Source: Sphagnum compactum (lineage: Eukaryota). From it: a DNA stretch of 64,000 nt. Made by a program: the position numbers and the translations under genes. Under the pieces are notes generated by a model. The model was not told where the DNA came from. It ran no database searches and saw only the letters and a list, made by a program, of their open reading frames with translations. Shown piece by piece: positions 1-64,000 of the stretch (the stretch's first letter is position 1; every line of letters starts with the position of its first letter). The DNA lies in the NCBI GenBank assembly GCA_965153455.1, contig OZ234493.1, positions 7,988,213 through 8,052,212 on the forward strand, read 5' to 3'.

Positions 1-240
1 AATTCCGCACCAAAACAACGAGCGAAAAACAAGGAGAGAGAGTGAGAACAAACGACCGAGCCTACATGGAGTCCGAGATTTCCGATGCCGAAGACGTGAA
101 CAGGCGGATGGAACAGGAAGATGAGGGCAGCGCCGCGCACAAGGGCAAGGGTTTCCGCCATCGCTAGGGACAGAAGAGAGAGGGACGAGAGACTCCAGGG
201 GCAAGGTCCCCTATTGGGAAAGCAACGGAGCAGAATGGGG
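1..240 (-). other. Probable 5' end (first exon or leader) of a gene running off the left edge of the window
   Basis: GC- and CpG-rich island unlike the CpG-depleted surroundings. A minus-strand ATG at 161 opens MAETLALVRGAALIFLFHPPVHVFGIGNLGLH..., followed by GT dinucleotides and a CT/T-rich intron-like tract. Product not recognisable. Confidence 0.3.
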
Positions 241-2719
241 AATTGCCGTTGTTCTGTTATTGCTTTTGATCGTTGTTTGTGGGACCCCGACGACGCATTC
301 TAAAAGTTGTAGCTGAGAACAACTGTTCAAGAAAAATTCCTTCCTTCTTCGCAATCTCCAAATGTTGTGCTTTCTGATATGAAAAAGGAAATCAATCCTT
401 CGTCGCATCACCAAATGTCCCACAACGTATGTCATGCTTTCTGACATTGATGATCACAACTACTGCTTTGAGGCGCCAAATCGCTCCAGTTCTGATCACA
501 ATCAATCTGCTTACACGATTCAGAAACCTGCTTTACTCGAAGCACACAATTCAGTTCTGGATGTCCAATTCAATCTGTAAGATGTCCGTGATGTGTTGTT
601 GTTGTTGCCAATTTTCTCTTCACAGCAAGAGTCTGGTGTGTTGGACGAGCAGGAATGGGCAAATGCCAGCGATAGGTACACCATCTCTTTTTATTGAAGC
701 CGAGTCTGAACTGCAACTGGGAGTGGCTCGGCACTCACGCTCTTTGTATTAAGGATTTAAAGGATTCTTCCCAGTAAAACTTGCAACTAACTCATAGGCA
801 TCATCAGCTATGTCCAATATCAGAGAAGAGCTTTGCCAAGTATTCACTTGTTTGTTCTTTGATGGACGTGTTTTGCTGGTGTTGTTCGTTGAGATTGTGA
901 TAGGAGAATTTGTTGTCTGTTTCAGGGTTGAGTGTAGTGCAACTACAAAAGGCTAGCTAAAAGCCAATTGTTGGCCTCAGGTGGTTTTCCTTTGTGGCTG
1001 AAGTTTTGCATCTTGATTTCTACCTGGAATTGTTTGTCATGGTCTCTTTCTATGCTGAGCTTCATCTTGTTCAATTATATATTTCTAGAGTTTGCAACTG
1101 TGCCAAAGCTTCCTGTCAACTTCTACTTTCTTGACAGATGCAAGAACCATGAGAATTGAGACATTTCAAGCTCTCCCATAATCCATAGTGCTTATGCAAG
1201 ATCTTGCTATTTAGAATTGTTAGGAAGCATCTATTGTAACTCCACAACATTCTCAGCTGACTATCACAGTACTCTCTCTCTCTCTCTCTATGTTGAGCTT
1301 CATCTTGTTCATTGAATTCATTTCTAGCATTTGTTTTGCACTGTTACATAAGAAGGAAAAGCTGTCTTCCTCTCAATTGCTACTCTCTTTCACAAGTAAG
1401 TCCTCTTCACTCATTGTATTCATTTCGTTTTAGCAAGTCCTTCTTTGAGTTGTAAGGAGTTGGAGTCCTACAGGAAACGTATTCTTTGCTTGGGAGGAAT
1501 GTGCAAAGATCATCATACTAGTAATGGCTTCAGATCATTGTAGGCTTGGAACCCTTGCAAGTTTGTTGTGGATAGTTTGCTCTTGTAACTTTTGTAAGGT
1601 CATAGTGGTCAAATACCTCCCACCAGAACCAGCGATGGTCGTGCCATACACCCAGAAGCTGTTATCTTCTGGAAGGGCTTTTGTCTTCCATGCAAAAGCA
1701 GCATCCACCACAGTTAACCATGCCTTGTCTCAAGGTGTGTTTATATTATTATGAATTCTTCGCACGACGATTTTTATTATTCATATCTGTCAGTGCCTTG
1801 CGCCCTGTGAACCGAGGGTGGTGGAATTGCGCTGTGTAAAGGTGCCCTCAATTTTCACTATGGAACCTCTCTGAAGTCGTTCCAACTAGTGGAGGAAGTG
1901 TACTCATTCATCCTCCTCATGTCTATGTCTCTTGGCTCCTGCTAGCTAGCATCCTGAATAAGGTCTTCTTCCTGTTGCTTCTGGAAATGCAATAGAAACT
2001 CAGGACTTGGATTCTTGTGTAAATTTTGGCCAAAAATGTTGAGAGCAGATTAGAAACTTTTCTACACCAATTGTCAGGAACTGTCAATTGTCAACTACCA
2101 TGATCATCTACCATTGTCAACTACCATGATCATCTGATCCTTTGCAAATTTGGCACTTACAAGGTTATGACTGCACTTGTTTTGGTCATCTTTTGTTTTT
2201 AGTCTGGGCCAGAACCAACAGAATGGCTACCTTCAAAGTGTTATTGTGGAGTAGCAATTATGTAATATCAAGGAATGAGATACGTTGGCATTATGTGTTT
2301 GGGGTTGGCAAATTATGTCATTTTCTTGACCAAATTATATGACATAATCTTTTGGTGATGACTACTATACACTAGCAATAGTGACCAAAATGTGTTTATT
2401 GAACATGAATTAAAAAAAAGAACAACATTGAATTTTCCACCCCAGACCTTTCCCATTATGTTCGGTGCATTGCCTAGCTCACTCTAAAGGCCTTGCTTGG
2501 CACCTTACCCAACATAGTGGGTGGTGGTTTGACCATTGCATTATGTGTTAACTCATGAAATTTTCAAAAGTGAAGGAGACGAAATATGATTAATGTGGAA
2601 GGTGATAATATGAAATGCATGGTAATCACGTGTAAAAGGTACAAACTTATGAATGAATGAATTTTGTACAATTTTAATTATTAATTTATCACATGCTGAA
2701 TTTGTGATAACAAACCAAC

Positions 2720-3960
2720 TGCAAATGGTGTATTGCATTCAAATTGTTTCCCTATTTGGAACTAAAGTCCCTTTGAGCCAAGTAACAACATAGAAAATTT
2801 TCTTTATGAATCAACCAAAAATGAACACCTTAGTCCGAAGGTGAGAAGATCAATAGGTTAAGTGCAAATGTGAACCTCATTGTTGACCATCGAACTACAA
2901 TCCTCCAAATCTTTAGCTAATTACAAATCATCATGAAGAAGAAATAAACATATTATCTATTATATAATTACATAAGTACTTTAATTTATTTTGTGCACTT
3001 AGGGAAAAACCATGTTTTGGCCAATATTTCTTCCAATAGAGGCGTAAAACATCCCATATGGCATCCATTAGAACTTCAACCTCAAATCAACATAATGTTT
3101 GCCCTTGAAAATTACCATCACAACATACATTGTAAGCCAACAAGGATGACAACAAAAAATGAGTAAATTTGGCCATCCACATTAGGAAGCTGACTTAGTG
3201 CATAATTATGCACATGGTCCTTCCATGTTTGACCATCTTAACCTTTGGACAATAGCACTTAGCAAAGTAACACTTTCCGCACATGTAAAATAATACATCC
3301 CACAATCACATCCAATGTAATGAATATCATATACTATAGATGCACATAATTTCTAGATGACTTAAATCTACAAATTCAAAATCAACAACCACCTCCTCAA
3401 ATAATGACATAACACAACATATCTCGATGTCAAGTAATTGTCAAATTTTTCATAGCCATTGGCATTATACATCGGAACAAAAGTGTTTGTTGTTCACATG
3501 CTTGAAACCACACATTCAAATCATCCAGATTACTACCATATTTCGTCAGATTGAAGTTGAATTAGCTCATGGCCAAAGAATAGAAAATATGTTGAAAATG
3601 ATGTAATAGAAACTTGCCAACTAAACGTATACCCCAAAACTAACCATGGTCATTATAAATTTTGATATTTAATATGACCTTTTTGAAAGTCATATGTACA
3701 CACTTCATTTCATTGTCCGCACCATTTGTTCAACTAAGTCATTTGCTTTAATGGTTTCACGAATTAAACAATGATCGATTAGAATTTTTACACACATTTG
3801 AAATTTCCCACGAAATTTTGCATTTTGGTTCCAAGGGCACCAAACTTTTTAAACACTATGTTTATAATTGCAAACATAGTTCCCTTATTACTATGATCCA
3901 ACAATGGCACCAACTTTAGCTATTTTGAGAAATGCTCAATTATAACCAAAACATATTAAT
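2720..3960 (-). mobile_element. Degenerate Ty3/Gypsy fragment: integrase core and C-terminus, PHD finger and 3' region (same family as the 11.4-20.2 kb element)
   Basis: Minus-strand translation with stops and frameshifts gives YVLVIIEHFSK*LKLVPLLDHS...FQKGHI...PWLVLGYTFSWQ, then KDHVHNYALSQLPNVDGQI and GCHMGCFTPLLEEILAKTWFFPKCT (3066-2992). Downstream DNA aligns by eye with 19910-20190. Confidence 0.8.
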
Positions 3961-4899
3961 TGTCTCACTGGTGATGATTATGATCTTGTAAAATGTTCTC
4001 CCATTGAAAATGTAGTTCGACTAAATTTAATTTTTATCATCTTACAAAAATAAAATGAAAATTTAAAGTGAACGAAAATGGTAAATTATTATAATTACAT
4101 AAAAAATAATAATGTATCAACTGCATATTCATGATTTATAAAGTTTTCTTTATTTTAAAGGCCCAAATCAATTAGATATGTGATTTTTAAAAAAGTCCAA
4201 AATGAGTGAAATTTTACATGTTACTATTTTGATATTATATGTACAATTAGTTTTGGGACAAAACCCGAAACAAACTATGAACATTGTACCGTGGAAAAAC
4301 ACAATAAATTCAAAAAAAACATTTGAATGCAAGATAATTGATGTGCTTACATTATTTAGAATTCTTGTCAAAAATGGTTGTGCCAAACATTTCATTGTGA
4401 CTAGAGTTACAATGTAAGGAGAGAAAAAAAGGGGAAAGAAAATATTTCCTTACAGAGGAGAGGAAAAGAGGGGAAAACATATAAGGGAAACCTATAGGTA
4501 GGACATGGCTATGTAGCAAAGACTTAAGTAAGTATCCCTTTTTGGGGTGGTAGCTAAAATTGCATTGTTTGGCATAAATTTAAATTTTTTGAAGATCAAT
4601 GTTTGCTTAACACTAATCTAACACCAACCACGAGGTAGGATTACACATAAGATTTTATGTTAAATGTAACTTTGCAAGTATGAATCTAACCAAAAAAATT
4701 TTTTATCTCCCTGAACGTCGAAAATAAAATTGGAATATCACTATGTGTGATTTGCAGCATAAGAAAGGGAAGACAAATAATATTAACGAAGCCCCAACAC
4801 TACAATTTTCATACCTATGTAAAGATAACCACTTTAAGCATGGTTGTTCATCCACACCTTTGACTCCCCCATTTCAAGATGGTATTTTGAAATGGGAAG

Positions 4900-5500
4900 A
4901 TGGTTGTGAAAATTTCTAATTGTTGTGAAAATCTCGTGTATAATTGCATTCACTACAATTCATTTGCCACACCAACTATTTAATAGCTTGTTTTAATAGT
5001 ATTTTAAAGAAGGTGAATCCATTTGGGAGGCAAATGATGGTGGGATAGATTTTAAAGTGCAATATGAACCTATGGTAGATCTAAGAGGTACACTAGGATT
5101 TTTTGGGCATGGCTTGTACAATCTCATGTACCTCACTTTTTGGATGAGAGCATGGGAAAACTCATGGGCCATGGCTCAAGGGCATTTGTTTTTAGCATGA
5201 CCCAATTTGGGCCAAAGAATAAACACACGAATTTCCATGGCTTGTCTTTTCTTTGATCCTCGCAACCACCTTTATTTTGTCAAAAAAATCTAAACATTGT
5301 GCAAACAAAACTAGGAGTTTCTCTCCAAGAAAAATTTACATTCTCATCGTTACAAGGGATCCTTTGATGCAAAGGTTGTGAATTCCATCCTAGGAGTTGA
5401 AATGGATTATGATTGGACATTCTCAAAGAAGGCCCATGAATTTGAATTTTCAGCCATGGAAGGAGTCACCCACATTTGTTGAAATTTTACTTTCATTCTT
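4900..5500 (-). mobile_element. Possible retroelement gag/ORF1 relic with a degenerate zinc knuckle
   Basis: Minus strand 5232-5180 reads IRVFILWPKLGHAKNKCP, resembling the GHxxxxCP half of a CCHC knuckle. The surrounding frame is broken. Confidence 0.25.
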
Positions 5501-7097
5501 GTGATTGTGAGTAATCTTCATCATGTGGATAGCCTTCCACAACTGAAAAACAAAAAACTTGTGAAAAAAAAACTATAACAAATTGAACTATCAACAAACA
5601 ACTCTAGTGCAAAAAGCTTCAACATTATGAAGAGCTTAAAAAAAACAGAAAAAAGAAGAAGAAAAATAATCCTTTTTATTATTGTGTGTGAGCCTGAAAG
5701 AATACCCCAAGGGCCGAAGAACATTGTCTGTAGCAATTCACATAGGATTCCAATAAGTTTTTTCATCCAAGGTCATTTGCTTGGGCATGGGCCTCATGCT
5801 ATTCTAATGTAAACCCAAACTGACCATCCTTAACACTTTGAACCAATGAAGGATTTTATATTTTTTGATCACAAGCCCAAGCACTTTAGTTTAAATAGCC
5901 TTTAATCAGGTTTGAAAGTGGAAATTACCGTAGTACCTTTTCAGGTTCAACATGTCGCTATTGCATAATTATTTTATTTTGAAAAATTGATTTCAATGCA
6001 AAAGAAATATTTAAAAAAAAATTCGACAAAACTTCATTTAAATTTTAAAAATCCACATATTATTCATTACCAATGTTCCACACAAACATTTTGCTTCATG
6101 GCACAAGTTTTGCTTCCAAATCTCCCCTTGCAAGAAATATGGCACTAACCATTGGCATACCATCAGGCATTGAAAAGCAAAGTTTATTTTTTATGTTTAG
6201 TGCATACACAAAATTTAAATTAAAAAAAACATAAAAATCATGTGACAAAATAATGCAGTTCTCTACAAGGTTGCATTGTTAGGCCCATAGAAGATGCCGG
6301 ATAGAGCTCGTTATGAGGCTGTTTAATGACTAAGGAAAAAAAATTTAATAACTCAGAAATCCTATAAAATTTCGACTTCAATAAAACAATTATTTAAAAA
6401 AAATTCAGCAAGAAAGGACCTTAATTTTCTAAAATACAATATTGTAGTGAAATTATTCCAAGTGTAGCCTATGATAATCATGATGATTTTCAACATGTCA
6501 ACTTTATATTTTCACAAAATTTCATTTCATTATGTTGGGGATTATTTAATGACAAAATTGACCCTAGGGTAAGATATATATTTGAGCATCGATGGGTTCA
6601 AATGATCATCTTTGGAAGTTTTAAGGCATCTTAGCTAGTGGGAAGTAGGGGTTTTTTGATATAAAAAAATTGGCAAAAATCTCCCCAAAAATAGAAAATT
6701 ATTTGACTTTGCACTATTGGAAAATTCCAAAAAAATTATCAGAAAAAAAAAAACTGGTGCTAAGGTTTTCTAAAAATATTTTAGCATTTTTTCTTTTTTA
6801 TCATTTTCATTTTTTAAAATTTTGGGTTCAAACTTTGTGTGGTGATGCAATTTTGACCATGGGAAAGTGGACACGTCGACAAGAATAAGGAAATGAACTG
6901 GAAATTGATAAGGAACATAATAAACAATTTTTTTCCCCCAATGTTCCTCTATACATGCCCAACAACTTGTCAAGTGGCATTGGTGGTGATTCCTTTGTAC
7001 AACACTAGCAAACTTTTTTGCAACCTGAATGTGAGTGATTCTTAGAAAAACTGCCATCGTTTTGGCCGAGCACTTTAGCACAATTTGCGGAGCCTAA

Positions 7098-7262
7098 CAG
7101 GTGACACAGCAAAGCCTAACACCTGCTAGAGAAGAGTGTAATAAATATGATCTCACTGCTGCTCCCTGTTTTTCATTGGAGCCAGGTGACACAGCAAAGC
7201 CTGATACCTGCTAGAGAAGAGTGTAACAAATATGATCTCGCTGCTGCTCCCTGTTTTTCATT
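7098..7262. repeat. Tandem duplication, 2 x ~80 bp (period 85)
   Basis: CAGGTGACACAGCAAAGCCT...GCTGCTCCCTGTTTTTCATT occurs at 7098-7177 and 7183-7262 with few mismatches. Confidence 0.9.
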
Positions 7263-9199
7263 CGCGATCATAATGATTGGTTCAGGTGGTTTGCTTTCAG
7301 TAATCTCCTACCTATTTGCAGTCCCAGTTTTTGTTTTATTGTGGGGTTGGAAAAAAAAGAAAAAAACTAAACTTGGATGTGAGAAATATTTTTGTGGGTC
7401 ACATACTGAGCATCTGAGTGTTCTGCCAAATATGGTTTGCCCCGGCAAAGAGGGCACTTTTAGTGATCATGATGCTTTTGGCGACTTGAGTCATGATTTT
7501 TCAAACGAACATTAACTAACTTACCGAGAAATTTGATATTTTGAGCATTTTGAGGGAAACCCCCAATCTCAGTTGGACTAACTTATGTCTTTTAATTTGA
7601 AACCTCTAGTTCCAATCAGGAGTTTTTTTGTGCTGAAAAAAATTTCACCATTTTCTGAAAATAATTAGAAAAGGAAAATTCTGTCAAATTTTATCTTTAA
7701 ATTTTTTAAAAACATAATTTAAATTTTTTTTAAAATTCGCCAAAAATCACCACAACTGCCTACAACATGAAAGGTGCTTGAGGTTTTTCTACTTTCATAT
7801 TTTGAATATTACCAAGTTTGGTTAAATATTCCTACGGTTGATCACCACTTGAGCACAACCATAGAATTGAAAAAAAATTAAATTAAATGGTTCCAATCCA
7901 TTATCCTTTAAATTTTTGATGAACCCTGATAAAGTTCTAAGCTCAGGTTTTCACATTCCTAAACCCCCAATATTTGGCCATAAAAAATAATCCAAAGCAA
8001 GTTCAATTTGAAAACTGGGTCCAGTTTTTTCAGTGCACCTTTGGAGAATAATTACAATTTTTTGTACAACAAATTAAAAGTACAATAATACTGAAAAATA
8101 TAACTTAATTGGGACATTTTCAAAAAAATTATATATACAAGTTTCCTCAGAAAAATGGAATAAAACAAAAGTAAATAATCATTTCACCATCCAAAATCCA
8201 ATACATTTGATTTTTCCTTAGTTTCATGCTTGGCCCACAACTCCCAACAAAGACAACTCTGATTGAAACCCCTTTTGTAAACATAGAAACAGCCTCCCCA
8301 AATCCAACAACAAAAAAGTTTCCCAAGATTCATGTGGGTCAGAGCTAGAACGATCTACTTGGGACAAAACAACACTTTAAAGGAAAATTGTTGTGCAAGT
8401 TGCCCACCCACCAAGGCTCAACTTGGAAGATTCATTCCAACTACAAAAACACAAAAAAGTCTTGTCAATTGTCCCCATTCTAGGGCATTGATTTGTGGTT
8501 CAACAAAGATTTATATGACAATGAAACAAAAAAAAAAAACACAACAAAGGAAAGGGGAAGAGACAATTGAAAGAGAAAAATATGGGAATTCAATGAGAGT
8601 CTCTTCTTGTGTAGGCATGGCAAGTTGCTTAGAGATCGATAGCTTAGATAGCTAATCCTCTCACGTTTAAGGTGTTCTTCTTCATAGTGTTTTGTGGTTA
8701 GGTAGAACTATTGATTGGTAGCATTTGCAAAGCAATTCTATTGTGGAAAAGTGTTGCCTCCACTAGGGTTTTGGGTTTAAGACCTCAAGCTATTTGTCTT
8801 GGTGTAACCCAATCTTTTCTTCCCTTTCTATTTTATAAGAATCTTTGGTAGTAGCTCTTTTCTTGAGCTTTAATTGTTTGTTCCTTTTATCAAAGTGTTC
8901 AATGTTTGCCCCCTTGACAACTTCCAATGAATGACATACCTATCATACAAGGATCTCTCTAATCCCACCCAATAGCCCTACCACCTCTGCTCGAGTTAGC
9001 ATCCCTTTCAAGGAATCACACCTAGATGGAGGATGGAACAATTAGGGAATTGCAAAACGTGTTGGAAATTCTAAGGCAAGGCTTGTCATATTTAGTGAAA
9101 TACATCTCAAATTTCAAATCTTTGAACAACTTCCTAAAAGATACTATTGGAACCACATAGGTTTGATCTTCAAGGATCATCTTTCAATTTCAACTACCA

Positions 9200-10575
9200 A
9201 ACTAGACATGTTGGTGATCAAGAACAAAACTACTTATCATATAGAACACATTGTTATAGCAAGTTTTTTGGGAAGTAGATTGCTTAAACTTCATTTCGCA
9301 AACTAGATAACTTATTTCAACCTTCTAATTCCTATAGGAGGAACCAACCTCTTCATGGATGTGAGGATAAGTTTTTATTACATATATTCATTAAACATAG
9401 AGGCTACAAGATACATCATCATGTTATCCCCGTTTCAATTTTCCTATGTACAACAATCTTCCATATGTGGACCTCAACTTTCAACTTGGATTCTCTAATG
9501 AGACCTAAGTTGCCCATTTGGATTTCATCACAAACGTTGCCATTGGAACTAAAACCAATTGAGGTTGCCATTGTGGGTCAAATTGGATCAAGGCTCATTC
9601 ATGATTGGGGTTCCTAAAAAAATAAAAAAGATATCATGATTCTTTTAAACCCGGTTTTAAAAATAATATTTACATGAATCAAATTTGAGTGAATTTTTTT
9701 GAATGGTTCAAACTATGATAATTCATGTGGTGGTGAGGGTTTTTTCACATGTATAGATTGGTGTGCATACAAAGTTTGGTTCAAACCTAAAAATGTAAAA
9801 AATGTTTGAATAAGCTTGTATGGACAATTTGATTTTTTTTTGGCATGTTTATTTCTTGCACATGTGACCCACATTTCATATTACAAATTAAAAACCTAGT
9901 GAATACTAAAATTCAACCAAATGGCCCCAAAAAAATTCCTTCGTTAGTTTAGAAAAAATGTTGCTTGCAATTACTTTTAATTGCAAAAATTGTTTACAAA
10001 TGATAATTTTTCTTCTAGTGCTTACAACCCTAAACATTGAATTTTATTGCTTTCAAAATTCTCATATGATTTATTATGCAATCACATGCATTTAATGAAC
10101 ATGACCATCCATAGATGTAAACACTATTTATTTATAAAAACAATTTGACACCAATTGCATCACTTAATGCATTTCTTTTGATTCCTTTCATGAATAGGTG
10201 AAGTTTGAACACCTAATATAGTTAGTTTAAAAGACTCAAAATGACGTTTATATAGTGTCCAAACTATTTTTTAATATTCTTATTAATTTAACATGACATC
10301 ATTTCATTCATTGGCATATGACAATCCATTACAATAACAATGATGCAAATAGAAAAGAAGTCCAAAGTTGTCCTTTGGAATCCTTTAAAAATTAGGCATT
10401 CCTTTTTAATACCCCAACCATGAATGGACCCATTAGTGTTGGGTTTTGACATCACAAACAAATTCAAAAGGGTATGAGGTTTTGTATTATGTTAAACCTT
10501 AAAAAAGGTTGGGTTACAAAAGTGCACCTAGCAAACATTAATGAAATAATGGCACATATTTGTGTTGATTATGGG
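9200..10575 (+). mobile_element. LINE (L1-type) ORF1 relic, DUF4283-like, interrupted by a TIR element
   Basis: Translation gives IVIASFLGSRL...IFHMWTSTFNLDSLMRPKLPIWISSQTLPLELKPIEVAIVGQIGS | VLGFDITNKF...RFCIMLNLKKGWVTKVHL...ICVDYG, the W-x-P/PxWI-x-LPL/IG-x-VLG-x-D pattern of plant LINE ORF1. The frame is restored when 9591-10431 plus one TSD copy is removed. Confidence 0.6.
9591..10431. mobile_element. Non-autonomous TIR DNA transposon inserted in the LINE ORF1
   Basis: Imperfect ~22-bp TIRs: AGGCTCATTCATGATTGGGGTT versus reverse complement GGGTCCATTCATGGTTGGGGTA. Flanked by ATCA/ATTA. Confidence 0.7.
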
Positions 10576-11017
10576 GAAAACCCATCCTTGGGTGGTACCA
10601 TTAGGAACCACCCCACCAAATTCCAAGGAATGGTGGACCTAGTCTAATTTAATTAAAGAATTTTAATCTTTTAAAAGAAAGAAAATTTGAAAGCTGATTT
10701 GCACCACATGGGCTTTGTGTTCCCCATATATAATATATATATATGTAAATTTGTAAACACCTACATAAGTCAAACAAGTAAAAAATGAAATGTTCATGCT
10801 ATGATGATGGTGTTTTTGAAAATTTACACCCCTTATCATGAAGTGTCAAGTTGCACCATTTGTTTTCTTTTTGGTTTATTAATTATTGTCACTAGGGTAT
10901 GGCCCCAATTGTTGATTGAAACAAAAAAAATGGAAATTATCACAAATTTATAAACATGAATCCAATGGCCTTTCAAGACCTCTTAGTCTTTACCTTAGGG
11001 GGTTAATGTTGCAGATA

Positions 11018-11168
11018 CACTAAAAATGCCATTTTATGACTAGTCCTTATTGATTATGCGAATCGTTTATGGCCATTGTTATTGATTTGGATTTGTCGTC
11101 TATGCCATTTTTAATCGCTTATCCACTTGTAGTCATATAGGACTAATCATAAAATGGCATTTTTGGTG
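11018..11168. mobile_element. 151-bp MITE with CAC(T/C)A termini and TA flanks
   Basis: The left arm CACTAAAAATGCCATTTTATGACTAGTCCT pairs with the right arm AGGACTAATCATAAAATGGCATTTTTGGTG. TA on both sides. Confidence 0.85.
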
Positions 11169-11579
11169 TAATGTTTGAATTTGATAATCAGTTTTTTTTT
11201 GTTTGTCTATGGTAATGAAACCAAATTGATGGCTCATAAACCACATTTGGTGTCTTCATAATGTGCCTAAGTTTTGTTGGCCTTGTGAAATGTTTTTGTG
11301 CATGTAAATGACTTGAATTAGATCTAGGTTAAGCTCATAGGTTCAACATTTCAATCTATGGTTAGGGGTTGCCCATATTTAGGGTTAAAGTTTAGTATGG
11401 AGGTGAGACATGATTCCATAACAAAGGATATGGTGAAAGGCACTCGTGGGGTTATTAGGCAAGGTGTGATTCATACCACCCAAATTGCCATCATCATCTA
11501 AAAAAGATTCTTAAAATTTTAATTTGGATACAAGTTTGATCCAATTCACCATTCCATTGTTGTGGGACATGAAGGACAT

Positions 11580-12663
11580 TTGGGGAACCACCAAGGGTTT
11601 CATTGATATTTGGAGTGGTGGGCACCATCAAGCTAGATGATTTCATCCAAGAATTTAACAATTAATTTGATATGAAATAGATACACAATCCTTAGATATT
11701 CACACTTTTCATGACATGGAAAAGTTTGTTTTAACATTTAAAAGGTTTGCCTATGGATGATTACCATGAATTTAGCCACACCCATGAGGTTAAAATCAAG
11801 GAATGGTAAGTGTACTAGTCATGAGAAATTATGTTCCCATCACCAAGGGTATTGTGGCCCCAAGTGCTATTATGATTTTGGTACAACAATGATAATTCCT
11901 AATAACCATTTAATTAATGGAAGTGAAATGTTTATGGAAATGGAAGTGTTAACTATACAACTATTGAAAGTGGTGGTACCAATCCTTTCAATAATACATT
12001 AGGTCTTTTGTAGACATTTGACTTATTGTGCAATTCTTTTACGAGTTGTGAAGAAATGAACAAAGGGTCTATATATAAAAACTATGTGGTTTATAGGAAC
12101 TCCAATGTAAACCACATGAAAGCTTGTGGGAGGCTTATGCCACAAATGAAGAGATTAATCACCATGACATAATAAGTCATAGAAAAATAATTTGTCTAAT
12201 TTTGGTATGGGATTCTAGATGAGGAGCTTCAATGTCAAGTGCATTATGTTATGTTACTCTAGCCCACACAACCCACATTGGCAAGTGTGTTTTAGTTCTT
12301 GGAATGTACCAAAATGAACATGGTGGGAGAATGTGTGATGATTCTTGGGTTTAGTAAAGACAACTTGAAGAATTTCTCAATATTAGTGGCTCAGTAGCCA
12401 TGTGGCCAAATAAAGTTACGGCACCAAAGACCAAGGGGCCAAATAGGAACCAAGTGATGCCTCCTCATCATATTCCATTGAGTAAAAGGGGGGAAATAAG
12501 TGTTGGAGGTGCGATGGACCACATAAAAAACATGAATTCCCTAATCCCTTTCAAGCCGCCAATGACCACCTCCAACCCTAACTTTAACCAACCATGTTCC
12601 CATTGCTATACATATGGACATGACGAAGATCACTATTTCACATTGCATCTGGAATTACAATAG
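11580..12663 (+). pseudogene. gag relic with a degenerate CCHC zinc knuckle
   Basis: LDDFIQEFNN*FDMK...WKSLF*HLKGLPMDDYHEF, then PCSHCYTYGHDEDHYF (C-x2-C-x4-H-x4-[C>Y]) in ORF 12400-12663. Confidence 0.6.
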
Positions 12664-13710
12664 GGCTAGTAAAAACTTGCCAATGTTAATAAAAATCAAG
12701 GTTTTAGGATAGGTCAAAAAAGGAAAAAGGTGATCAACAAGGGGTCAATGACCAGGTCAAGTCCAAACTAGTCTAACACCATGGAGGCATTTCCCCACTC
12801 GTAGGTTTTAATCACAAGCATGGTAGCCCAAGTGAAATTTAATGCATTAAGGTTAAGGAAATCAAATGAAAGAAAAAACAACCCATGTTTTAGTTCAAAT
12901 GTTGACCTTGGATAATTTTTGTGGAGTCAAATTTTAGGCCCATTGGCTCTTGATGAAAGGACATCCAATATTTGAAGAGATCGTGTGTTTAAGGTAGTGA
13001 GTGGAATCCATGTCAAAGTTTCAAATCCAATCAAAATGCTTTCAATGGTTGCACTAATGACAAGAATTGATATTCAAGCACTAAAACCATGAGGCATTGA
13101 CAAAAAATTGTATCCTTAACACGGGGAGGCTCAATGTTAAATGTGCTTATCCTAATCATTGGTAGACATAACACTTAACCTTATGCAGGCGTTGATTTCT
13201 ATTGAAATGTTAGTGATGTCAAGGAAAACACCTAGTTCAAGTTTTCTAGTGTAGGATGAAAGTTTCCGTTTTGTAGAATTGAATTACATTACATCGTACA
13301 ACTTCTTGTTGCATAAAGTTAGCAAAGTAGTGATTTCAAGTTTCAGCCACTCAATCATACCTCCTTTTCGATGAAGAAAAAATTTGAATTGATAAAGGAG
13401 TAACTAATAGTTTATAAAAACTTTTTTTTTTTTATAAACTAATGTTATAATAATTCGTTCTTGGATTAAAATTTAGTTGGGAAGAATGACATTTGAAATC
13501 ACGATTTCTGGCATGAGAAATCAACACTTTAACCAATTAAACTCTTTTTCCAAACATAATAAATCATCATAGATAATTTATCATGATCTTTTCATTAGAT
13601 TGGCTATATATGTTAGTATAAATCCAAAAGTCAAAATTATTTTTCCCAATTTCATTCAACTTTTACAAGGAAGAAAATGACATGAAGTCACAAGGTTAAT
13701 GTGGCTAATA

Positions 13711-13911
13711 GCCCTGCGCAATAAGGCAGTGCGGCTTTCTTTGCATCAAAAGGCACTTGGCAATAAAAAGGTTAGGCAACTTGTGACCTTGCATGTTTTG
13801 GTCCCATTATTGCATAATGACATCAAAACATGTGAGTCTAGATTTTTTTTAAGGCAAAGCCTTTCAACTTCTACTTACTATGTCAATAGAACCTCACTCC
13901 TTGTGTGGAAC
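13711..13911. mobile_element. Possible small TA-flanked MITE nested in the Gypsy element
   Basis: TA|GCCCTGCGCAA ... TTGTGTGGAAC|TA. The termini are inverted repeats once C>T/G>A changes are allowed. Confidence 0.35.
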
Positions 13912-14356
13912 TAGGGCACCTAAAACGTCCACATGGCGCAACATATATAATCGTTTTTTTTGTTTTGCATTTGTCACTTTCCTATGTTTTCTTCAATTGT
14001 TCTTTTTCCAAAAAGGCACTAAACATTTTTTGGGGGGTCGTAACAACTATGTACAAAGGACCATTATTTTCCATTGAAACATTTGACATCCTTGGTATTC
14101 AACTAACAACAATGTTATGCCTCATTGTCATTTTATGTGAAAGTGGGGGAACGCCAAGAATGGTGGCCACATCAAATGAAGGTTTAATTAAAATTGGAGT
14201 TCCCCACAAAGATTCCAAGGTCAACCAAAAGACAATTTCCAATAATCAATCTTGGTATTTATCACCAAACCCACTATCCTCATGGAGGCTAGTAACAGGC
14301 CACCGGGATTGAGCCTGTTGGATACCAAAATCATTAAATGGGATATTCCCAAAAAT

Positions 14357-15190
14357 GGGATATGCCTATTAGAAATGTTTGGAAGCATTAGTTATGGGTT
14401 AGTTGTGATTTTACGGTCTAACATCCAAGTTCATAAATATCATTATGTGGAGAGGGAACCACAAACCAAACAAGCCTCCATGTGTCATACCATGATGTTG
14501 CAACAACATTATCCCAACTTGTTACCAACATTAGTCATATAGGGTGACCGACATACCCTATTGAACAACATCACATTGTTGGGGGTACTATATTTGGTTA
14601 GGATTAAGGGCCTATTGATTTGGTTATTTTACAATGGTTGTGCCAAGGTCTTTCACAAGTTGACACATGTCAAACACCTTTAGACCCTAAATTAGGCTTA
14701 TTTTGGGAATTGATTTAGATTTTACAATATTCGTAGGCTACACAAATGCGCCCATATGCATACTTGTTAAAAAATGTCCCACCATTTGAATAATCTCCAT
14801 TAGTTATGTTAGTAGGATTACAATAACTTTAGGTTTAGATCAACAAATTAATGTATATGTGAATGCTATAGTAGTCATTTTACATGCTCGTTAGTGCCAA
14901 TGAATGTGGATTAACCTAACACCACCATAGGTGATATAATGAACATATCAATTCATCTTTAGGTCACCTGCATGTTTAATGAATAACATACTAAATCCAT
15001 GACAACAGTCATGTTTAGATTGTCATGATGACCGACCACCTTTTGTTGTGGTCAATAAGGTTAGACTTCAATCTTCAACAACCCTATCCACATTTTTGAG
15101 TTTTCCCCTATGACATGCATTTTGTGATGGAGGCCAAAGGATGATTTGGGATTCTAATTCATTTAATGTGGAGGAGCCTAATGCGATGAA
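14357..15190 (+). pseudogene. C5 cytosine DNA methyltransferase (DNMT3-like catalytic domain) relic inside the retrotransposon pol region
   Basis: Motif I GICLLEMFGSISYG (14357, cf. LxLFxGIG); motif II-like YHYVE; motif IV GPIDLVILQWLCQGLSQ (14608-14658, cf. GPFDLVIGGSPC, with the catalytic Cys TGC kept at 14641); GLFWEL; motif VI YLLKNV (14761, ENV with G>A); motif VIII-like HAR*CQ*MWINL (14883-14918, cf. AHRARYFWGNL); ends EEPNA. Motifs IX-X appear to be deleted. Confidence 0.8.
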
Positions 15191-15249
15191 ATTGATTTAA
15201 TAATTATAAAAGGTCAAATGCATAAAACAAGATGGTTATTACATGATCA

Positions 15250-16620
15250 CATTGGATGTTTTGCCTTTAGTTTGAAGGAATTAAGTCAATTAAAAAGACA
15301 AGTGGTCCCAATCATATCGAAAAATGGTAATCCAATTTTAGGCAACATTATAGGCTCAATGTGGTGGAAAGAACCTTGGTCCAAGCTTAAACAACAGAAT
15401 TGCTAGTTGTTAGATGCTAGTTTGGTAGAATTATTTAAATGTGGATATGCTTTAATAATAATGCTACTAGCCAATAAAGAAAATTTTGACAATTAAATAG
15501 AATATTAGCGCATGTGAAAGTTATTATCCAATGAACAAGTGAACACACTTTGAGAAATGTTCCATTCCGTTATTGGAGGATATTTTTGACACCTTTGGGC
15601 AAATCGGCCAAAGTTTTTAGCACCTTAAACTTGTGGTTTGGTTGCCAATGAAGGAGGGTGACAAGGTCAAGATAACATTTTGAGAGATAAATCATGATGG
15701 GAAGGATTGTTTATTATACCAATGGAAAATTTGCCCTTTGGTTTGAAAAATATCCTTGCAAAATTCCAAAAGATCATGGATTGGGTGTTAGTAGGTTTTA
15801 GTTTTACTAAGTGTTAAATAAATGATATCGTGTAGTCATCAATTTGGCATTATGTGATCATATGAAACACCTATAAAAGGTGTTTAGGAAGCTTAAAGAA
15901 CATAACCTCAAGCTTCTTCTAAGCAAATATTGATTTTTCCACACTTAGGTGCAATATTGAAGCATATGATTTATCTAGGTGGGTTGGTGGTTTAAAAGGC
16001 CAAGGTTGAAGCCATTTCATAAGTTCCCTAACCATTGGATGTTAGTCAATTGTGAACAATTTTGGGCTTGTGTCATTATTTTCATCAATTTATCAAAAAA
16101 AATAAAAACATCACCAAACCTTTGATTTAGTTAACTTGGATCAACCAAAAGTACATTTGGGGTGAAACACATGAGTAAAGATGGTAGGAATTGAAGGATT
16201 GGTTCACTTTTATGCCCATTTAATTTGCAGCAATCCATTTGGTGCAACCTTTTTAATTATATATAGATTGAAACACCCCAAGCCTAGGGTTAGGAGCACA
16301 ACATTCACTTAACTTGACAATGATGGTTCAAACTTGGTTTACGCTAATCGGTCCTACAACAAGACAAAGGCAAAATATAGTTCATATGAGGGGGAATGCT
16401 TCATAATTGTTTAAGTTGTTTCATCATTTTAATGTTATCTTTATACTAGTTTTTTCACATTAGTTAAAGATCACCATCCACTCAAGTTTTTGTTCAAATT
16501 AAATTGTTTCACAAGAAAGTTAGCTAGGTGGGTTGTTATTTTGTAGGAATATGATTTTGACATATTTCATCGAATGGTAGGGTTAATCAAAACATCAATG
16601 GATTAAATTGAAATCCAAGT
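15250..16620 (+). pseudogene. Reverse transcriptase and RNase H relic (Gypsy)
   Basis: GCFAFSLKEL...YRLNVVERTLV...IPLLEDIFDTFG..AKVFSTLNL...EGDKVKITF...LPFGLKN...FQKIMDWVL...C*INDIV (YIDD site). RNase H: YANRSYNKTKAKYSSYEGEC...FTLVKDHHPLKFL...KLARWVVIL*EYDFDIFHR. Confidence 0.9.
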
Positions 16621-16779
16621 TCCAATGAGGAGGATACCACTAGGGCTCAAAGGCAATACTAGGATGGCATGCCTTTACATAACTATGTACCTTTTTGGGG
16701 TGTTTTAGGGATGGACCTCATATTAACATGGGTAATAGGGGTTCTCAGGATGTGGACATTGAGTTAAAGGGAAATAACT

Positions 16780-19700
16780 TTAGACATACATGAAAATGTT
16801 ATTGCATATTTACAAATAGGTGAAGTTTTGGTTGAATTGACACCTAAAGAATGTGATCAAGTTATGCATAAGGCTAAAAAATTCAAGTGAAATTGTAATT
16901 CCTTCTCACAAGTGTGGATGTATGAAAAAATGCAAGTTATGTTTTGCTTAGAACAATGTGAAGGCCTTGTGTAATATGCTCATGAACAATTGGGCCATTT
17001 TAAGGTTTGATGGACCTACAATTTGGTCCAAGTATATTGGTGGTGGGAGATGCAATTACAAGTTCAACAGTTTGTTTCCTGGTGTGTGATGTTTGACCAA
17101 TTGTGGGTGTCATTCAACACACTTGCATTTCACCTATAACCTTTGCCCATCATGGTTTGGATTTTGTCACCCATTGAATTTGATAATGCAACATAGCCAA
17201 TATGTTTTGGTTATGATTAAACAATTTTGAAATGACTAAAGTTGGTGCCATCACTGAATCGTAGTAGTCAAGGTGCTACCTATGTTTTTTTGGATAATGT
17301 ATTCATTAAGTTTGGGGCTCTAATCAAAGTACTAATGACCAAAATACAAAATTTTATTATGAATTCCAAGAGTTATGAATTAACACACTAATTGATCATT
17401 GCACAACTTCATGATATCATGTTGAAGTAGATGGGTTAGTTGAATAAATGGTGTAGATGGTGAAATCAGGTTTGCAAAAATATGGGTTCCAAAAGGGCCA
17501 TATTAGAGATTGGGATTTGTCAATATTATTGTTAGCCATGGGGTTATAGGTTTAATTAACAAGTTTTTTTAACATCTTTTTCACCATATTTTCTATTGTT
17601 TAATCATGAGTTTGAGTTACCAGCTTCAATATAACAAGATGCCATGGTAATAATGAAGTTAGATGATACAATTGTGTGGTTTTAGGCATGTGAACAATGA
17701 CCAACCTTGTTTTGACATGTAATGCCAATGGCTATGGAAAATCTAGTAATTGCTTAACATAAGGAAACATTACATTACGCCACTATTTGTGGAGGTGGTT
17801 ATCAACCTTGAGTTCATAAACAACACAAACTACATTGGATCATTAGAAAAAAATTGAAAATCAATGAGTGAATTTGAGACTCATTTATAATTGTAATGGC
17901 CACATGCGATTAAAAATAGCCTAGTTGCTTTGGACAAGTGTTATAAAACAATTAGTTGCAAAATATATGACATGGCCATGAAGTTGAAACTGTAGTTGCA
18001 AACCTTACAACTAGGCCAAAATTTCTCATCCATTGCCATGGATGATCTTTAGTATGACATGGAACCCCAATTTGTGACTACATTTGGGATAGTCACATGC
18101 TACCAAATGTGCCATTGATGGGTGGTTAGGATTTAACCACATGGTAATTTAAAAAGCCAATGGCCATAAAACATGTGACAATTTTCCATTTGTTCAAAAA
18201 AGATATATTATATACAGTAATTAAATATTAAAATTACAATTAAAATAATTATTTATTTTAAGTAATTAATTATAACCTATTCTAGGCTAAGCTAAGGTAA
18301 AATAGGTTAGCTAGCATAGGCTAAGTAGGTAGGTAGGATCCTATTTATTTTGTTGGGGGCAAGCCTTTTGATTGGTTCATCCCAAATGGCACATGCATTA
18401 TGTTTATAATGCATATTATGAATCTAGTCCATTCCTTCACCTACTTATTATACTTTACAAGTTTGAAATTGTAAACAAAAGACATGTGACAATTCTAATG
18501 AAAGGGAAATACTACAACACTACAACACTATCACATCTTTGTCTCATACAAAAACATTATCATATATTCACACAATAAAATATTTATTATTTTCACTAAC
18601 TATTTACTACCTATCCTACTTACTACCTACTACCTACAAATTAACCTACCATATTAATTAATCAATTAATATAAAAACATTATGACATATCCACAAAATA
18701 AAATACCTTTTGCTTAGCTTACTTACCTACGTACTACCTAATAGTACCCATCCTACTTATTACATATTACCTAGCCTAACTAATTAATTGATTAAGTACC
18801 TAACCTAATTAATTAATTAATTAGTATGAAAACATGATCACATATTCACACAATAAACTAATAAACCTACCTATTATCTAGTTTACCAATTAATTAATGA
18901 CCTAACCTACCAACTACCTACCCAACTTATGTAACCTAATTAGGTCTAACCTTCATAGCCTAGCCTATTATCTACACCTAATAAACTAGCCTACTATTAC
19001 TTAGGCCAATTAATTAAGTATGCAAGCTAGGCTAGGCTACCAATGTACATAGGCCTACTTAGTTTAATGTAACCTATTAAGCTTAGTTAGCTTAGTTTAC
19101 CAACTAGGGTATGATAACCTTTTCTAACAAACTATTAGCTATTAGATATTATATTATGGAAGACCCATGGATAATTGCAAAGAAGACCCATGGATGGGTA
19201 CATTGAAGGGATAATAATCCAATTGAAATAACAAAATTGTCCTATGTGGTCTATGTTTTTTTGTTCATGTGGTAGAATATACTATTGTAATTGAAAAACC
19301 TTTCATTTGTAGTTGCAAAAATAACTATATTATCATCCATTGATGAATGCAATCAAAATTGGATGACATTGTTCACTTTTCATTTACATTTTCAATGAAA
19401 ATCATATTAGTCGTAAGTTTCTACAACTAAAATTTGGTTCAACCCTTCCTATAGTTGCATATGCAACTACAACAAGTTGCAATTGCATGGACATGTAGGA
19501 CTAACACATTGCTAGTTGTAAAATCAGTTGGTTTGAACATTAGTCGCCTAGTAATCAAAAAAATATGGCCACAATGGACAACATTTCTTCTAGTGATGTG
19601 ATTGTAAAGGGTGTTATTTTGCATGTGAATATGGTTTTTACCTCTTGAAATGTTGGTGTTGGAACGCCAAGATGGTTAAACATGAAAATACCACATGCAT

Positions 19701-19918
19701 AATTGCGCATTGTGTCATTTTTTTGATGTGAAATGGTTAAATTAACATGTTGTTAATGGTCAACTTTCTTGACCTCCAAGGTATGTTGTTGCGTGCAATC
19801 TTCAAGGACCGCCACTATGTTGATTTATGATCAATGTTCCCAAGGGTGGCATATGGAATATTTTATGCCCCCATTATAAGAAATATTGTTCGAAAAATGG
19901 TTTTACTTTTGGTGCACC
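16780..19918 (+). pseudogene. Integrase relic with a C-terminal PHD finger, split by the insertion at 17841-19595
   Basis: HHCC region AHEQLGHF...YWWWEMQLQVQQFVSWC; core YVLVMI...LKLVP...FGA...DQNTKF...DHCTTS*YHVEVDGLVE*MV. After the insertion: KYHMHNCALCH and TATMLIYDQCSQGWHMEYFMPPL*EILFEKWFYFWCT (19808-19918). Confidence 0.85.
17841..19595. mobile_element. Non-autonomous CACTA/EnSpm-like element with a 2-bp AT target duplication
   Basis: Termini CATTAGAAAAAAAT ... ATTTCTTCTAGTG; AT at 17839-40 and 19596-97; internal ACCTA/CCTAG-rich repeats. The empty site TTACATTGGATGTGATTGT is present in the second Gypsy copy (3302-3320, minus strand). Confidence 0.85.
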
Positions 19919-21921
19919 AAGGAGATTGTAAACCTAGGTACCTATACCTATGGTTACATAAAAAGACTATCTTAATTTCTTTCTTTATGATGATTCACAA
20001 TTGATTATGGATTTGGGGGATAATAGTTAGGAGATTACTGATGGGGCACCTAGACTATTGATCCTTTCATCTTAAAAAAACTGAAGTGTCCATACATCGT
20101 GGATTTCATAACAAGTGTTATATGTTGTTATTTGGCTCAAGGAAACCTTAGCCCCAAATAAGGGGATGGTTTAAATATGATGCGCCAATTAAATTCTTTT
20201 AATGTTATTTTGTGAGATGTGTGAATAGTGATAGGTGTAGGTGCCAATATGATAGCACATGACAAATGCTTATATTGGTAGTCTAAACCAAAATTGATCA
20301 GCCATGTAAACCTTAAAACCATCAACTTGAAAAATTGAAATCTAAAAAATTAGACTTAACCCTAAAACCAAAATGTTTTTGTTTTAAAAATATGTTTAAA
20401 CCCTTTAAAACCCGAAATCAAGGTGTCATCCTTTTTATGAAAAGCACTAAACCTAGACCTAATGATTCTTCTTTAAAAAAAACCCCAACCCAACCAACAT
20501 TAATTTTTTCATAGCGGGTTGAAAAATAGTGAGGTGAACATAGAAACCCTTTTGCTATCATTTGACCAAATTAATTACAATTGGAATAGTGGGTGAGCAG
20601 AAGACATGGAACCGTACCCGTAGTAGTTCATATGGAATATGGTGTGTTCACCCTTTCATGGAGCATGTAATTTTAGTCCAATAGGTTCTACAAGTGAACG
20701 ACACACATGGAAATTAAAGAGATGGGATGACAATGAACTCGAAAACTTCTCAGGAAGTTGGATTGGGGAACTTCCTCAAAGAACAATGGATGAATTTTTT
20801 TAAAAAGTGATAGAGTATAGACATATGAACTATGAACCCATGGAACTTCCAAGGGGGTTGGGGACGCCGCAAGGAAGTTATATGCCAACTTGTTACCTCC
20901 CCTATTGAAATATTGGATTATGGTCTGGTGAACTTCCTTGGGAAGTTGGCCATTAGGCAATGGATGAACTGAAGGAATTTCTCAAAATGGGGGGAATAGA
21001 ACATTGGAGAACTCAGAGAAAGATGGCCACCATCTCCCTTTCCTTCAATTTGGACTTGGAGTCACATTTAATTCATTGCACCTGTCTAGTGTTTGCCCAA
21101 AAGGGGGGTGTCTGTCCTAGAAGGAATGATTCTTTTACTGGCGATATTTCGCCAAATTTTGACCTGAAAAATATGGTTTCAACCTATACAAAGGATTATT
21201 TTTCATGCAAAAGAAAAAACCCAAATTTGCCAGATTTCAAAGGGAAAAAATCCAAACCACCAGATTTTTATGATAAGTTCCAGTAGGTAGCTAAGAATAT
21301 AGAAAGATTATATTTCTTTTATACTTTTGTATCTAATAAAGTTATTCATAAAGTCACCCTCACTTTCACCCCCTATCCCCTCTTTCAGTGATATCCTGAA
21401 AGTAATCAAATTTTATCAAATCTCAGTATGATTTGTTCGAGGGGTAATTATATTAGTTGTACAGGTAGGAGCAGTGAAAATATATGTAGCAGCAATGGAG
21501 GCGCTCAAAAAATAGGTTATGAAACTCAGTTTGGGTCCCAGTTATTTCGTATTATAAAATTTCATTCCCAGTTACGCATTTGAAGCCCTATTATGCCAAA
21601 ACTGGCGGTTCTCACCCCCTAATCGCCTGACTTCATGGATAACTTTAATATGTTGCCAAATTTGGTTACATTGTTTTCAGGATGATCACCACTTTGACTA
21701 CATTGCTAGATCTTGTAGTTTATGGTCACCAGTCTAGCAATATCGAACAAAAAAATAAAAATAAATCGATAAATAAATTGTTACTTCTAAAAATTACAAA
21801 TACCCTTTTACAAGAGTAATTCACCATTTAGTGGAAATCGGGCAGCCTTAAAATTTGGCTTGAAACAAGGCAAGACATTTGGGTAAGGTCCCACTTGTGT
21901 GGACCTTTTGCAAATGTGGGA

Positions 21922-22120
21922 CCTTAAAAAGGCCCTAAGGGTGTGGTACCTTAAAAAGGCCCTAAGGGTGTGGGACCTTCTCCCACCTCCCCTACACATA
22001 AGAATATTCCCCCCTACACAGCTGAATTCTCTTATATAGGACCATCATGAGTTGCCTTTTGCACGCTGAACAAATGTCGTGTAGTGAGCTCAGTCCTTGG
22101 GAGAGAGAGAGAGAGAGAGC
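21922..22120 (+). promoter_or_regulatory. Putative NPF core promoter: TATA-like box, (GA)n tract and upstream tandem duplication
   Basis: TATATA at ~22034, (GA)n at 22102-22119, and CCTTAAAAAGGCCCTAAGGGTGTGG twice at 21922-21973, all about 120-320 bp upstream of the ATG at 22243. Confidence 0.4.
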
Positions 22121-22242
22121 CAGAGAGAGGGGAGTGGTGGTTTCATACAGACACAAAAAATATCACTGTTTTCTAGTACAAAGAAACTCCCAGCTAGCAG
22201 GAACATCTCATTGACCTCTTTTTTCTTCAGTGAGCTTGTACC

Positions 22243-25200
22243 ATGGTGAGTATAATGACCAGCTTTTGTGGCTGGCTGGCTGGCTTGCTGGCTTGCTTGC
22301 TTGCTCCCTCCCAAATTTTAGATGAAGTTGGCATGATTTTTTCGGGCACCCAATTGGTTATTTGCTTGAATTGCAACAGAATTCTGATCTTTTTCTTATT
22401 TCCATCTTCACCATGGCAGCTGCATGCCTTTTTTTTAAAAAAAACTTCAAGTACAGAATTACAATTGATGACTTGCACTGATAGCTTTCAGGTTTCCAAT
22501 TGTGACATTTAGCCACAGAAAGTTTTAGTGGGTGGGTCAGAGTGCATTTGTTTTTATGAATGATCTCATCTTGTTTCTTGCTTTGTCTTCATCTATGGGC
22601 TGAATATTTTCACACTACTTCTTTTGTTTGTGAAAGAAGATTGAGAAGAGAGAGAGAGAGAGAGAGTAGTTGAATGATGAAAGATGCACAGGGGCACCCA
22701 CCCTTCAATTGTTCTTTGCTTGAATTGCAAAAGAATTTTTGCAATGTTCAGATTCTGATTTTCTTTAAATTCCTCATCACCATGGCCACACAGCATGGTT
22801 CTTACTTCAAGAATATAATGTACAATTGATAACTTGCTGGTAGCTTTCAGGTTTCCAATTGTGACAAGCCACAGATTTGGTGGTGATGAGACTCCAGAGT
22901 GAATTTGTTTTCATGAGGTCTTGTTCTTGCTTTGTCTTTGATGGGCTGATTTTCACACCACTTTTTGTTTGTGAAAGAAGATTGAGAGAGAGAGAGAGAG
23001 TTGGTACCCAATTGCTGAAAAATTTTTTGTTGTTGTTTGTCAATGTGGAGCAGTTGGGAAGCTTACAGACAGTTGCTGGCAACAGGAGCAATGGCCGCTT
23101 ATCTGCTCTTCACTCCCAGACACTTCCTCATGCTCAGCAGCAGCTGGTGGGAGATGGATCCCTGGACATTCATGGTCAACCATCTAACAAGGCCACTTCA
23201 GGACGTTGGAAAGCGGCTTATGTCCTAATGGGTGGGTAACTCCTGAGAACCCCAGAAAATCCTCATGTTCTAAAAGTTCGCTTATGATGACAATTGGTCA
23301 GTCCATCCCCTGCACTGCATGTACAGGAAGCTGATCAGATTGATGAAGTGGGAAAGAAGAAAATTCTTCAGAAGAAGTACTTATATATCTTCTGCTGAAA
23401 ATGCTGAGACTTCTTCTACTGTTATTGTTGTTGCAGCTACTGAGCTGTTGGAAAGAACTGCATACTATGGGATTGCTTTGAATCTTGTGACCTATTTGGT
23501 GACTGTACTCCACCAGGGTACTGGAGAATCCATCTCCATTGTGTATAACTGGTCGGGTACTGCTTGGATTCTGCCTTTGCTTGGAGGATTCCTCGCAGAT
23601 GCTTACTGGGGTCGCTATTGGACTATAACAGTATCTGCTGTGATTTATCTTATGGTGAGTGAGCCAAAAAAACCCATTTTTTATGTACAAAGAAAAGTTC
23701 ATGAATGTCCTTCCTCACAGTATTCTGTACCTATTACTGATGTTTGGCACAAAATAATTTGCAAAAGGTCTAGCTGAAAAAAGAGAATTATTGAAATTGT
23801 TGAAAATTGAAAACCATTCAGTTACTATCACAAATGCACAACACAAGATTTATTTTGCACACATATTCCTCAACTGTTGAACTTCTGGAAAAGTAAATTT
23901 GAAACTGCCAAACTTCATATTATTTTCTTTTATTTGGCAAACAAGTGCCCAAACATCAGTCATATTGTACCGTATTCTAGATTATGTTGAGATCTCTTGT
24001 AAAGAATCTATCTATGAAGGAAGGTAGTTTGTTTGTTAGGAGATCTCCCAAACCACAGTACCTCTTGCTGCATTCTTGTTATGGGTGAAAAGCCCTTATT
24101 GAGTAGGGGTGCAATTGGAGATGGTTCAGTGGTGTTTAGATTTATGTTGCAAGAGTTATCGAATATTGAACAATTTTGTCAAAAAAATATTTCAACGAAA
24201 TCAAACTAAATATTATGGGGAAATTTGGGCACACTCTTGATATTGTTGGAAAGCAATTGTTGCGTGATGAGTGAAATTTTGTTGGAGGTAAATCTGTAAT
24301 TCTCAGACCTAAGGTGAGGGGGAGAGATATTGAAATCTCTAGTAATAGAGATCTCTAGTAATTTTTGTCACTGAAAATTAATTTAATTTTCAAGTTTTAG
24401 AAAATTTCTGGAATCCACAATTGAACTCTATCATCAAGATTCTGTTCACAGTTGGGCCAAAGGCACACAGGCCACACTAGTGGCTATGGTGTGTTTGATA
24501 GAAAATGATTTTGCACTGTTGAAGATTTTGGAATGGAATTGTTTTTCTTGATGGGTGGGGTTGGTTCCTTCCTTCCTTTTCCTGTCTGCCTGCAGGGGCT
24601 GCTGCTGCTGACATTATCCGTGACTCTACATTCATTGAGACCTCCTCCATGCCCAACACTGGTGAATTGTGAACCGGCATCAACAACCCAAGTCAGCATC
24701 TTTTACTTTGCTCTGTATGTGATTGCCGTGGGAGTTGGAGGAATGAAACCGTGTCTTTCAGCATTAGGAGGGGATCAGTTCAACGAGGATGATGACTACG
24801 AGAGACCCATGAAACGCTCTTTCTTCAACTACTGGTGGCTTTCCATCGCTGGCGGCGGCTTAGTCTCCCTCACCATGCTAGTCTACGTCGAGGATCACGT
24901 CGGGTTTGGGTGGGGGTATGGGATTCCGACCGTCGGGTTTGGAATCGCGATTCTCATCTTTTTCTCTGGCACTCCTCGTTACCGCCACAAGCGCCCTTCT
25001 GGCAGCCCCCTCACACAAGTAGCGCAAGTCCTCGTTGCTGCTGTCCGCAACTACAATGTCGTTGTACCGTCTGGTGGCGCAAGTGAGCAGCTTTACGAGG
25101 TTTATGAGAGGGGGAAACGGAACCTTGTCCGCACCAATACTCTTCGGTAAGCTAAGCTGCTGTTTCGTCCATTGATTATTTATCAAAACTTCCACATTCT

Positions 25201-26820
25201 CTATATTATTGTTCCAATTACAACGGCTAGTAAGGGTCTAGTCTTTCCATTAGCTGTCTGCTGTGATCCCACAGTTACACATCACAGCAGCCTAATGGAA
25301 AAGCTATTGACATAGTGCCTTGTTTCTTGCTGGAGGGTCAGTAGCTTTCCATTGGAGAGCTGCAAGTACGTTGAAAATAAGTAATTACTCACATGTTAGG
25401 ACCTCTGAGAACACATGCTCTCATGAAAAAAGGGACAGAGGTCACTGCATGGTGAGTCACAGTATGACTCATACCTCTCATAGCTCCCACAATTGGTCAA
25501 TGCTTGATAGGGAGAGTTGTGAGATGACTGTGAGCACAACTAGTTGAAAAAACTTAATGGAAAGCTGCTGTGAACACAACAGCCTAATGGAAAGATGCCC
25601 TAAGTTCCGGATGCTCATGCTCTGACTCATGGAGTTCATGCATGTAACGGTTTTAAATGATGTGTTATAGGTTCCTCGATAAAGCAGCTACTCCCACACA
25701 ATCAACGTCAGAAATTGCAGCAGAAGTAGATGATGATGATGATGATGATGATAAGAAGGAGCTGCCTGAAAATCATGCAGACCCAGAAGCTGCAGTTGCC
25801 GATTTCTCTCGGCAGCCTGCGATCAAAACAACTAGTGTAAATCCATGGCGCCTTTGCAGCATGACCCAAGTGGAGGAAGTCAAGCTTTTGGTGCGTGTAC
25901 TGCCCGTGTGGTTCGCTACTCTAATGTTCCTCATCGTGGTTGCTCAACTAAGTACGCTCTTTCTCCGGCAAGGGATCAGCATGGACTTGTCCATGGGTCC
26001 GCACTTCAAAATCCCGCCTGCGTCACTAGAGCTTTTCGGCACCTTTACAGTACTAGCAGCCATTCCGTTGTATGACAAATGTTTGGTTCCCTTGGTTCGT
26101 GGCTTCACGGGCAACGAACGCGGGTTCACAATGCTACAAAGAATGGGTGTGGGACTATTCCTCTCCATCTTCGTCATGGTCGCTGCCGCTCTGGTGGAGA
26201 CTAAGCGACTCAAGGCAGTTCACGACAACGGCTTACAAGATCTCCCGGGAGTCACGGTGCCCATAACCGTCTTCTGGCTCGCTCCACAGTACAGCCTTCT
26301 GGGTCTGGCTCAGGTCAGTGTTGTTGTTTTCCCTTTTTCTAGTTTATAGCCAGAATTGGCTAAATCTTCTTAGGGATGATCGCCAATTTTTCTACATGTT
26401 CCAACTTGCCATAGGTGATTGCCACTTTTGGTTATAAACAAAATTTCCTTAAAAAAAATTTATATATATAATAAAATACTGCCTCAGGTTTTCGCTTACA
26501 TCGGTCAGTTGGAGTTTTTCTACGACCAAGCTCCCGACGACATGCAGAGCTTGGGCACTGCTCTGTTCGAAACCAACACGGGCGTTGCTCAATTCCTCAC
26601 CACCGCGCTAGTACGCGCAGTTGTCAGCGCAAGCGGTCGCAACGGCCATCAGGCTTGGATCGTTGACAACATCAACCGTTGCCGTATTGATAGATTCTAC
26701 TGGCTTCTTGCGGCCATGAGCGCTGCGAATCTCTTGCTTTTCATCGTCGTCGCCAAATGCTACACTTACAAAACCGCCAACAAACAAGTCTTTGATGAAT
26801 CATTAGCTGCTGCTGCTTGA
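22243..26820 (+). CDS. NPF: NRT1/PTR family (NPF) proton-coupled nitrate/peptide transporter, ~641 aa, 6 coding exons
   Basis: Exons 22243-22245 (ATG), 23054-23231, 23437-23654, 24596-25146, 25671-26313 and 26488-26820 join in frame (1926 nt) with GT-AG introns. Motifs: GRWKAA, ELLER-TAYYG (ExxER), GGFLADAYWGRY, GGMKPCLSALGGDQF, SFFNYW, P-x-GSPLT, FLDKAA, TQVEEVK, LQRMGVGL, GQLEFFYDQAP. Confidence 0.95.
22344..23012. repeat. Diverged tandem duplication (~340-bp units) within NPF intron 1
   Basis: The blocks GGGCACCCA...TGCTTGAATTGCA...GCTTTCAGGTTTCCAATTGTGACA...TTTGTTTGTGAAAGAAGATTGAGA(GA)n occur at ~22344-22670 and ~22692-23000. Confidence 0.85.
24007..24480 (+). mobile_element. Non-autonomous Helitron-like element in NPF intron 3
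   Basis: A|TCTATCTATG at the 5' end and CACTAG|T at the 3' end, preceded by an imperfect hairpin TGGGCC-AAA-GGCACA. AT target site, no TSD. Confidence 0.55.
25234..25600. mobile_element. Tourist/PIF-Harbinger-like MITE in NPF intron 4
   Basis: TAA|GGGTCTAGTCTTTCCATTAG ... CTAATGGAAAGATGCCC|TAA: GGG/CCC termini with a TAA TSD. Confidence 0.75.
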
Positions 26821-26984
26821 ATTTTTTGAATATAAAATAAATCCTCCTCATTGCAACCCGCCTCCCAAAAAACTTTACCCCCTTAATTTTTAAAATTTTA
26901 CTTGAAATTATTAAACTCTTCTAACTTAATTCCTTCGCGCTTAAGTTCCTATAATCAGTTTGCAAAGTTTTGTTTTTCTCTCAA

Positions 26985-27205
26985 CGCCAAGGGGTTGGTG
27001 GTTTTTTTCAGACTCAATTCAAATTTTCAAAAAGTTTTGTTTTCTGAACCCAACCAAAGGGGGTTGGTGTTTTTTTTCAGATTCAAATCAGTTTTCAAAA
27101 GTTTTTTTTCCGGGAACCCAATGAGTTGTTTTTTTTTTTCTTTTTTTCTTTTCTTTTTCAGACTCAAATCTAATTCTTAAAAAGTTTTGTTTTCTGGACC
27201 CAAAG
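26985..27205. repeat. Short tandem repeats (about 3 copies, 70-80 bp) downstream of NPF
   Basis: TTTTTCAGA(C/T)TCAA(T/A)TC...AAAAGTTTT.TTTTC(T/C)G recurs three times. Confidence 0.6.
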
Positions 27206-28739
27206 GATTTTTTTTTTTGTTTTTTTGTTTTTCATGGTTTGAATCTACATAGATAGGTTGTTGCGATCAACAAGCTATAGTAACCTTTTTCCTCTCACTC
27301 GCTACTTTAGTGGCCATCACCTCTTCCTCATTTTCAACCTAGATGCTTACATTATTTATAATTAGAAACCCATATCATGTTTCTCCATTCACCTTTGACT
27401 TTCATTTTTCCTCATGTAGAGTTTTTAAGTTGTTGCTTTCATTCTATGTTGCAAGTTGTGAATATTGTGCTTCTAGTCAAGATGAAATTTTGTGTTGTAA
27501 TCTCATTAGTTTAGTGGTTAGTATCATTGTTGTGGTGTTCTCTTCTTGCCATGATTCTTATTGTAGTGATATGCATGGATTGATGAATTTAAGCTTCAGT
27601 TTGATTGGGATGTGGTGAACTTTCAAAATAAATGTGTGAAAGGGTTTCTAGAAATAAAGTCAAAAACATTCACCATTTTCAATTTGAAAAATGCGGTGGG
27701 GGAAAGTTTGAAGTTACAATCAATGTTGGGTAGGTATGAAATTGGAATGTTGATATATAGATTGGTACTAGTCCTTGCATCCATGAAATGATAAGATTAG
27801 TATGACATGAAACAATGTCTTGGTAGTTGCAAAGTAGGGTGGCTCACTTTTTGCATCACAATCCAATTTTTTGCAGAGTGATGTGCATTTACATGCCATT
27901 AACATGGCATAAAAACAATAATTTTTCAAATTTGTGGTTAGATTTAGATTGTCAACTTGAAGAAAAAGACCTATAAAAGAAATTGCAATATATATACACC
28001 AAATATATAATAATGGACTTTTGAAGTTGAAAAATATGGACTAGTTTATTATTTGTGCCTATATATACATGCATTTTTGTGTATGAATTTTATTTGGGAT
28101 ATATTATAGGGACTTATATATAATATGTTAAAACAAAAAGAACATATGTGCAAAATAATTGTTAGAAACAACTTAACCATAAAAAGTTATGGACTTTTGT
28201 ATGGATTAAAATGAGCCATATTTCATAAGTCCATATCATAATCATTTTTGAGTGGATTCCAATTTCTATTTTCTTAACATGTACATTAAAGAAATTTTTA
28301 GAATGGTTATTCTTCATATGAACTTTTTAGTTCATTAACCACCATGTCCCCATTAAATTAATGATATAAAAATATATTGTCATTTTAACACTACCATATC
28401 AATTTTAAAGGAATGGAGCATCCACCGAAAATGAGCCACTTTAAAGTGCATACACCCTTAACCTTGTACCAATGTCTACGAAGTAAGGACATATGATAAA
28501 ACCATTTTTGTAGTAAGGTTATATGAATATTTATATTATGTATATACGTATTTCATATTAACCAAAAATTAGGCTTTAATTTTAATATTTTGACCAAGTT
28601 GGTATTAATATTTAAAACAAATCCAATACAAATACAAGGTTAGTATGAAAGTTTTAAGAAAATTCAATACCACTAGTACCATTTGGTATGTTCAAAATTT
28701 GATACCTATCTGGTTCTAGTGAGATGTCACAGGAAATTT

Positions 28740-30330
28740 AGTACAATGGAGGATGTAAATATTAATGGACAAGTTTCAAATCACATAAACAATGAATGAG
28801 GATCGTATTGGGAAACATGATCCAATTTGGATGAACATTAATATTTGAGTTCCAAAAAAACCAAAAATTATGGCATTTTTAGAACAAGATTGCACATGCA
28901 TGGATCTTCCTTTGTTAAACAATCCAATGACAACCATCAAGTGTATCATGTGCCACTTGGTAATCAAGCATCCAATAAGAAAAACACAATGAAATCTTTC
29001 AAAAACATGAAAAATTGTGTTGTTAATGAACATGGTTTTGATTCTTTTATTCAAATACTAAAAATAAAGAGATTTTTTTTAAAAAAAACTTAAATGAAGT
29101 TGCAAGTTAATGGATATGTAAGAAGAGGAAGGTAATGACATCTATAAACATTATGAAGTTCTTTGGTAATCACAATCCTTACAAATCCAATGACCTTAGT
29201 TTATGAATGATCTATAAAGGATTTGTCAATTGTTGAAGGGCATATGTCAATTAATGTCAATTATGGCAAATCCATAGTTGTGATGTTTTATAATGTAATA
29301 ATGTGATGAGATATATGATTTACCAATGTGAAATCTAATGGTTTTTCTTGTGCACCATTGCAACTTCCTTCTCCTTATATTGGCATGGCTTGGGCATGTG
29401 TTATGTCAAGACTTGTCAATATGCCATGAAAATAAAAAGAGGTTGAGATGAATGAAATGAACTTGGTTGACAATCCATAAAATGTTATCATCAACACAAA
29501 CAAATTAGAAAAGGGCAACTAAGAACAAGAATTGACTTGTAAAAAGGTTGACTTGAAACCAAGAAATCTAACTTGATGTTGATGAAAAAAAAGCTTGATT
29601 CAAAGCTTGTCTTTTTGAAAAAAACCGAAAGTATTGTAAAACCTTTCATCTTTGCCATAGTCAACAATCTTGTAGTCTACAAGTTTCTAAGTGCCAATGG
29701 GCTCCATCTTCTCTAGCATACAAACTTGGATACCATTGGGCTCCATTTGGGTACGTAAAAAAATGTGATTACAACCCTAACTCATTACAACCATAGTTTG
29801 TGTGATGAAAATTTTCATTATAAATCAAATCAAGGAAACTTGTTGAATATATCCAATTTTGAACAATAATGACATCAATTTATTTCAAACAAATCAAACA
29901 CTCTAGTAAATTCCCTAAGCACCTTTATTTTATGGTTTCATAATCTAATTACTTTTGTCACCTGTTACTTGTTCAATATTTCAAATTGTTTAATATGATG
30001 TAACACATATAATTGTCATACTATTTGCTCCTCCACAATTTGTTGCCCCATTGTCTCCAACATGGACTTAATGAAATTGAATTATGTGTGTAAATGTAAA
30101 GTACCAATCAAAGATATGTAGTGAAGAGTTGTAAGGATACAAAAATGAATCTACATCATCTTTTCGTGGGGAGAACACAGGTTCAAATCCTATAAGAAAA
30201 AACCTTGCTTACAATTATGATGGTTGCTTTGAAAGCCAAGTGAAAAGAACTTTTGAATGTAACACCATAATTAAAATATGGTTTTAACAATTGAAAAATA
30301 CCAACTAAATAAATCTTGTATATCTTGAAG
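28740..30330 (+). mobile_element. Highly decayed hAT transposase relic
   Basis: Fragments TIKCIMCH (BED-like), FSCAPLQLPSPYIG..GHV..KTCQYA and EKGN*EQELTCKKVDLKPRNL parallel the corresponding blocks of the transposase at 39-41 kb. Confidence 0.55.
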
Positions 30331-30559
30331 ATTAATTTATGAAATGTTTTTATTTGAACAACACATTGCATGGACCATATCGCTAATAGAAAGATGTTGA
30401 TATTAAATCAATAGTTGTAAAACTAAGTGTAGATATCAATTGTTAATTAATATGAAAAGTTTGACAAAATGAATAAATGTATTTACCAACTTATCATAAA
30501 TGTATTTACCATTATTACATAATTTAAAACTTTAGAATGTGTATATGCACTTCACATGT

Positions 30560-31900
30560 TTAATATTTTGGGTGCATGGGTGTAAAGAAAAGGTTGCATG
30601 CAAGTGTGTAAGTGTTGAAGTTGGAATGCATGCCCCCACGCACCCACACACCTTTTCCATGCACATAGGCACCTTTTTTCACACACCTGAAATAACAACC
30701 TTTCTTGCCCACAATGATCTCAATATGAAGTTTCATTAAAGTCCTTGTAGCAAATAACACTAATAACATATTTGTGTTATGATTCAATTGCAACTGCAAA
30801 TGTAAATCCTTTACAAATGGTTGGCAAATTCACTTTGTTATTCAAACAAGGATGTATATAATATTTTATTGGGTTTCAATAACTTCAACCTTTTATTTTG
30901 TTATGATTACACCAATCCCCCTTCCTACCAATTGTTCTCCCATGAATCACAATTGTCAAGTGTCAAATATCTCCACTCTTGCGAATTGCATCTCTACCTT
31001 CCTAAAAAAATTGTTCTAAAAGTGCCTATGATGTTGTATGTTTACAACTTGCCATTGTTGTTCATCGTTGAACATGAAATGAGTAAGCTTTGAACTACAT
31101 ATAGACACACTAGAAATGTTTTCCACGTCCAAAAGTTTGGAGACAACTAATGTTCATTATAATGAAATCCAAATCCAAGACCTTGATAAGGTATTTTATA
31201 TGATGTGTTTTTTAAACCAAGAGGTGTAAAGTTTATGCATTATGTCATGCTAAAACATATTTTCAAAATCATTTTTGAAACTTTGATTCCTCTTAGAACA
31301 TCTCCATTGGCAATAATAAAATGGCTTATACACAATACTTTGGATGAAATACAACCTTTAAATTTTGTGAAACTAATTTTGGACTTATAAATGTGCATAA
31401 GATCTATTGATCTCCAAAAGGGCCAAAAATGATTACCCATGTGATAGTATTTCAATATTCTTTCATTCTTTGTTGTGCAATATTTCATATTTACATGCAA
31501 GGAGGGGGAAATAATTAGTATTTTGATGCATTGAACCTTGGTAAAGACCCACAAAAGGTATGCCAAAGATTGGGCAAAAGATTGCCACATTTGAAAAATC
31601 TACCAATTTCCAACCTTTGATGCAAAATACCATCTAGGCACTACATTTCGAATTTGTAATTTGGAAGATTCTAGGATAATGCACTCCCCAAGCTTTGAAA
31701 GCTTTATATCCCTTCTAAGAGTGTATGTTAGCAAACTCACTGTGGTCTTCTATGTGAATCTTCTATGGGATTGTAAGTTCTATAGAAAGCTAAACATCAA
31801 GAGTAGGGTAAAATTGCCCATCAAGGAACACATACTTATCACTCAACATTTTTCCAATATTCTCTTTATTTTATAACCAGATTGAGCAATTTTTGTGTCA
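30560..31900 (-). mobile_element. Possible LINE ORF2 3' relic
   Basis: Broken minus-strand frames contain Trp-rich pieces (PRWYF...WQSF...YLLWV; FMFNDEQQWQVV) reminiscent of the post-RT region of plant LINEs. No intact motif. Confidence 0.25.
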
Positions 31901-33794
31901 TTAGACACACAAACTAAAGGACCACAAATTTTCTTCAATGTAGAAGTAAAGGAGCAACACAAATAACAAAAGAAGAGGATGAGTGATGGTTTGCTTTAAA
32001 AACTTTGAAAAAACAACTTTAGACCTTTTTCTAGTTCTAGCCCCATATCTTCCTCATTTTTAATTTGTTTTGAATGATTTAAAACCTGATGGGTGTGTCA
32101 GCTAAAGTTTTACAAAACTTCTTGGTGTTCAAGAGGCAAAGATGCAATGATCAAAGATTTTACATTCAAAATCCTATTTTGTCTTAATTCATCCATCACC
32201 AAACATTGAACCCCCTTACACTAAACACCCCATATCTTCCCTATTCCATTATTGTATTGAGCAATTTTTGCAACATTGGAAATGTTCAGTGGAGGGCTAC
32301 AACTTTTCTTTGAAATTCAAAAACAAAGGAACAATGTGTGAAGATGCTTACCAAAGTACTTGCACCTATATTCAAAAATATTTTTTCAAGGTTCTGGCTT
32401 TTATTCTAAATCTAACAGTTTCCAAAGCTAGTTCCACTAATCTATTTTTGTACTAGGTCCTAACTAGTGTTGTGTGTTTAAGTGCAAATAAACATATATA
32501 TGTTGTATATATGATGTCTAAATGCAAATCATTTACATGATTTACACATATACACCATATTAAAAAAATGTTATACATTTACATTTACCCATTAGATGGA
32601 TAATTTTTTTATATACATTTATATGGAGTCATGTATAAAGTTTTTGTCATATAAAGGTTGTGTATATAATTCAGGGTTTTAATTTGGTTTAAGGTTATGA
32701 TTCATTTTGTAGTCGTTTAGGTTAAGGTTGATTTTGTAATTGTTAATTATTTTGTGGGAGTCGTGTGTTTAATCAAGTGGTCGATAATTGAGCTATGCTG
32801 GTGCTATGTGCTCTATAATGAACTTCAAATGAACAACCTCACACTCTAAAGCCTAAACCTTAAACCTTCTATGTGCTCACATTTTTTTCTATGTGCTTGC
32901 ATTGTCCATGTTTCATTTGTTTCCTCCTTATTTTATTTTGTTTGTAGGGGTGAATCAAATCCAAGCTCATCGGTTGCAACAAGAAGAACGCCACGACAAG
33001 GTCAACCTTACACCATCTTTAGGTGAGCGACTTGTTCACACACACACACACACAACCTACCCCCTATCTTCTTCTTTTTTCAAGTAGCCATCGTTGAGTT
33101 TTGTGTGCTTACGCGTCATGTATTAATGTTCCCCCCATGTTTTTTTGTCTACAAAGCTAGGTACTAGGAGTTTGGCGCTTATTTGCAAGGGCAAAAAGCA
33201 AGATTAATGCCTATTTACAAAAGCGAGAAATGAAGTTAATGTTCAACACCACCTTTACGTGAACATTTTGCTCACGAACCCCTTGCTTACTTATGTTTCA
33301 GTTACTTGTGTTGGTGTTTTTTCCGTGTGCATGAGTGTGTAATGTTGGAGGACTACCATCAGCAATTCACCTATGTGTGTTCGATCACTCCCTTCCCCCC
33401 CTTTTGGCAATTTGCAGGAATAGGGATTTGGTGTTTAATATCATGTGGTATGGGACCATCATTGAACTCCACGTGAACTTCCAGGTGAACATTTCATTCA
33501 CAAAGCCCCCCCCCAAGCTTTTCATGTTCCTACTATTATTTTGTTTGCTTGAATGCATGTTTGAACATGATGGCGATGGCTTCCATGTGTTTAATTGTTC
33601 CACCGGACTATCCATTTGTAAGGGTGGAAACAACAAGTTTGGTGGGCCATAAACTACACAAAAAGGAGCATCCTCGTTAATATTTTTTTTTGGCTTCAAA
33701 TTTCAAGTGAATGAAATGCTCACAATCCCCCCCACATGGTCACCTTCTCATGTTTGTGGTTTTTTTTGTATGCTTGTGAATGCATAGTGTTGGA

Positions 33795-36282
33795 CACTAG
33801 TAAAAATCAGCCAAAATGTAACCACTCCATTTACGACTACATGCGATTTGTCGTTGTTTGCAACTAGATTTGGGAATATTTGCAATTACAAGACCAACTT
33901 TCAACTATTTTGGTCATTTTCACAACTATGATGCAACTATTGGAAACTTCATCTTATTGGTTGCATCAATTTTACATTTATTTTCATCCATTAATAGGTT
34001 GAATGTCCCATTAGTCACAATAGTCACCAAATTAGTTGCATCCTAAAGGTATTCTACAATCACATAAGGGTGTATTTTAATGTATGTACTAAAATTATAT
34101 ATATGTATGTATGTATATATATTATTCATATAATGAATCTCAAAATTAATATTTGAACTTTGAAATTTGTTCTTCAAATCTGAAACTTGATATTTCAATT
34201 TTGAATTTTAAATTTAAAAATTTTGAAAAAAAACATTTGATCCGAAAAACTGATATTTTTTTTTAATATTTAAATCTGAAACTTGATATTTGAATCTTAA
34301 AATTGACATTTCAATTCTGAATTTTTTTATTTAACTTCCAAAAAATTATTTGATCTAAAAACTGATATTTGAATTTTGCATTACTAGTTTGGAATCTTAA
34401 ATTTATATTTTTAATTCAGAAAATTATTGATTGAGTTTTAAGGGCTTTTTCTACTAATGTTATCCATAATAAATAACTATTATAAATTATTATAAATTAT
34501 TATTTTTATTAATTATAAATTATAGTAAATAATTATTGTTATAACATAGATTTATATTTTATATAATTTATATTTTTATATTAAAAGAAATTAATTAATG
34601 TAATTAATGTTACACTACTTTAAAATCATTGTAATTACTTCATATAAAAATTAATTAGTATGTGCATAATTATTTTTTAATTTAACATAATCACAATCTG
34701 TAATTTATAACTTTAAACATGAATTAAATTTTGAAAAAATTATATTGTAGTTAAAATAATGATTTTAATGATTTTAATTTCACGAATTCTTATACAATAT
34801 TTTAGTTTCTATTTTTTAAAAAAATTATTAATCATTTCTGATACATATTTTATATTAATTTTACTGTAATTATGAAAATTAATGTTATGTTTAGCAAATT
34901 ATTTTATTTATAGTTAATATTTACCAAGTGAAAAAAATTAGTTGACCTACAATAATTTTTACAACAAAAAATGTAATTATATAGTAAATATTGTAACTAG
35001 TTGAATATTATTATTTTTAAAAATTGTGTAAGAATTTATTTTTTAATAAAAATTGTTAATTCATTATTTATAATTTTATAATACATATTTAAAATATTTA
35101 GTTCTTACATTATGGTCATTAACTTACTTTTACAATAATTATATTATCTATAATTCGATCAAATTCTTTAAAATAATAAAATATTTTAGTTATTTAATTA
35201 TTTATGAGTTATGTATTAAATAACTTGTGAATAACTAAATAGCTAGTTTGTTAAATATTAAAAAGTTATTACTTATTTAAGTAATTGATAATGAATACTA
35301 AATATTTATAGTGTATAATTTATAGTTTAAATATATGTAAATTTAATCATTATTAATTAAATGATTATCTAATTATCTAGTGAACCATGTACTTGAATTG
35401 TTTAGAAATCTAAAAGTTAAGAAAATAAGGCATGAAGAAAATTTTGGAGTTACAACTTAGTTTGTGAAGAAGTTGTAACTTCAAAATTTATCCAATATTG
35501 TATGTTCTCCATTCCTATTTTCAACATTATATAAAAAGGGGGTGTGGTCATCTAATTTCACATAAAGAAATTTGTGCACATGGGATGAGCTAATGAAAAG
35601 GCTCAACCCAAAACAAAAAACAAATTATGCACAATTCTAAAGTATTTACATCCTTAACCTACTTATCTAACTAGCTAAGTAAGTACCTAGTTTGACCTAC
35701 CCACCTAAGTCAACCTATGTACCACCTATGTAAGTACCTACCTATATGAGTAAATATTTAATCTAGGAAGGTAGAACCTACCTACATACCTTTTTACCTA
35801 AGTAGGTAAGGAAGTATGTAGCCTAGGTTTGTACTCACCTACTTATGTACTTATTTAAGTACCTACCAAATTAATATTAATATTTAAATTAAATTAATTT
35901 TTAAAATGCCACATGGCATATTTACATTGGGCTATGTGTCATAATATAATATCATCCAAACATTTGAATTGAACGTCTTAGATTATTTCAATATTATTAT
36001 TATTATATTTAAATAATCAAATATTGGGACATGTGGCAACACATCATTTGCCCTCAATTGTGACCAAAATAGTTGCATGTGACAATCCATATACAATGGA
36101 GTCAAAGGATGAATTTGTATTTGTTGATTTTTTCTTTCATCTAATATCTTTTGTCATTTGCAACTAATTTATCACATGCAACTTGTTTCAGGCGACTAAG
36201 GAGATTTTAGTCGCAAAATGTCGATTGTGACTAAAATTTAGTCACAAAATGTAGTCGAAAATACATGTTTTTCTTCTAATCA
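33795..36282. mobile_element. Non-autonomous CACTA-like element with a 2-bp GA target duplication
   Basis: Starts CACTAGTAAAAA and ends with a degenerate TTTTTCTTCTAATCA, with GA on both sides. Removing it restores TGTTGGAGGACT, matching the uninterrupted sister repeats at ~33343 and ~37918 (TGTTGGAGGAC). Very AT-rich core with ACCTA repeats. Confidence 0.7.
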
Positions 36283-36849
36283 GAGGACTGCAACTCACAT
36301 TTGTGTGTTCGATTGTTCCCCTCCCCCCTTTTAACTATTTGCAACTACATGGAGTCTAATGTTTGGGGTTGCATAGTGCAAAACCACCATCATCAAGCTC
36401 TGTGAAAGCTTCTAGGTGAACATTTCACTCACAAAGCACCCCCTCTTCCCTAGGGCTTTTCATGTTTTTGTTGTCTATTTGCTTGAATGTTTGCTTTAGC
36501 ATGATGGTGTTTCTATGTGTTTGATTGCTTCCCCCCTTACTATTTGTTTGCAAGGGCAAAAACAACATTGTACATACAATCAATCAACATAACCCAACAT
36601 TGACTACATCAACATGGACAAACTTGGTCAACATGTTAGGAACCAATTTTGGTCCTTGGACCTATTCTAAATAGTGTAAGGCCTTTGCCATCCACCTACA
36701 ACATTAGATGTGAAATAATGTATTCACATATAGCATTTATCATCTTTCAATGTTCGAATGTTAAAAAACACAAAGTTTAACATATAATATAAAAGGTCAT
36801 TTTATAAACTTAATATGTTGTAAATTTATGAAGCCTAAACCCATGGATA

Positions 36850-37560
36850 AATTTGGTAAAACTTTGTTGAAATTGGTTTAAATAACATAAATTTGTTGAA
36901 CTATGTTATTTTGGTTAAACTAGGATAATTTTCTTATATTTTGATAAACTTGGGTGAACATTTTAAAGCTTGGTTAAACAAACATAAGTTTAGTTAAACT
37001 ACATGATTTTGCTAAATTTGGCTAAACCTAAAAAAATTGTAATTAGTTTTGGTTAATTATTGCTGAAATTGAATAAAATTGTCTAAACCTAGAAAGAAAA
37101 TAATTAGAATTTGTTATCTATTTGGCTAAATTTGAATAAATTCAATTAAACTTGGATATTTAAGTTAAATTTGGTTAAAATTGGTGAAATCAAGTTACAT
37201 TAAGCCACTTAAGTTAAATTTGGCTAAATTTGAATAAATTTGGCTAAACTTGATTTAATATGTTAAATGAGGGATTAAAATGTATTTTGGTTGAACTAAG
37301 GCCAAAACTAGGCTAAATTGAACTAATTAATTTAAGTTTGGCTAAACTTGGTGAAATCTAAAGTTTGTTAAAACCAATACACTTGGCTAAATCAAACTAA
37401 ATTAAGTTACATATGTTAAAGTATGGTACATTAAGTTAAAATAGGATTAATTAAAATAATAAATTTATTTAAAATAAACTAGGCTACTTAGGTTAAATTA
37501 GGTTAAACTAGATTGGATTAAATTAAACTAGGTTTAAATTAATTCATATTAAAATATATA
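36850..37560. repeat. Degenerate low-complexity array of TTGG(C/T)TAAA(C/T)-like units inside the hAT element
   Basis: Recurrent GGTTAAACT / GGCTAAATT words over ~700 bp. Confidence 0.55.
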
Positions 37561-38855
37561 CCTAGGCCTATCGAAACGCCACTTATTAAGAAGAATTTAA
37601 ATCCACCTAAGCCTATATTTAAGGGTTAGTTGGGACCTAATATGTCTATCTAGGCCTACTTAAAGTTTATTAGATTATTTAACATTTTTACTTAACCTAG
37701 CTTCCTTAACCTACCCATGTACCTACTTAACCTAGCTCCTTTCATAATTATTAATCATGTAGTTGTAATATCATAGTCATATGAGATTAAAAGTTCTATA
37801 ATCACGATTAAAATCATATATGAATAGGTCATATTAGTCCATGATTACCTTTGGACACTAGTCACAATATGTCTTAGTCATGGATGTTATGTTTTAGTGC
37901 AATGTTTGAGTGCGTGGTGTTGGAGGACCACCATCGACGACCTCACCTTTGTGTGTTAAATTCTCCCCCCCCCCCCCCCCCCCCCCCCCCATTTTTGGTT
38001 GTTTGTAAGCACAAAAGACATGTTTGGCATCACGTGGTTCAAATCACTATTATCAAATTCAATGTCAGCTTCTAAGTGAACATTTCATTCACGAAGCAAC
38101 CCCCTAGCCTAGGCCTTTTTGTGTTTTTGTTGTTGGTTTGTTTGTTTGAACATTTGCTTAAACATGATGGCGCTTGTTTTTGTGTGTTCAATTATTGCCC
38201 CATGTTGTCGTTTTGCAAGGATGAAAAGAAAGAGTTCAAGCGCTACAAACTACAAGACAAGGAGTGCCATTGGCAACTCTTGTTTACTCCCCCCATTATG
38301 TTTGTTTACAGGGGTGGGAAGGAGGAAGTCAGTGTCATGTGTTACAAAACCGCCATCGCCGAACTTAGCATTGGCTTTTAGTGAGCAAGTCAACCCTACC
38401 AACTTGTCGCATTTTTTCTGGTTTTATTCTTATTTGCTTGAACATCATTGCGTTATAGGAGTGCAAAAACTCTAGCAAACATCAATAAACATTGCAACAA
38501 TAGGCACATCTACACCTCCATCAACAACAAAAGCTCTAACAAGTAATAGTAAACGTAGTAAATGTAGTAGTAACAAATACAATTGTGTCTTAACATAGGT
38601 TCTAACAAGCAGCAATAGACATTGCAATAGTAGACATAATTGTGCCCCCATCAGTGGTAGAGGCTTCAACAAATAACGACAAACATGGCAACAATAAACA
38701 CAACTATGCCTCCATTAGTGGTCGAAGCTCCAACAAGTCAAATTCAATTAAGTTTTTACTTTTTACCTTAAATTACATGCATCTATTTTGATTTAGGATG
38801 GAAAACGAAACCAAATTTCTAAGTCTTTTTTTTTGTATTGTTTAAGACTTAAACA

Positions 38856-41490
38856 ATGGCAACAAAAGAAGGAACAATGGATGCCTCAACCCCATTGCTG
38901 GATAATGCAAATGTTGTCCATGTGATGCAAGTTAGTCCATGTTATGCTCACTTTAAGGGAACAACATCTTCTTCTAGAGGTATTAGTATGAATACAACAA
39001 ATTCTATTAGTAAGGAAGAGGATCGAGTAACATCATTGTTGACTTTACATAAACAAGCCTACTTTGGGTTGCTTATAGTCACAAATCTATCCCATGGGCA
39101 TTTTTTTGGTTGTAAACAATGGAAATAATCTAGATTGTGGTCAAGTTTAACAATTGCGATGTTCCATTTTTTTCCCTCATATTGTACCTCCTACTTTGAT
39201 TGAGAAGAAGACTAACATGGGAAAATGGATAATTGCATACAACAAATCTTTTGGGACAAGTTCTATGAAGTGGCATGTTAAAGTTGAACATGCCAAATCT
39301 TCTTGCTACATATGTTGTCGAAGTTTTTACAATTGAAACCATGGGGGGTTCACAATCTATCAATGATGACGAGGTTAGGTGTATGCAATTGGCCAAAAAA
39401 CGCCCAAAAGTTGTTTTAGGTGCAATTTCATCTTTTTTTGGAAGCCAAAACCCCTTATAAAAAGCAAGATGAAATATAAAAATTGTTTTTAGAGGATTTG
39501 GTGTTGCTTACAACTAAAGGATATTTTCCTTTGAGCACTTGTGAAAACATGTGGATATCTAGATTGGTGTTGAGACTTGATCCAAAGTTAGTGTCCCCTT
39601 CTCGAAAAACATTGTCTAAAGAGATTCTTCCATCCATGGTGGATAAATGTCTAGTTTGTATGTGTGGCCTTTGCTTGATGCAACACCTACAACCACAACC
39701 AAATTTGATTTATGGATGAGTAGAAGGTAGCAAGACATTTTTGTTAATGTGATCAACTTCCAAGTTGTTAATTAGAAGCTTCAACATGTAATGATAGGAC
39801 TCTTTGAGGCTATTAACACTATAGGTGTTGAGTTAACAAAGTACTTGAAGGTGTTGTTGGAAAAGTTCAGGCTCACATCAAAGATCTTGTGTTATGTCAA
39901 AGATGAAGGAACCAATTGGGTACCATGACTACAACCTTGAAGTTAGTTATTTATTGTGAAACATTGAATTTACCTACTCCATTTGATGGAGCATGTTTTG
40001 GGCATGCAATGAATAAAATAGGTCAATATGTAATGATTAATTTTGGAACAATTTCCAACGATTTGGGAATAGTTAACATCAAGTCTACACAAGCTTCATT
40101 CCAAGCTTGCATCACATGACCGAAAAAATTTGGTAAATTGATCATCTTGATTTTGGCATTGTTTGCATTCAAAAGTATTGTTCATGTATTGTGATTTATT
40201 TATTTTTCCCATGTGCATTGTGAATTGTAGGCAAGGGGGCTAAGAAAAGGAGGCAAGCTTGTTTGGATTTTGGTTTACTTGAGCGAAAATTGGTAACTCC
40301 GGTAAAAACACTATTTGCTTCCAAAGTGGTTATGATTGAACAATGTTTAGCGTATCTAGCGGCTATCATCATGTGTTATAAGCCAATAGGATTCCATATG
40401 GACAAACCTAGACAATTGCCAAAACAATTTGTGATGCACTATCTCTTGTTATGTTTGCATGTGTGTTGAACCAACATCATGGATATTGGCTACATTCACA
40501 TGTTTTTACCATTACTATCAAGTTGTATGTCTAGCTTTCTAAGGACAAGTTGGATTTGCAAGCAAAGATTGATGTTGTAAAAGAGATGGATTTGCAAATG
40601 AAAGTGAAACAACTTGATGCTAACATGCAATTATAGGTGGCTATTGTGTTGAGGCCTTTCTTAAATTTCATGGATTTGTTCAAACTATCTAAAGCCCACA
40701 ATATGTCAGCCTTGATGTTAGATCTTCAATTTAAGGACAAAAGTTTGGTCAAGGATTATGTTGGCCATGTTTCATCCATAAAGATTGCTGCAATTTATGA
40801 TACTCAGTTTTTGTTCCCTACCATCAAAAAATTGTATCAGAAACTACATGGGCAGTCAAATGCATCCTCAAGTGTCGTGCAAGAGGTTGTGCGACATTCT
40901 AATGTTGTTTTTGAAATGGGAGTATCTAAGGAAGAAACTTGTTTGGAACAAGTGTTTTTTTAATAATCTACAACCCATAATGAATGCATTTGATTTTTTT
41001 GTTTGTAGTTCATAGATGTTAGTGGACACATTCCAATTACTATTTTTGTTCTTCATTCTATGTGAAAGTACCATTGCATCGGGAATTGTTTTGCTTTTGC
41101 ACATTTGATGTGCCTTTGGAAGAAGCAAAAGACCCCCTTCTATGGTGGTCAAAGGATGAGAAGCGGTTCCCTACAATAACATATTTAGCTAGAGCCAATC
41201 TTGGTATTCTTGGCAGTCAAGTCGAAAGAGACTATGTGTGTTCTCTATTGCATGGATTCTCACAAGCCTTCATTGATTAGGTGCAAAAAACTTGGATCTC
41301 CGTGTTCTTCTCATCAAGAACTGGCCAAATGTCCAACTAGTGGGTTTGAAAAGAAGATAGGAGTTGTAGACTTGGGTAGATTTGGTGATGTTGAAGAGGA
41401 CATCTTAGATGTCATAGATTTTTAGTTTCCCCATGAGGTTGACGGTCATGTAGAGGATCGCATCCAAGATTGGGACATGTATCCCCGAAT
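38856..41490 (+). pseudogene. hAT transposase pseudogene (BED finger, DDE core, hATC dimerisation domain), intron-containing
   Basis: MRCSIF...YNKSFGTSSMKWHV.EH; FLEDLVLL..KGYFPLS...PSRKTL; FDLWMS; YVKDEGTN; CFGHAM; intron 40133-40230 joining KKFG|KG; TPVKTLFASKV; ALMLDLQFK; DPLLWWSKDEKRFPTITYLAR..LGILGSQ. Multiple stops and frameshifts. Confidence 0.9.
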
Positions 41491-43856
41491 TTAATTCTAT
41501 GTTGTTCATGCTACACATGGAACATAACACGTAGTTGGGTTCTTTTTTGGTCTTCGAACTCTTATGCCATTATTATCACTTTATAATAGATAGTGGTCGT
41601 TGAAAGTGCATGTGTATAACCTTTCATGTGAATGCAATTGAATTTGCATCTATTTTTTTTATTTTTTTTATTTTTATTTTTGGGATTTACAGACTTTACA
41701 TGGAGTGTAAAATAAGGGTAAAAAACATGTAAATGAACCTTTTATTTTATTTTTTACACTTACATTGTTTAATATGGCATGTAAAAAAAGTGTAAGTGTG
41801 ATTCATTTACACTTGCACTGTTTTTACAGGGCAAAAACTTATTTACACAGCCTTACACTTACCTTAGATTACTCATTTGGATTTGAACTATATATACTTA
41901 CACTTATCCAGTGTATAAAAAAAAATTGAAACCCATTTACACTTACACAGAGTGTAAATCCTGAACCATATACACACACAACACTGATCCTAACAAAAGA
42001 GTACCAGCTCAAGTCACAAAGGCATCAAACTGTAAAACTGCAAACTGCAAACCATCACGACCATTTATTTATTTTTTGGCAAATTTTCACACCGTGGTAA
42101 CAAAACAAAACCGCAGTGCAAGTTGTACAAAGGTTTTAGGGAAGGAAAAAATGAGCAAAAGTTTCCACATTTGGAGGGCAAAACTCACATGTCCCATATT
42201 TAGACAGTCAGTTCTTTGGCCAGAACTAGCCAGGATTCTAAAGAAATTCTACTTTCCTGTCTGTCCTCTATCCAAATTTGGCTCATTCCTGTTGTGAATG
42301 ATCGCCAGTCCACCTACTTGTCAAAATTGAAAAAAAGAACCCTGATCACAACACTGGAATGAACCCCATTTCACAAAGAAATAGATGGAATACTGTGTTA
42401 TTGAGAATTACTTTGCACAGCCAACATACCAAAAACTCCCTGCACAGACAAATATTGGAAGTATCATACCAGACCCATTATTGAAACTCAGTTTGGACTG
42501 CCAATATTGGTAAGGACTCCCTGCACAGACAAAGGTTGGAAATATTGTATGGGGACTGTCTCCCTCCTCCTGGTGTATTCAATTCACCCTGAATAGAATT
42601 GAGTCACCTAGTCATCCAGTCTTTAAGATTAGAGATATCTTAGATCCATAATCATAAAAGCCAACAGGGAAAAGAAAAGCGGAGAACCAATTTCACCAAA
42701 TACAGAATAAAGGAGAAGTTTGGACAACATTGCCAGTCAAACCCCATGTCCAGAGACATTCAATATCAACATGTATGGTCATGACCAAGTTACCATAACA
42801 TCATCACTGACTTCATCAGCTCCAGGAAGTAGCTGTTGGACTTTCTCACTTATGTTTTGTTGAAGGGGTGAGCTGAAAAGAGAAAGGAAATGCAAATAGA
42901 TAGGAGAAAACAAAACAAAGAAAAACCAAAAAGGAACCAAACAAGGAAAGAAAAACAGAAAAGAGAATCACACAGAGAACATGAGGGCACAGTAAGCTCT
43001 CCATGCTAGATTAACAAGCTGTTCAAAAGAACCATAAAACCCATGATATACTTCCTTACAGAATAATACGACACCAGAATTGACACCTGTACAAGGTCCT
43101 GGCAACAGCTGTGTTGAAGTTGTAATGTCAGTGCCAACAATCCTGCTGGACGAAGGAATTTGCTCTTTATACCCACTATAACACTACGATCCACCATCAT
43201 CAGTATCATGTATTCCACATTTTGGTGAAATAATAGAGAACAGCCTAAAACCCTTCATCAACAGATCTCTGTTAGCATGTGTGGCACAACTTCACCATGT
43301 CAATTGACAAACATGGTTTGCACAAAGCAACTGCCAGACTGTCCATTTTCCCCTTGTAACAGCAGCAGAAGAGTAAGAATGTTGAAATGTTGCTTTCAAA
43401 TGTTTTTGAGAGGAAAGGCAGTACAGTCCCCAAAATGAACCTCTGCAAGAAAAACACTTTCTAAACTTACACCAACATTTAGCAAGATCAGACTTCTGCA
43501 TCAACTATGATATAAACTGAGAAGGCAAATAAACAAAACCAACGTAAAAGTCACCCTTGTTGTTTTCCTTCATCACACAAAAGGTCCTAATGCTGTTGCT
43601 TAATGTCAATTACAGCAAGCTGCCTAGAAATGTTTCTCCAAAGAAAAAGATACCCTGGAGTTGGGAGCTGTGGTAGGACTCAAAGGCAGCATGTTTCTAG
43701 AGATTAAAGCATGAAATATCACAAACGTTTAAACCATCTTCCATGCTGTTTTCAATTATATGACAGAGCAGAACTTGTATCAGGACACCTACCAAAATTG
43801 AAAAAACTATCAACAAGAAGCACACTAGCTACTTACTTGTCCAAACAGGAAAATAC

Positions 43857-45588
43857 TCAGAATTCACGTGCTCTGGGTGGAGGCTTGTCTCCTGCCAAGT
43901 TCACTCTTATCTGTCTCCCATCATAATCCTGTAGCAGACCACCAGTGTTACAGGATGCAACCAATCACAGCTGAACTTGATGATGAACCAAACAATTCTA
44001 TAGAGTGCAAATTCTGTATGATGAACATAAGAAAAGTAACAGAGTAAGAAGGAAGTTGCCTTACCGCTCCATCCAAATTCTGGATAGCATCATTCACTTC
44101 ATCAGCATTTGAATAGGTTACAAAACCAAACCCACGAGACCTGCCAGTTTCTCTGTCATAGATCACCCTGGCATCCAAAACCTTTCCATAGTCACTGAAC
44201 TTAGCCCGAAGACTTTCATCATCCACTGACCAAGATAGGTTGCCAACAAAAAGCTTGTTTTCACTGTCATAACCACCACCACCACCACCAAACGGCCTAT
44301 CCCGCAGAGGCCTTTCACTGGGTGGCCTTCCACCACCTCGGTTGGCCTGTGGGAAGCTAACTGTCAGAGCTCGTCCTCCCAGCACCTGCAATCAAAACCC
44401 CACCACACAAAGCTTAGTCAAGACAAGAAAGTAACTGACATAGCAACTGTATCAGTTGACATCGAATGGTTAAGATGGTGTCAGGGCAATCAAACATGTC
44501 ACTGCCTCCCCCACAGTCCGCAAATAGTGTGTACAAAACCCTATGAATGAATCACCACTTTATCATCACTTTTGACATCCGGAAACACTATGGGGGCACT
44601 TGAATTCCGTGCTTCAGTATACAGAGAACAAAAAGGTGGTGACCTAGATGCTGACTTGGATATGCTTCCATTTAGGAAAGACTCCTGTAATGGATTGTCA
44701 AGTGAAGGATACAAAATTGAAAAGAGAACCATTACAGTAACCTGTAATTAGGCTAACATTTTCCATAATTCAGTCTCAGCACAATGAGTTCAGGGTCTCC
44801 TCCAAGGACGGAAAAATAGAGCAACAGCAAAAACTTACATATCCATCTAACTTCTCTTTGGCAGCCGTGGCTTCCTCCTGTGATCCCATGGTCACAAAAC
44901 CAAACCCACGGCTTCTGGAAGTTTCTCTGTCATAAATGACCTGGAAAATGAAAACACGTCATCAGCTACATTGGTCCCCCACAAACTGGATATCCCCTGT
45001 CCCAAGGACACCATGACGTTCAGGAAAAGAATCGGCATTTCCATGCGCAGAAATACAAAAATACTACTATAGCAATTTACCTACCTCAACAAGTTCGACG
45101 TTGCCAAAGTCTTGGAAGATCTCTGCTAACTGCTGGCTGTCACACGTCCAGGGCAAGTTGCCTACGTACAGCTTGGGACCTTCCTCGAGCACAGGAGGCG
45201 GAGCGCTAGATTCATAGGGCCTGGAGCGCTGTGGACTGTCGTAAGACGATGGAGTGCTGCTACTGCGGTCATAGCCAGGTATCGAGCTCGGCAAGGTATT
45301 GAAATCTGGAAGCGGAGGCGACATAGGCATATTCTGGGTCAAATAGTCGAGGTTAATATTGTAGATACTGTCTTCCAATTCCCCAGCGCGGACCACAGTA
45401 GTAGAAACATTCTTTACAGACTTTCTCAGCTGCACAATTTTGATTCTACTAGCGAGGCCACCGAGTACTCCTCCTAGAGAAGAAGAAGACCCCCAGGAAG
45501 CGTTGTTCACCAAAACGCCCTCCGAGCGGCTCGTTAGAGAGCCAATCGTTGCACTAGACACAGCCATAGTCATCCTCGATGCAGCCAT
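43857..45588 (-). CDS. CP29: Chloroplast ribonucleoprotein (cpRNP, CP29/CP31-like) with two RRM domains, ~332 aa
   Basis: Exons 45588-45085, 44940-44839, 44385-44065 and 43928-43857 (999 nt, GT-AG). Ser-rich transit-peptide-like N-terminus. RNP2 KLYVGNLPW / [12 protein letters not shown]1 SRGFGFVT twice, Gly/Arg linker, ends [11 protein letters not shown]. The exact cpRNP subfamily is uncertain. Confidence 0.93.
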
Positions 45589-48176
45589 AGCTACAGGAGA
45601 GAAGAAAAAAAAACCCCGTCCTAAACAAACAACCACGCAAGCTCTCCAACGGAGCGCAAACGCAAGGAACACCACCAAGCGCAGGAGAGAGACACAGACA
45701 GACAGAAGGAGCTTCGGTTAGGGTTTGGATATGGTTTTCCAAGCCGTCGGATCTATCACATCAACGGGTGGGATTGCGCTAGAAAGTAAGGTGGAACGAT
45801 TAGCCAGGAATTGCTGCTGTTCGGCTTTTTCGAAAGTTACTAGCGGGTTCGGTAATAATTTTGGTGAGGTAAAAGTCTCGGGATGTGAAAATTTGTGGAT
45901 AAGCAACCTCGCGTGGGTGCATCTGAGCCACAGAATGGGCATGCGTGGTGGTGGTGTATGGGGGTTGGATGGTTATGTAGAATCCCCAAAAAAGAATTAA
46001 AAATTTAAAAAAATTGCACATCAAATATTGCATTTGTAGTTTATGTATGCTAAATTCTAATATGTACGCCTAATATATTATACATGATTTAATATATATA
46101 TATATATGGACCAAGGCAAGTATGAGTTGCAAGATTTGAAGTGTGGATGGATTATTTAGTAAGTGTGGCTTGCATTTGTTCAAGTAAGCAACTCTGACAA
46201 AATTACTTGTTGAAAATTTTATTCTTATTTTCTATGAGACCAATATAGAATCACAAGTTGGTGAATTCAAAGTGTTTAGTATCTTCAGCGTTTACTTCCA
46301 ACTTTGTTGGCCTTGCCTACTACCAAGGCAAGGATATGTGTTTAGATTCACTATAGAAGAGTATAGTAGCTTAAGGGATTTTGGCCCCTGGGTAATAATA
46401 ATAATAGGTCTATTTTTATAGGAGGATTTTTGAAAGATGATATTTTGGCTTGTGTTGAAACTTGAGATTAGTTATTATAGAGTTATAATCTCTTGAAGGA
46501 TTTTGGTTTCTTTTAGAGGATTTCTTTTTGAAGATTATATTATTGCATGGTGAAATATTTGAGTTTTCATAATTCTTCTTTTGCCTTAAGATACTTTTTA
46601 ATGTAAATGGCAAGGCCACAAGTGTGTGACACACCCCTTGTCGCAATATAAAGCATGTTTCCATGCTTCTTCCAATGCACCAATGCAATCCACATCCTTA
46701 CTCAGAATTTTGGTCAATTGTAGAGTCCACAAAGCAACCTCTCAAATTCTCCATGTATATCAAGAAATGCATTCCCACAAACCCTCAATCCTTCAACACT
46801 GACTATGGCCTTTCATGCACACGTGCCTTCATCTTCTGTCAGACACAAACACTCACATATGCACTTCACCTTTCAATTCATTTTGATCCATCTCCATTCC
46901 ACAGTACTAAACATCCATCCACCCAAAAACTCAAACTTTAAAGTGTCTCTTCACCATCTTCCGCTCTTGATCATCGTCAACATCCCGACTAATAATTTAG
47001 AATTTGAAAAGCAATTCTACAATCGTCGTATATCTGTAAAGAATTTCTGAACCAAAATTTTTTTTGAACTCTTATGTGGAATATTTTTCCTCCCCACATG
47101 TGAATAGACTATGCCATTTTTGACTTCTAAATCTTGGCAGTTTTGTATGTTTACATTATGAACCTTTGCAAAGTAGAGCACCCCCCTCTAGTTTCACACT
47201 GATAATACTGCTTAACAATCTATATTATATTCCCTTAGCAATTACATGAAGCACGGAGGACTTGTCAAATACATACTATTCAGACAATCAAGTCATTGAC
47301 ATAGATGAGAGGAACTAACATGTCATGGTGTCATAATCCTTGTGGGAGGGAGGGCATTCCATTTTGTGAAACAACCTTGAGCAAGGCAGTACTGAAATGC
47401 AAGAGTTAGATCACCCATAGAGTCATCATACGAAAATGATTGGCCCAATTATGAATACAAAATAAAGAGGCATTATGAATTGAAGTATGAATAAACCGAG
47501 CGCTGCTAAAAGAACGGACTCTAGTAATGAGGTCCTTAGATGCAGATCTTGAACTATAGCCAAAATTGACAATGAATTTGCAATTGACAGATTGAATACC
47601 CACAACTCTATAGAATCTGGTGACCTAACAAGTCTGCAATCAAGCAAAATGTTGAATGCAAAGGAGAAGATTGACCAGGAAGGAATTTCGAGTTCACAAA
47701 ATGCTCTTTAACCCTGAACTTCCCATTGAGACAAAAGATCAAGGACTCAATCCAAGGAGCCTTTAGCCATAAGAAAAGAAATTAGAGAAACACATAACAG
47801 TTGCAAGAACTTACTCTAGCATTTTTTGACAGAAGAATTTTTACCAAGTAACTGCAATCTTCTGTTATTCTGCATGTGTTTTAAAACCATCAATGGAAGA
47901 TGCCTCACCAGACAGCATGCAGGTTTACAACCTTGACCACAGAAAAACAGATGATCACCACATACTTTATCCATGCCTTTCCTCTCTCTATTATCCATAA
48001 ATGCAACCAAGGTGGGAAGTAAGCCCTTACCTCCCCAATCAAACTCTCATTCCAGCATACATCTCAGGGATACAGATAAGGATCCCTGTTATGTGCAGAC
48101 ATCAATCCTTGACTAAAGCTGAAAACACAATTCATTCCAGGAGTAACCCATCCAAATAATTCATAGGTTAGACATC

Positions 48177-51100
48177 CTATCCAGGTGATACAAGGGAAAC
48201 ACTAGGCTTCTTATCCCAAAAATTTCGGGCTTGAGGAACTTTGGCAGCATCTCTGAAACTTCCTATTGAGGCTCTTGTGTACCCCCATGCCCTGTTTTTG
48301 GTTTCCCAAGGGTGATGGGCCACTGAATCCTGGTTTGCAGCAGGATTCTCAGGTTCTTCAGTCAAATACTGCTCCCAGAAAACATCATTTGCACCAGGAA
48401 CAACAGCTGGACTGTTGATACTGGAGCTCACCTCCTCCACCTCTGTAGAGACACCAGGGCCCCTTCCATTTAAGTCTATGGATTCGATGTTGCTATCCCT
48501 TGAGTCCCTGGTTCCAGATTGAGATGACCCATTCCCTTGCTCCAAATTTTCACCACCTGTAGAAACAGTAGATATCGTTTGAGAAGAGCAACTTGAAAAT
48601 CAGAAGACTGAAACTGTGGTCTGCTGACCAAATGTGACCGGGTGTCTCTTCTTCCCATTGTCCTGCCTCCTATTCAGACATGCACACTTTCTACCCACCA
48701 TAACAGGACGCAATGTGAATACCCATTCTCCTAATGAATTGTAAGCCCATATAATCCCAACTTGGATGGGTGACTTTCCCAGTTACCACCATAGCAGCTA
48801 TCATAGGTCCCATATAACATGATCTAGTAGTAATGTGAACATGCCACTACTTGCAAGGGAGCAAGAAATCCTAGCCATTAGACTAGTGGATTCATGCTTC
48901 TAACAGATCAATTGTAACACCATACCTAGATAGAATACTTAGAATGTCAGTGCATACTGCAAACTTTGCACCTCCCAGAAAAACCCAAGAGCAAACAAAA
49001 ACCTCTGTCTGCATTATAGCAAAGAATATACTATCTTGACCTCTTTTCCAAGAATTCCATAGCCATATAACCAATTACCCAAGCATGTTAAGGGCTGAAT
49101 CTTTTTTTGGAGGAACTTGGTCAATGTGAGACATATAAATGCACCATAAAAGTAAAACTCAAAGCAACAAAGAACTAACATGAAGTGTGCAGAGATAGCA
49201 GATTCAAACATCTAGAATTCAGGCTGTAGCCCAAGCACCAACAACATGCAGGATCTCACGAATTGTCACTAAATACTATGAAGTGGCCTGCAGACTCTGG
49301 AAATATCATATTCTCTCAACACCAAAACATATTGATGGTAGGAAACTAGTGTAAAGATTCTATACCTGCTAATCTTGCAATATCACTTGTTGGTGATTGG
49401 GGAAGCTGGACAATGCCTTCATTGTTCCTCAGGTCTGTCAATGCTGGATCACTTTGCAGATTCTCAGCAAGGCCTGTTGAGAGTTCTGTAAGAGTTACAC
49501 CTGAGTGCCGATTCAATGAGTTTCCCTCAGAACCAGCTGGTGCAGAAGTATAATTTCGTAAGAGTGAATCAAGGTAGCTGTTGTCAATTGTGAGGGACAA
49601 ATCATCTGATGGATTCAAGAGCTGCATAATATGACCGACCACCTCCCTGTTGTTTTGGAGAGTGATGCTCTGATTGTCTGTGGGTGTGGAATGGCCAACA
49701 GAATCTTCAACCTCACCCTCATCTTCCTCTTTTGGAAGCCGTCTTCTTTTTCGGGCAGATGCTGCCATACATTTGTTATTCTCATTCTGTTCCACCAGGT
49801 GGACAAGAAATCCTGGAGTCTGCACTGCTTTAGCCAGGAATGCCATGATTTGCTGCTGTCTCTGCTCTGCTGCCTGCAAGCGCTCTCCCATCACCTGGAC
49901 ATGTTTCACCACAAAAAAATCAGCCTAGCTCATTCCCAACCACAATGTGCAGAGAGACAAACCTCATAAGATTGCTGTAGCCTTATGGGCACAGACTGAG
50001 CAGAGAAGTTTAAGGGAGGACAGGAAATAGCATTGTGGTCATAGAGCTGCCCACGTTGGATAGAGCAAGAGAGATTAAGAAAGGTCCAGAGGTGGGGAAT
50101 ACATGATATAGTGGCAACTCATTCCAAGATACCTTCATAGACTGATTCACATGGGCATCCAAACTTCCTTACAAAATTGTTCACAAAAGCATCACCTTGT
50201 TGTGCATAATAGACCCAACACCCCAGCAAAGCCAAGGGGTATAGGTTCAGCCCAAAAGCTTCTTCAGGCCCTGTGGCCATAGACTCACTTTTGAACAAGG
50301 GAGAGCAAGTGAGCAAGAAAAAAGAACAAAACTGCAGTTCCAAACCACTCTCACCCAAGATGCACAATGCCCAAAGTGAAATAGCTAGCCAAAGGAAAGA
50401 CACTATGAAGGCAATCCAGTTATAGAACCTGAAGCTCATGCTCTGTATTCTGTTGTTCTTGCCGCAGCCGCGCTAACTCAAGCACGAGCAAACTTTTGTC
50501 TCTCTTCAACATCTCAATCTCCTTTTCAAGTCCAAGCCTCCCCACTTCCACACAAGGTCCAAGAGCGCCATCTGCAGCAGCCTGTTGTTGTTGCTGGGAA
50601 TGTGCAGCTGGTTTTCTGCGATGGATTCCTCGCAGGAGCTCCCTCCGACCTCGCAGAAATCCCTCATTGGCAAACTCCCAGCGATCAGGATCCACTTTGC
50701 GAAACCCCTACATAACAACAACATCCCATATTTTCAAATTTTGTCTAGAGAGACATGCTGGAAGAAACTCTATAGTTAGGACTTAAATAAGGGGCTAAAC
50801 CAGTTTGGTCTTTTGCTTGACAGAAGTGCTGCTGCCTTCAACAAATCAAACTCCAGCATATCAGAAAACGATCTACAGAGTCTGAATTGAAAGGGTTCCT
50901 CTTATTCACTTGAGAGGGTCAGCATTCAAAGAAGAACATCTCATCAGGCAGGTGAGCTATCAGATCAAACGTTAAAGTGAGAAGAAAAAAGAGGATTCGT
51001 CACTTGCATATGTGTTCAGTTGGCGGACAAAACTTGAGAAATTGTTGTGCTTGAAGTATTTAGGCAAAAGATCTTGAGAGAATTCTGGGGGGTTCCAGAC

Positions 51101-51292
51101 AACGAAGCTATTGTTGCCTTTGCTCCAGGACACTATGGTTTCAGTGGCAGCATCATCAACCATGTCATAGGTCTTTGTAAGAAACGGCGGAGGTGCATTG
51201 CTCTCCATAGGTTGCGGCCCAGCAGGGGGGGAACCACCTGCTGGAAGCAGCGGGACCTCGGAATTCATCATCACGACTTGAGCAGGAACCAT
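48177..51292 (-). CDS. HSFA1: Class A (A1-like) heat-shock transcription factor, ~490 aa
   Basis: Exons 51292-51008, 50707-50429, 49894-49366 and 48556-48177 (1473 nt). [17 protein letters not shown]...[35 protein letters not shown] with the class A insertion; NLS RKRRRLP; AHA motif NDVFWEQYL. The first intron has a GC donor. Confidence 0.95.
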
Positions 51293-51939
51293 CTTCTTTC
51301 GGACCTCTTCTTTCCGTCAGGTATGTTTGCACCATTCAGCTGTTATGTTTGTTTCCCGTTTGCGAGCTCCACAGCCAAAAAAAAATTGGCTCCTCTACTT
51401 AAAGATGCCACAAAAAATGACCGCAAAAACACCATATTTCATCATCTAACACCATGTTCCCTCTCCGTCTGCAATAAAAGCTCTTAAACCCCCCAAACCG
51501 TGGAACCAGGAAATCCGGGATCGGACGCAACGGCGGTAGTAATAAGAACAACTTAACAAAAAACAACAACGAGAAATGCCGCCATTTCGGCACAACACAG
51601 GAAAAACACAAACTGCGATACAAACAGGGGTCCGTCCGCAAACCAGGAATAGTTGCAAAACACGGCGAAATTCCGACAAGTAATGGCACAGGTTCAAACT
51701 CCGAACCCTGTACCAAACAAAGTCCACAAAGGAAAGCCGCCGTACAGAGACTTCTGACACAAAACTCTTGTATTGGATTCTCTCTCGCCGTGCAGTGAAC
51801 GCCCTGCTCTCGACAATGCGAAGAGCAAAGACAGCGAGCGCGCGAGCAAGCGGAAGAGCAAGAACCGACGGCCAAGAGAGAAGACCAGGGATTTCAGCGG
51901 GCGTGGATCGGATTGCCGGGTTGGGGAAGAGGAGGACGA

Positions 51940-51961
51940 GGAACGTTCGCAAGAAGTTTCT
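51940..51961. promoter_or_regulatory. Heat-shock-element-like motif upstream of the HSF gene
   Basis: gGAAcgTTCg-ca-aGAAgtTTCt: two nGAAnnTTCn units at the upstream edge of the gene's GC-rich 5' region. Confidence 0.4.
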
Positions 51962-52019
51962 TGCTCGTCGGTTGTACGGAATTTGCTTTCGGATTCGCCA
52001 CATGACATCAGCCCCCAGT

Positions 52020-52600
52020 TTATTTATTTTTCAATTTTGTGATGTACCCAAAGTGGCGATGATCCATAGGAAGATTTAGCCAGGTTTATAAAATATGAAA
52101 GTAAAATGTTTTTCCAGCCATAATTCGACCAATTTTTAAGAAAAATCGCCAGATATTCCTATACATGGTTCAAGTAGGTAGGTAGCCAAAAATATAGAAG
52201 GATGTTTTTAAACATTTTACTTTCATATTTTAACTTGCGGCCAAATTTGGCTAAATCTTACTATGAATCATGGCCACCATGCTTTGTGGTTTTTTTTGGG
52301 AGGCCAAAGTTTTGCTTTTTTTCAAACTGAAAAATATGATTTTAACACATACAAATGATTTTTGTGGGAAAATTTTGACCCTAATTCGCCAGATTTCGAA
52401 ATATTAAAATGAAAATCGCCAGATTTCTAAAACAGGTTCCAACTTCCAGCAGGTAGCCAAAATATAAAAGGACTCTTAAATTTTACTACTTCCCAATATG
52501 TGGTCTATGGCTAAATCATATTTGGGTAAATCTATCTTCGTGTGGATGATCACCAGTTTGGCTACAGCAAAAAATTTGAAAAGGAAAAAAATTAAAAAGG
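52020..52600. repeat. Abundant dispersed short repeat family (SINE/MITE-like); copies also near 7630-7875, 21135-21330, 21655-21705, 26335-26460, 42065-42340, 53380-54230, 54770-54970 and 61270-61460
   Basis: The shared words CCAGATTT...AGGTAGCCAA(A/G)AATATAGAAGG...ACTTTCATAT...AGCCAAAT(T/C)TGGCTAAATC...GATGATC(A/G)CCA...GCTACATCACAAAA recur in both orientations. Confidence 0.8.
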
Positions 52601-52825
52601 CCCCTGAAACTTGTAGTTGGTCAACTCAAGTCAAGTATGCAATAATAAATACAATTATAATAGTGTACTAATTTAATTTTTTCTTTCTTAGAATTTTTTG
52701 AGTAAGTTATTTTACTCTTTAAAAAACCCAAAAATTTAAAAATTTAAAAATCTAACATAATTGTAGTTGATGGTCAACTCAAGCTATCCAAGTTCCAAGT
52801 TCCATCACTTTAGCCTAATATCATA

Positions 52826-53140
52826 GTACCTTTTCAGGTCCGACACAAATTATATTATTTTCACTTTTGTCAAATTTTTCTTTAAAAAATACTGAATGTC
52901 GAAAACCTGGAAAATTTATTCAAGGCGACCAGATTTGAACTCGCGACCAGTTCAACAAAGTAATGAAACCTTTCATCAGTTTAACCAAAAACACAGCAAA
53001 AAAATGATTAAACATTATAAATATTATTGAACTTAATGATTATATGTTGAAATTTTCAAAACCAAAAACTCAAGCACCAAACCAGAATCTTCAAATTATA
53101 TTAATTATTCGACACATTAATGCCGAACTTGAAAAGGTAC
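52826..53140. mobile_element. TA-flanked MITE (Tc1/mariner-type) containing a tRNA-like segment
   Basis: TA|GTACCTTTTCAGGTCCGACA ... TGCCGAACTTGAAAAGGTAC|TA. The same left terminus also occurs at 5933. Confidence 0.75.
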
Positions 53141-53648
53141 TAAATAAAACATTCATATTATAATCACAATTTAGTTTTGGACAGGTCAGATGAAGTAGTG
53201 CAACCAACAATCTTTCAAATTACCTATCCCTTGTTGAAACCATGTGAAAATCTAGTCAAATTTGGGGATTCTCAGGCCTCTCTCTCTCTCTCTCTCTCTA
53301 AGTCAACCACAGATGAATGTATGCTTGCTTCGTCAATGCTCAATTTTGTTCAAGTTGTGAACCACCATCAGATTCTGGCATTTTTTTTTAATGGATGAAA
53401 TATTGTCACTTGTTGAAAATCTCTAGATTCTTTTTCTTTTTTTATTTTTTTCTTTTTGTAAAGCAAGTGAATTTATGCAATCCTCGTGTTTCAAAAACAA
53501 TTCAGGAAAATTGTAAGATTTTTACCTGGTGTTCAACTGCATAGCCAACGATGTAGAAGAATGCTCAGATTTCTTTTACATTCATAATTTTTATATCTAA
53601 ATTTAGGGATTTATGAACCCTTTTGAGCCAAAGTTAACACAAATGAGA

Positions 53649-53679
<31 letters not shown>

Positions 53680-56383
53680 GAATATTTTGCCCCATATTGC
53701 CTATCTTTTGGGAAATTTTGTCAAATTTTTGGAAAACAAATTTGAGAATTTGTCGACACGGTTCTATTTGGATTTAAGACGTGGTGGTCATTTTTTTTAT
53801 ACTAGCTTTTTAACTTCTTGGCTAAGTTGTATAAACTTGTTGCCATTTAATGCTAAATCTCTTCAGATGCTCGCATGTAATGCAACATTAAAATTTTGAA
53901 AAAACAACATTGATCATTGTTAGCATTTAGTTTTTTTGCAAAATTTCATCACAATGTAATAAATTAAAAAACTTAAAAGAAATAGTAACTTATAATATTC
54001 CTTTTTCTCCTGAAAAAATGACCAAATTTTAAGAAAAAAAATATTTGGAAAACCTTTTGCCAAATTTGAACATTGATTTTAGTTTGAAAGCATTTTTAAA
54101 CTAATTTTGAACCTATTTAGACATGTTCTAAAATCTTGACTCTAGTTATTGCTAAATCCCTTTTGGGATGCTAGCCAATGAGCACAAATATCACTAGTCA
54201 CAACCTTAGCTACATCACAAAATTGTTTTAAAAAATAATCCATTGAATTGTATTCAACAAGTTTTGTGTGATGTTTGCTCACATTGTGTATCACAAAAAC
54301 ATATGTCATATAGTTTAGTTTGGTTCCCATGTAATATCTTTTTGGGTTTTTTAAATTTTGCAAGGGATTTTTCCCAACTAAAAGCAAAAATGATAAACAC
54401 ATATCCAAAATGAAAGCCATCTTTAGGCTAATTATGGGCAAATTAAACCTACATTTACATAAATATTAAAAAGAACAATAATTAGACCATGAAAGAGTGT
54501 TTAAAGAAAATAATGAAACAACAAAGGGAACCAATGCAGCTGCTTTTTGGCATCTCTATCAAATCACAAGGCAAAATTGTGCAATTTTAATCTGATTTTT
54601 TTCTCCCAATTTCATTTAGCAAAAGAGAAGAGACTAAATTATCTGTATGATCTAACCAAATTTCAACCCAAAAAAAAAAAAAAAAAAAAACTTCCAATTC
54701 ATCAAAACAAATGCACTAGGAGGAGCTGCAAAGCTTGAAGTGGACTCTATCATTTTGACTTTTCATGGAAAAGAAATTACCAAAATTCGTCAGATTTCAA
54801 AGAAAAACACATCCAAGTCACCAGATTTGTATATAAGCTCCAGGAGGTAGCCAAGAATATAGAACGACTCTGGTTTTTTCTATTTTCATATCTAGTATGT
54901 AGCCAAATCTGGCTAAATCATCCTATGGATGAGCATCACTCCAGCTACATCACAAAAGTGAAAGAAAAACCTTGTTTCAAAATATAGTTTCAAATTTGTT
55001 CACGCCATCATTCATTTACCAAGAGGTCAGATTGATCATTAAGTAATCCTTCAAATATCAAAGTTTGAATTTTTTGAAAACATGTCAATGACATGATGAA
55101 AACCATCGTGATTATGGCAAAATTACAATATGGATCATTTGACCACCCTAGTACCTTGACGGCTTTGGCACTAATTATATTATTTGTAGAATGATAAATG
55201 TTTTTAAATGCTTTTCTCAAAGAAGAAATTCCAATGTTGCAAAAGGAATAGGTTTTTAAAAGAAATTTTCTTAATGTACACCATAGTAACTTGGTAATTG
55301 TGACATTAATTATATTATTTGTAAAAATGTTGAAATATTTTAATATTATTTTCCAAGAAAAAAATTATTAAGTGAATAAAGAATATTTTTAAATGTTCAA
55401 AATAATACATTTTGACGAGGAGTCTTCAAATTTAATTACTTCTTCAATAGACATTTTGTTGAAGGGAAGGTGTTAAATCAGCCAAGGTTTCTAATTGCAA
55501 TTGCAGGGAGTACAAAAGCATTGCATGCTTCTTTTTTTCTAATTGCATATGTGTTTTTTTGGCCCAGATGTTCATTTGTTCATTCATTGAATTATCATTT
55601 GCTCATGATAATTATTAATGCACATTAATTGATATTATGATCAAACTATAATTAAATTATGAAATCCAACCATCAAATAAATTATCAAACTTAATCCTAA
55701 TATAATTACATGAATAATAATCAAGAAGAACATCTCTTCCAAAAATAGAATTCAAGCACTTTTATTGAAACCTTCCTTACAACTTATGCCCACCACTCTT
55801 AAGGAACAAGCATAACAACCCTCCTTTTCTTACCCATTGTGATCTACTAAAGTTTAGGTTCATGAAAACTTTCACCTTGTGTTTTATTATGGATAGAACC
55901 CACCATTTACACACATTCTCAAAACGACATGCCAGATGTGGCTACCCCCCTCATCGTAAGCCACTTGTTTTGAGGATGCCCCTACCCTGGGGCTTTACCC
56001 TACACTTATCAAACTGATCTTGCATTCAAAGTACCTAATGATGTTCAATGGTTTCATTTTTCACCCACAAGAAAAAAGGAAAAAAAGGGGGGGGGGAGGG
56101 GGGGGGGGGCGGGGGGGGGGTACGTCCTTTCACTCCATAATGCGACTTCTCATTGCTTGCATGGAAACTCTATGCCTAAAATTGGCTACCACTATTTTTG
56201 GCCTGGACTAATAGCCCTTCCTAATAACACCCAACCTATTCCCCAATATGATTTTTTGGGAATTCAAGATAAAGGTTGGTCGCAGGACCCCATTGTGCTA
56301 TTTGTTCCTGATTCCTCCTTTTTTGTCTTCCCCAATAAAATTGAAGTGAGAAGTAACCATCTTGCATTTACTTGCACTCCAAG

Positions 56384-56989
56384 TCTAGTTACATATAGTA
56401 AAGGAACAATGGTACCGACAATGAAGCCGCCCCTGAAGTCGTTCGAATCGTCATTCGTCCCGTCATCCAGTCGGATGGATGAAATCCGTCTATTCACAGC
56501 AACAAGAGCCGCAGCAGCAGGAATAGCAACAGCAAGAGCGATGGCGGCGGCTGTGAATGAAGCCTCCCCTAAAGCCGAACAGACAGTGGCCACGGACAGT
56601 AGCTAAAAAAAAGGTAGTCTTGGTACATAGTTATGGGCCTCAAAATAATGACAAAGTCAAAGAACTAGCAGTTCTTCCACGAAAACCATGAGCTTGGCAA
56701 GGTTGTTGAAATGAAAGGAATCGACGATTCTTTCGTTCCTGTTGGGTTCTCAAGAACCGGAACCGAAAGGTTAAAAAATTGGAGTGGGAAATGTGAAGGA
56801 TCGAGCCGGGGGGGATCGACGGGTTAAAGACCCGGAGTGGGAAATGCGAAGGACCGGGCCGGGGGGGGCTCGACGGGTTAAAGAACCGGAGTGGGAAATG
56901 CAAAGGACCGGGCCGAGGGGGGTCGACGGGGTTGAACCAAACATTGTTGAAATAACACACCTGTGCATTATGCACGGGGCACACACTAG
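56384..56989 (+). mobile_element. Non-autonomous Helitron-like element carrying a GC-rich fragment and tandem repeats
   Basis: 3' hairpin CCTGTGCA-TTA-TGCACGGG followed by CACTAG|T (ends 56989). Candidate 5' end TCTAGTTACATATAG at 56384 (less certain). Confidence 0.55.
56781..56938. repeat. G-rich minisatellite, 3 x 53-54 bp
   Basis: GGAGTGGGAAATG..AAGGA.CG.GCCG(G)n..CGACGGGTT units start at 56781, 56834 and 56888. Confidence 0.9.
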
Positions 56990-57964
56990 TATGTACTATA
57001 TTTGTCTACGGTCTACATTATACACCACTTCATCTTTGGGGTTGAGCTGTGGAGGATGAGCTTCATGTTCCTGATATGACATGTTCATGACTTTTTCCAT
57101 AGAAAGATTTACGTTTTTCACATGCTTCTCTTGGCTGTCATATACTTTGGTCTTACCTGTAAGAAGAAAATCATCAAAACCCTGCAAAAGAACATTATTA
57201 ATGAAAACACCACCCATTCCGAAAACGTAAAGGCAATTAGAAAAAAAAATGGGAGAATTCAAATGGTTTCCAAGGCTGTTGGGGAAAAGGGCTCTCAAGT
57301 CTCATATTCTAGTATAATTAACCAGTGAAAGGGACTCACTCCAAATGATAAAATATTTAACCCATAAATAATAACTAGGGTGTTCTTAGTAAAGGCTATT
57401 AGTCCAGGCCCCCAAAAAAAAATAGTGGCAGACAATTTTAGGAATAGAATTTCCATGCAAACCCAATGAGAAGTCGTGTGATGGAGTGAAGGGGCCTCCC
57501 TTTTTTGTTCTCGAACACCCTGTTGACGAACTCTGGAATTTTGGTGTAATTTTGATTGGAACGTTGAAAAACCATAGCCACTTAAATCGAGTGCTGTTGA
57601 CGTGGGAGAGTTGTGTCCGCCCTTTTCTTTCCTCTTTTTCTTTATTCCTTTGTACATTTTCCCAAATCTACGCCGTGTTTTATTAAATAAAGTTTTGCAG
57701 GGTTTCATCGAATTCAAAGTCCCCAAGGAGTTCACTATTATTGACTTTCCATAGTCCACAGTTGACTACTCTTGACCTTGAAAATGTGGTGCCACATGGT
57801 GACTAACATGGACCACATGGACCACATGGTCCACCACATGGTAGACCCCATGAATCATGACTCGCAAGCAAGTAAGAACCCAAGATCCGCTCTCAACCAG
57901 CACACTTGTTGGAGTCATGCCCAACATTTGACCTGGGTTTGTGGATCAAGTTGTAGATAAGTGC

Positions 57965-58025
57965 ATGAATGAAAAGAATGAATGGATGAATGAATGGATG
58001 AATGAAAAGAATGAATGAATGAATG
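57965..58025. repeat. Imperfect (GAAT)n microsatellite
   Basis: ATGAATGAAAAGAATGAATGGATGAATGAATGG... repeated. Confidence 0.85.
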
Positions 58026-58229
58026 GTAGTATTGAAAGTCCAAAGAGGCCTAGTCCCCCCCCACCCCCACCTCAATTCTGTGCAAAGCAAAAAGATGGTG
58101 ACTAACATAGCTAGGAATAGTAGTCATTCTACACACCCATTGAGATGGGGCAGCAGGGACCAGTGCTCATTTTAAGGATCATGACAATTAGCTTTATTGA
58201 TGAGAGTATGCCTCACATGCTGAACAAAC

Positions 58230-59230
58230 AAAATACCTAGACCTAGGTCATGTGAGACCTAAATTATGTTTTATCTAAGTTGTATGGCACTTAAACTAGG
58301 TTTAGACTTAAACCAATTAAGTTAAGCATAAACTTAGACTATGTGACACTTAGAATAGGCCTAGACTTAAGTCACATGGCATCTAAAGGACACTTAAACT
58401 AGGTCACACATATTTATTTATTTTTGAATTGAGCCTCTAGGGTCAAGGGTTTTTTTATTACTTCATCCCAAATGACTATTTCATTTTCATGTTTTTTTTT
58501 GTGTTTCTCCAACATTTATCATGCACCTTTTTATATAGTTTAAAAACTTAAAATAAAAGCCAAAAATTTGAGATAAACATTTTAATCACAATTAAATCAC
58601 AATTATTACCTACTAACAACTACCTAGATATCTAGGTAGTCTAGCTTACTATTTATTAACCTAATTTACTACTTATTAATTAACTTAACTTTTTAACTAA
58701 CATAGCTTATGTTACCCTTAAACCTAAGACCACCAGTGCCATGTGGCACCTATGGTTAGACCACATATGCCACATGGCACCTAAACATACTAGAGCTAAG
58801 TCATGCCATATGGCACATAAGCTACTTCTAGACCTAAGGCATGCCATATGGCACTTAAACAAGGCTTAAACATAGGTCATGTAACACCTAGGGTAGGTCT
58901 AAACCTAGGTAGTTTATGTGGTGCCAAGGCTAGGCCTACAACTAAACCATATGACACTTAAGCCTAGTCCACATATGCCATGTGGCACCTAGTAGACCAT
59001 GCCACATGTCACTTAAAGCGAGGCCTAGATTTTAACCTTGTAACATATAATTTAGGCTTATATGTAGGCCATGTGGCTAAGCTAGGCTACTTATATAAGT
59101 CTTAAACTAGGTTATGTAAATAAGCAGCCTAGCTTAAACCACCTACATACCTAGGTTAGATATATATAGGTAGGTAATCTAAATATATAAACTAGGTAAC
59201 CTAATATATACCTATGTAATAGGTAGCCTA
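58230..59230. repeat. Degenerate satellite-like array (CCTAGAC/CTTAAG...CCACATGGCAC units), probably TE subterminal repeats
   Basis: Recurring GCCA(T/C)ATGGCAC(C/T)TAAA and AGGCCTAGACTTAA words. Confidence 0.55.
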
Positions 59231-62199
59231 AAAAGGTTTTAAACAATTTATTTGGATGCCAAGTTACAAATGTGCACAATGTTTAATTTATCTAGCCTAA
59301 ATTTTTTCATCCATCCTTATAACATGATTATCAAAATACCCAAATAAATGACTTGTGATGTAGGCATGTCATTCGACAATTACATGATGTTTCATGATGT
59401 CATATCTTTAATTGACCTATTATTACAAGTCAATTAAGAAGTTTGTTAGTACTAAGAATATTTCAAGGTTGGCCCCTTAGTTGAAGGTTTCTTTATTGTC
59501 TACCAAATCAATTGGCATATCAATTTACTTGGAAATCACATGGAATCTTTATAAATATTAAAAACTATGGAGACAGAACATAGTTGAAAACATGCAATTT
59601 TTTTCAGTTTTGAAAAAGACATTTCCTCCAAGTGAATTTTGACTAATAGGGTCTTCAAATGGAAGCATTCTTTAAATTCAAAGCCTAGACATTTTGTGGG
59701 ACGTCATGCCATGCTCCCAATTTCAAAAGCACCTTCATCCTCAAGCTTTACACTACGTAATAACATCACCATGTCGTACATTTTGTGTTGAATTCTTCAT
59801 TTCAACAAAACCTTTGTTCAAAAGCCTATAATACAATATTATCCATCCATTTTACATTTATCAAAAAGTCATGCATAAGTTTGTCCTCCACCTTATTCAT
59901 TAATTTTCCTCCTATTATTGAAATACATTTATTATCCATCTTTTATACCAACACTCATTTAAAATTTAAGCTTTTGGTCAAGCGTTCAATTTTGACGATA
60001 AGAACTAATTTGAGCAATATACCTCATTGAAGGATTAGAAAGATCCCCATCTTGGTCAAATAAATCTAGTGATGAAATAAACAAGGAATTGATAATATAT
60101 GGAAGATTTGTCAAAATCCTTTGTATGGTCATCCTCATGTAGATTCCAAATGTCAATTCCGGGTGGATTCATTTGAATCTTGAATAATTTTGGATTTGTT
60201 TTCAAGTATCAAAAAGTAAAAACATGTGTAATCTAGAATGCAAGGCAATTAAATTTTTTTTGTCAAAATTCATTCCTTTGTTGAATCTTTTTTTTTAATT
60301 GTTACTTTTTTCAAGTTTTCATTTTTTTAAAATCAATTTACACAACATGATCCAAACTAAAATTGAAGTGATTTTTTGAGGTTTGTGTTCCTCCTTTTAA
60401 GTTTTCATTTCTTGATGATGAATCTACACAACATGATGGAGCTAAAGTGATTTTTTGGGTTCATGTTTTCTTTGGGAAAGATGTGAGTTTGTTTCCAAAA
60501 GGAAAGCTTGAACTCAAAGCAAGTGCATGAACAAGGTGAAAAATAATGAACATAAGTAAGTTTGAATATTCTAAGCATTTTCCAATTTTTTCTTTTGGAA
60601 ATATAACAGCACTTAAAGAGAAAACATGTTTTGTTTTATTTATTGCATCTATCTTTTGAACAAGAAAGGCTAGGTCATGATAATTGGCACATTACATGCC
60701 AAAAAAATAAAATAAAATACCATTAGATAATTATGTTTACACATAAAACAAACAATAATTCATACAAAACTACAAAACACACACACAAAACATAATAACA
60801 TACAATGGTCTGTGTGTATGTTTTGTTTGTGTGTAAATCATTTTTATACTTCCTTAAAAAACATATATGTGGAATACAAAAATCTGATTTTTTAAAACTT
60901 ATTTATCCATATGTAGTATTTATTTTCAATATTTTTATATTTATTTATTATTTATTATCTAATTATTTATTTGCAAGCAAACCAAGTACACAAAAACATA
61001 AAATTTATTTTATAACCAATCCATTTATACATACAAAGCAAACACACACACAATTAAAATATATGTATAATTTTCTTTTTTTTCTCCCAAAATACAAATT
61101 TATAACCTACACAAACACTATTTTTCTATTTTTCTATTTTTTTATTTATTATTAACTCTTTGAATATATTTTAGTATTACTTAAAAATTTTCTAGCAATT
61201 TATTACTTTTATCTATTTATTTGTACGCAAAATAGGCACCAAAAAAAAATCTATGTTTTAAGTTGAACTAGGATTTTTTTTTGCAATTTTTCATATATCC
61301 AAATTAATAACCATCCACAAGATGATTTTTTTTATTTGGCTATATGCCATATGTGAAAGTATAAAAAAAATTAATTCTTTTATTTTTTGTTGCCTACTAG
61401 AACCGATTGTAAAAATATAGTGATTTAAAATTATTATTTTTAGAATGTGGTGAATATGTCCATTTGATCACAAAAGTATAATAAATAGCTCATAAACAAT
61501 GGTTATATTTGTAACTAGTCACGAGCATGAACGTGGGCACATGTTTAGTTCTAGTTTTTGTTGCTTAGTTATCCTTGTATGTATGTGTGTATATGGATGT
61601 ATGTACCCATTAACCTATAATTCCACTTTCATGTTTATTGAATCATGACTGCATGTTTTTTTAATCACAATTGCAAGTTTTACATCCAAAGGAGATTGAA
61701 AACTTGAATTCATTTTTAGAAAAATATTTATAGTATGCAACACATTACTTTGATGTGAAAGTTATTTTCATTCCTTGGTAAGTTGATTGTTTCAAATTAT
61801 TTCATATAAACATTTAAAGAAAATGTTAAATCACATAAGTTTGGACAATGAATGTTGGAGTTTTAATGGATTTCAAATGATCAAAATCTCAACTTTTGAA
61901 TATATATTTTCCATTGGACCCAAGAAATTACCTTATCACAAGGTGTAACAATTTAGACAACATGTCACAACATCATCCATTAGACATGCCATTAACAACA
62001 CACCAATTGCAAAAACTCTTCCTATGATATAACACAATACCAATTGCTTTTGTAGTTTTTTTGGTCATTAGTGACATTTGTGCAACTCATATCATTGCAC
62101 TTAGGCACTCACAACTTGATGGTCAAGTTGGGCCTTAAATAGTGGTGAATTTTACAATGAACCTTTTTATTGACTATACAATAACATATATGCAAAACA

Positions 62200-63600
62200 T
62201 TATGTATTAGTTCCAACTTGAAAACAAAACACTAAAAATAAAATTAAAACCAACAACTTATCAGGGTCAAAGATGAAAATCAATTATGTCACCTTCCATT
62301 CACTATTACAAAGAAAACATGTTAAACAATTGTTAAAACATTTTGTCTCACTACTAATGCCTGACACTTCATTTTGAATGATTCACTACAAAATGGACTA
62401 CAACAAAAACACATTTTCTGGACTTACCAACAACAATATGTCAATCTCTTCAACAAACACAAATGTAAAAAATAGGGGTTGAAGATCATTATTGTTATTG
62501 TTGGTTTAAATATGTAATAAGGGTGAACTTCTCTAAGGTCTTGTTAAGTACATGTGATTTCAAGCTAGTTGGCATTTGTAAACTTCAACAAAGTCAATGT
62601 TTTTTATATCCTATGTTAATTGAAATAACAACATTAGTAAACCATTTCAAAATATAGTCAAAATTTGATCAAATTTGGGTAATGTCCAAGATGCCAATTT
62701 TGAAGTCCAAAACATGAAACAAATTGCAATATGAGATGGTGGAAATTCAAATTGATTTTTTCTCGGTAACTAGGGAGGTCAAAATTATGTACTTGGCTAA
62801 TAAAACTAGAGACTTTCAAGACCTTTTGGAAGTAAAAGGCACACCCATCATCCTTTATCTTTTCCAAAGTCTAGCTTAGTGATTTCAATGTTTTTTTTCA
62901 ACCATTGCCACTAAATCAAATAAAGTCTCTAGAACCCCATCCCCCCCGCCATCCCAACTACAAACAAGTTCAATTTGTTTCATCAACCATAATCAAACAC
63001 CATGAAATTGTTATATAATTTCACAAACATATAAAGGAAAATTCGCTCTTCCCAAGTAGTTGATGTCAGCCTCCAATAGTATAAACACCACCACAACTAT
63101 TACAAATACAATTGCCACAACCCATAAGGAAATTTGCTCCAATCCCATTTCTTTTTGTCTTTCTCAAACTCTATTTGTTCCTCCTCTTTTCCTTTATATT
63201 GTCTTGGACGTCTCAACATTCAAAATCTTCTTCCATTGTTTCTAATCCATGGTTTTGTTTCAAAACCCATAAAAACTCAAAGTTTTTTGTTCCAATGTTG
63301 TTGATGTGAATCATCATTTTAAGTTTCAAAAACCATGATCATTTTCAAATCTACATTCTTACTAAACTTTAAATTGTTTTATTACATGACATTCTTTCTT
63401 AGATCAATCTACCTACATACTTTTTTTTTTGTTTCCAGCAAAGTTCTTGGGGTCGTTGATCCCGCTTCCATAGTTTTTTCACAACAACAAATAAATTCTA
63501 CAATAGGATGTGGATTTTGAAACTAGGAGACAAACATTTGAAACACACACCCAAACATGTTAAAAAGCAAGAAATCCCACCACAAAGCAAAAAATCAGCC
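62200..63600 (-). mobile_element. Unclassified decayed transposon coding relic
   Basis: Broken minus-strand frames with coding-like composition (e.g. SHIAICFMFW...LPKFDQILTIF...NDLQPLFLHLCLLKKIDILL). No motif I can name. Confidence 0.2.
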
Positions 63601-64000
63601 ATGAGATGCTTGATGCGATTTCTCACTAGATCATTAAATCAAGTAAAAACACATATTGGAAAAAAAAAAAGTCTTCATGGATGAAAAAAGAAAATTACAT
63701 TAATTTCACCTTAACAACTTTGAATAAACATCAAAAAGTCCACAAGCAACATCTTCTATTTTTCCTTCACAAATATCTCTCTTTTGCTAGTATTTCAAAT
63801 TTTGGCACAAAGGGGTTTCACAAATTACACAACCAAGGGAAAGAAAACTATTTTTTTCTTCATGGGTCTAGTAAATTTGCACAACTCAAATGGAGAAAAA
63901 AAATTCTTGAAACTAATTCTTCATTTACCTAATTATGGGAAAAAATCATGTTCCAAACATATGTGAAAGTTTGTTTTTTGTGACTTCCTTTTGTAGGAAA

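What the first reader, a model, noticed from the sequence alone, without database searches (positions are those of the whole stretch)
14357..15190. Gypsy retrotransposon carrying its own C5 DNA methyltransferase upstream of RT
Seen in sequence: between gag and RT, and on the same strand, are degenerate but correctly ordered C5-MTase motifs I (LEMFGSISYG), IV (GPIDLVILQWLCQ, catalytic Cys retained), VI (YLLKNV) and VIII (HAR*CQ*MWINL), with no evident introns. RT begins about 60 bp after the domain ends. Established: these motifs match the DNMT3-type catalytic domain, and DNMT-encoding retrotransposons have been reported in dinoflagellates and charophyte algae (de Mendoza et al. 2018), but they are not a standard feature of land-plant LTR elements. 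Inference: this lineage hosts, or hosted, a Gypsy family whose pol polyprotein includes a methyltransferase that could methylate its own cDNA or integration sites. This copy is dead and lacks motifs IX-X.
Basis: partly seen in the sequence, partly recalled or inferred. Interest (0 to 1): 0.92.

Follow-up and report, generated by a model that had tools for sequence, protein, structure and literature searches.

The report
Fossil methyltransferase-carrying retrotransposon in peat moss
A long-dead jumping gene in a peat-moss genome still shows the remains of its own DNA cytosine methyltransferase, which places in a land plant a kind of element so far described only in streptophyte algae.

Summary
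Window 14267-15197 (+) holds a decayed C5 cytosine methyltransferase domain. It lies in three reading frames, with 10 stop codons and at least 2 frameshifts, inside a dead Ty3/Gypsy element. An intact polyprotein from public data (P0002) matches it in three collinear pieces of 55.5, 45.8 and 37.0 bits; the best of 50 shuffles gave 23.9 bits.

The window copy itself gets no Pfam hit. Better-preserved sister copies pass PF00145 (38.5 bits, cut-off 22). A profile of the moss copies hits DNMT3A/B/C in 29 of 30 solved-structure matches.

The domain is part of the element, not a one-off capture. Fourteen distinct copies from metagenome contigs were recovered. Wherever the contig reaches the neighbouring domains, they show the same order: gag, protease, DNMT, RT, RNase H, integrase, PHD finger. 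So do intact proteins of Klebsormidium nitens (GAQ93235.1) and Closterium.

Some sister copies also have the A...B-A-B split repeats described for KnitGypsy-Dnmt3.

Host genes place the window in Sphagnum.

This copy is dead. Motif IV reads LC instead of PC, motif VI reads KNV instead of ENV, the protease and motif X are deleted, and almost no polyA RNA reads were laid on it. It is a new member of a known kind, and the first such element I could find for a land plant.

The parts
10998..20759 (+). Extent of the decayed Gypsy-DNMT3 element. The ends are uncertain. Homology to distant copies runs only from about 11294 to 20268.
   Evidence: About 90% DNA identity to locus L001 over 10998-20759, with gaps. 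Collinear translated matches to 14 distinct copies. No terminal repeat pair was found in the window.
11450..12700 (+). gag remnant with a CCHC zinc knuckle at 12595-12636.
   Evidence: The CSHCYTYGHDEDHY string lies in the ORF 12358-12663. Collinear with gag of the sister copies. No Pfam hit.
13233..13994 (+). Segment shared only with the closest copies (L001-L004). Probably a foreign dispersed repeat inserted into the element.
   Evidence: Absent from the other loci. Contigs over 13318-13921 have word depth 96-124 in X6 and 974-1789 in X9, against about 6-9 and about 38 for single-copy pieces.
13994..14261 (+). Conserved segment that lies upstream of the protease in other copies. In this copy the protease and the protease-DNMT linker (about 760 bp) are missing between here and the DNMT domain.
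   Evidence: L014/L016, L012 and L007 have about 770-880 bp between this segment and the DNMT start, against 9-100 bp in the window. That stretch holds LLDYGT, which aligns to the LLDSGA protease of P0002. P0002's protease finds nothing in the window.
14267..14590 (+). DNMT domain, piece 1: motif I (LEMFGSISYG), motif II (YHYVERE) and the segment up to motif III. One stop codon.
   Evidence: tblastn of P0002 residues 1258-1344. Alignment A2. Motif table. Stop count.
14608..14790 (+). DNMT domain, piece 2, in another frame: motif IV (DLVILQWLCQGLS, with PC changed to LC) and motif VI (YLLKNV, with ENV changed to KNV). Two stop codons.
   Evidence: 13 of 13 PDB hits are DNMT3B/3C at E 0.2. tblastn of P0002 residues 1371-1432. 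Motif table. Stop count.
14877..15197 (+). DNMT domain, piece 3, in the third frame: motif VIII (HAR*CQ*MWINL), the target-recognition region, the motif IX region and the first residues of motif X. Seven stop codons. The rest of motif X and a linker are deleted.
   Evidence: tblastn of P0002 residues 1470-1561. Alignment A2. Stop count. Five distant copies have 428-485 bp between the DNMT and RT matches, against about 0-6 bp here.
15190..16330 (+). Reverse transcriptase remnant with many stop codons.
   Evidence: Collinear translated matches to sister copies and to the RT of P0044, P0162 and P0012. No Pfam RVT hit.
16334..16552 (+). RNase H.
   Evidence: PF17917, E 3.7e-13, 50 bits.
16951..18341 (+). 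Integrase remnant. The H2C2 zinc-binding domain lies at 16966-17088.
   Evidence: PF17921, E 1.4e-4, 22.4 bits, below the cut-off of 25.5. tblastn of P0012 and P0044 integrase.
18341..19595 (+). AT-rich insertion with internal tandem repeats (18546-18938). It splits the integrase from its C-terminal tail.
   Evidence: Absent from L001 and from the distant copies. Self-matches.
19808..19924 (+). Decayed PHD finger at the C-terminal end of pol.
   Evidence: The homologous stretch of L018 hits PF00628 at E 4e-7, 30.4 bits (cut-off 24). The window frames give no hit. Coordinates. Intact relatives carry INT-PHD.
20167..20259 (+). B repeat (first copy) of the 3' B-A-B repeat block. A2 and B2 are not recognisable in this copy.
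   Evidence: 70-71% identity to the B repeats of L018 and L010. B-A-B blocks in L005/6, L010 and L018/19.
2750..3957 (-). Fragment of a second, related element (integrase and tail only).
   Evidence: 67-69% identity to 17199-17800 and 19669-20163 in reverse orientation. tblastn of P0044 integrase.

Best explanation
This is a dead, internally deleted copy of a Gypsy-DNMT3 retrotransposon in a Sphagnum (peat moss) genome. It belongs to the same lineage as KnitGypsy-Dnmt3 of the alga Klebsormidium nitens.

Shown: the family's polyprotein ran gag, protease, DNMT3-like C5 methyltransferase, RT, RNase H, DDE integrase, PHD finger. Some sister copies are flanked by split direct repeats in the order A...B-A-B. 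The methyltransferase is an integral, intron-less part of the polyprotein. It has been inherited with the element through many subfamilies.

Inferred: when the family was alive, the domain had the canonical catalytic residues. Sister copies still read GWPCQ, ENV and AHRxR. As proposed for such elements by de Mendoza et al. 2018, it most likely methylated cytosines on the element's own freshly made cDNA, or around the integration site. A new copy would then look like host-methylated DNA. The PHD finger on the integrase probably steered integration by reading histone H3 tails.

Shown: the window copy can do none of this. It has 10 stop codons and at least 2 frameshifts in the domain. Motif IV reads LC for PC and motif VI reads KNV for ENV. 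The protease and motif X are deleted. It carries two foreign insertions. Almost no polyA RNA reads were laid on it.
For: Window itself. Three collinear tblastn pieces to P0002's DNMT domain give joint E 3e-21, at 55.5, 45.8 and 37.0 bits against 23.9 for the best of 50 shuffles. Closterium proteins match at E 1e-12 to 1e-14, and K. nitens GAQ93235.1 at E 0.002.

Family identity. L010 scores 38.5 bits on PF00145 and L017 24.3, with a cut-off of 22. The profile of the moss copies (A2) against the PDB gave 29 DNMT3A/B/C hits out of 30, best E 1.4e-4. For the closest intact relative, P0003, all 29 PDB hits are DNMT3, best E 1.8e-10.

Integral part of the element. The 23 loci fall into 14 distinct clusters. 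In L001, L005/6 and L010, gag, DNMT, RT, RNase H, integrase and tail lie in that order. L007/8, L011-13, L014/16 and L017-19 show the parts of that order that the contig or the copy still holds. P0002's protease, linker and DNMT align collinearly to L010, L005, L012 and L014 at E 1e-47 to 2e-73. P0044 is one ORF reading GAG-PR-DNMT-RT-RH-INT.

Named relatives with PR-DNMT(-RT): K. nitens GAQ93235.1 and Closterium NIES-53, -54, -65 and -68.

Tree of 101 DNMT domains. The 5 moss rows form one clade (SH-aLRT 100). It is sister to P0002+P0003 (83). It lies on the side that holds all 13 rows with the PR-DNMT architecture, including Klebsormidium and Closterium.

Repeats in the A...B-A-B order occur in L005/6. 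B-A-B blocks occur in L010 and L018/19, and an A...A pair in L007/8. This is the arrangement stated for KnitGypsy-Dnmt3 in the Fig. 4c legend of PMC5890265.

Catalytic motifs are intact in sister copies. dN/dS between subfamilies is 0.17-0.64 over 16 pairs, median about 0.30.

Host. The NPF exon is 94-96% identical to proteins of three Sphagnum species.

Age. A second species label (X9) has single-copy-depth contigs over the element that differ by 3.8-6.5%. Flanking genes differ by 1.1-2.6%.

No polyA RNA. Depth is 0-1.9 over the element, against 11-17.6 on the NPF exons (X22).
Against: The window copy alone fails every Pfam search. The motif I piece finds nothing in the PDB.

The loci were fetched with the DNMT piece. 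They therefore cannot show how many copies of this Gypsy clade lack the domain.

The branch that separates the two architectures has only SH-aLRT 83, in a quick tree with midpoint rooting and no canonical DNMT3, DRM or bacterial outgroup.

The best PDB hit of the L010 piece taken alone is bacterial M.HaeIII at E 0.0038, not DNMT3.

The dN/dS control on near-identical dead copies gave 0.41, 0.61 and 1.06. The method is therefore biased low, and the sign of selection is only suggestive.

No A repeat and no second B repeat were found in the window.

Methylating activity is unproven for this lineage. The KnitGypsy-Dnmt3 domain gave no methylation in yeast, which the authors call inconclusive (PMC5890265 section 10).

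Orthology with X9 rests on depth and identity. No contig spans a junction.
Confidence: 0.9

Rival explanations
1. One-off capture. A piece of a host DNMT3 gene or pseudogene landed inside this single Gypsy copy and has nothing to do with the family.
For: The window copy is riddled with other insertions and deletions, so foreign DNA inside it is plausible. Bryophytes have a host DNMT3 (PMC5890265 passage; PMC6453930, search listing only).
Against: Fourteen distinct copies, at 65-92% DNA identity, carry the segment at the same place. The protease-linker-DNMT stretch aligns as a unit to intact polyproteins. The same order occurs in proteins of Klebsormidium and Closterium. No intron-like gaps were seen.
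Confidence: 0.02
2. Horizontal arrival. The family did not descend vertically from the streptophyte ancestor. It entered the Sphagnum lineage by horizontal transposon transfer from an alga or another organism of the bog, then diversified and died.
For: The nearest intact relatives, P0002 and P0003, come from metagenome contigs of an unknown organism. Their proteins look Ala-, Pro- and Gly-rich to the eye, unlike the AT-rich moss copies. The moss clade sits on a long branch of 0.81. No named land-plant protein stood among the 20 of the best 150 whose sources I looked up.
Against: The moss clade does not nest inside Closterium or Klebsormidium. Several deeply diverged subfamilies, at 65-75% DNA identity, exist in moss-like DNA. 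That needs a long residence. Only 20 of the 150 hits could be looked up for names.
Confidence: 0.3
3. Pseudo-enzyme. In the moss lineage the domain was already non-catalytic, for example a DNA- or chromatin-binding module, and was kept for a structural role.
For: Many relatives read EC instead of PC in motif IV. This holds for the majority of the 58 rows with the RH-DNMT-INT architecture and for the Closterium rows. KnitGypsy-Dnmt3 gave no methylation in yeast.
Against: The moss copies L010, L014 and L005 read WPC. L010, L005 and L007 read ENV. L010 reads AHRF and L005 AHCF at motif VIII. Their sisters P0002 and P0003 read GWPCQGHS, ENV and AHRLRL. The yeast result was called inconclusive, because human DNMT3B failed in the same assay.
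Confidence: 0.15
4. Chance resemblance of short motifs in AT-rich junk DNA.
For: There is no Pfam hit on the window. The PDB E-value of the window piece is only 0.2.
Against: Three collinear pieces score 37-55 bits, against at most 23.9 bits in 50 shuffles. Identity to sister copies that pass PF00145 is 44-90%.
Confidence: 0.01

Closest known systems
KnitGypsy-Dnmt3 of Klebsormidium nitens (de Mendoza et al. 2018, PMC5890265; passages and sections 10-11 read)
   Same: An intron-less DNMT3-like domain sits inside a Gypsy polyprotein. The K. nitens protein GAQ93235.1 shows the GAG-PR-DNMT order. It matches the window at E 0.002 and L010 at E 4e-34. The split repeats A...B-A-B are shared with some moss sister copies. 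Both lie on the same side of the DNMT tree.
   Different: The host is a land plant (Sphagnum), not a charophyte alga. All 23 moss loci examined are decayed, whereas K. nitens copies are reported to be under purifying selection. The moss domains form their own clade, closer to the unnamed P0002/P0003 (229 bits) than to the K. nitens protein (124 bits). I saw a PHD finger after the integrase in the moss copies. The figure was not available, so I could not check this for K. nitens.
PR-DNMT(-RT) proteins of Closterium spp. (NCBI CAI5973665.1, GJP34393.1, CAI7850249.1, CAI7911866.1; unnamed products)
   Same: They have the same domain order and lie on the same side of the tree. They match the window at E 1e-12 to 1e-14.
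   Different: Motif IV reads EC rather than PC. They come from Zygnematophyceae. My searches found no paper that describes them.
Gypsy elements with the order RT-RH-DNMT-INT-PHD (unnamed metagenome proteins such as P0012, P0016, P0022, P0030)
   Same: The DNMT-like domain is homologous (about 100-150 bits to the moss profile). They have a Gypsy backbone and a PHD finger after the integrase.
   Different: The domain sits between RNase H and integrase, not between protease and RT. They lie on the other side of the tree. Most read EC in motif IV. Their hosts are unknown.
SymbioDIRS-Dnmt3 and SymbioLINE-Dnmt of Symbiodiniaceae (PMC5890265)
   Same: They are retrotransposons that carry a C5 methyltransferase. 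SymbioDIRS-Dnmt3 has a DNMT3-type domain and A-coding-B-A-B repeats.
   Different: They have DIRS or LINE backbones. DIRS elements use a tyrosine recombinase, whereas this element has a DDE integrase. The authors regard them as independent acquisitions.
EpiLTRs of Cymbomonas and Euglena (bioRxiv 10.64898/2026.05.21.726589; passages read)
   Same: They are LTR elements that carry DNA methyltransferases together with a chromatin-reader domain.
   Different: Their DNMT is sister to DNMT4 and is appended at the 3' end of pol. They also carry an adenine methyltransferase and a chromodomain.

Membership tests
Gypsy-DNMT3 retrotransposons (KnitGypsy-Dnmt3 type) | A C5 methyltransferase domain embedded, without introns, in the Gypsy polyprotein | tested here: met
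   Three collinear frames in the window lie between the gag and RT remnants. The order is the same in the sister copies whose contigs reach the neighbouring domains (14 distinct clusters in all) and in the single ORF P0044.
Gypsy-DNMT3 retrotransposons (KnitGypsy-Dnmt3 type) | Gypsy domain set: gag CCHC, aspartic protease, RT, RNase H, DDE integrase, in that order | tested here: met
   In the window: the CCHC string, RNase H PF17917, integrase H2C2 below the cut-off, and RT by homology. The protease is deleted in the window. It is present in L010, L005, L012 and L014.
Gypsy-DNMT3 retrotransposons (KnitGypsy-Dnmt3 type) | Split direct repeats A-coding-B-A-B (Fig. 4c legend of PMC5890265) | tested here: inconclusive
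   Met in sister copies: L005/6 have A...B-A-B, L010 and L018/19 have B-A-B, and L007/8 have A...A. In the window only one B repeat is recognisable, at 20167-20259.
Gypsy-DNMT3 retrotransposons (KnitGypsy-Dnmt3 type) | Sequence kinship of the DNMT domain with the K. nitens element protein | tested here: met
   GAQ93235.1 against the window gives E 0.002. Against L010 it gives E 4e-34 and against L005 E 4e-28. It lies on the same side of the tree, but the branch support is only 83.
Gypsy-DNMT3 retrotransposons (KnitGypsy-Dnmt3 type) | DNMT domain kept under purifying selection, with conserved catalytic residues | tested here: not met
   The window copy has 10 stop codons, LC for PC and KNV for ENV. 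It is a dead member. Sister copies keep PCQ and ENV. dN/dS between subfamilies is 0.17-0.64, but the control gave 0.41-1.06.
C5 DNA methyltransferase (Pfam PF00145) | Score at or above the Pfam gathering cut-off of 22 bits | tested here: not met
   No hit for any window frame or piece. Met by its homologues L010 (38.5), L017 (24.3), P0002 (45.5) and P0003 (41.5).
C5 DNA methyltransferase (Pfam PF00145) | Ordered motifs I (FxGxG), IV (PC), VI (ENV), VIII (RxR) and X. The motif names are recalled from the literature on these enzymes. | tested here: inconclusive
   The order I, II, IV, VI, VIII, IX is kept. Each motif is degenerate and motif X is deleted in the window. The full set is visible in L005 and L010.
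DNMT3 clade (as against DNMT1, CMT, DRM or bacterial enzymes) | Closer to DNMT3 than to other C5 methyltransferases | tested here: inconclusive
   Profile A2 gave 29 DNMT3A/B/C hits out of 30 in the PDB. P0003 gave 29 of 29. For P0049 the top hits are DNMT3, followed by M.HhaI. The L010 piece alone hits M.HaeIII. No tree was built with canonical DNMT3, DRM, DNMT1 or CMT, because none could be fetched. There is no domain rearrangement of the DRM kind: the motifs run I to X.
DIRS retrotransposons | Tyrosine recombinase instead of a DDE integrase | tested here: not met
   The element has integrase H2C2 and rve-type homology. No tyrosine recombinase was seen. It is therefore not a DIRS element, despite the DIRS-like repeats.
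Chromoviruses (chromodomain Gypsy elements of plants) | Chromodomain at the C-terminus of the integrase | tested here: not met
   The tail holds a PHD finger instead (L018, PF00628, E 4e-7). No chromodomain hit was found in the window or the L018 tail.

The most novel reading that the evidence does not exclude
Gypsy-DNMT3 is not an acquisition of the Klebsormidium lineage. It is one ancient streptophyte retrotransposon lineage, with a protease-DNMT3-RT polyprotein, a PHD-tagged integrase and DIRS-like split repeats. On this reading it was inherited vertically through Klebsormidiophyceae and Zygnematophyceae into the first land plants. It diversified under selection in the Sphagnum lineage and only later died out. 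Intact sister elements (P0002, P0003) may still be active in an unsampled bryophyte or alga. Land plants would then have lived for a long time with transposons that wrote their own cytosine methylation.
Probability: 0.4. Interest if true: 0.75.

Novelty: new member of a known kind. Interest (0 to 1): 0.55.

Why it matters
Retrotransposons that carry their own cytosine methyltransferase turn the usual picture around, in which the host methylates and the transposon is silenced. Among green plants they have been described only for the alga Klebsormidium nitens, as an acquisition "in the K. nitens lineage" (PMC5890265). A 2019 opinion paper states that methylase-encoding transposons are absent from land plants such as tracheophytes (PMC6338049, passage read).

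The Sphagnum fossils, together with unreported Closterium proteins of the same architecture, suggest that the lineage is older and wider than that. They suggest that it crossed onto land, or that it moves between hosts.

The fossils give datable material for asking three things. When were such elements lost? Did they shape early land-plant methylomes? Is the host DNMT3/DRM history entangled with them?

The finding is not a new mechanism, and the copy in the window is inert.

Tried and rejected
Pfam on the three window frames, on 9 kb of each + frame, on the two window pieces and on the minus strand of 1000-10001 gave no PF00145. Nothing at all was found on the minus strand.

The word-indexed protein search with the window piece found only P0001, another decayed fragment. 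With the L010 piece it found nothing among 170 candidates. The exhaustive profile search was what worked.

No whole genome is held for this window. A genome-wide census of copies with and without the domain was therefore impossible.

An LTR search in the window found no terminal repeat pair.

I first labelled 12700-13500 as the protease by position. This was wrong. The true protease, homologous to P0002 residues 1011-1115, lies just upstream of the DNMT in other copies and is deleted here.

I briefly read ETFDILG at about 14060 as a protease motif. I rejected this after aligning L014.

The look-up of sequencing runs listed no RNA holder. That blank is not evidence on expression.

Summed contig word depths over the DNMT bin (about 8-9 times single copy in X6 and X9) hint at further copies at 80% identity or more. 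The tool warns that these depths are not copy numbers, so I do not use them as a count.

Whether L001-L004 are orthologues from other Sphagnum species or paralogues could not be settled. Their flanks do not match, but repeats interrupt them.

The dN/dS analysis is only suggestive, because the control pairs are noisy.

Supplements of PMC5890265 (alignments of KnitGypsy-Dnmt3, Ka/Ks) were not available. The figure with the K. nitens domain order was not visible either.

Literature searches for a moss or land-plant DNMT-carrying retrotransposon found none. The library lacks most subscription journals.
Full report
**1. What is in the window**

The window is AT-rich plant DNA (35% G+C) with intron-bearing host genes. 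An exon of its NPF/POT transporter is 96% identical to proteins of Sphagnum tenellum and S. troendelagicum, and 94% identical to S. fallax. Two runs labelled 'moss metagenome' share words with the region. The host is therefore a peat moss or a very close relative, that is, a land plant.

On the + strand lie the remains of a Ty3/Gypsy element:
- a gag CCHC knuckle at 12595-12636;
- RNase H at 16334-16552 (PF17917, E 3.7e-13);
- an integrase zinc domain at 16966-17088 (PF17921, 22.4 bits, below the cut-off);
- an RT full of stop codons between 15190 and 16330.

**2. The observation**

On its own the window is weak evidence:
- No Pfam search on it returns PF00145.
- The motif I piece finds nothing in the PDB.
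- The motif IV-VI piece finds 13 sequences, all DNMT3B or DNMT3C, but at E 0.2.

The decisive test came from relatives. The intact polyprotein P0002, found later, matches the window in three collinear pieces: 14267-14527, 14608-14787 and 14907-15185. Each lies in a different frame, and the joint E is 3e-21. The pieces score 55.5, 45.8 and 37.0 bits. The best score in 50 shuffles of the element was 23.9 bits.

The domain holds 10 stop codons and at least two frameshifts. Motif IV reads WLCQ where relatives read WPCQ, and motif VI reads KNV where they read ENV.

The rest of motif X and a linker are missing, about 430-485 bp by comparison with five distant copies.

**3. Is it part of the element?**

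A scan of metagenome contigs with the motif IV piece returned 23 loci. They fall into 14 distinct sequence clusters, 65-92% identical to the window over the domain. All are decayed: no ORF of 250 residues or more stands on the + strand.

Translated comparison shows gag, DNMT, RT, RNase H, integrase and tail in that order in L001, L005/6 and L010. L007/8, L011-13, L014/16 and L017-19 show the parts of that order that the contig or the copy still holds. L020-23 hold a DNMT fragment next to an inverted integrase.

Because the loci were fished with the DNMT piece, they cannot tell how many copies lack it. Intact relatives settle the architecture:
- P0002's protease, linker and DNMT align as one block to L010, L005, L012 and L014, at E 1e-47 to 2e-73.
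- P0044 is a single ORF reading GAG-PR-DNMT-RT-RH-INT.

A one-off capture of a host gene is thus excluded for practical purposes.

**4. What kind of methyltransferase?**

Better-preserved sister pieces pass Pfam's cut-off for PF00145. L010:4609-4899 scores 38.5 bits (E 1.2e-9) and L017 scores 24.3 bits, against a cut-off of 22.

A profile of twelve read-through pieces from five copies (A2) hits 30 PDB sequences at E up to 1. Twenty-nine of them are DNMT3A, 3B or 3C, with best E 1.4e-4, aligned over motifs I-VI.

The closest intact relative, P0003, hits 29 sequences, all DNMT3, with best E 1.8e-10. The Klebsormidium protein hits DNMT3C and 3A first and then M.HhaI.

Against this, the L010 piece alone finds only M.HaeIII. 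I could not build a tree with canonical DNMT3, DRM, DNMT1 or CMT. DNMT3 affinity is therefore well supported but not proven. The motifs run I to X in order, so this is not a rearranged DRM-type domain.

**5. Relatives elsewhere**

The exhaustive search of 1.84 billion representative proteins with A2 gave 1310 hits at E up to 0.001, and 51 at E up to 1e-30. Among the proteins returned, two architectures appear:
- (GAG-)PR-DNMT(-RT-RH-INT), as in the moss;
- RT-RH-DNMT-INT-PHD.

I could look up sources for 20 of the 150 listed hits. Those with names are hypothetical protein KFL_013780020 of Klebsormidium nitens (GAQ93235.1, GAG-PR-DNMT) and unnamed products of Closterium sp. NIES-53, -54, -65 and -68 (PR-DNMT, DNMT-RT).

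A quick maximum-likelihood tree was built from 101 DNMT domains. In it the five moss rows, the window included, form one clade (SH-aLRT 100). That clade is sister to P0002+P0003 (83). It lies on the side that contains all 13 rows of the PR-DNMT architecture. The branch between the two sides has support 83, and the root is only a midpoint.

**6. Further family marks**

The conserved tail after the integrase is a PHD finger: L018 hits PF00628 at E 4e-7, 30.4 bits. In the window it is decayed, at 19808-19924. The RT-RH-DNMT-INT-PHD relatives have one too.

Sister copies carry split direct repeats:
- In L005 an A repeat lies at 4254-4563, and a B-A-B block lies at 16168-16682. The A copies are 82% identical and the B copies 90%.
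- L010 and L018/19 show the B-A-B block.
- L007/8 show A...A.

This is the arrangement that the Fig. 4c legend of de Mendoza et al. 2018 gives for KnitGypsy-Dnmt3: repeats like a DIRS element, domains like Gypsy. In the window only one B repeat is recognisable, at 20167-20259.

**7. State of the window copy**

Besides the damage to the DNMT domain:
- It lacks the protease and the protease-DNMT linker, about 760 bp by comparison with L014/16, L012 and L007.
- It carries a probable foreign repeat at 13233-13994. High-depth contigs cover it, and it is absent from distant copies.
- It carries a 1.25 kb AT-rich insertion at 18341-19595.

Raw polyA RNA-seq reads of the same species label give depth 0-1.9 over the element, against 11-17.6 on the neighbouring NPF exons (X22).

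Contigs of a second species label (X9) cover 11271-20553 in four pieces at single-copy depth (37.7-41.5). They differ from the window by 3.8-6.5%, while flanking gene pieces differ by 1.1-2.6%. This fits an old insertion shared by two species, but no contig spans a junction.

**8. How it worked (inference)**

Sister copies keep GWPCQGLS, ENV and AHRF (L010), and P0002 and P0003 keep all the motifs. dN/dS between subfamilies is 0.17-0.64 over 16 pairs, with a median of about 0.30. Near-identical dead copies give 0.41, 0.61 and 1.06. Selection on the domain during the family's spread is therefore suggested, not shown.

The likeliest function is the one proposed by de Mendoza et al. for DNMT domains inside pol. 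On that proposal the domain methylates the element's own cDNA de novo, or the DNA around the insertion. The new copy is then taken for host DNA or lands in a chosen chromatin state (Discussion). They showed CG methylation in yeast for SymbioDIRS-Dnmt3 only. KnitGypsy-Dnmt3 gave none, which they call inconclusive.

A non-catalytic role remains possible, because many relatives read EC for PC.

**9. Known or new?**

The kind is known: KnitGypsy-Dnmt3, listed as 'streptophytes (Gypsy-DNMT3)' in a 2026 preprint and in a 2025 paper. The authors described it as an acquisition in the K. nitens lineage. A 2019 opinion paper states that methylase-encoding transposons are not present in land plants such as tracheophytes.

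Five searches of the held library found no report from mosses or other land plants, nor from Closterium. Most subscription journals are not in that library, and the supplements of the 2018 paper were closed.

I therefore file this as a new member of a known kind, with a notable extension of host range and probably of age. Whether it reached Sphagnum by descent or by horizontal transfer is open.

Noticed in passing
proteins P0012, P0016, P0022, P0030, P0033 and others: A large second group of intact Gypsy polyproteins from metagenomes has the order RT-RNase H-DNMT-integrase-PHD; P0015 also has a Tudor domain. It makes up 58 of the 101 tree rows. Most read EC instead of PC in motif IV. Their hosts are unknown.
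   Followed up: partly
proteins P0027, P0034, P0045, P0053, P0163, P0164: NCBI 'unnamed protein products' of Closterium sp. NIES-53, -54, -65 and -68 carry protease-DNMT(-RT) of the same lineage. My searches found no paper that mentions DNMT-carrying retrotransposons in Zygnematophyceae.
   Followed up: partly
window 13994-14267 and 15185-15192: The window copy and its closest relatives L001-L004 share two internal deletions that bracket the DNMT domain: the protease with its linker (about 760 bp) and motif X with its linker (about 430-485 bp). If L001-L004 are paralogues, a protease-less, non-autonomous derivative was itself mobilised.
   Followed up: partly
window 20840-21506; also 23508-24174, 26176-26842 and 27510-28843: These are very high-copy repeats. 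Raw-read depth is 32-142 summed over both orientation columns, against about 1 for single-copy bins. Many reads have loose ends at 21197, 21363, 21444 and 21507. Two of the repeats lie in introns of the NPF transporter gene.
   Followed up: no
window 2750-3957 (-): A fragment of a second element of the same family (integrase and PHD tail only) lies 7 kb upstream in opposite orientation.
   Followed up: partly
window 18341-19595: A 1.25 kb AT-rich insertion with degenerate tandem repeats (18546-18938) splits the integrase from the PHD tail. In all three frames the translation shows repeats rich in Tyr, Leu, Thr, Ile and Asn.
   Followed up: no
window 23274-26820 (+), 43948-45717 (-), 48177-51316 (-): The host genes are an NPF/POT transporter (94-96% identical to Sphagnum proteins), a chloroplast-type RNA-binding protein with RRM motifs, and a heat-shock transcription factor. 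The last two were named from the ORF translations only.
   Followed up: partly
window 7098-7262: Two tandem copies of an 80-nt unit, 95% identical, spaced 85 nt apart.
   Followed up: no
L005 4254-4563 versus 16267-16584; L007 4295-4548 versus 14746-14995: The A repeats of single copies are only 82% and 74% identical, and the B repeats 86-90%. If they were identical at insertion, these insertions are very old. About 2 kb of unexplained sequence lies between the 5' A repeat and gag.
   Followed up: no

What the first reader, a model, noticed from the sequence alone, without database searches (positions are those of the whole stretch)
19680..19918. PHD finger, not a chromodomain, at the integrase C-terminus: a reader paired with a methylation writer
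Seen: after the integrase tail (HMHNCALCH) comes MLIYDQCSQGWHMEYFMPPL*EILFEKWFYFWC, the C-x2-C-x4-H-x2-C-x2-PPL...W-x-C-x2-C pattern of a PHD finger, with several Cys decayed to Tyr (TGY>TAY). The second copy keeps HMGCFTPLLEE...WFFPKC. Established: chromoviruses use an integrase chromodomain to target chromatin, and PHD fingers read histone H3 tails. Inference: this family may target insertion through H3 recognition. Together with its DNMT it would resemble the DNMT3 arrangement of a PHD-like ADD reader plus catalytic domain.
Basis: partly seen in the sequence, partly recalled or inferred. Interest (0 to 1): 0.7.

Follow-up and report, generated by a model that had tools for sequence, protein, structure and literature searches.

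The report
PHD finger ending a retrotransposon integrase
A dead jumping gene in a moss-like genome belongs to a green-plant-wide family whose integrase ends in a histone-binding-type zinc finger and which also carries its own DNA methyltransferase; the finger probably helps choose where new copies land, a known kind of add-on in a little-described combination.

Summary
The PHD finger is real. This copy is dead: three ligand positions read Tyr, there is a stop and a frameshift, and a 1.75-kb repeat splits the integrase. It has no Pfam hit itself. Across the genome, 30 of 30 copies picked on the integrase tail carry the PHD (27 in frame, 25 with all eight ligands). A sister family has one 2,483-aa frame: gag-protease-DNMT3-like-RT-RNaseH-integrase-PHD-stop. 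Relatives occur in a liverwort, charophytes and chlorophytes. Sequence and fold put the finger with readers of unmodified H3 (ATXR5, BAZ2, KDM5 PHD1), without the H3K4me3 cage; binding is inferred. Most likely it tethers integrase to chromatin. The ADD analogy is weak for the moss element: the finger is no ADD, lies about 1,000 residues from the DNMT, and survives DNMT loss. But in 104 of 120 long database relatives the DNMT sits directly before the integrase, so coupling stays open. Gypsy with DNMT3 (KnitGypsy-Dnmt3), Gypsy with PHD (Gypsy-7a_cRei) and reader-plus-writer LTR elements (EpiLTRs) are in print. The scan noted this three times before on other DNA of this genome. New variant of a known kind.

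The parts
11612..12361 (+). gag-like remains, broken
   Evidence: tblastn with the first frame of a closer, better-kept copy (L073), 46-57% identity, E 2e-20 and 1e-14
14022..14180 (+). protease-region remains (weak)
   Evidence: tblastn E 0.004-0.007
14297..15185 (+). DNMT3-like C5 cytosine methyltransferase remains, broken by stops and frameshifts
   Evidence: tblastn E 4e-26, 9e-21, 2e-10 with DNMT frames of related copies; those frames hit PF00145; the sister-family domain's best PDB hits are DNMT3A; no Pfam hit in the window copy itself
15641..16298 (+). reverse transcriptase remains
   Evidence: tblastn and blastn with related copies
16295..16573 (+). RNase H remains
   Evidence: PF17917 55.2 bits; tblastn
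16966..17840 (+). integrase zinc domain, core and start of the C-terminal part, broken
   Evidence: PF17921 27.4 bits; tblastn E 4e-41
17841..19595 (.). unrelated dispersed repeat inserted into the integrase tail; CACTA-like inverted ends, 2-bp duplication
   Evidence: matches on many contigs; same ends in other copies, none of 7 fetched copies lies in an integrase; ends read from the sequence; the CACTA label is recalled
19596..19730 (+). rest of the integrase C-terminal barrel with the conserved HxxNCxxCH-type motif
   Evidence: tblastn; SH3-like barrel in the model of the sister-family tail; motif tally in relatives
19787..19918 (+). decayed C4HC3 PHD finger
   Evidence: (38% to L071 and L073); family copies hit PF00628
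19950..20250 (+). 3' non-coding part shared with other copies; terminal repeats no longer recognisable here
   Evidence: about 30 blastn matches from the fetched loci cover it; no self-repeat found
2750..3961 (-). second, truncated copy: integrase tail plus decayed PHD, without the insertion
   Evidence: blastn 67-69% to the first copy; tblastn E 8e-49

Best explanation
The stretch is the decayed 3' end of pol of a dead Ty3/gypsy-type retrotransposon. In the family the polyprotein runs gag, protease, DNMT3-like methyltransferase, RT, RNase H, integrase and ends with a PHD finger right after the integrase's SH3-like barrel (shown). The finger is under purifying selection and is of the type that binds the free, unmodified N-terminus of histone H3 (sequence and fold shown; binding inferred). 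Most likely it stays on the mature integrase and tethers the integration complex to nucleosomes, disfavouring H3K4me3-marked promoters: the job a chromodomain does in chromoviruses, with a different reader (inferred). The DNMT is most likely a separate mature product that methylates the cDNA or new copy (inferred); the finger does not depend on it.
For: One open 2,483-aa frame with Pfam protease, DNA_methylase, RVT_1, RNase H, Integrase_H2C2, rve and PHD (44.4 bits), stop five residues later; two closer copies have rve and PHD in one frame. 30 of 30 loci chosen on the integrase tail alone have the PHD downstream, 27 in the same frame, 25 with all ligands (the best 30 of 150 matches). Relatives with rve plus PHD in Calypogeia, Klebsormidium, Coleochaete, Haematococcus, Volvox, Tetrabaena, Pleodorina, Hariotina. 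184 of 207 database PHDs have the full C4HC3 pattern; the position two before His is Gly in 176 of 184 and never Trp; Asp follows Cys3 in 173 of 184; Gly two before the last Trp in 147 of 184. These match the no-cage, R2-pocket and A1-pocket features described in PMC3241642 and 10.1101/715474; mapping the cage Trp to that position is recalled. Nearest solved PHDs: WSTF, KMT2D, CHD4, KMT2C, KDM5 PHD1, ATXR5, BAZ2, ORC1b. Model pLDDT 83; top match ATXR5 PHD-H3 complex, Z 9.3, rmsd 1.3 over 52 residues. PHD pN below pS between sister-family subfamilies, e.g. 0.052 against 0.291, like the frame upstream (omega mostly about 0.2). 4-bp target duplications and TG...CA ends in 5 of 5 elements with both ends at hand. 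A PHD-bearing Chlamydomonas Gypsy inserts in intergenic DNA 2.6 times more than chance (PMC9940879 section 13).
Against: No binding or targeting data for this family. The acidic residue before Cys1 that grips unmodified K4 is present in only 122 of 184 relatives and is missing in the family closest to the window copy, so that finger may be blind to K4 methylation. Flanks of 21 young insertions are only slightly more AT-rich than 400 control tiles from 20 regions (GC 0.349 against 0.388, p 0.014, tiles not independent); CpG depletion is equal (p 0.98) and open frames are similar (2 of 21 against 51 of 400). The decayed, closer and older sets are spread evenly along chromosomes, and the end-bias of the youngest set is shared by a chromodomain family. 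The Chlamydomonas bias may be selection, as its authors say. The PHD selection test rests on 45 codons and related pairs. Protease cleavage sites were not located.
Confidence: 0.58

Rival explanations
1. Reader and writer work together as in DNMT3A/DNMT3L: the PHD senses unmethylated H3K4 and positions or switches on the element's DNMT at the insertion site, so each new copy or its flanks are methylated on arrival.
For: 109 of 120 long relatives carry both domains. In 104 of 120 the DNMT lies directly upstream of the integrase, so DNMT-integrase-PHD could be one mature protein. The DNMT tree follows the two layouts. Catalytic motifs are kept in Haematococcus records. The finger is of the same reading type as ADD.
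Against: In the moss elements about 1,000 residues of RT, RNase H and integrase separate the two. The PHD is kept without a DNMT in 9 of 120 records; in P0149 and P0201 the whole protease-to-integrase span is visible, in the others an upstream or decayed DNMT is not excluded. The search query contained the PHD, which biases these counts. No ADD model hit. The isolated KnitGypsy DNMT showed no activity in yeast, a result its authors call inconclusive.
Confidence: 0.15
2. The PHD binds chromatin or a host protein without biasing the site: it raises integration efficiency, holds the complex in the nucleus, or recruits a host factor.
For: The K4-gripping acid is missing in the closest family. Older copies are spread evenly. 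PHDs also bind non-histone proteins (PMC3241642 passage). PHDs occur in many unrelated transposon proteins (PMC8557442, PMC2836005 passages).
Against: The R2 and A1 pocket residues are highly conserved. The youngest copies are unevenly placed: 11 of 20 within 1.5 Mb of a chromosome end, 3.3 expected (threshold chosen afterwards, not specific to PHD elements).
Confidence: 0.24
3. The motif is a chance pattern, or a host PHD gene fragment lying next to a retrotransposon.
For: The window copy has no Pfam hit, is frameshifted and is cut off from the integrase core.
Against: Fixed spacing and frame in many copies and species; the separating repeat is a later insertion in this copy.
Confidence: 0.01

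Closest known systems
KnitGypsy-Dnmt3 / 'Gypsy-DNMT3' of streptophytes (de Mendoza et al. 2018, PMC5890265)
   Same: Gypsy pol with an intronless DNMT3-like domain; DIRS-like repeat layout (here A ... B-A-B). K. nitens records carry rve plus PHD.
   Different: Reported from K. nitens; here in a moss-like genome, with relatives in a liverwort and chlorophytes. 'PHD' does not occur in the main text or the 3 supplements held, but Fig. 4c (domain layout) is not held and may show it.
Gypsy-7a_cRei of Chlamydomonas reinhardtii (Craig et al., PMC9940879)
   Same: Gypsy Gag-Pol with a PHD finger; intergenic insertion bias; targeting proposed.
   Different: No DNMT named in its legend; the PHD's position was not seen (figure not held); I had no sequence, so kinship is untested.
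Chromoviruses (e.g. MAGGY, Tcn1; REXdb, PMC6317226)
   Same: A histone-reader module at the integrase C-terminus.
   Different: PHD instead of chromodomain. Three chromodomain polyproteins of this genome share only 37-41% RT and 27-28% integrase identity, no C-terminal similarity, and form a separate long branch.
EpiLTRs and DAM-LTRs (bioRxiv 10.64898/2026.05.21.726589)
   Same: LTR elements combining a chromatin reader with DNA methyltransferases.
   Different: Those use a chromodomain, DAM and a DNMT4-sister enzyme; here a PHD and a DNMT3-like enzyme.
ADD domain of animal DNMT3A/3L and ATRX
   Same: PHD-like reader of unmodified H3K4 in the same gene as a DNMT3-type catalytic domain.
   Different: A canonical single PHD, no GATA-like finger (ADD make-up recalled), no ADD hit, not adjacent to the catalytic domain in moss.
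Unmodified-H3 PHDs: ATXR5, BAZ2A/B, KDM5 PHD1, ORC1b, UHRF1
   Same: Closest by sequence and fold.
   Different: Here on an integrase; the K4-binding acid is variable.

Membership tests
PHD finger (PF00628) | C4HC3 ligands with conserved Trp | tested here: met
   Met for the family: 25 of 30 genome copies, 184 of 207 database proteins. The window copy keeps only part of them.
PHD finger (PF00628) | Pfam score above cut-off | tested here: met
   44.4, 39.8, 38.4 bits in open frames; 9 of 18 decayed stretches; not the two window copies
PHD finger (PF00628) | PHD fold | tested here: met
   Model pLDDT 83; ATXR5 PHD Z 9.3, rmsd 1.3, 52 aligned
Unmodified-H3 reader PHDs | No aromatic cage; Asp after Cys3; A1 pocket | tested here: met
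   Gly 176 of 184 at the cage-Trp position, Asp 173 of 184, pocket Gly 147 of 184; position mapping partly recalled
Unmodified-H3 reader PHDs | Acidic residue before Cys1 | tested here: inconclusive
   122 of 184 relatives; present in the sister family, absent in the closest family
Unmodified-H3 reader PHDs | Measured H3 binding | not testable with these tools
   Needs a binding assay
Ty3/gypsy | PR-RT-RH-INT order, DDE integrase, TG...CA ends, short target duplication | tested here: met
   4-bp duplications in 5 of 5 related elements
Ty3/gypsy | Two full matching LTRs | tested here: not met
   Split layout A ... B-A-B in the sister and closer families; ends not recognisable in the window copy
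KnitGypsy-Dnmt3 kind | Intronless DNMT3-like domain in Pol | tested here: met
   PF00145 32.5 bits in the open frame; best PDB hits DNMT3A, E 5e-9; remains in the window
KnitGypsy-Dnmt3 kind | DIRS-like repeat structure with Gypsy domains | tested here: met
   against the legend
KnitGypsy-Dnmt3 kind | Grouping with the named K. nitens elements | tested here: inconclusive
   Partial K. nitens records at 53-56% identity are not tied to the named element; the one in the tree falls outside the moss group
Chromovirus | Chromodomain after integrase | tested here: not met
   No Chromo hit; the frame stops five residues after the PHD
Chromovirus | RT-RNase H grouping with chromoviruses | tested here: inconclusive
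   Three local chromodomain elements sit on a separate long branch; no other Gypsy references, midpoint root
ADD domain | ADD profile match; GATA-like finger plus atypical PHD next to the catalytic domain | tested here: not met
   No ADD family among Pfam hits at E<=1 or E<=0.01; about 1,000 residues from the DNMT

The most novel reading that the evidence does not exclude
A Ty3/gypsy lineage spanning mosses, liverworts, charophytes and chlorophytes has rebuilt DNMT3A/3L logic inside a retrotransposon: an unmodified-H3 reader on the integrase guides a DNMT3-like writer to the insertion site, so the element lands in and pre-methylates H3K4-unmethylated chromatin. In the chlorophyte branch the writer has moved next to the integrase and an amino-methyltransferase-like domain has been added after the finger, giving a reader flanked by two writers.
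Probability: 0.15. Interest if true: 0.82.

Novelty: new variant of a known kind. Interest (0 to 1): 0.45.

Why it matters
Integration targeting by an element-encoded histone reader is proven mainly for chromodomains (recalled; cited so in PMC6673714). This family offers a second, conserved reader type on a DDE integrase, with young intact copies and chromodomain families in the same genome for comparison. It also extends DNMT3-carrying Gypsy elements from one charophyte to land plants and chlorophytes, with two positions of the DNMT. That bears on the open question of what retrotransposon DNMTs are for. The window's copy itself is a fossil with no function.

Tried and rejected
Pfam on the two window copies: no PHD hit. 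Single-sequence structure prediction: pLDDT 31, discarded. Complex prediction of the PHD region with H3(1-30) of this genome and two zinc ions: no answer, score 0.31 against a mark of 0.34; evidence neither way. RNA runs: only contigs, many variants, DNA carry-over not excluded, two of the four runs gave identical tables; no claim on expression. The first integrase tree did not finish; FastTree was used instead, midpoint-rooted, so no order of events is claimed (unnamed records under 700 aa from the first search and records without a 150-aa integrase match were left out). The DNMT tree has no host DNMT3 outgroup, so one capture against two is undecided. A Tudor-type reader role for the barrel before the PHD was considered: Foldseek pairs it with PHF1 and UHRF1 Tudor-PHD chains, but at rmsd 13-18, and it also matches KOW, SH3-like folds and foamy-virus integrase, so I read it as the ordinary integrase C-terminal barrel. 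Flank composition and chromosome position do not separate targeting from selection. Two papers were not held: REM1 and the journal version of the chromatin-evolution survey. Ten literature searches gave no paper describing an integrase-PHD plus DNMT3 Gypsy in mosses or chlorophytes; the library lacks most subscription papers, Repbase and the Craig 2021 thesis.

Full report
Observation. The two quoted strings are at 19692-19718 and 19817-19915 on the plus strand, and a second copy lies on the minus strand at about 2750-3961. A relaxed ligand pattern matches once in the window and 0 times in 150 shuffles. The copy is dead. The two strings are 98 nt apart against 96 in open-frame copies; three Cys positions read Tyr; there is a stop inside the finger. 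Neither window copy hits PF00628. A 1.75-kb repeat at 17841-19595 splits the integrase tail; it occurs across the genome, and none of 7 fetched copies lies in an integrase.

The element. tblastn with better-kept relatives finds, in order, gag-like, protease-region, DNMT, RT, RNase H, integrase and PHD remains between 11612 and 19924; Pfam confirms RNase H and the integrase zinc domain. The window lies in a 382-Mb plant genome; runs labelled moss metagenome hold the sister family, and an earlier AI note calls it peat moss (not tested). Three related groups appear: many decayed copies about 70% alike, a closer family about 94-95% alike among themselves, and a young sister family with open 2,483-aa frames. 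That frame gives Pfam protease, DNA_methylase, RVT_1, RNase H, Integrase_H2C2, rve and PHD (44.4 bits), with a stop five residues after the finger; two copies of the closer family have rve and PHD in one frame. The best solved matches of the DNMT are DNMT3A. The ends are split direct repeats, A ... B-A-B, with TG...CA termini and 4-bp target duplications in 5 of 5 elements with both ends at hand.

I searched with the integrase tail alone and examined the best 30 of 150 matches: 30 of 30 have the PHD downstream, 27 in the same frame, 25 with all eight ligands. In 58 distinct copies found with PHD-containing queries, 357 of 406 Cys positions are Cys and Tyr is the commonest replacement. Of 18 decayed stretches, 16 of them picked by eye, 9 pass the Pfam cut-off. 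Between subfamilies of the sister family the finger shows fewer replacement than silent changes (e.g. pN 0.052, pS 0.291 over 45 codons), like the frame upstream; two printed pairs within the closer family look neutral, as expected after insertion.

Reading mode. The nearest solved PHDs are WSTF, KMT2D, CHD4, KMT2C, KDM5 PHD1, ATXR5, BAZ2 and ORC1b. A model of the integrase tail (pLDDT 83) shows a long helix, an SH3-like barrel and the finger; the top match is the ATXR5 PHD-H3 complex, Z 9.3, rmsd 1.3. Among 184 of 207 database fingers with the full pattern, the cage-Trp position is Gly in 176 and never Trp, and the R2-binding Asp is kept in 173 (features, mapping partly recalled). Against a simple H3K4me0 reading, the acid before Cys1 is present in only 122 of 184 and is absent in the family closest to the window copy. 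Binding was not measured.

Reader and writer. Of 120 listed long relatives (of 196 hits), 109 have both DNMT and PHD, 9 have a PHD without a DNMT match and 2 a DNMT without a PHD match; the query held the PHD, so this is biased. Two layouts exist. In 7 records and the moss elements the DNMT precedes RT. In 104 it lies directly before the integrase; named examples are Haematococcus, Tetrabaena, Pleodorina, Chlamydomonas eustigma and Hariotina. The latter form a 134-row clade with support 100 in an unrooted integrase tree, and the DNMT tree follows the split. At least one lineage in that clade has lost the DNMT and kept the finger (P0149, P0201). So the finger belongs to the integrase first. In moss about 1,000 residues separate it from the DNMT, and Ty3/gypsy polyproteins are cut into separate products (recalled; sites not located). 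No ADD model hits, and plant and algal DNMT3s have no ADD. The chlorophyte layout keeps functional coupling possible.

Targeting. Evidence is thin. Flanks of 21 young insertions are slightly AT-richer than control tiles, with equal CpG depletion. The 20 youngest copies on C1-C19 are enriched near chromosome ends (11 within 1.5 Mb, 3.3 expected; threshold chosen afterwards, six sets tested), but so is a young chromodomain family (13 of 40), and older sets are even. Three local chromodomain polyproteins are distant from these elements.

Literature, and what I saw. PMC5890265: abstract, passages, part 3 of section 3, search of 3 supplements; figures not held. It describes KnitGypsy-Dnmt3 with DIRS-like repeats; Fig. 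4c may show the PHD. PMC9940879: passages and section 13: Gypsy-7a_cRei has a PHD in Gag-Pol and a 2.6-fold intergenic bias. 10.64898/2026.05.21.726589: passages and section 7: EpiLTRs join a chromodomain with two methyltransferases; Gypsy-DNMT3 is given as streptophyte. Passages only: 10.1101/2021.11.30.470311 (PHD-transposon fusions are common; supplements not seen and may list these), PMC6673714, PMC12344493, PMC8557442, PMC2836005, PMC6317226 (no PHD mention), PMC11982613, PMC3241642, 10.1101/715474. REM1 is known to me from citations only. Ten searches found no description of the combined layout in mosses or chlorophytes.

Verdict. The ADD-like coupling is a minority reading (0.15). Each ingredient is in print; the conserved pairing across green plants and the moved DNMT appear undescribed in what I could search. 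The scan noted the same finger three times elsewhere in this genome. New variant of a known kind; interest 0.45.

Noticed in passing
P0126, P0131, P0143 and other long relatives, tail after the PHD: 79 of 109 long tails share a stretch with amino-methyltransferase-like motifs; Atlas look-alikes are phage proteins with minority N6_Mtase or MTS labels (score 0.94-0.95); no Pfam hit. A short Tudor-like stretch precedes it (by eye). A PHD-based parallel to EpiLTRs.
   Followed up: partly
P0002 (Calypogeia fissa) against L061:7914-9215: 85% protein identity between a liverwort and this moss-like genome over integrase and PHD, far above other relatives; horizontal transfer or contamination is possible.
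   Followed up: no
L061:260-571, 9268-9931; L067:8362-9520; L080:38-378, 8658-9230: Integrase-type ends and 4-bp duplications together with DIRS-like split repeats; one copy has B-A-B-A-B. How such a layout is reverse-transcribed is unexplained.
   Followed up: partly
window 17841-19595: AT-rich non-coding dispersed repeat with CACTA-like inverted ends and a 2-bp rather than 3-bp duplication.
   Followed up: partly
L061, DNMT motif IV: The sister family and 61 relatives have Glu instead of Pro before the catalytic Cys; the closer family and 12 relatives keep Pro.
   Followed up: no
window 19692-19718 and relatives: A conserved N-C-A-P-C-H-type motif between barrel and finger could be an extra zinc site; the first Cys varies in chlorophyte relatives.
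   Followed up: partly
G000 young sister family and chromodomain family of 1,505 aa: Both are enriched near chromosome ends; the chromodomain family is also clustered (14 of 40 with a neighbour within 100 kb, against 0 of 20).
   Followed up: partly
L080:4014-5068; L073:5398-6343: Copies of the closer family carry internal inversions or nested pieces of themselves.
   Followed up: no
window 23274-26820, 43948-45717, 48177-51316: Ordinary host genes by eye: a nitrate/peptide transporter-like gene, a chloroplast RNA-binding protein-like gene and a heat-shock factor-like gene (labels recalled).
   Followed up: no
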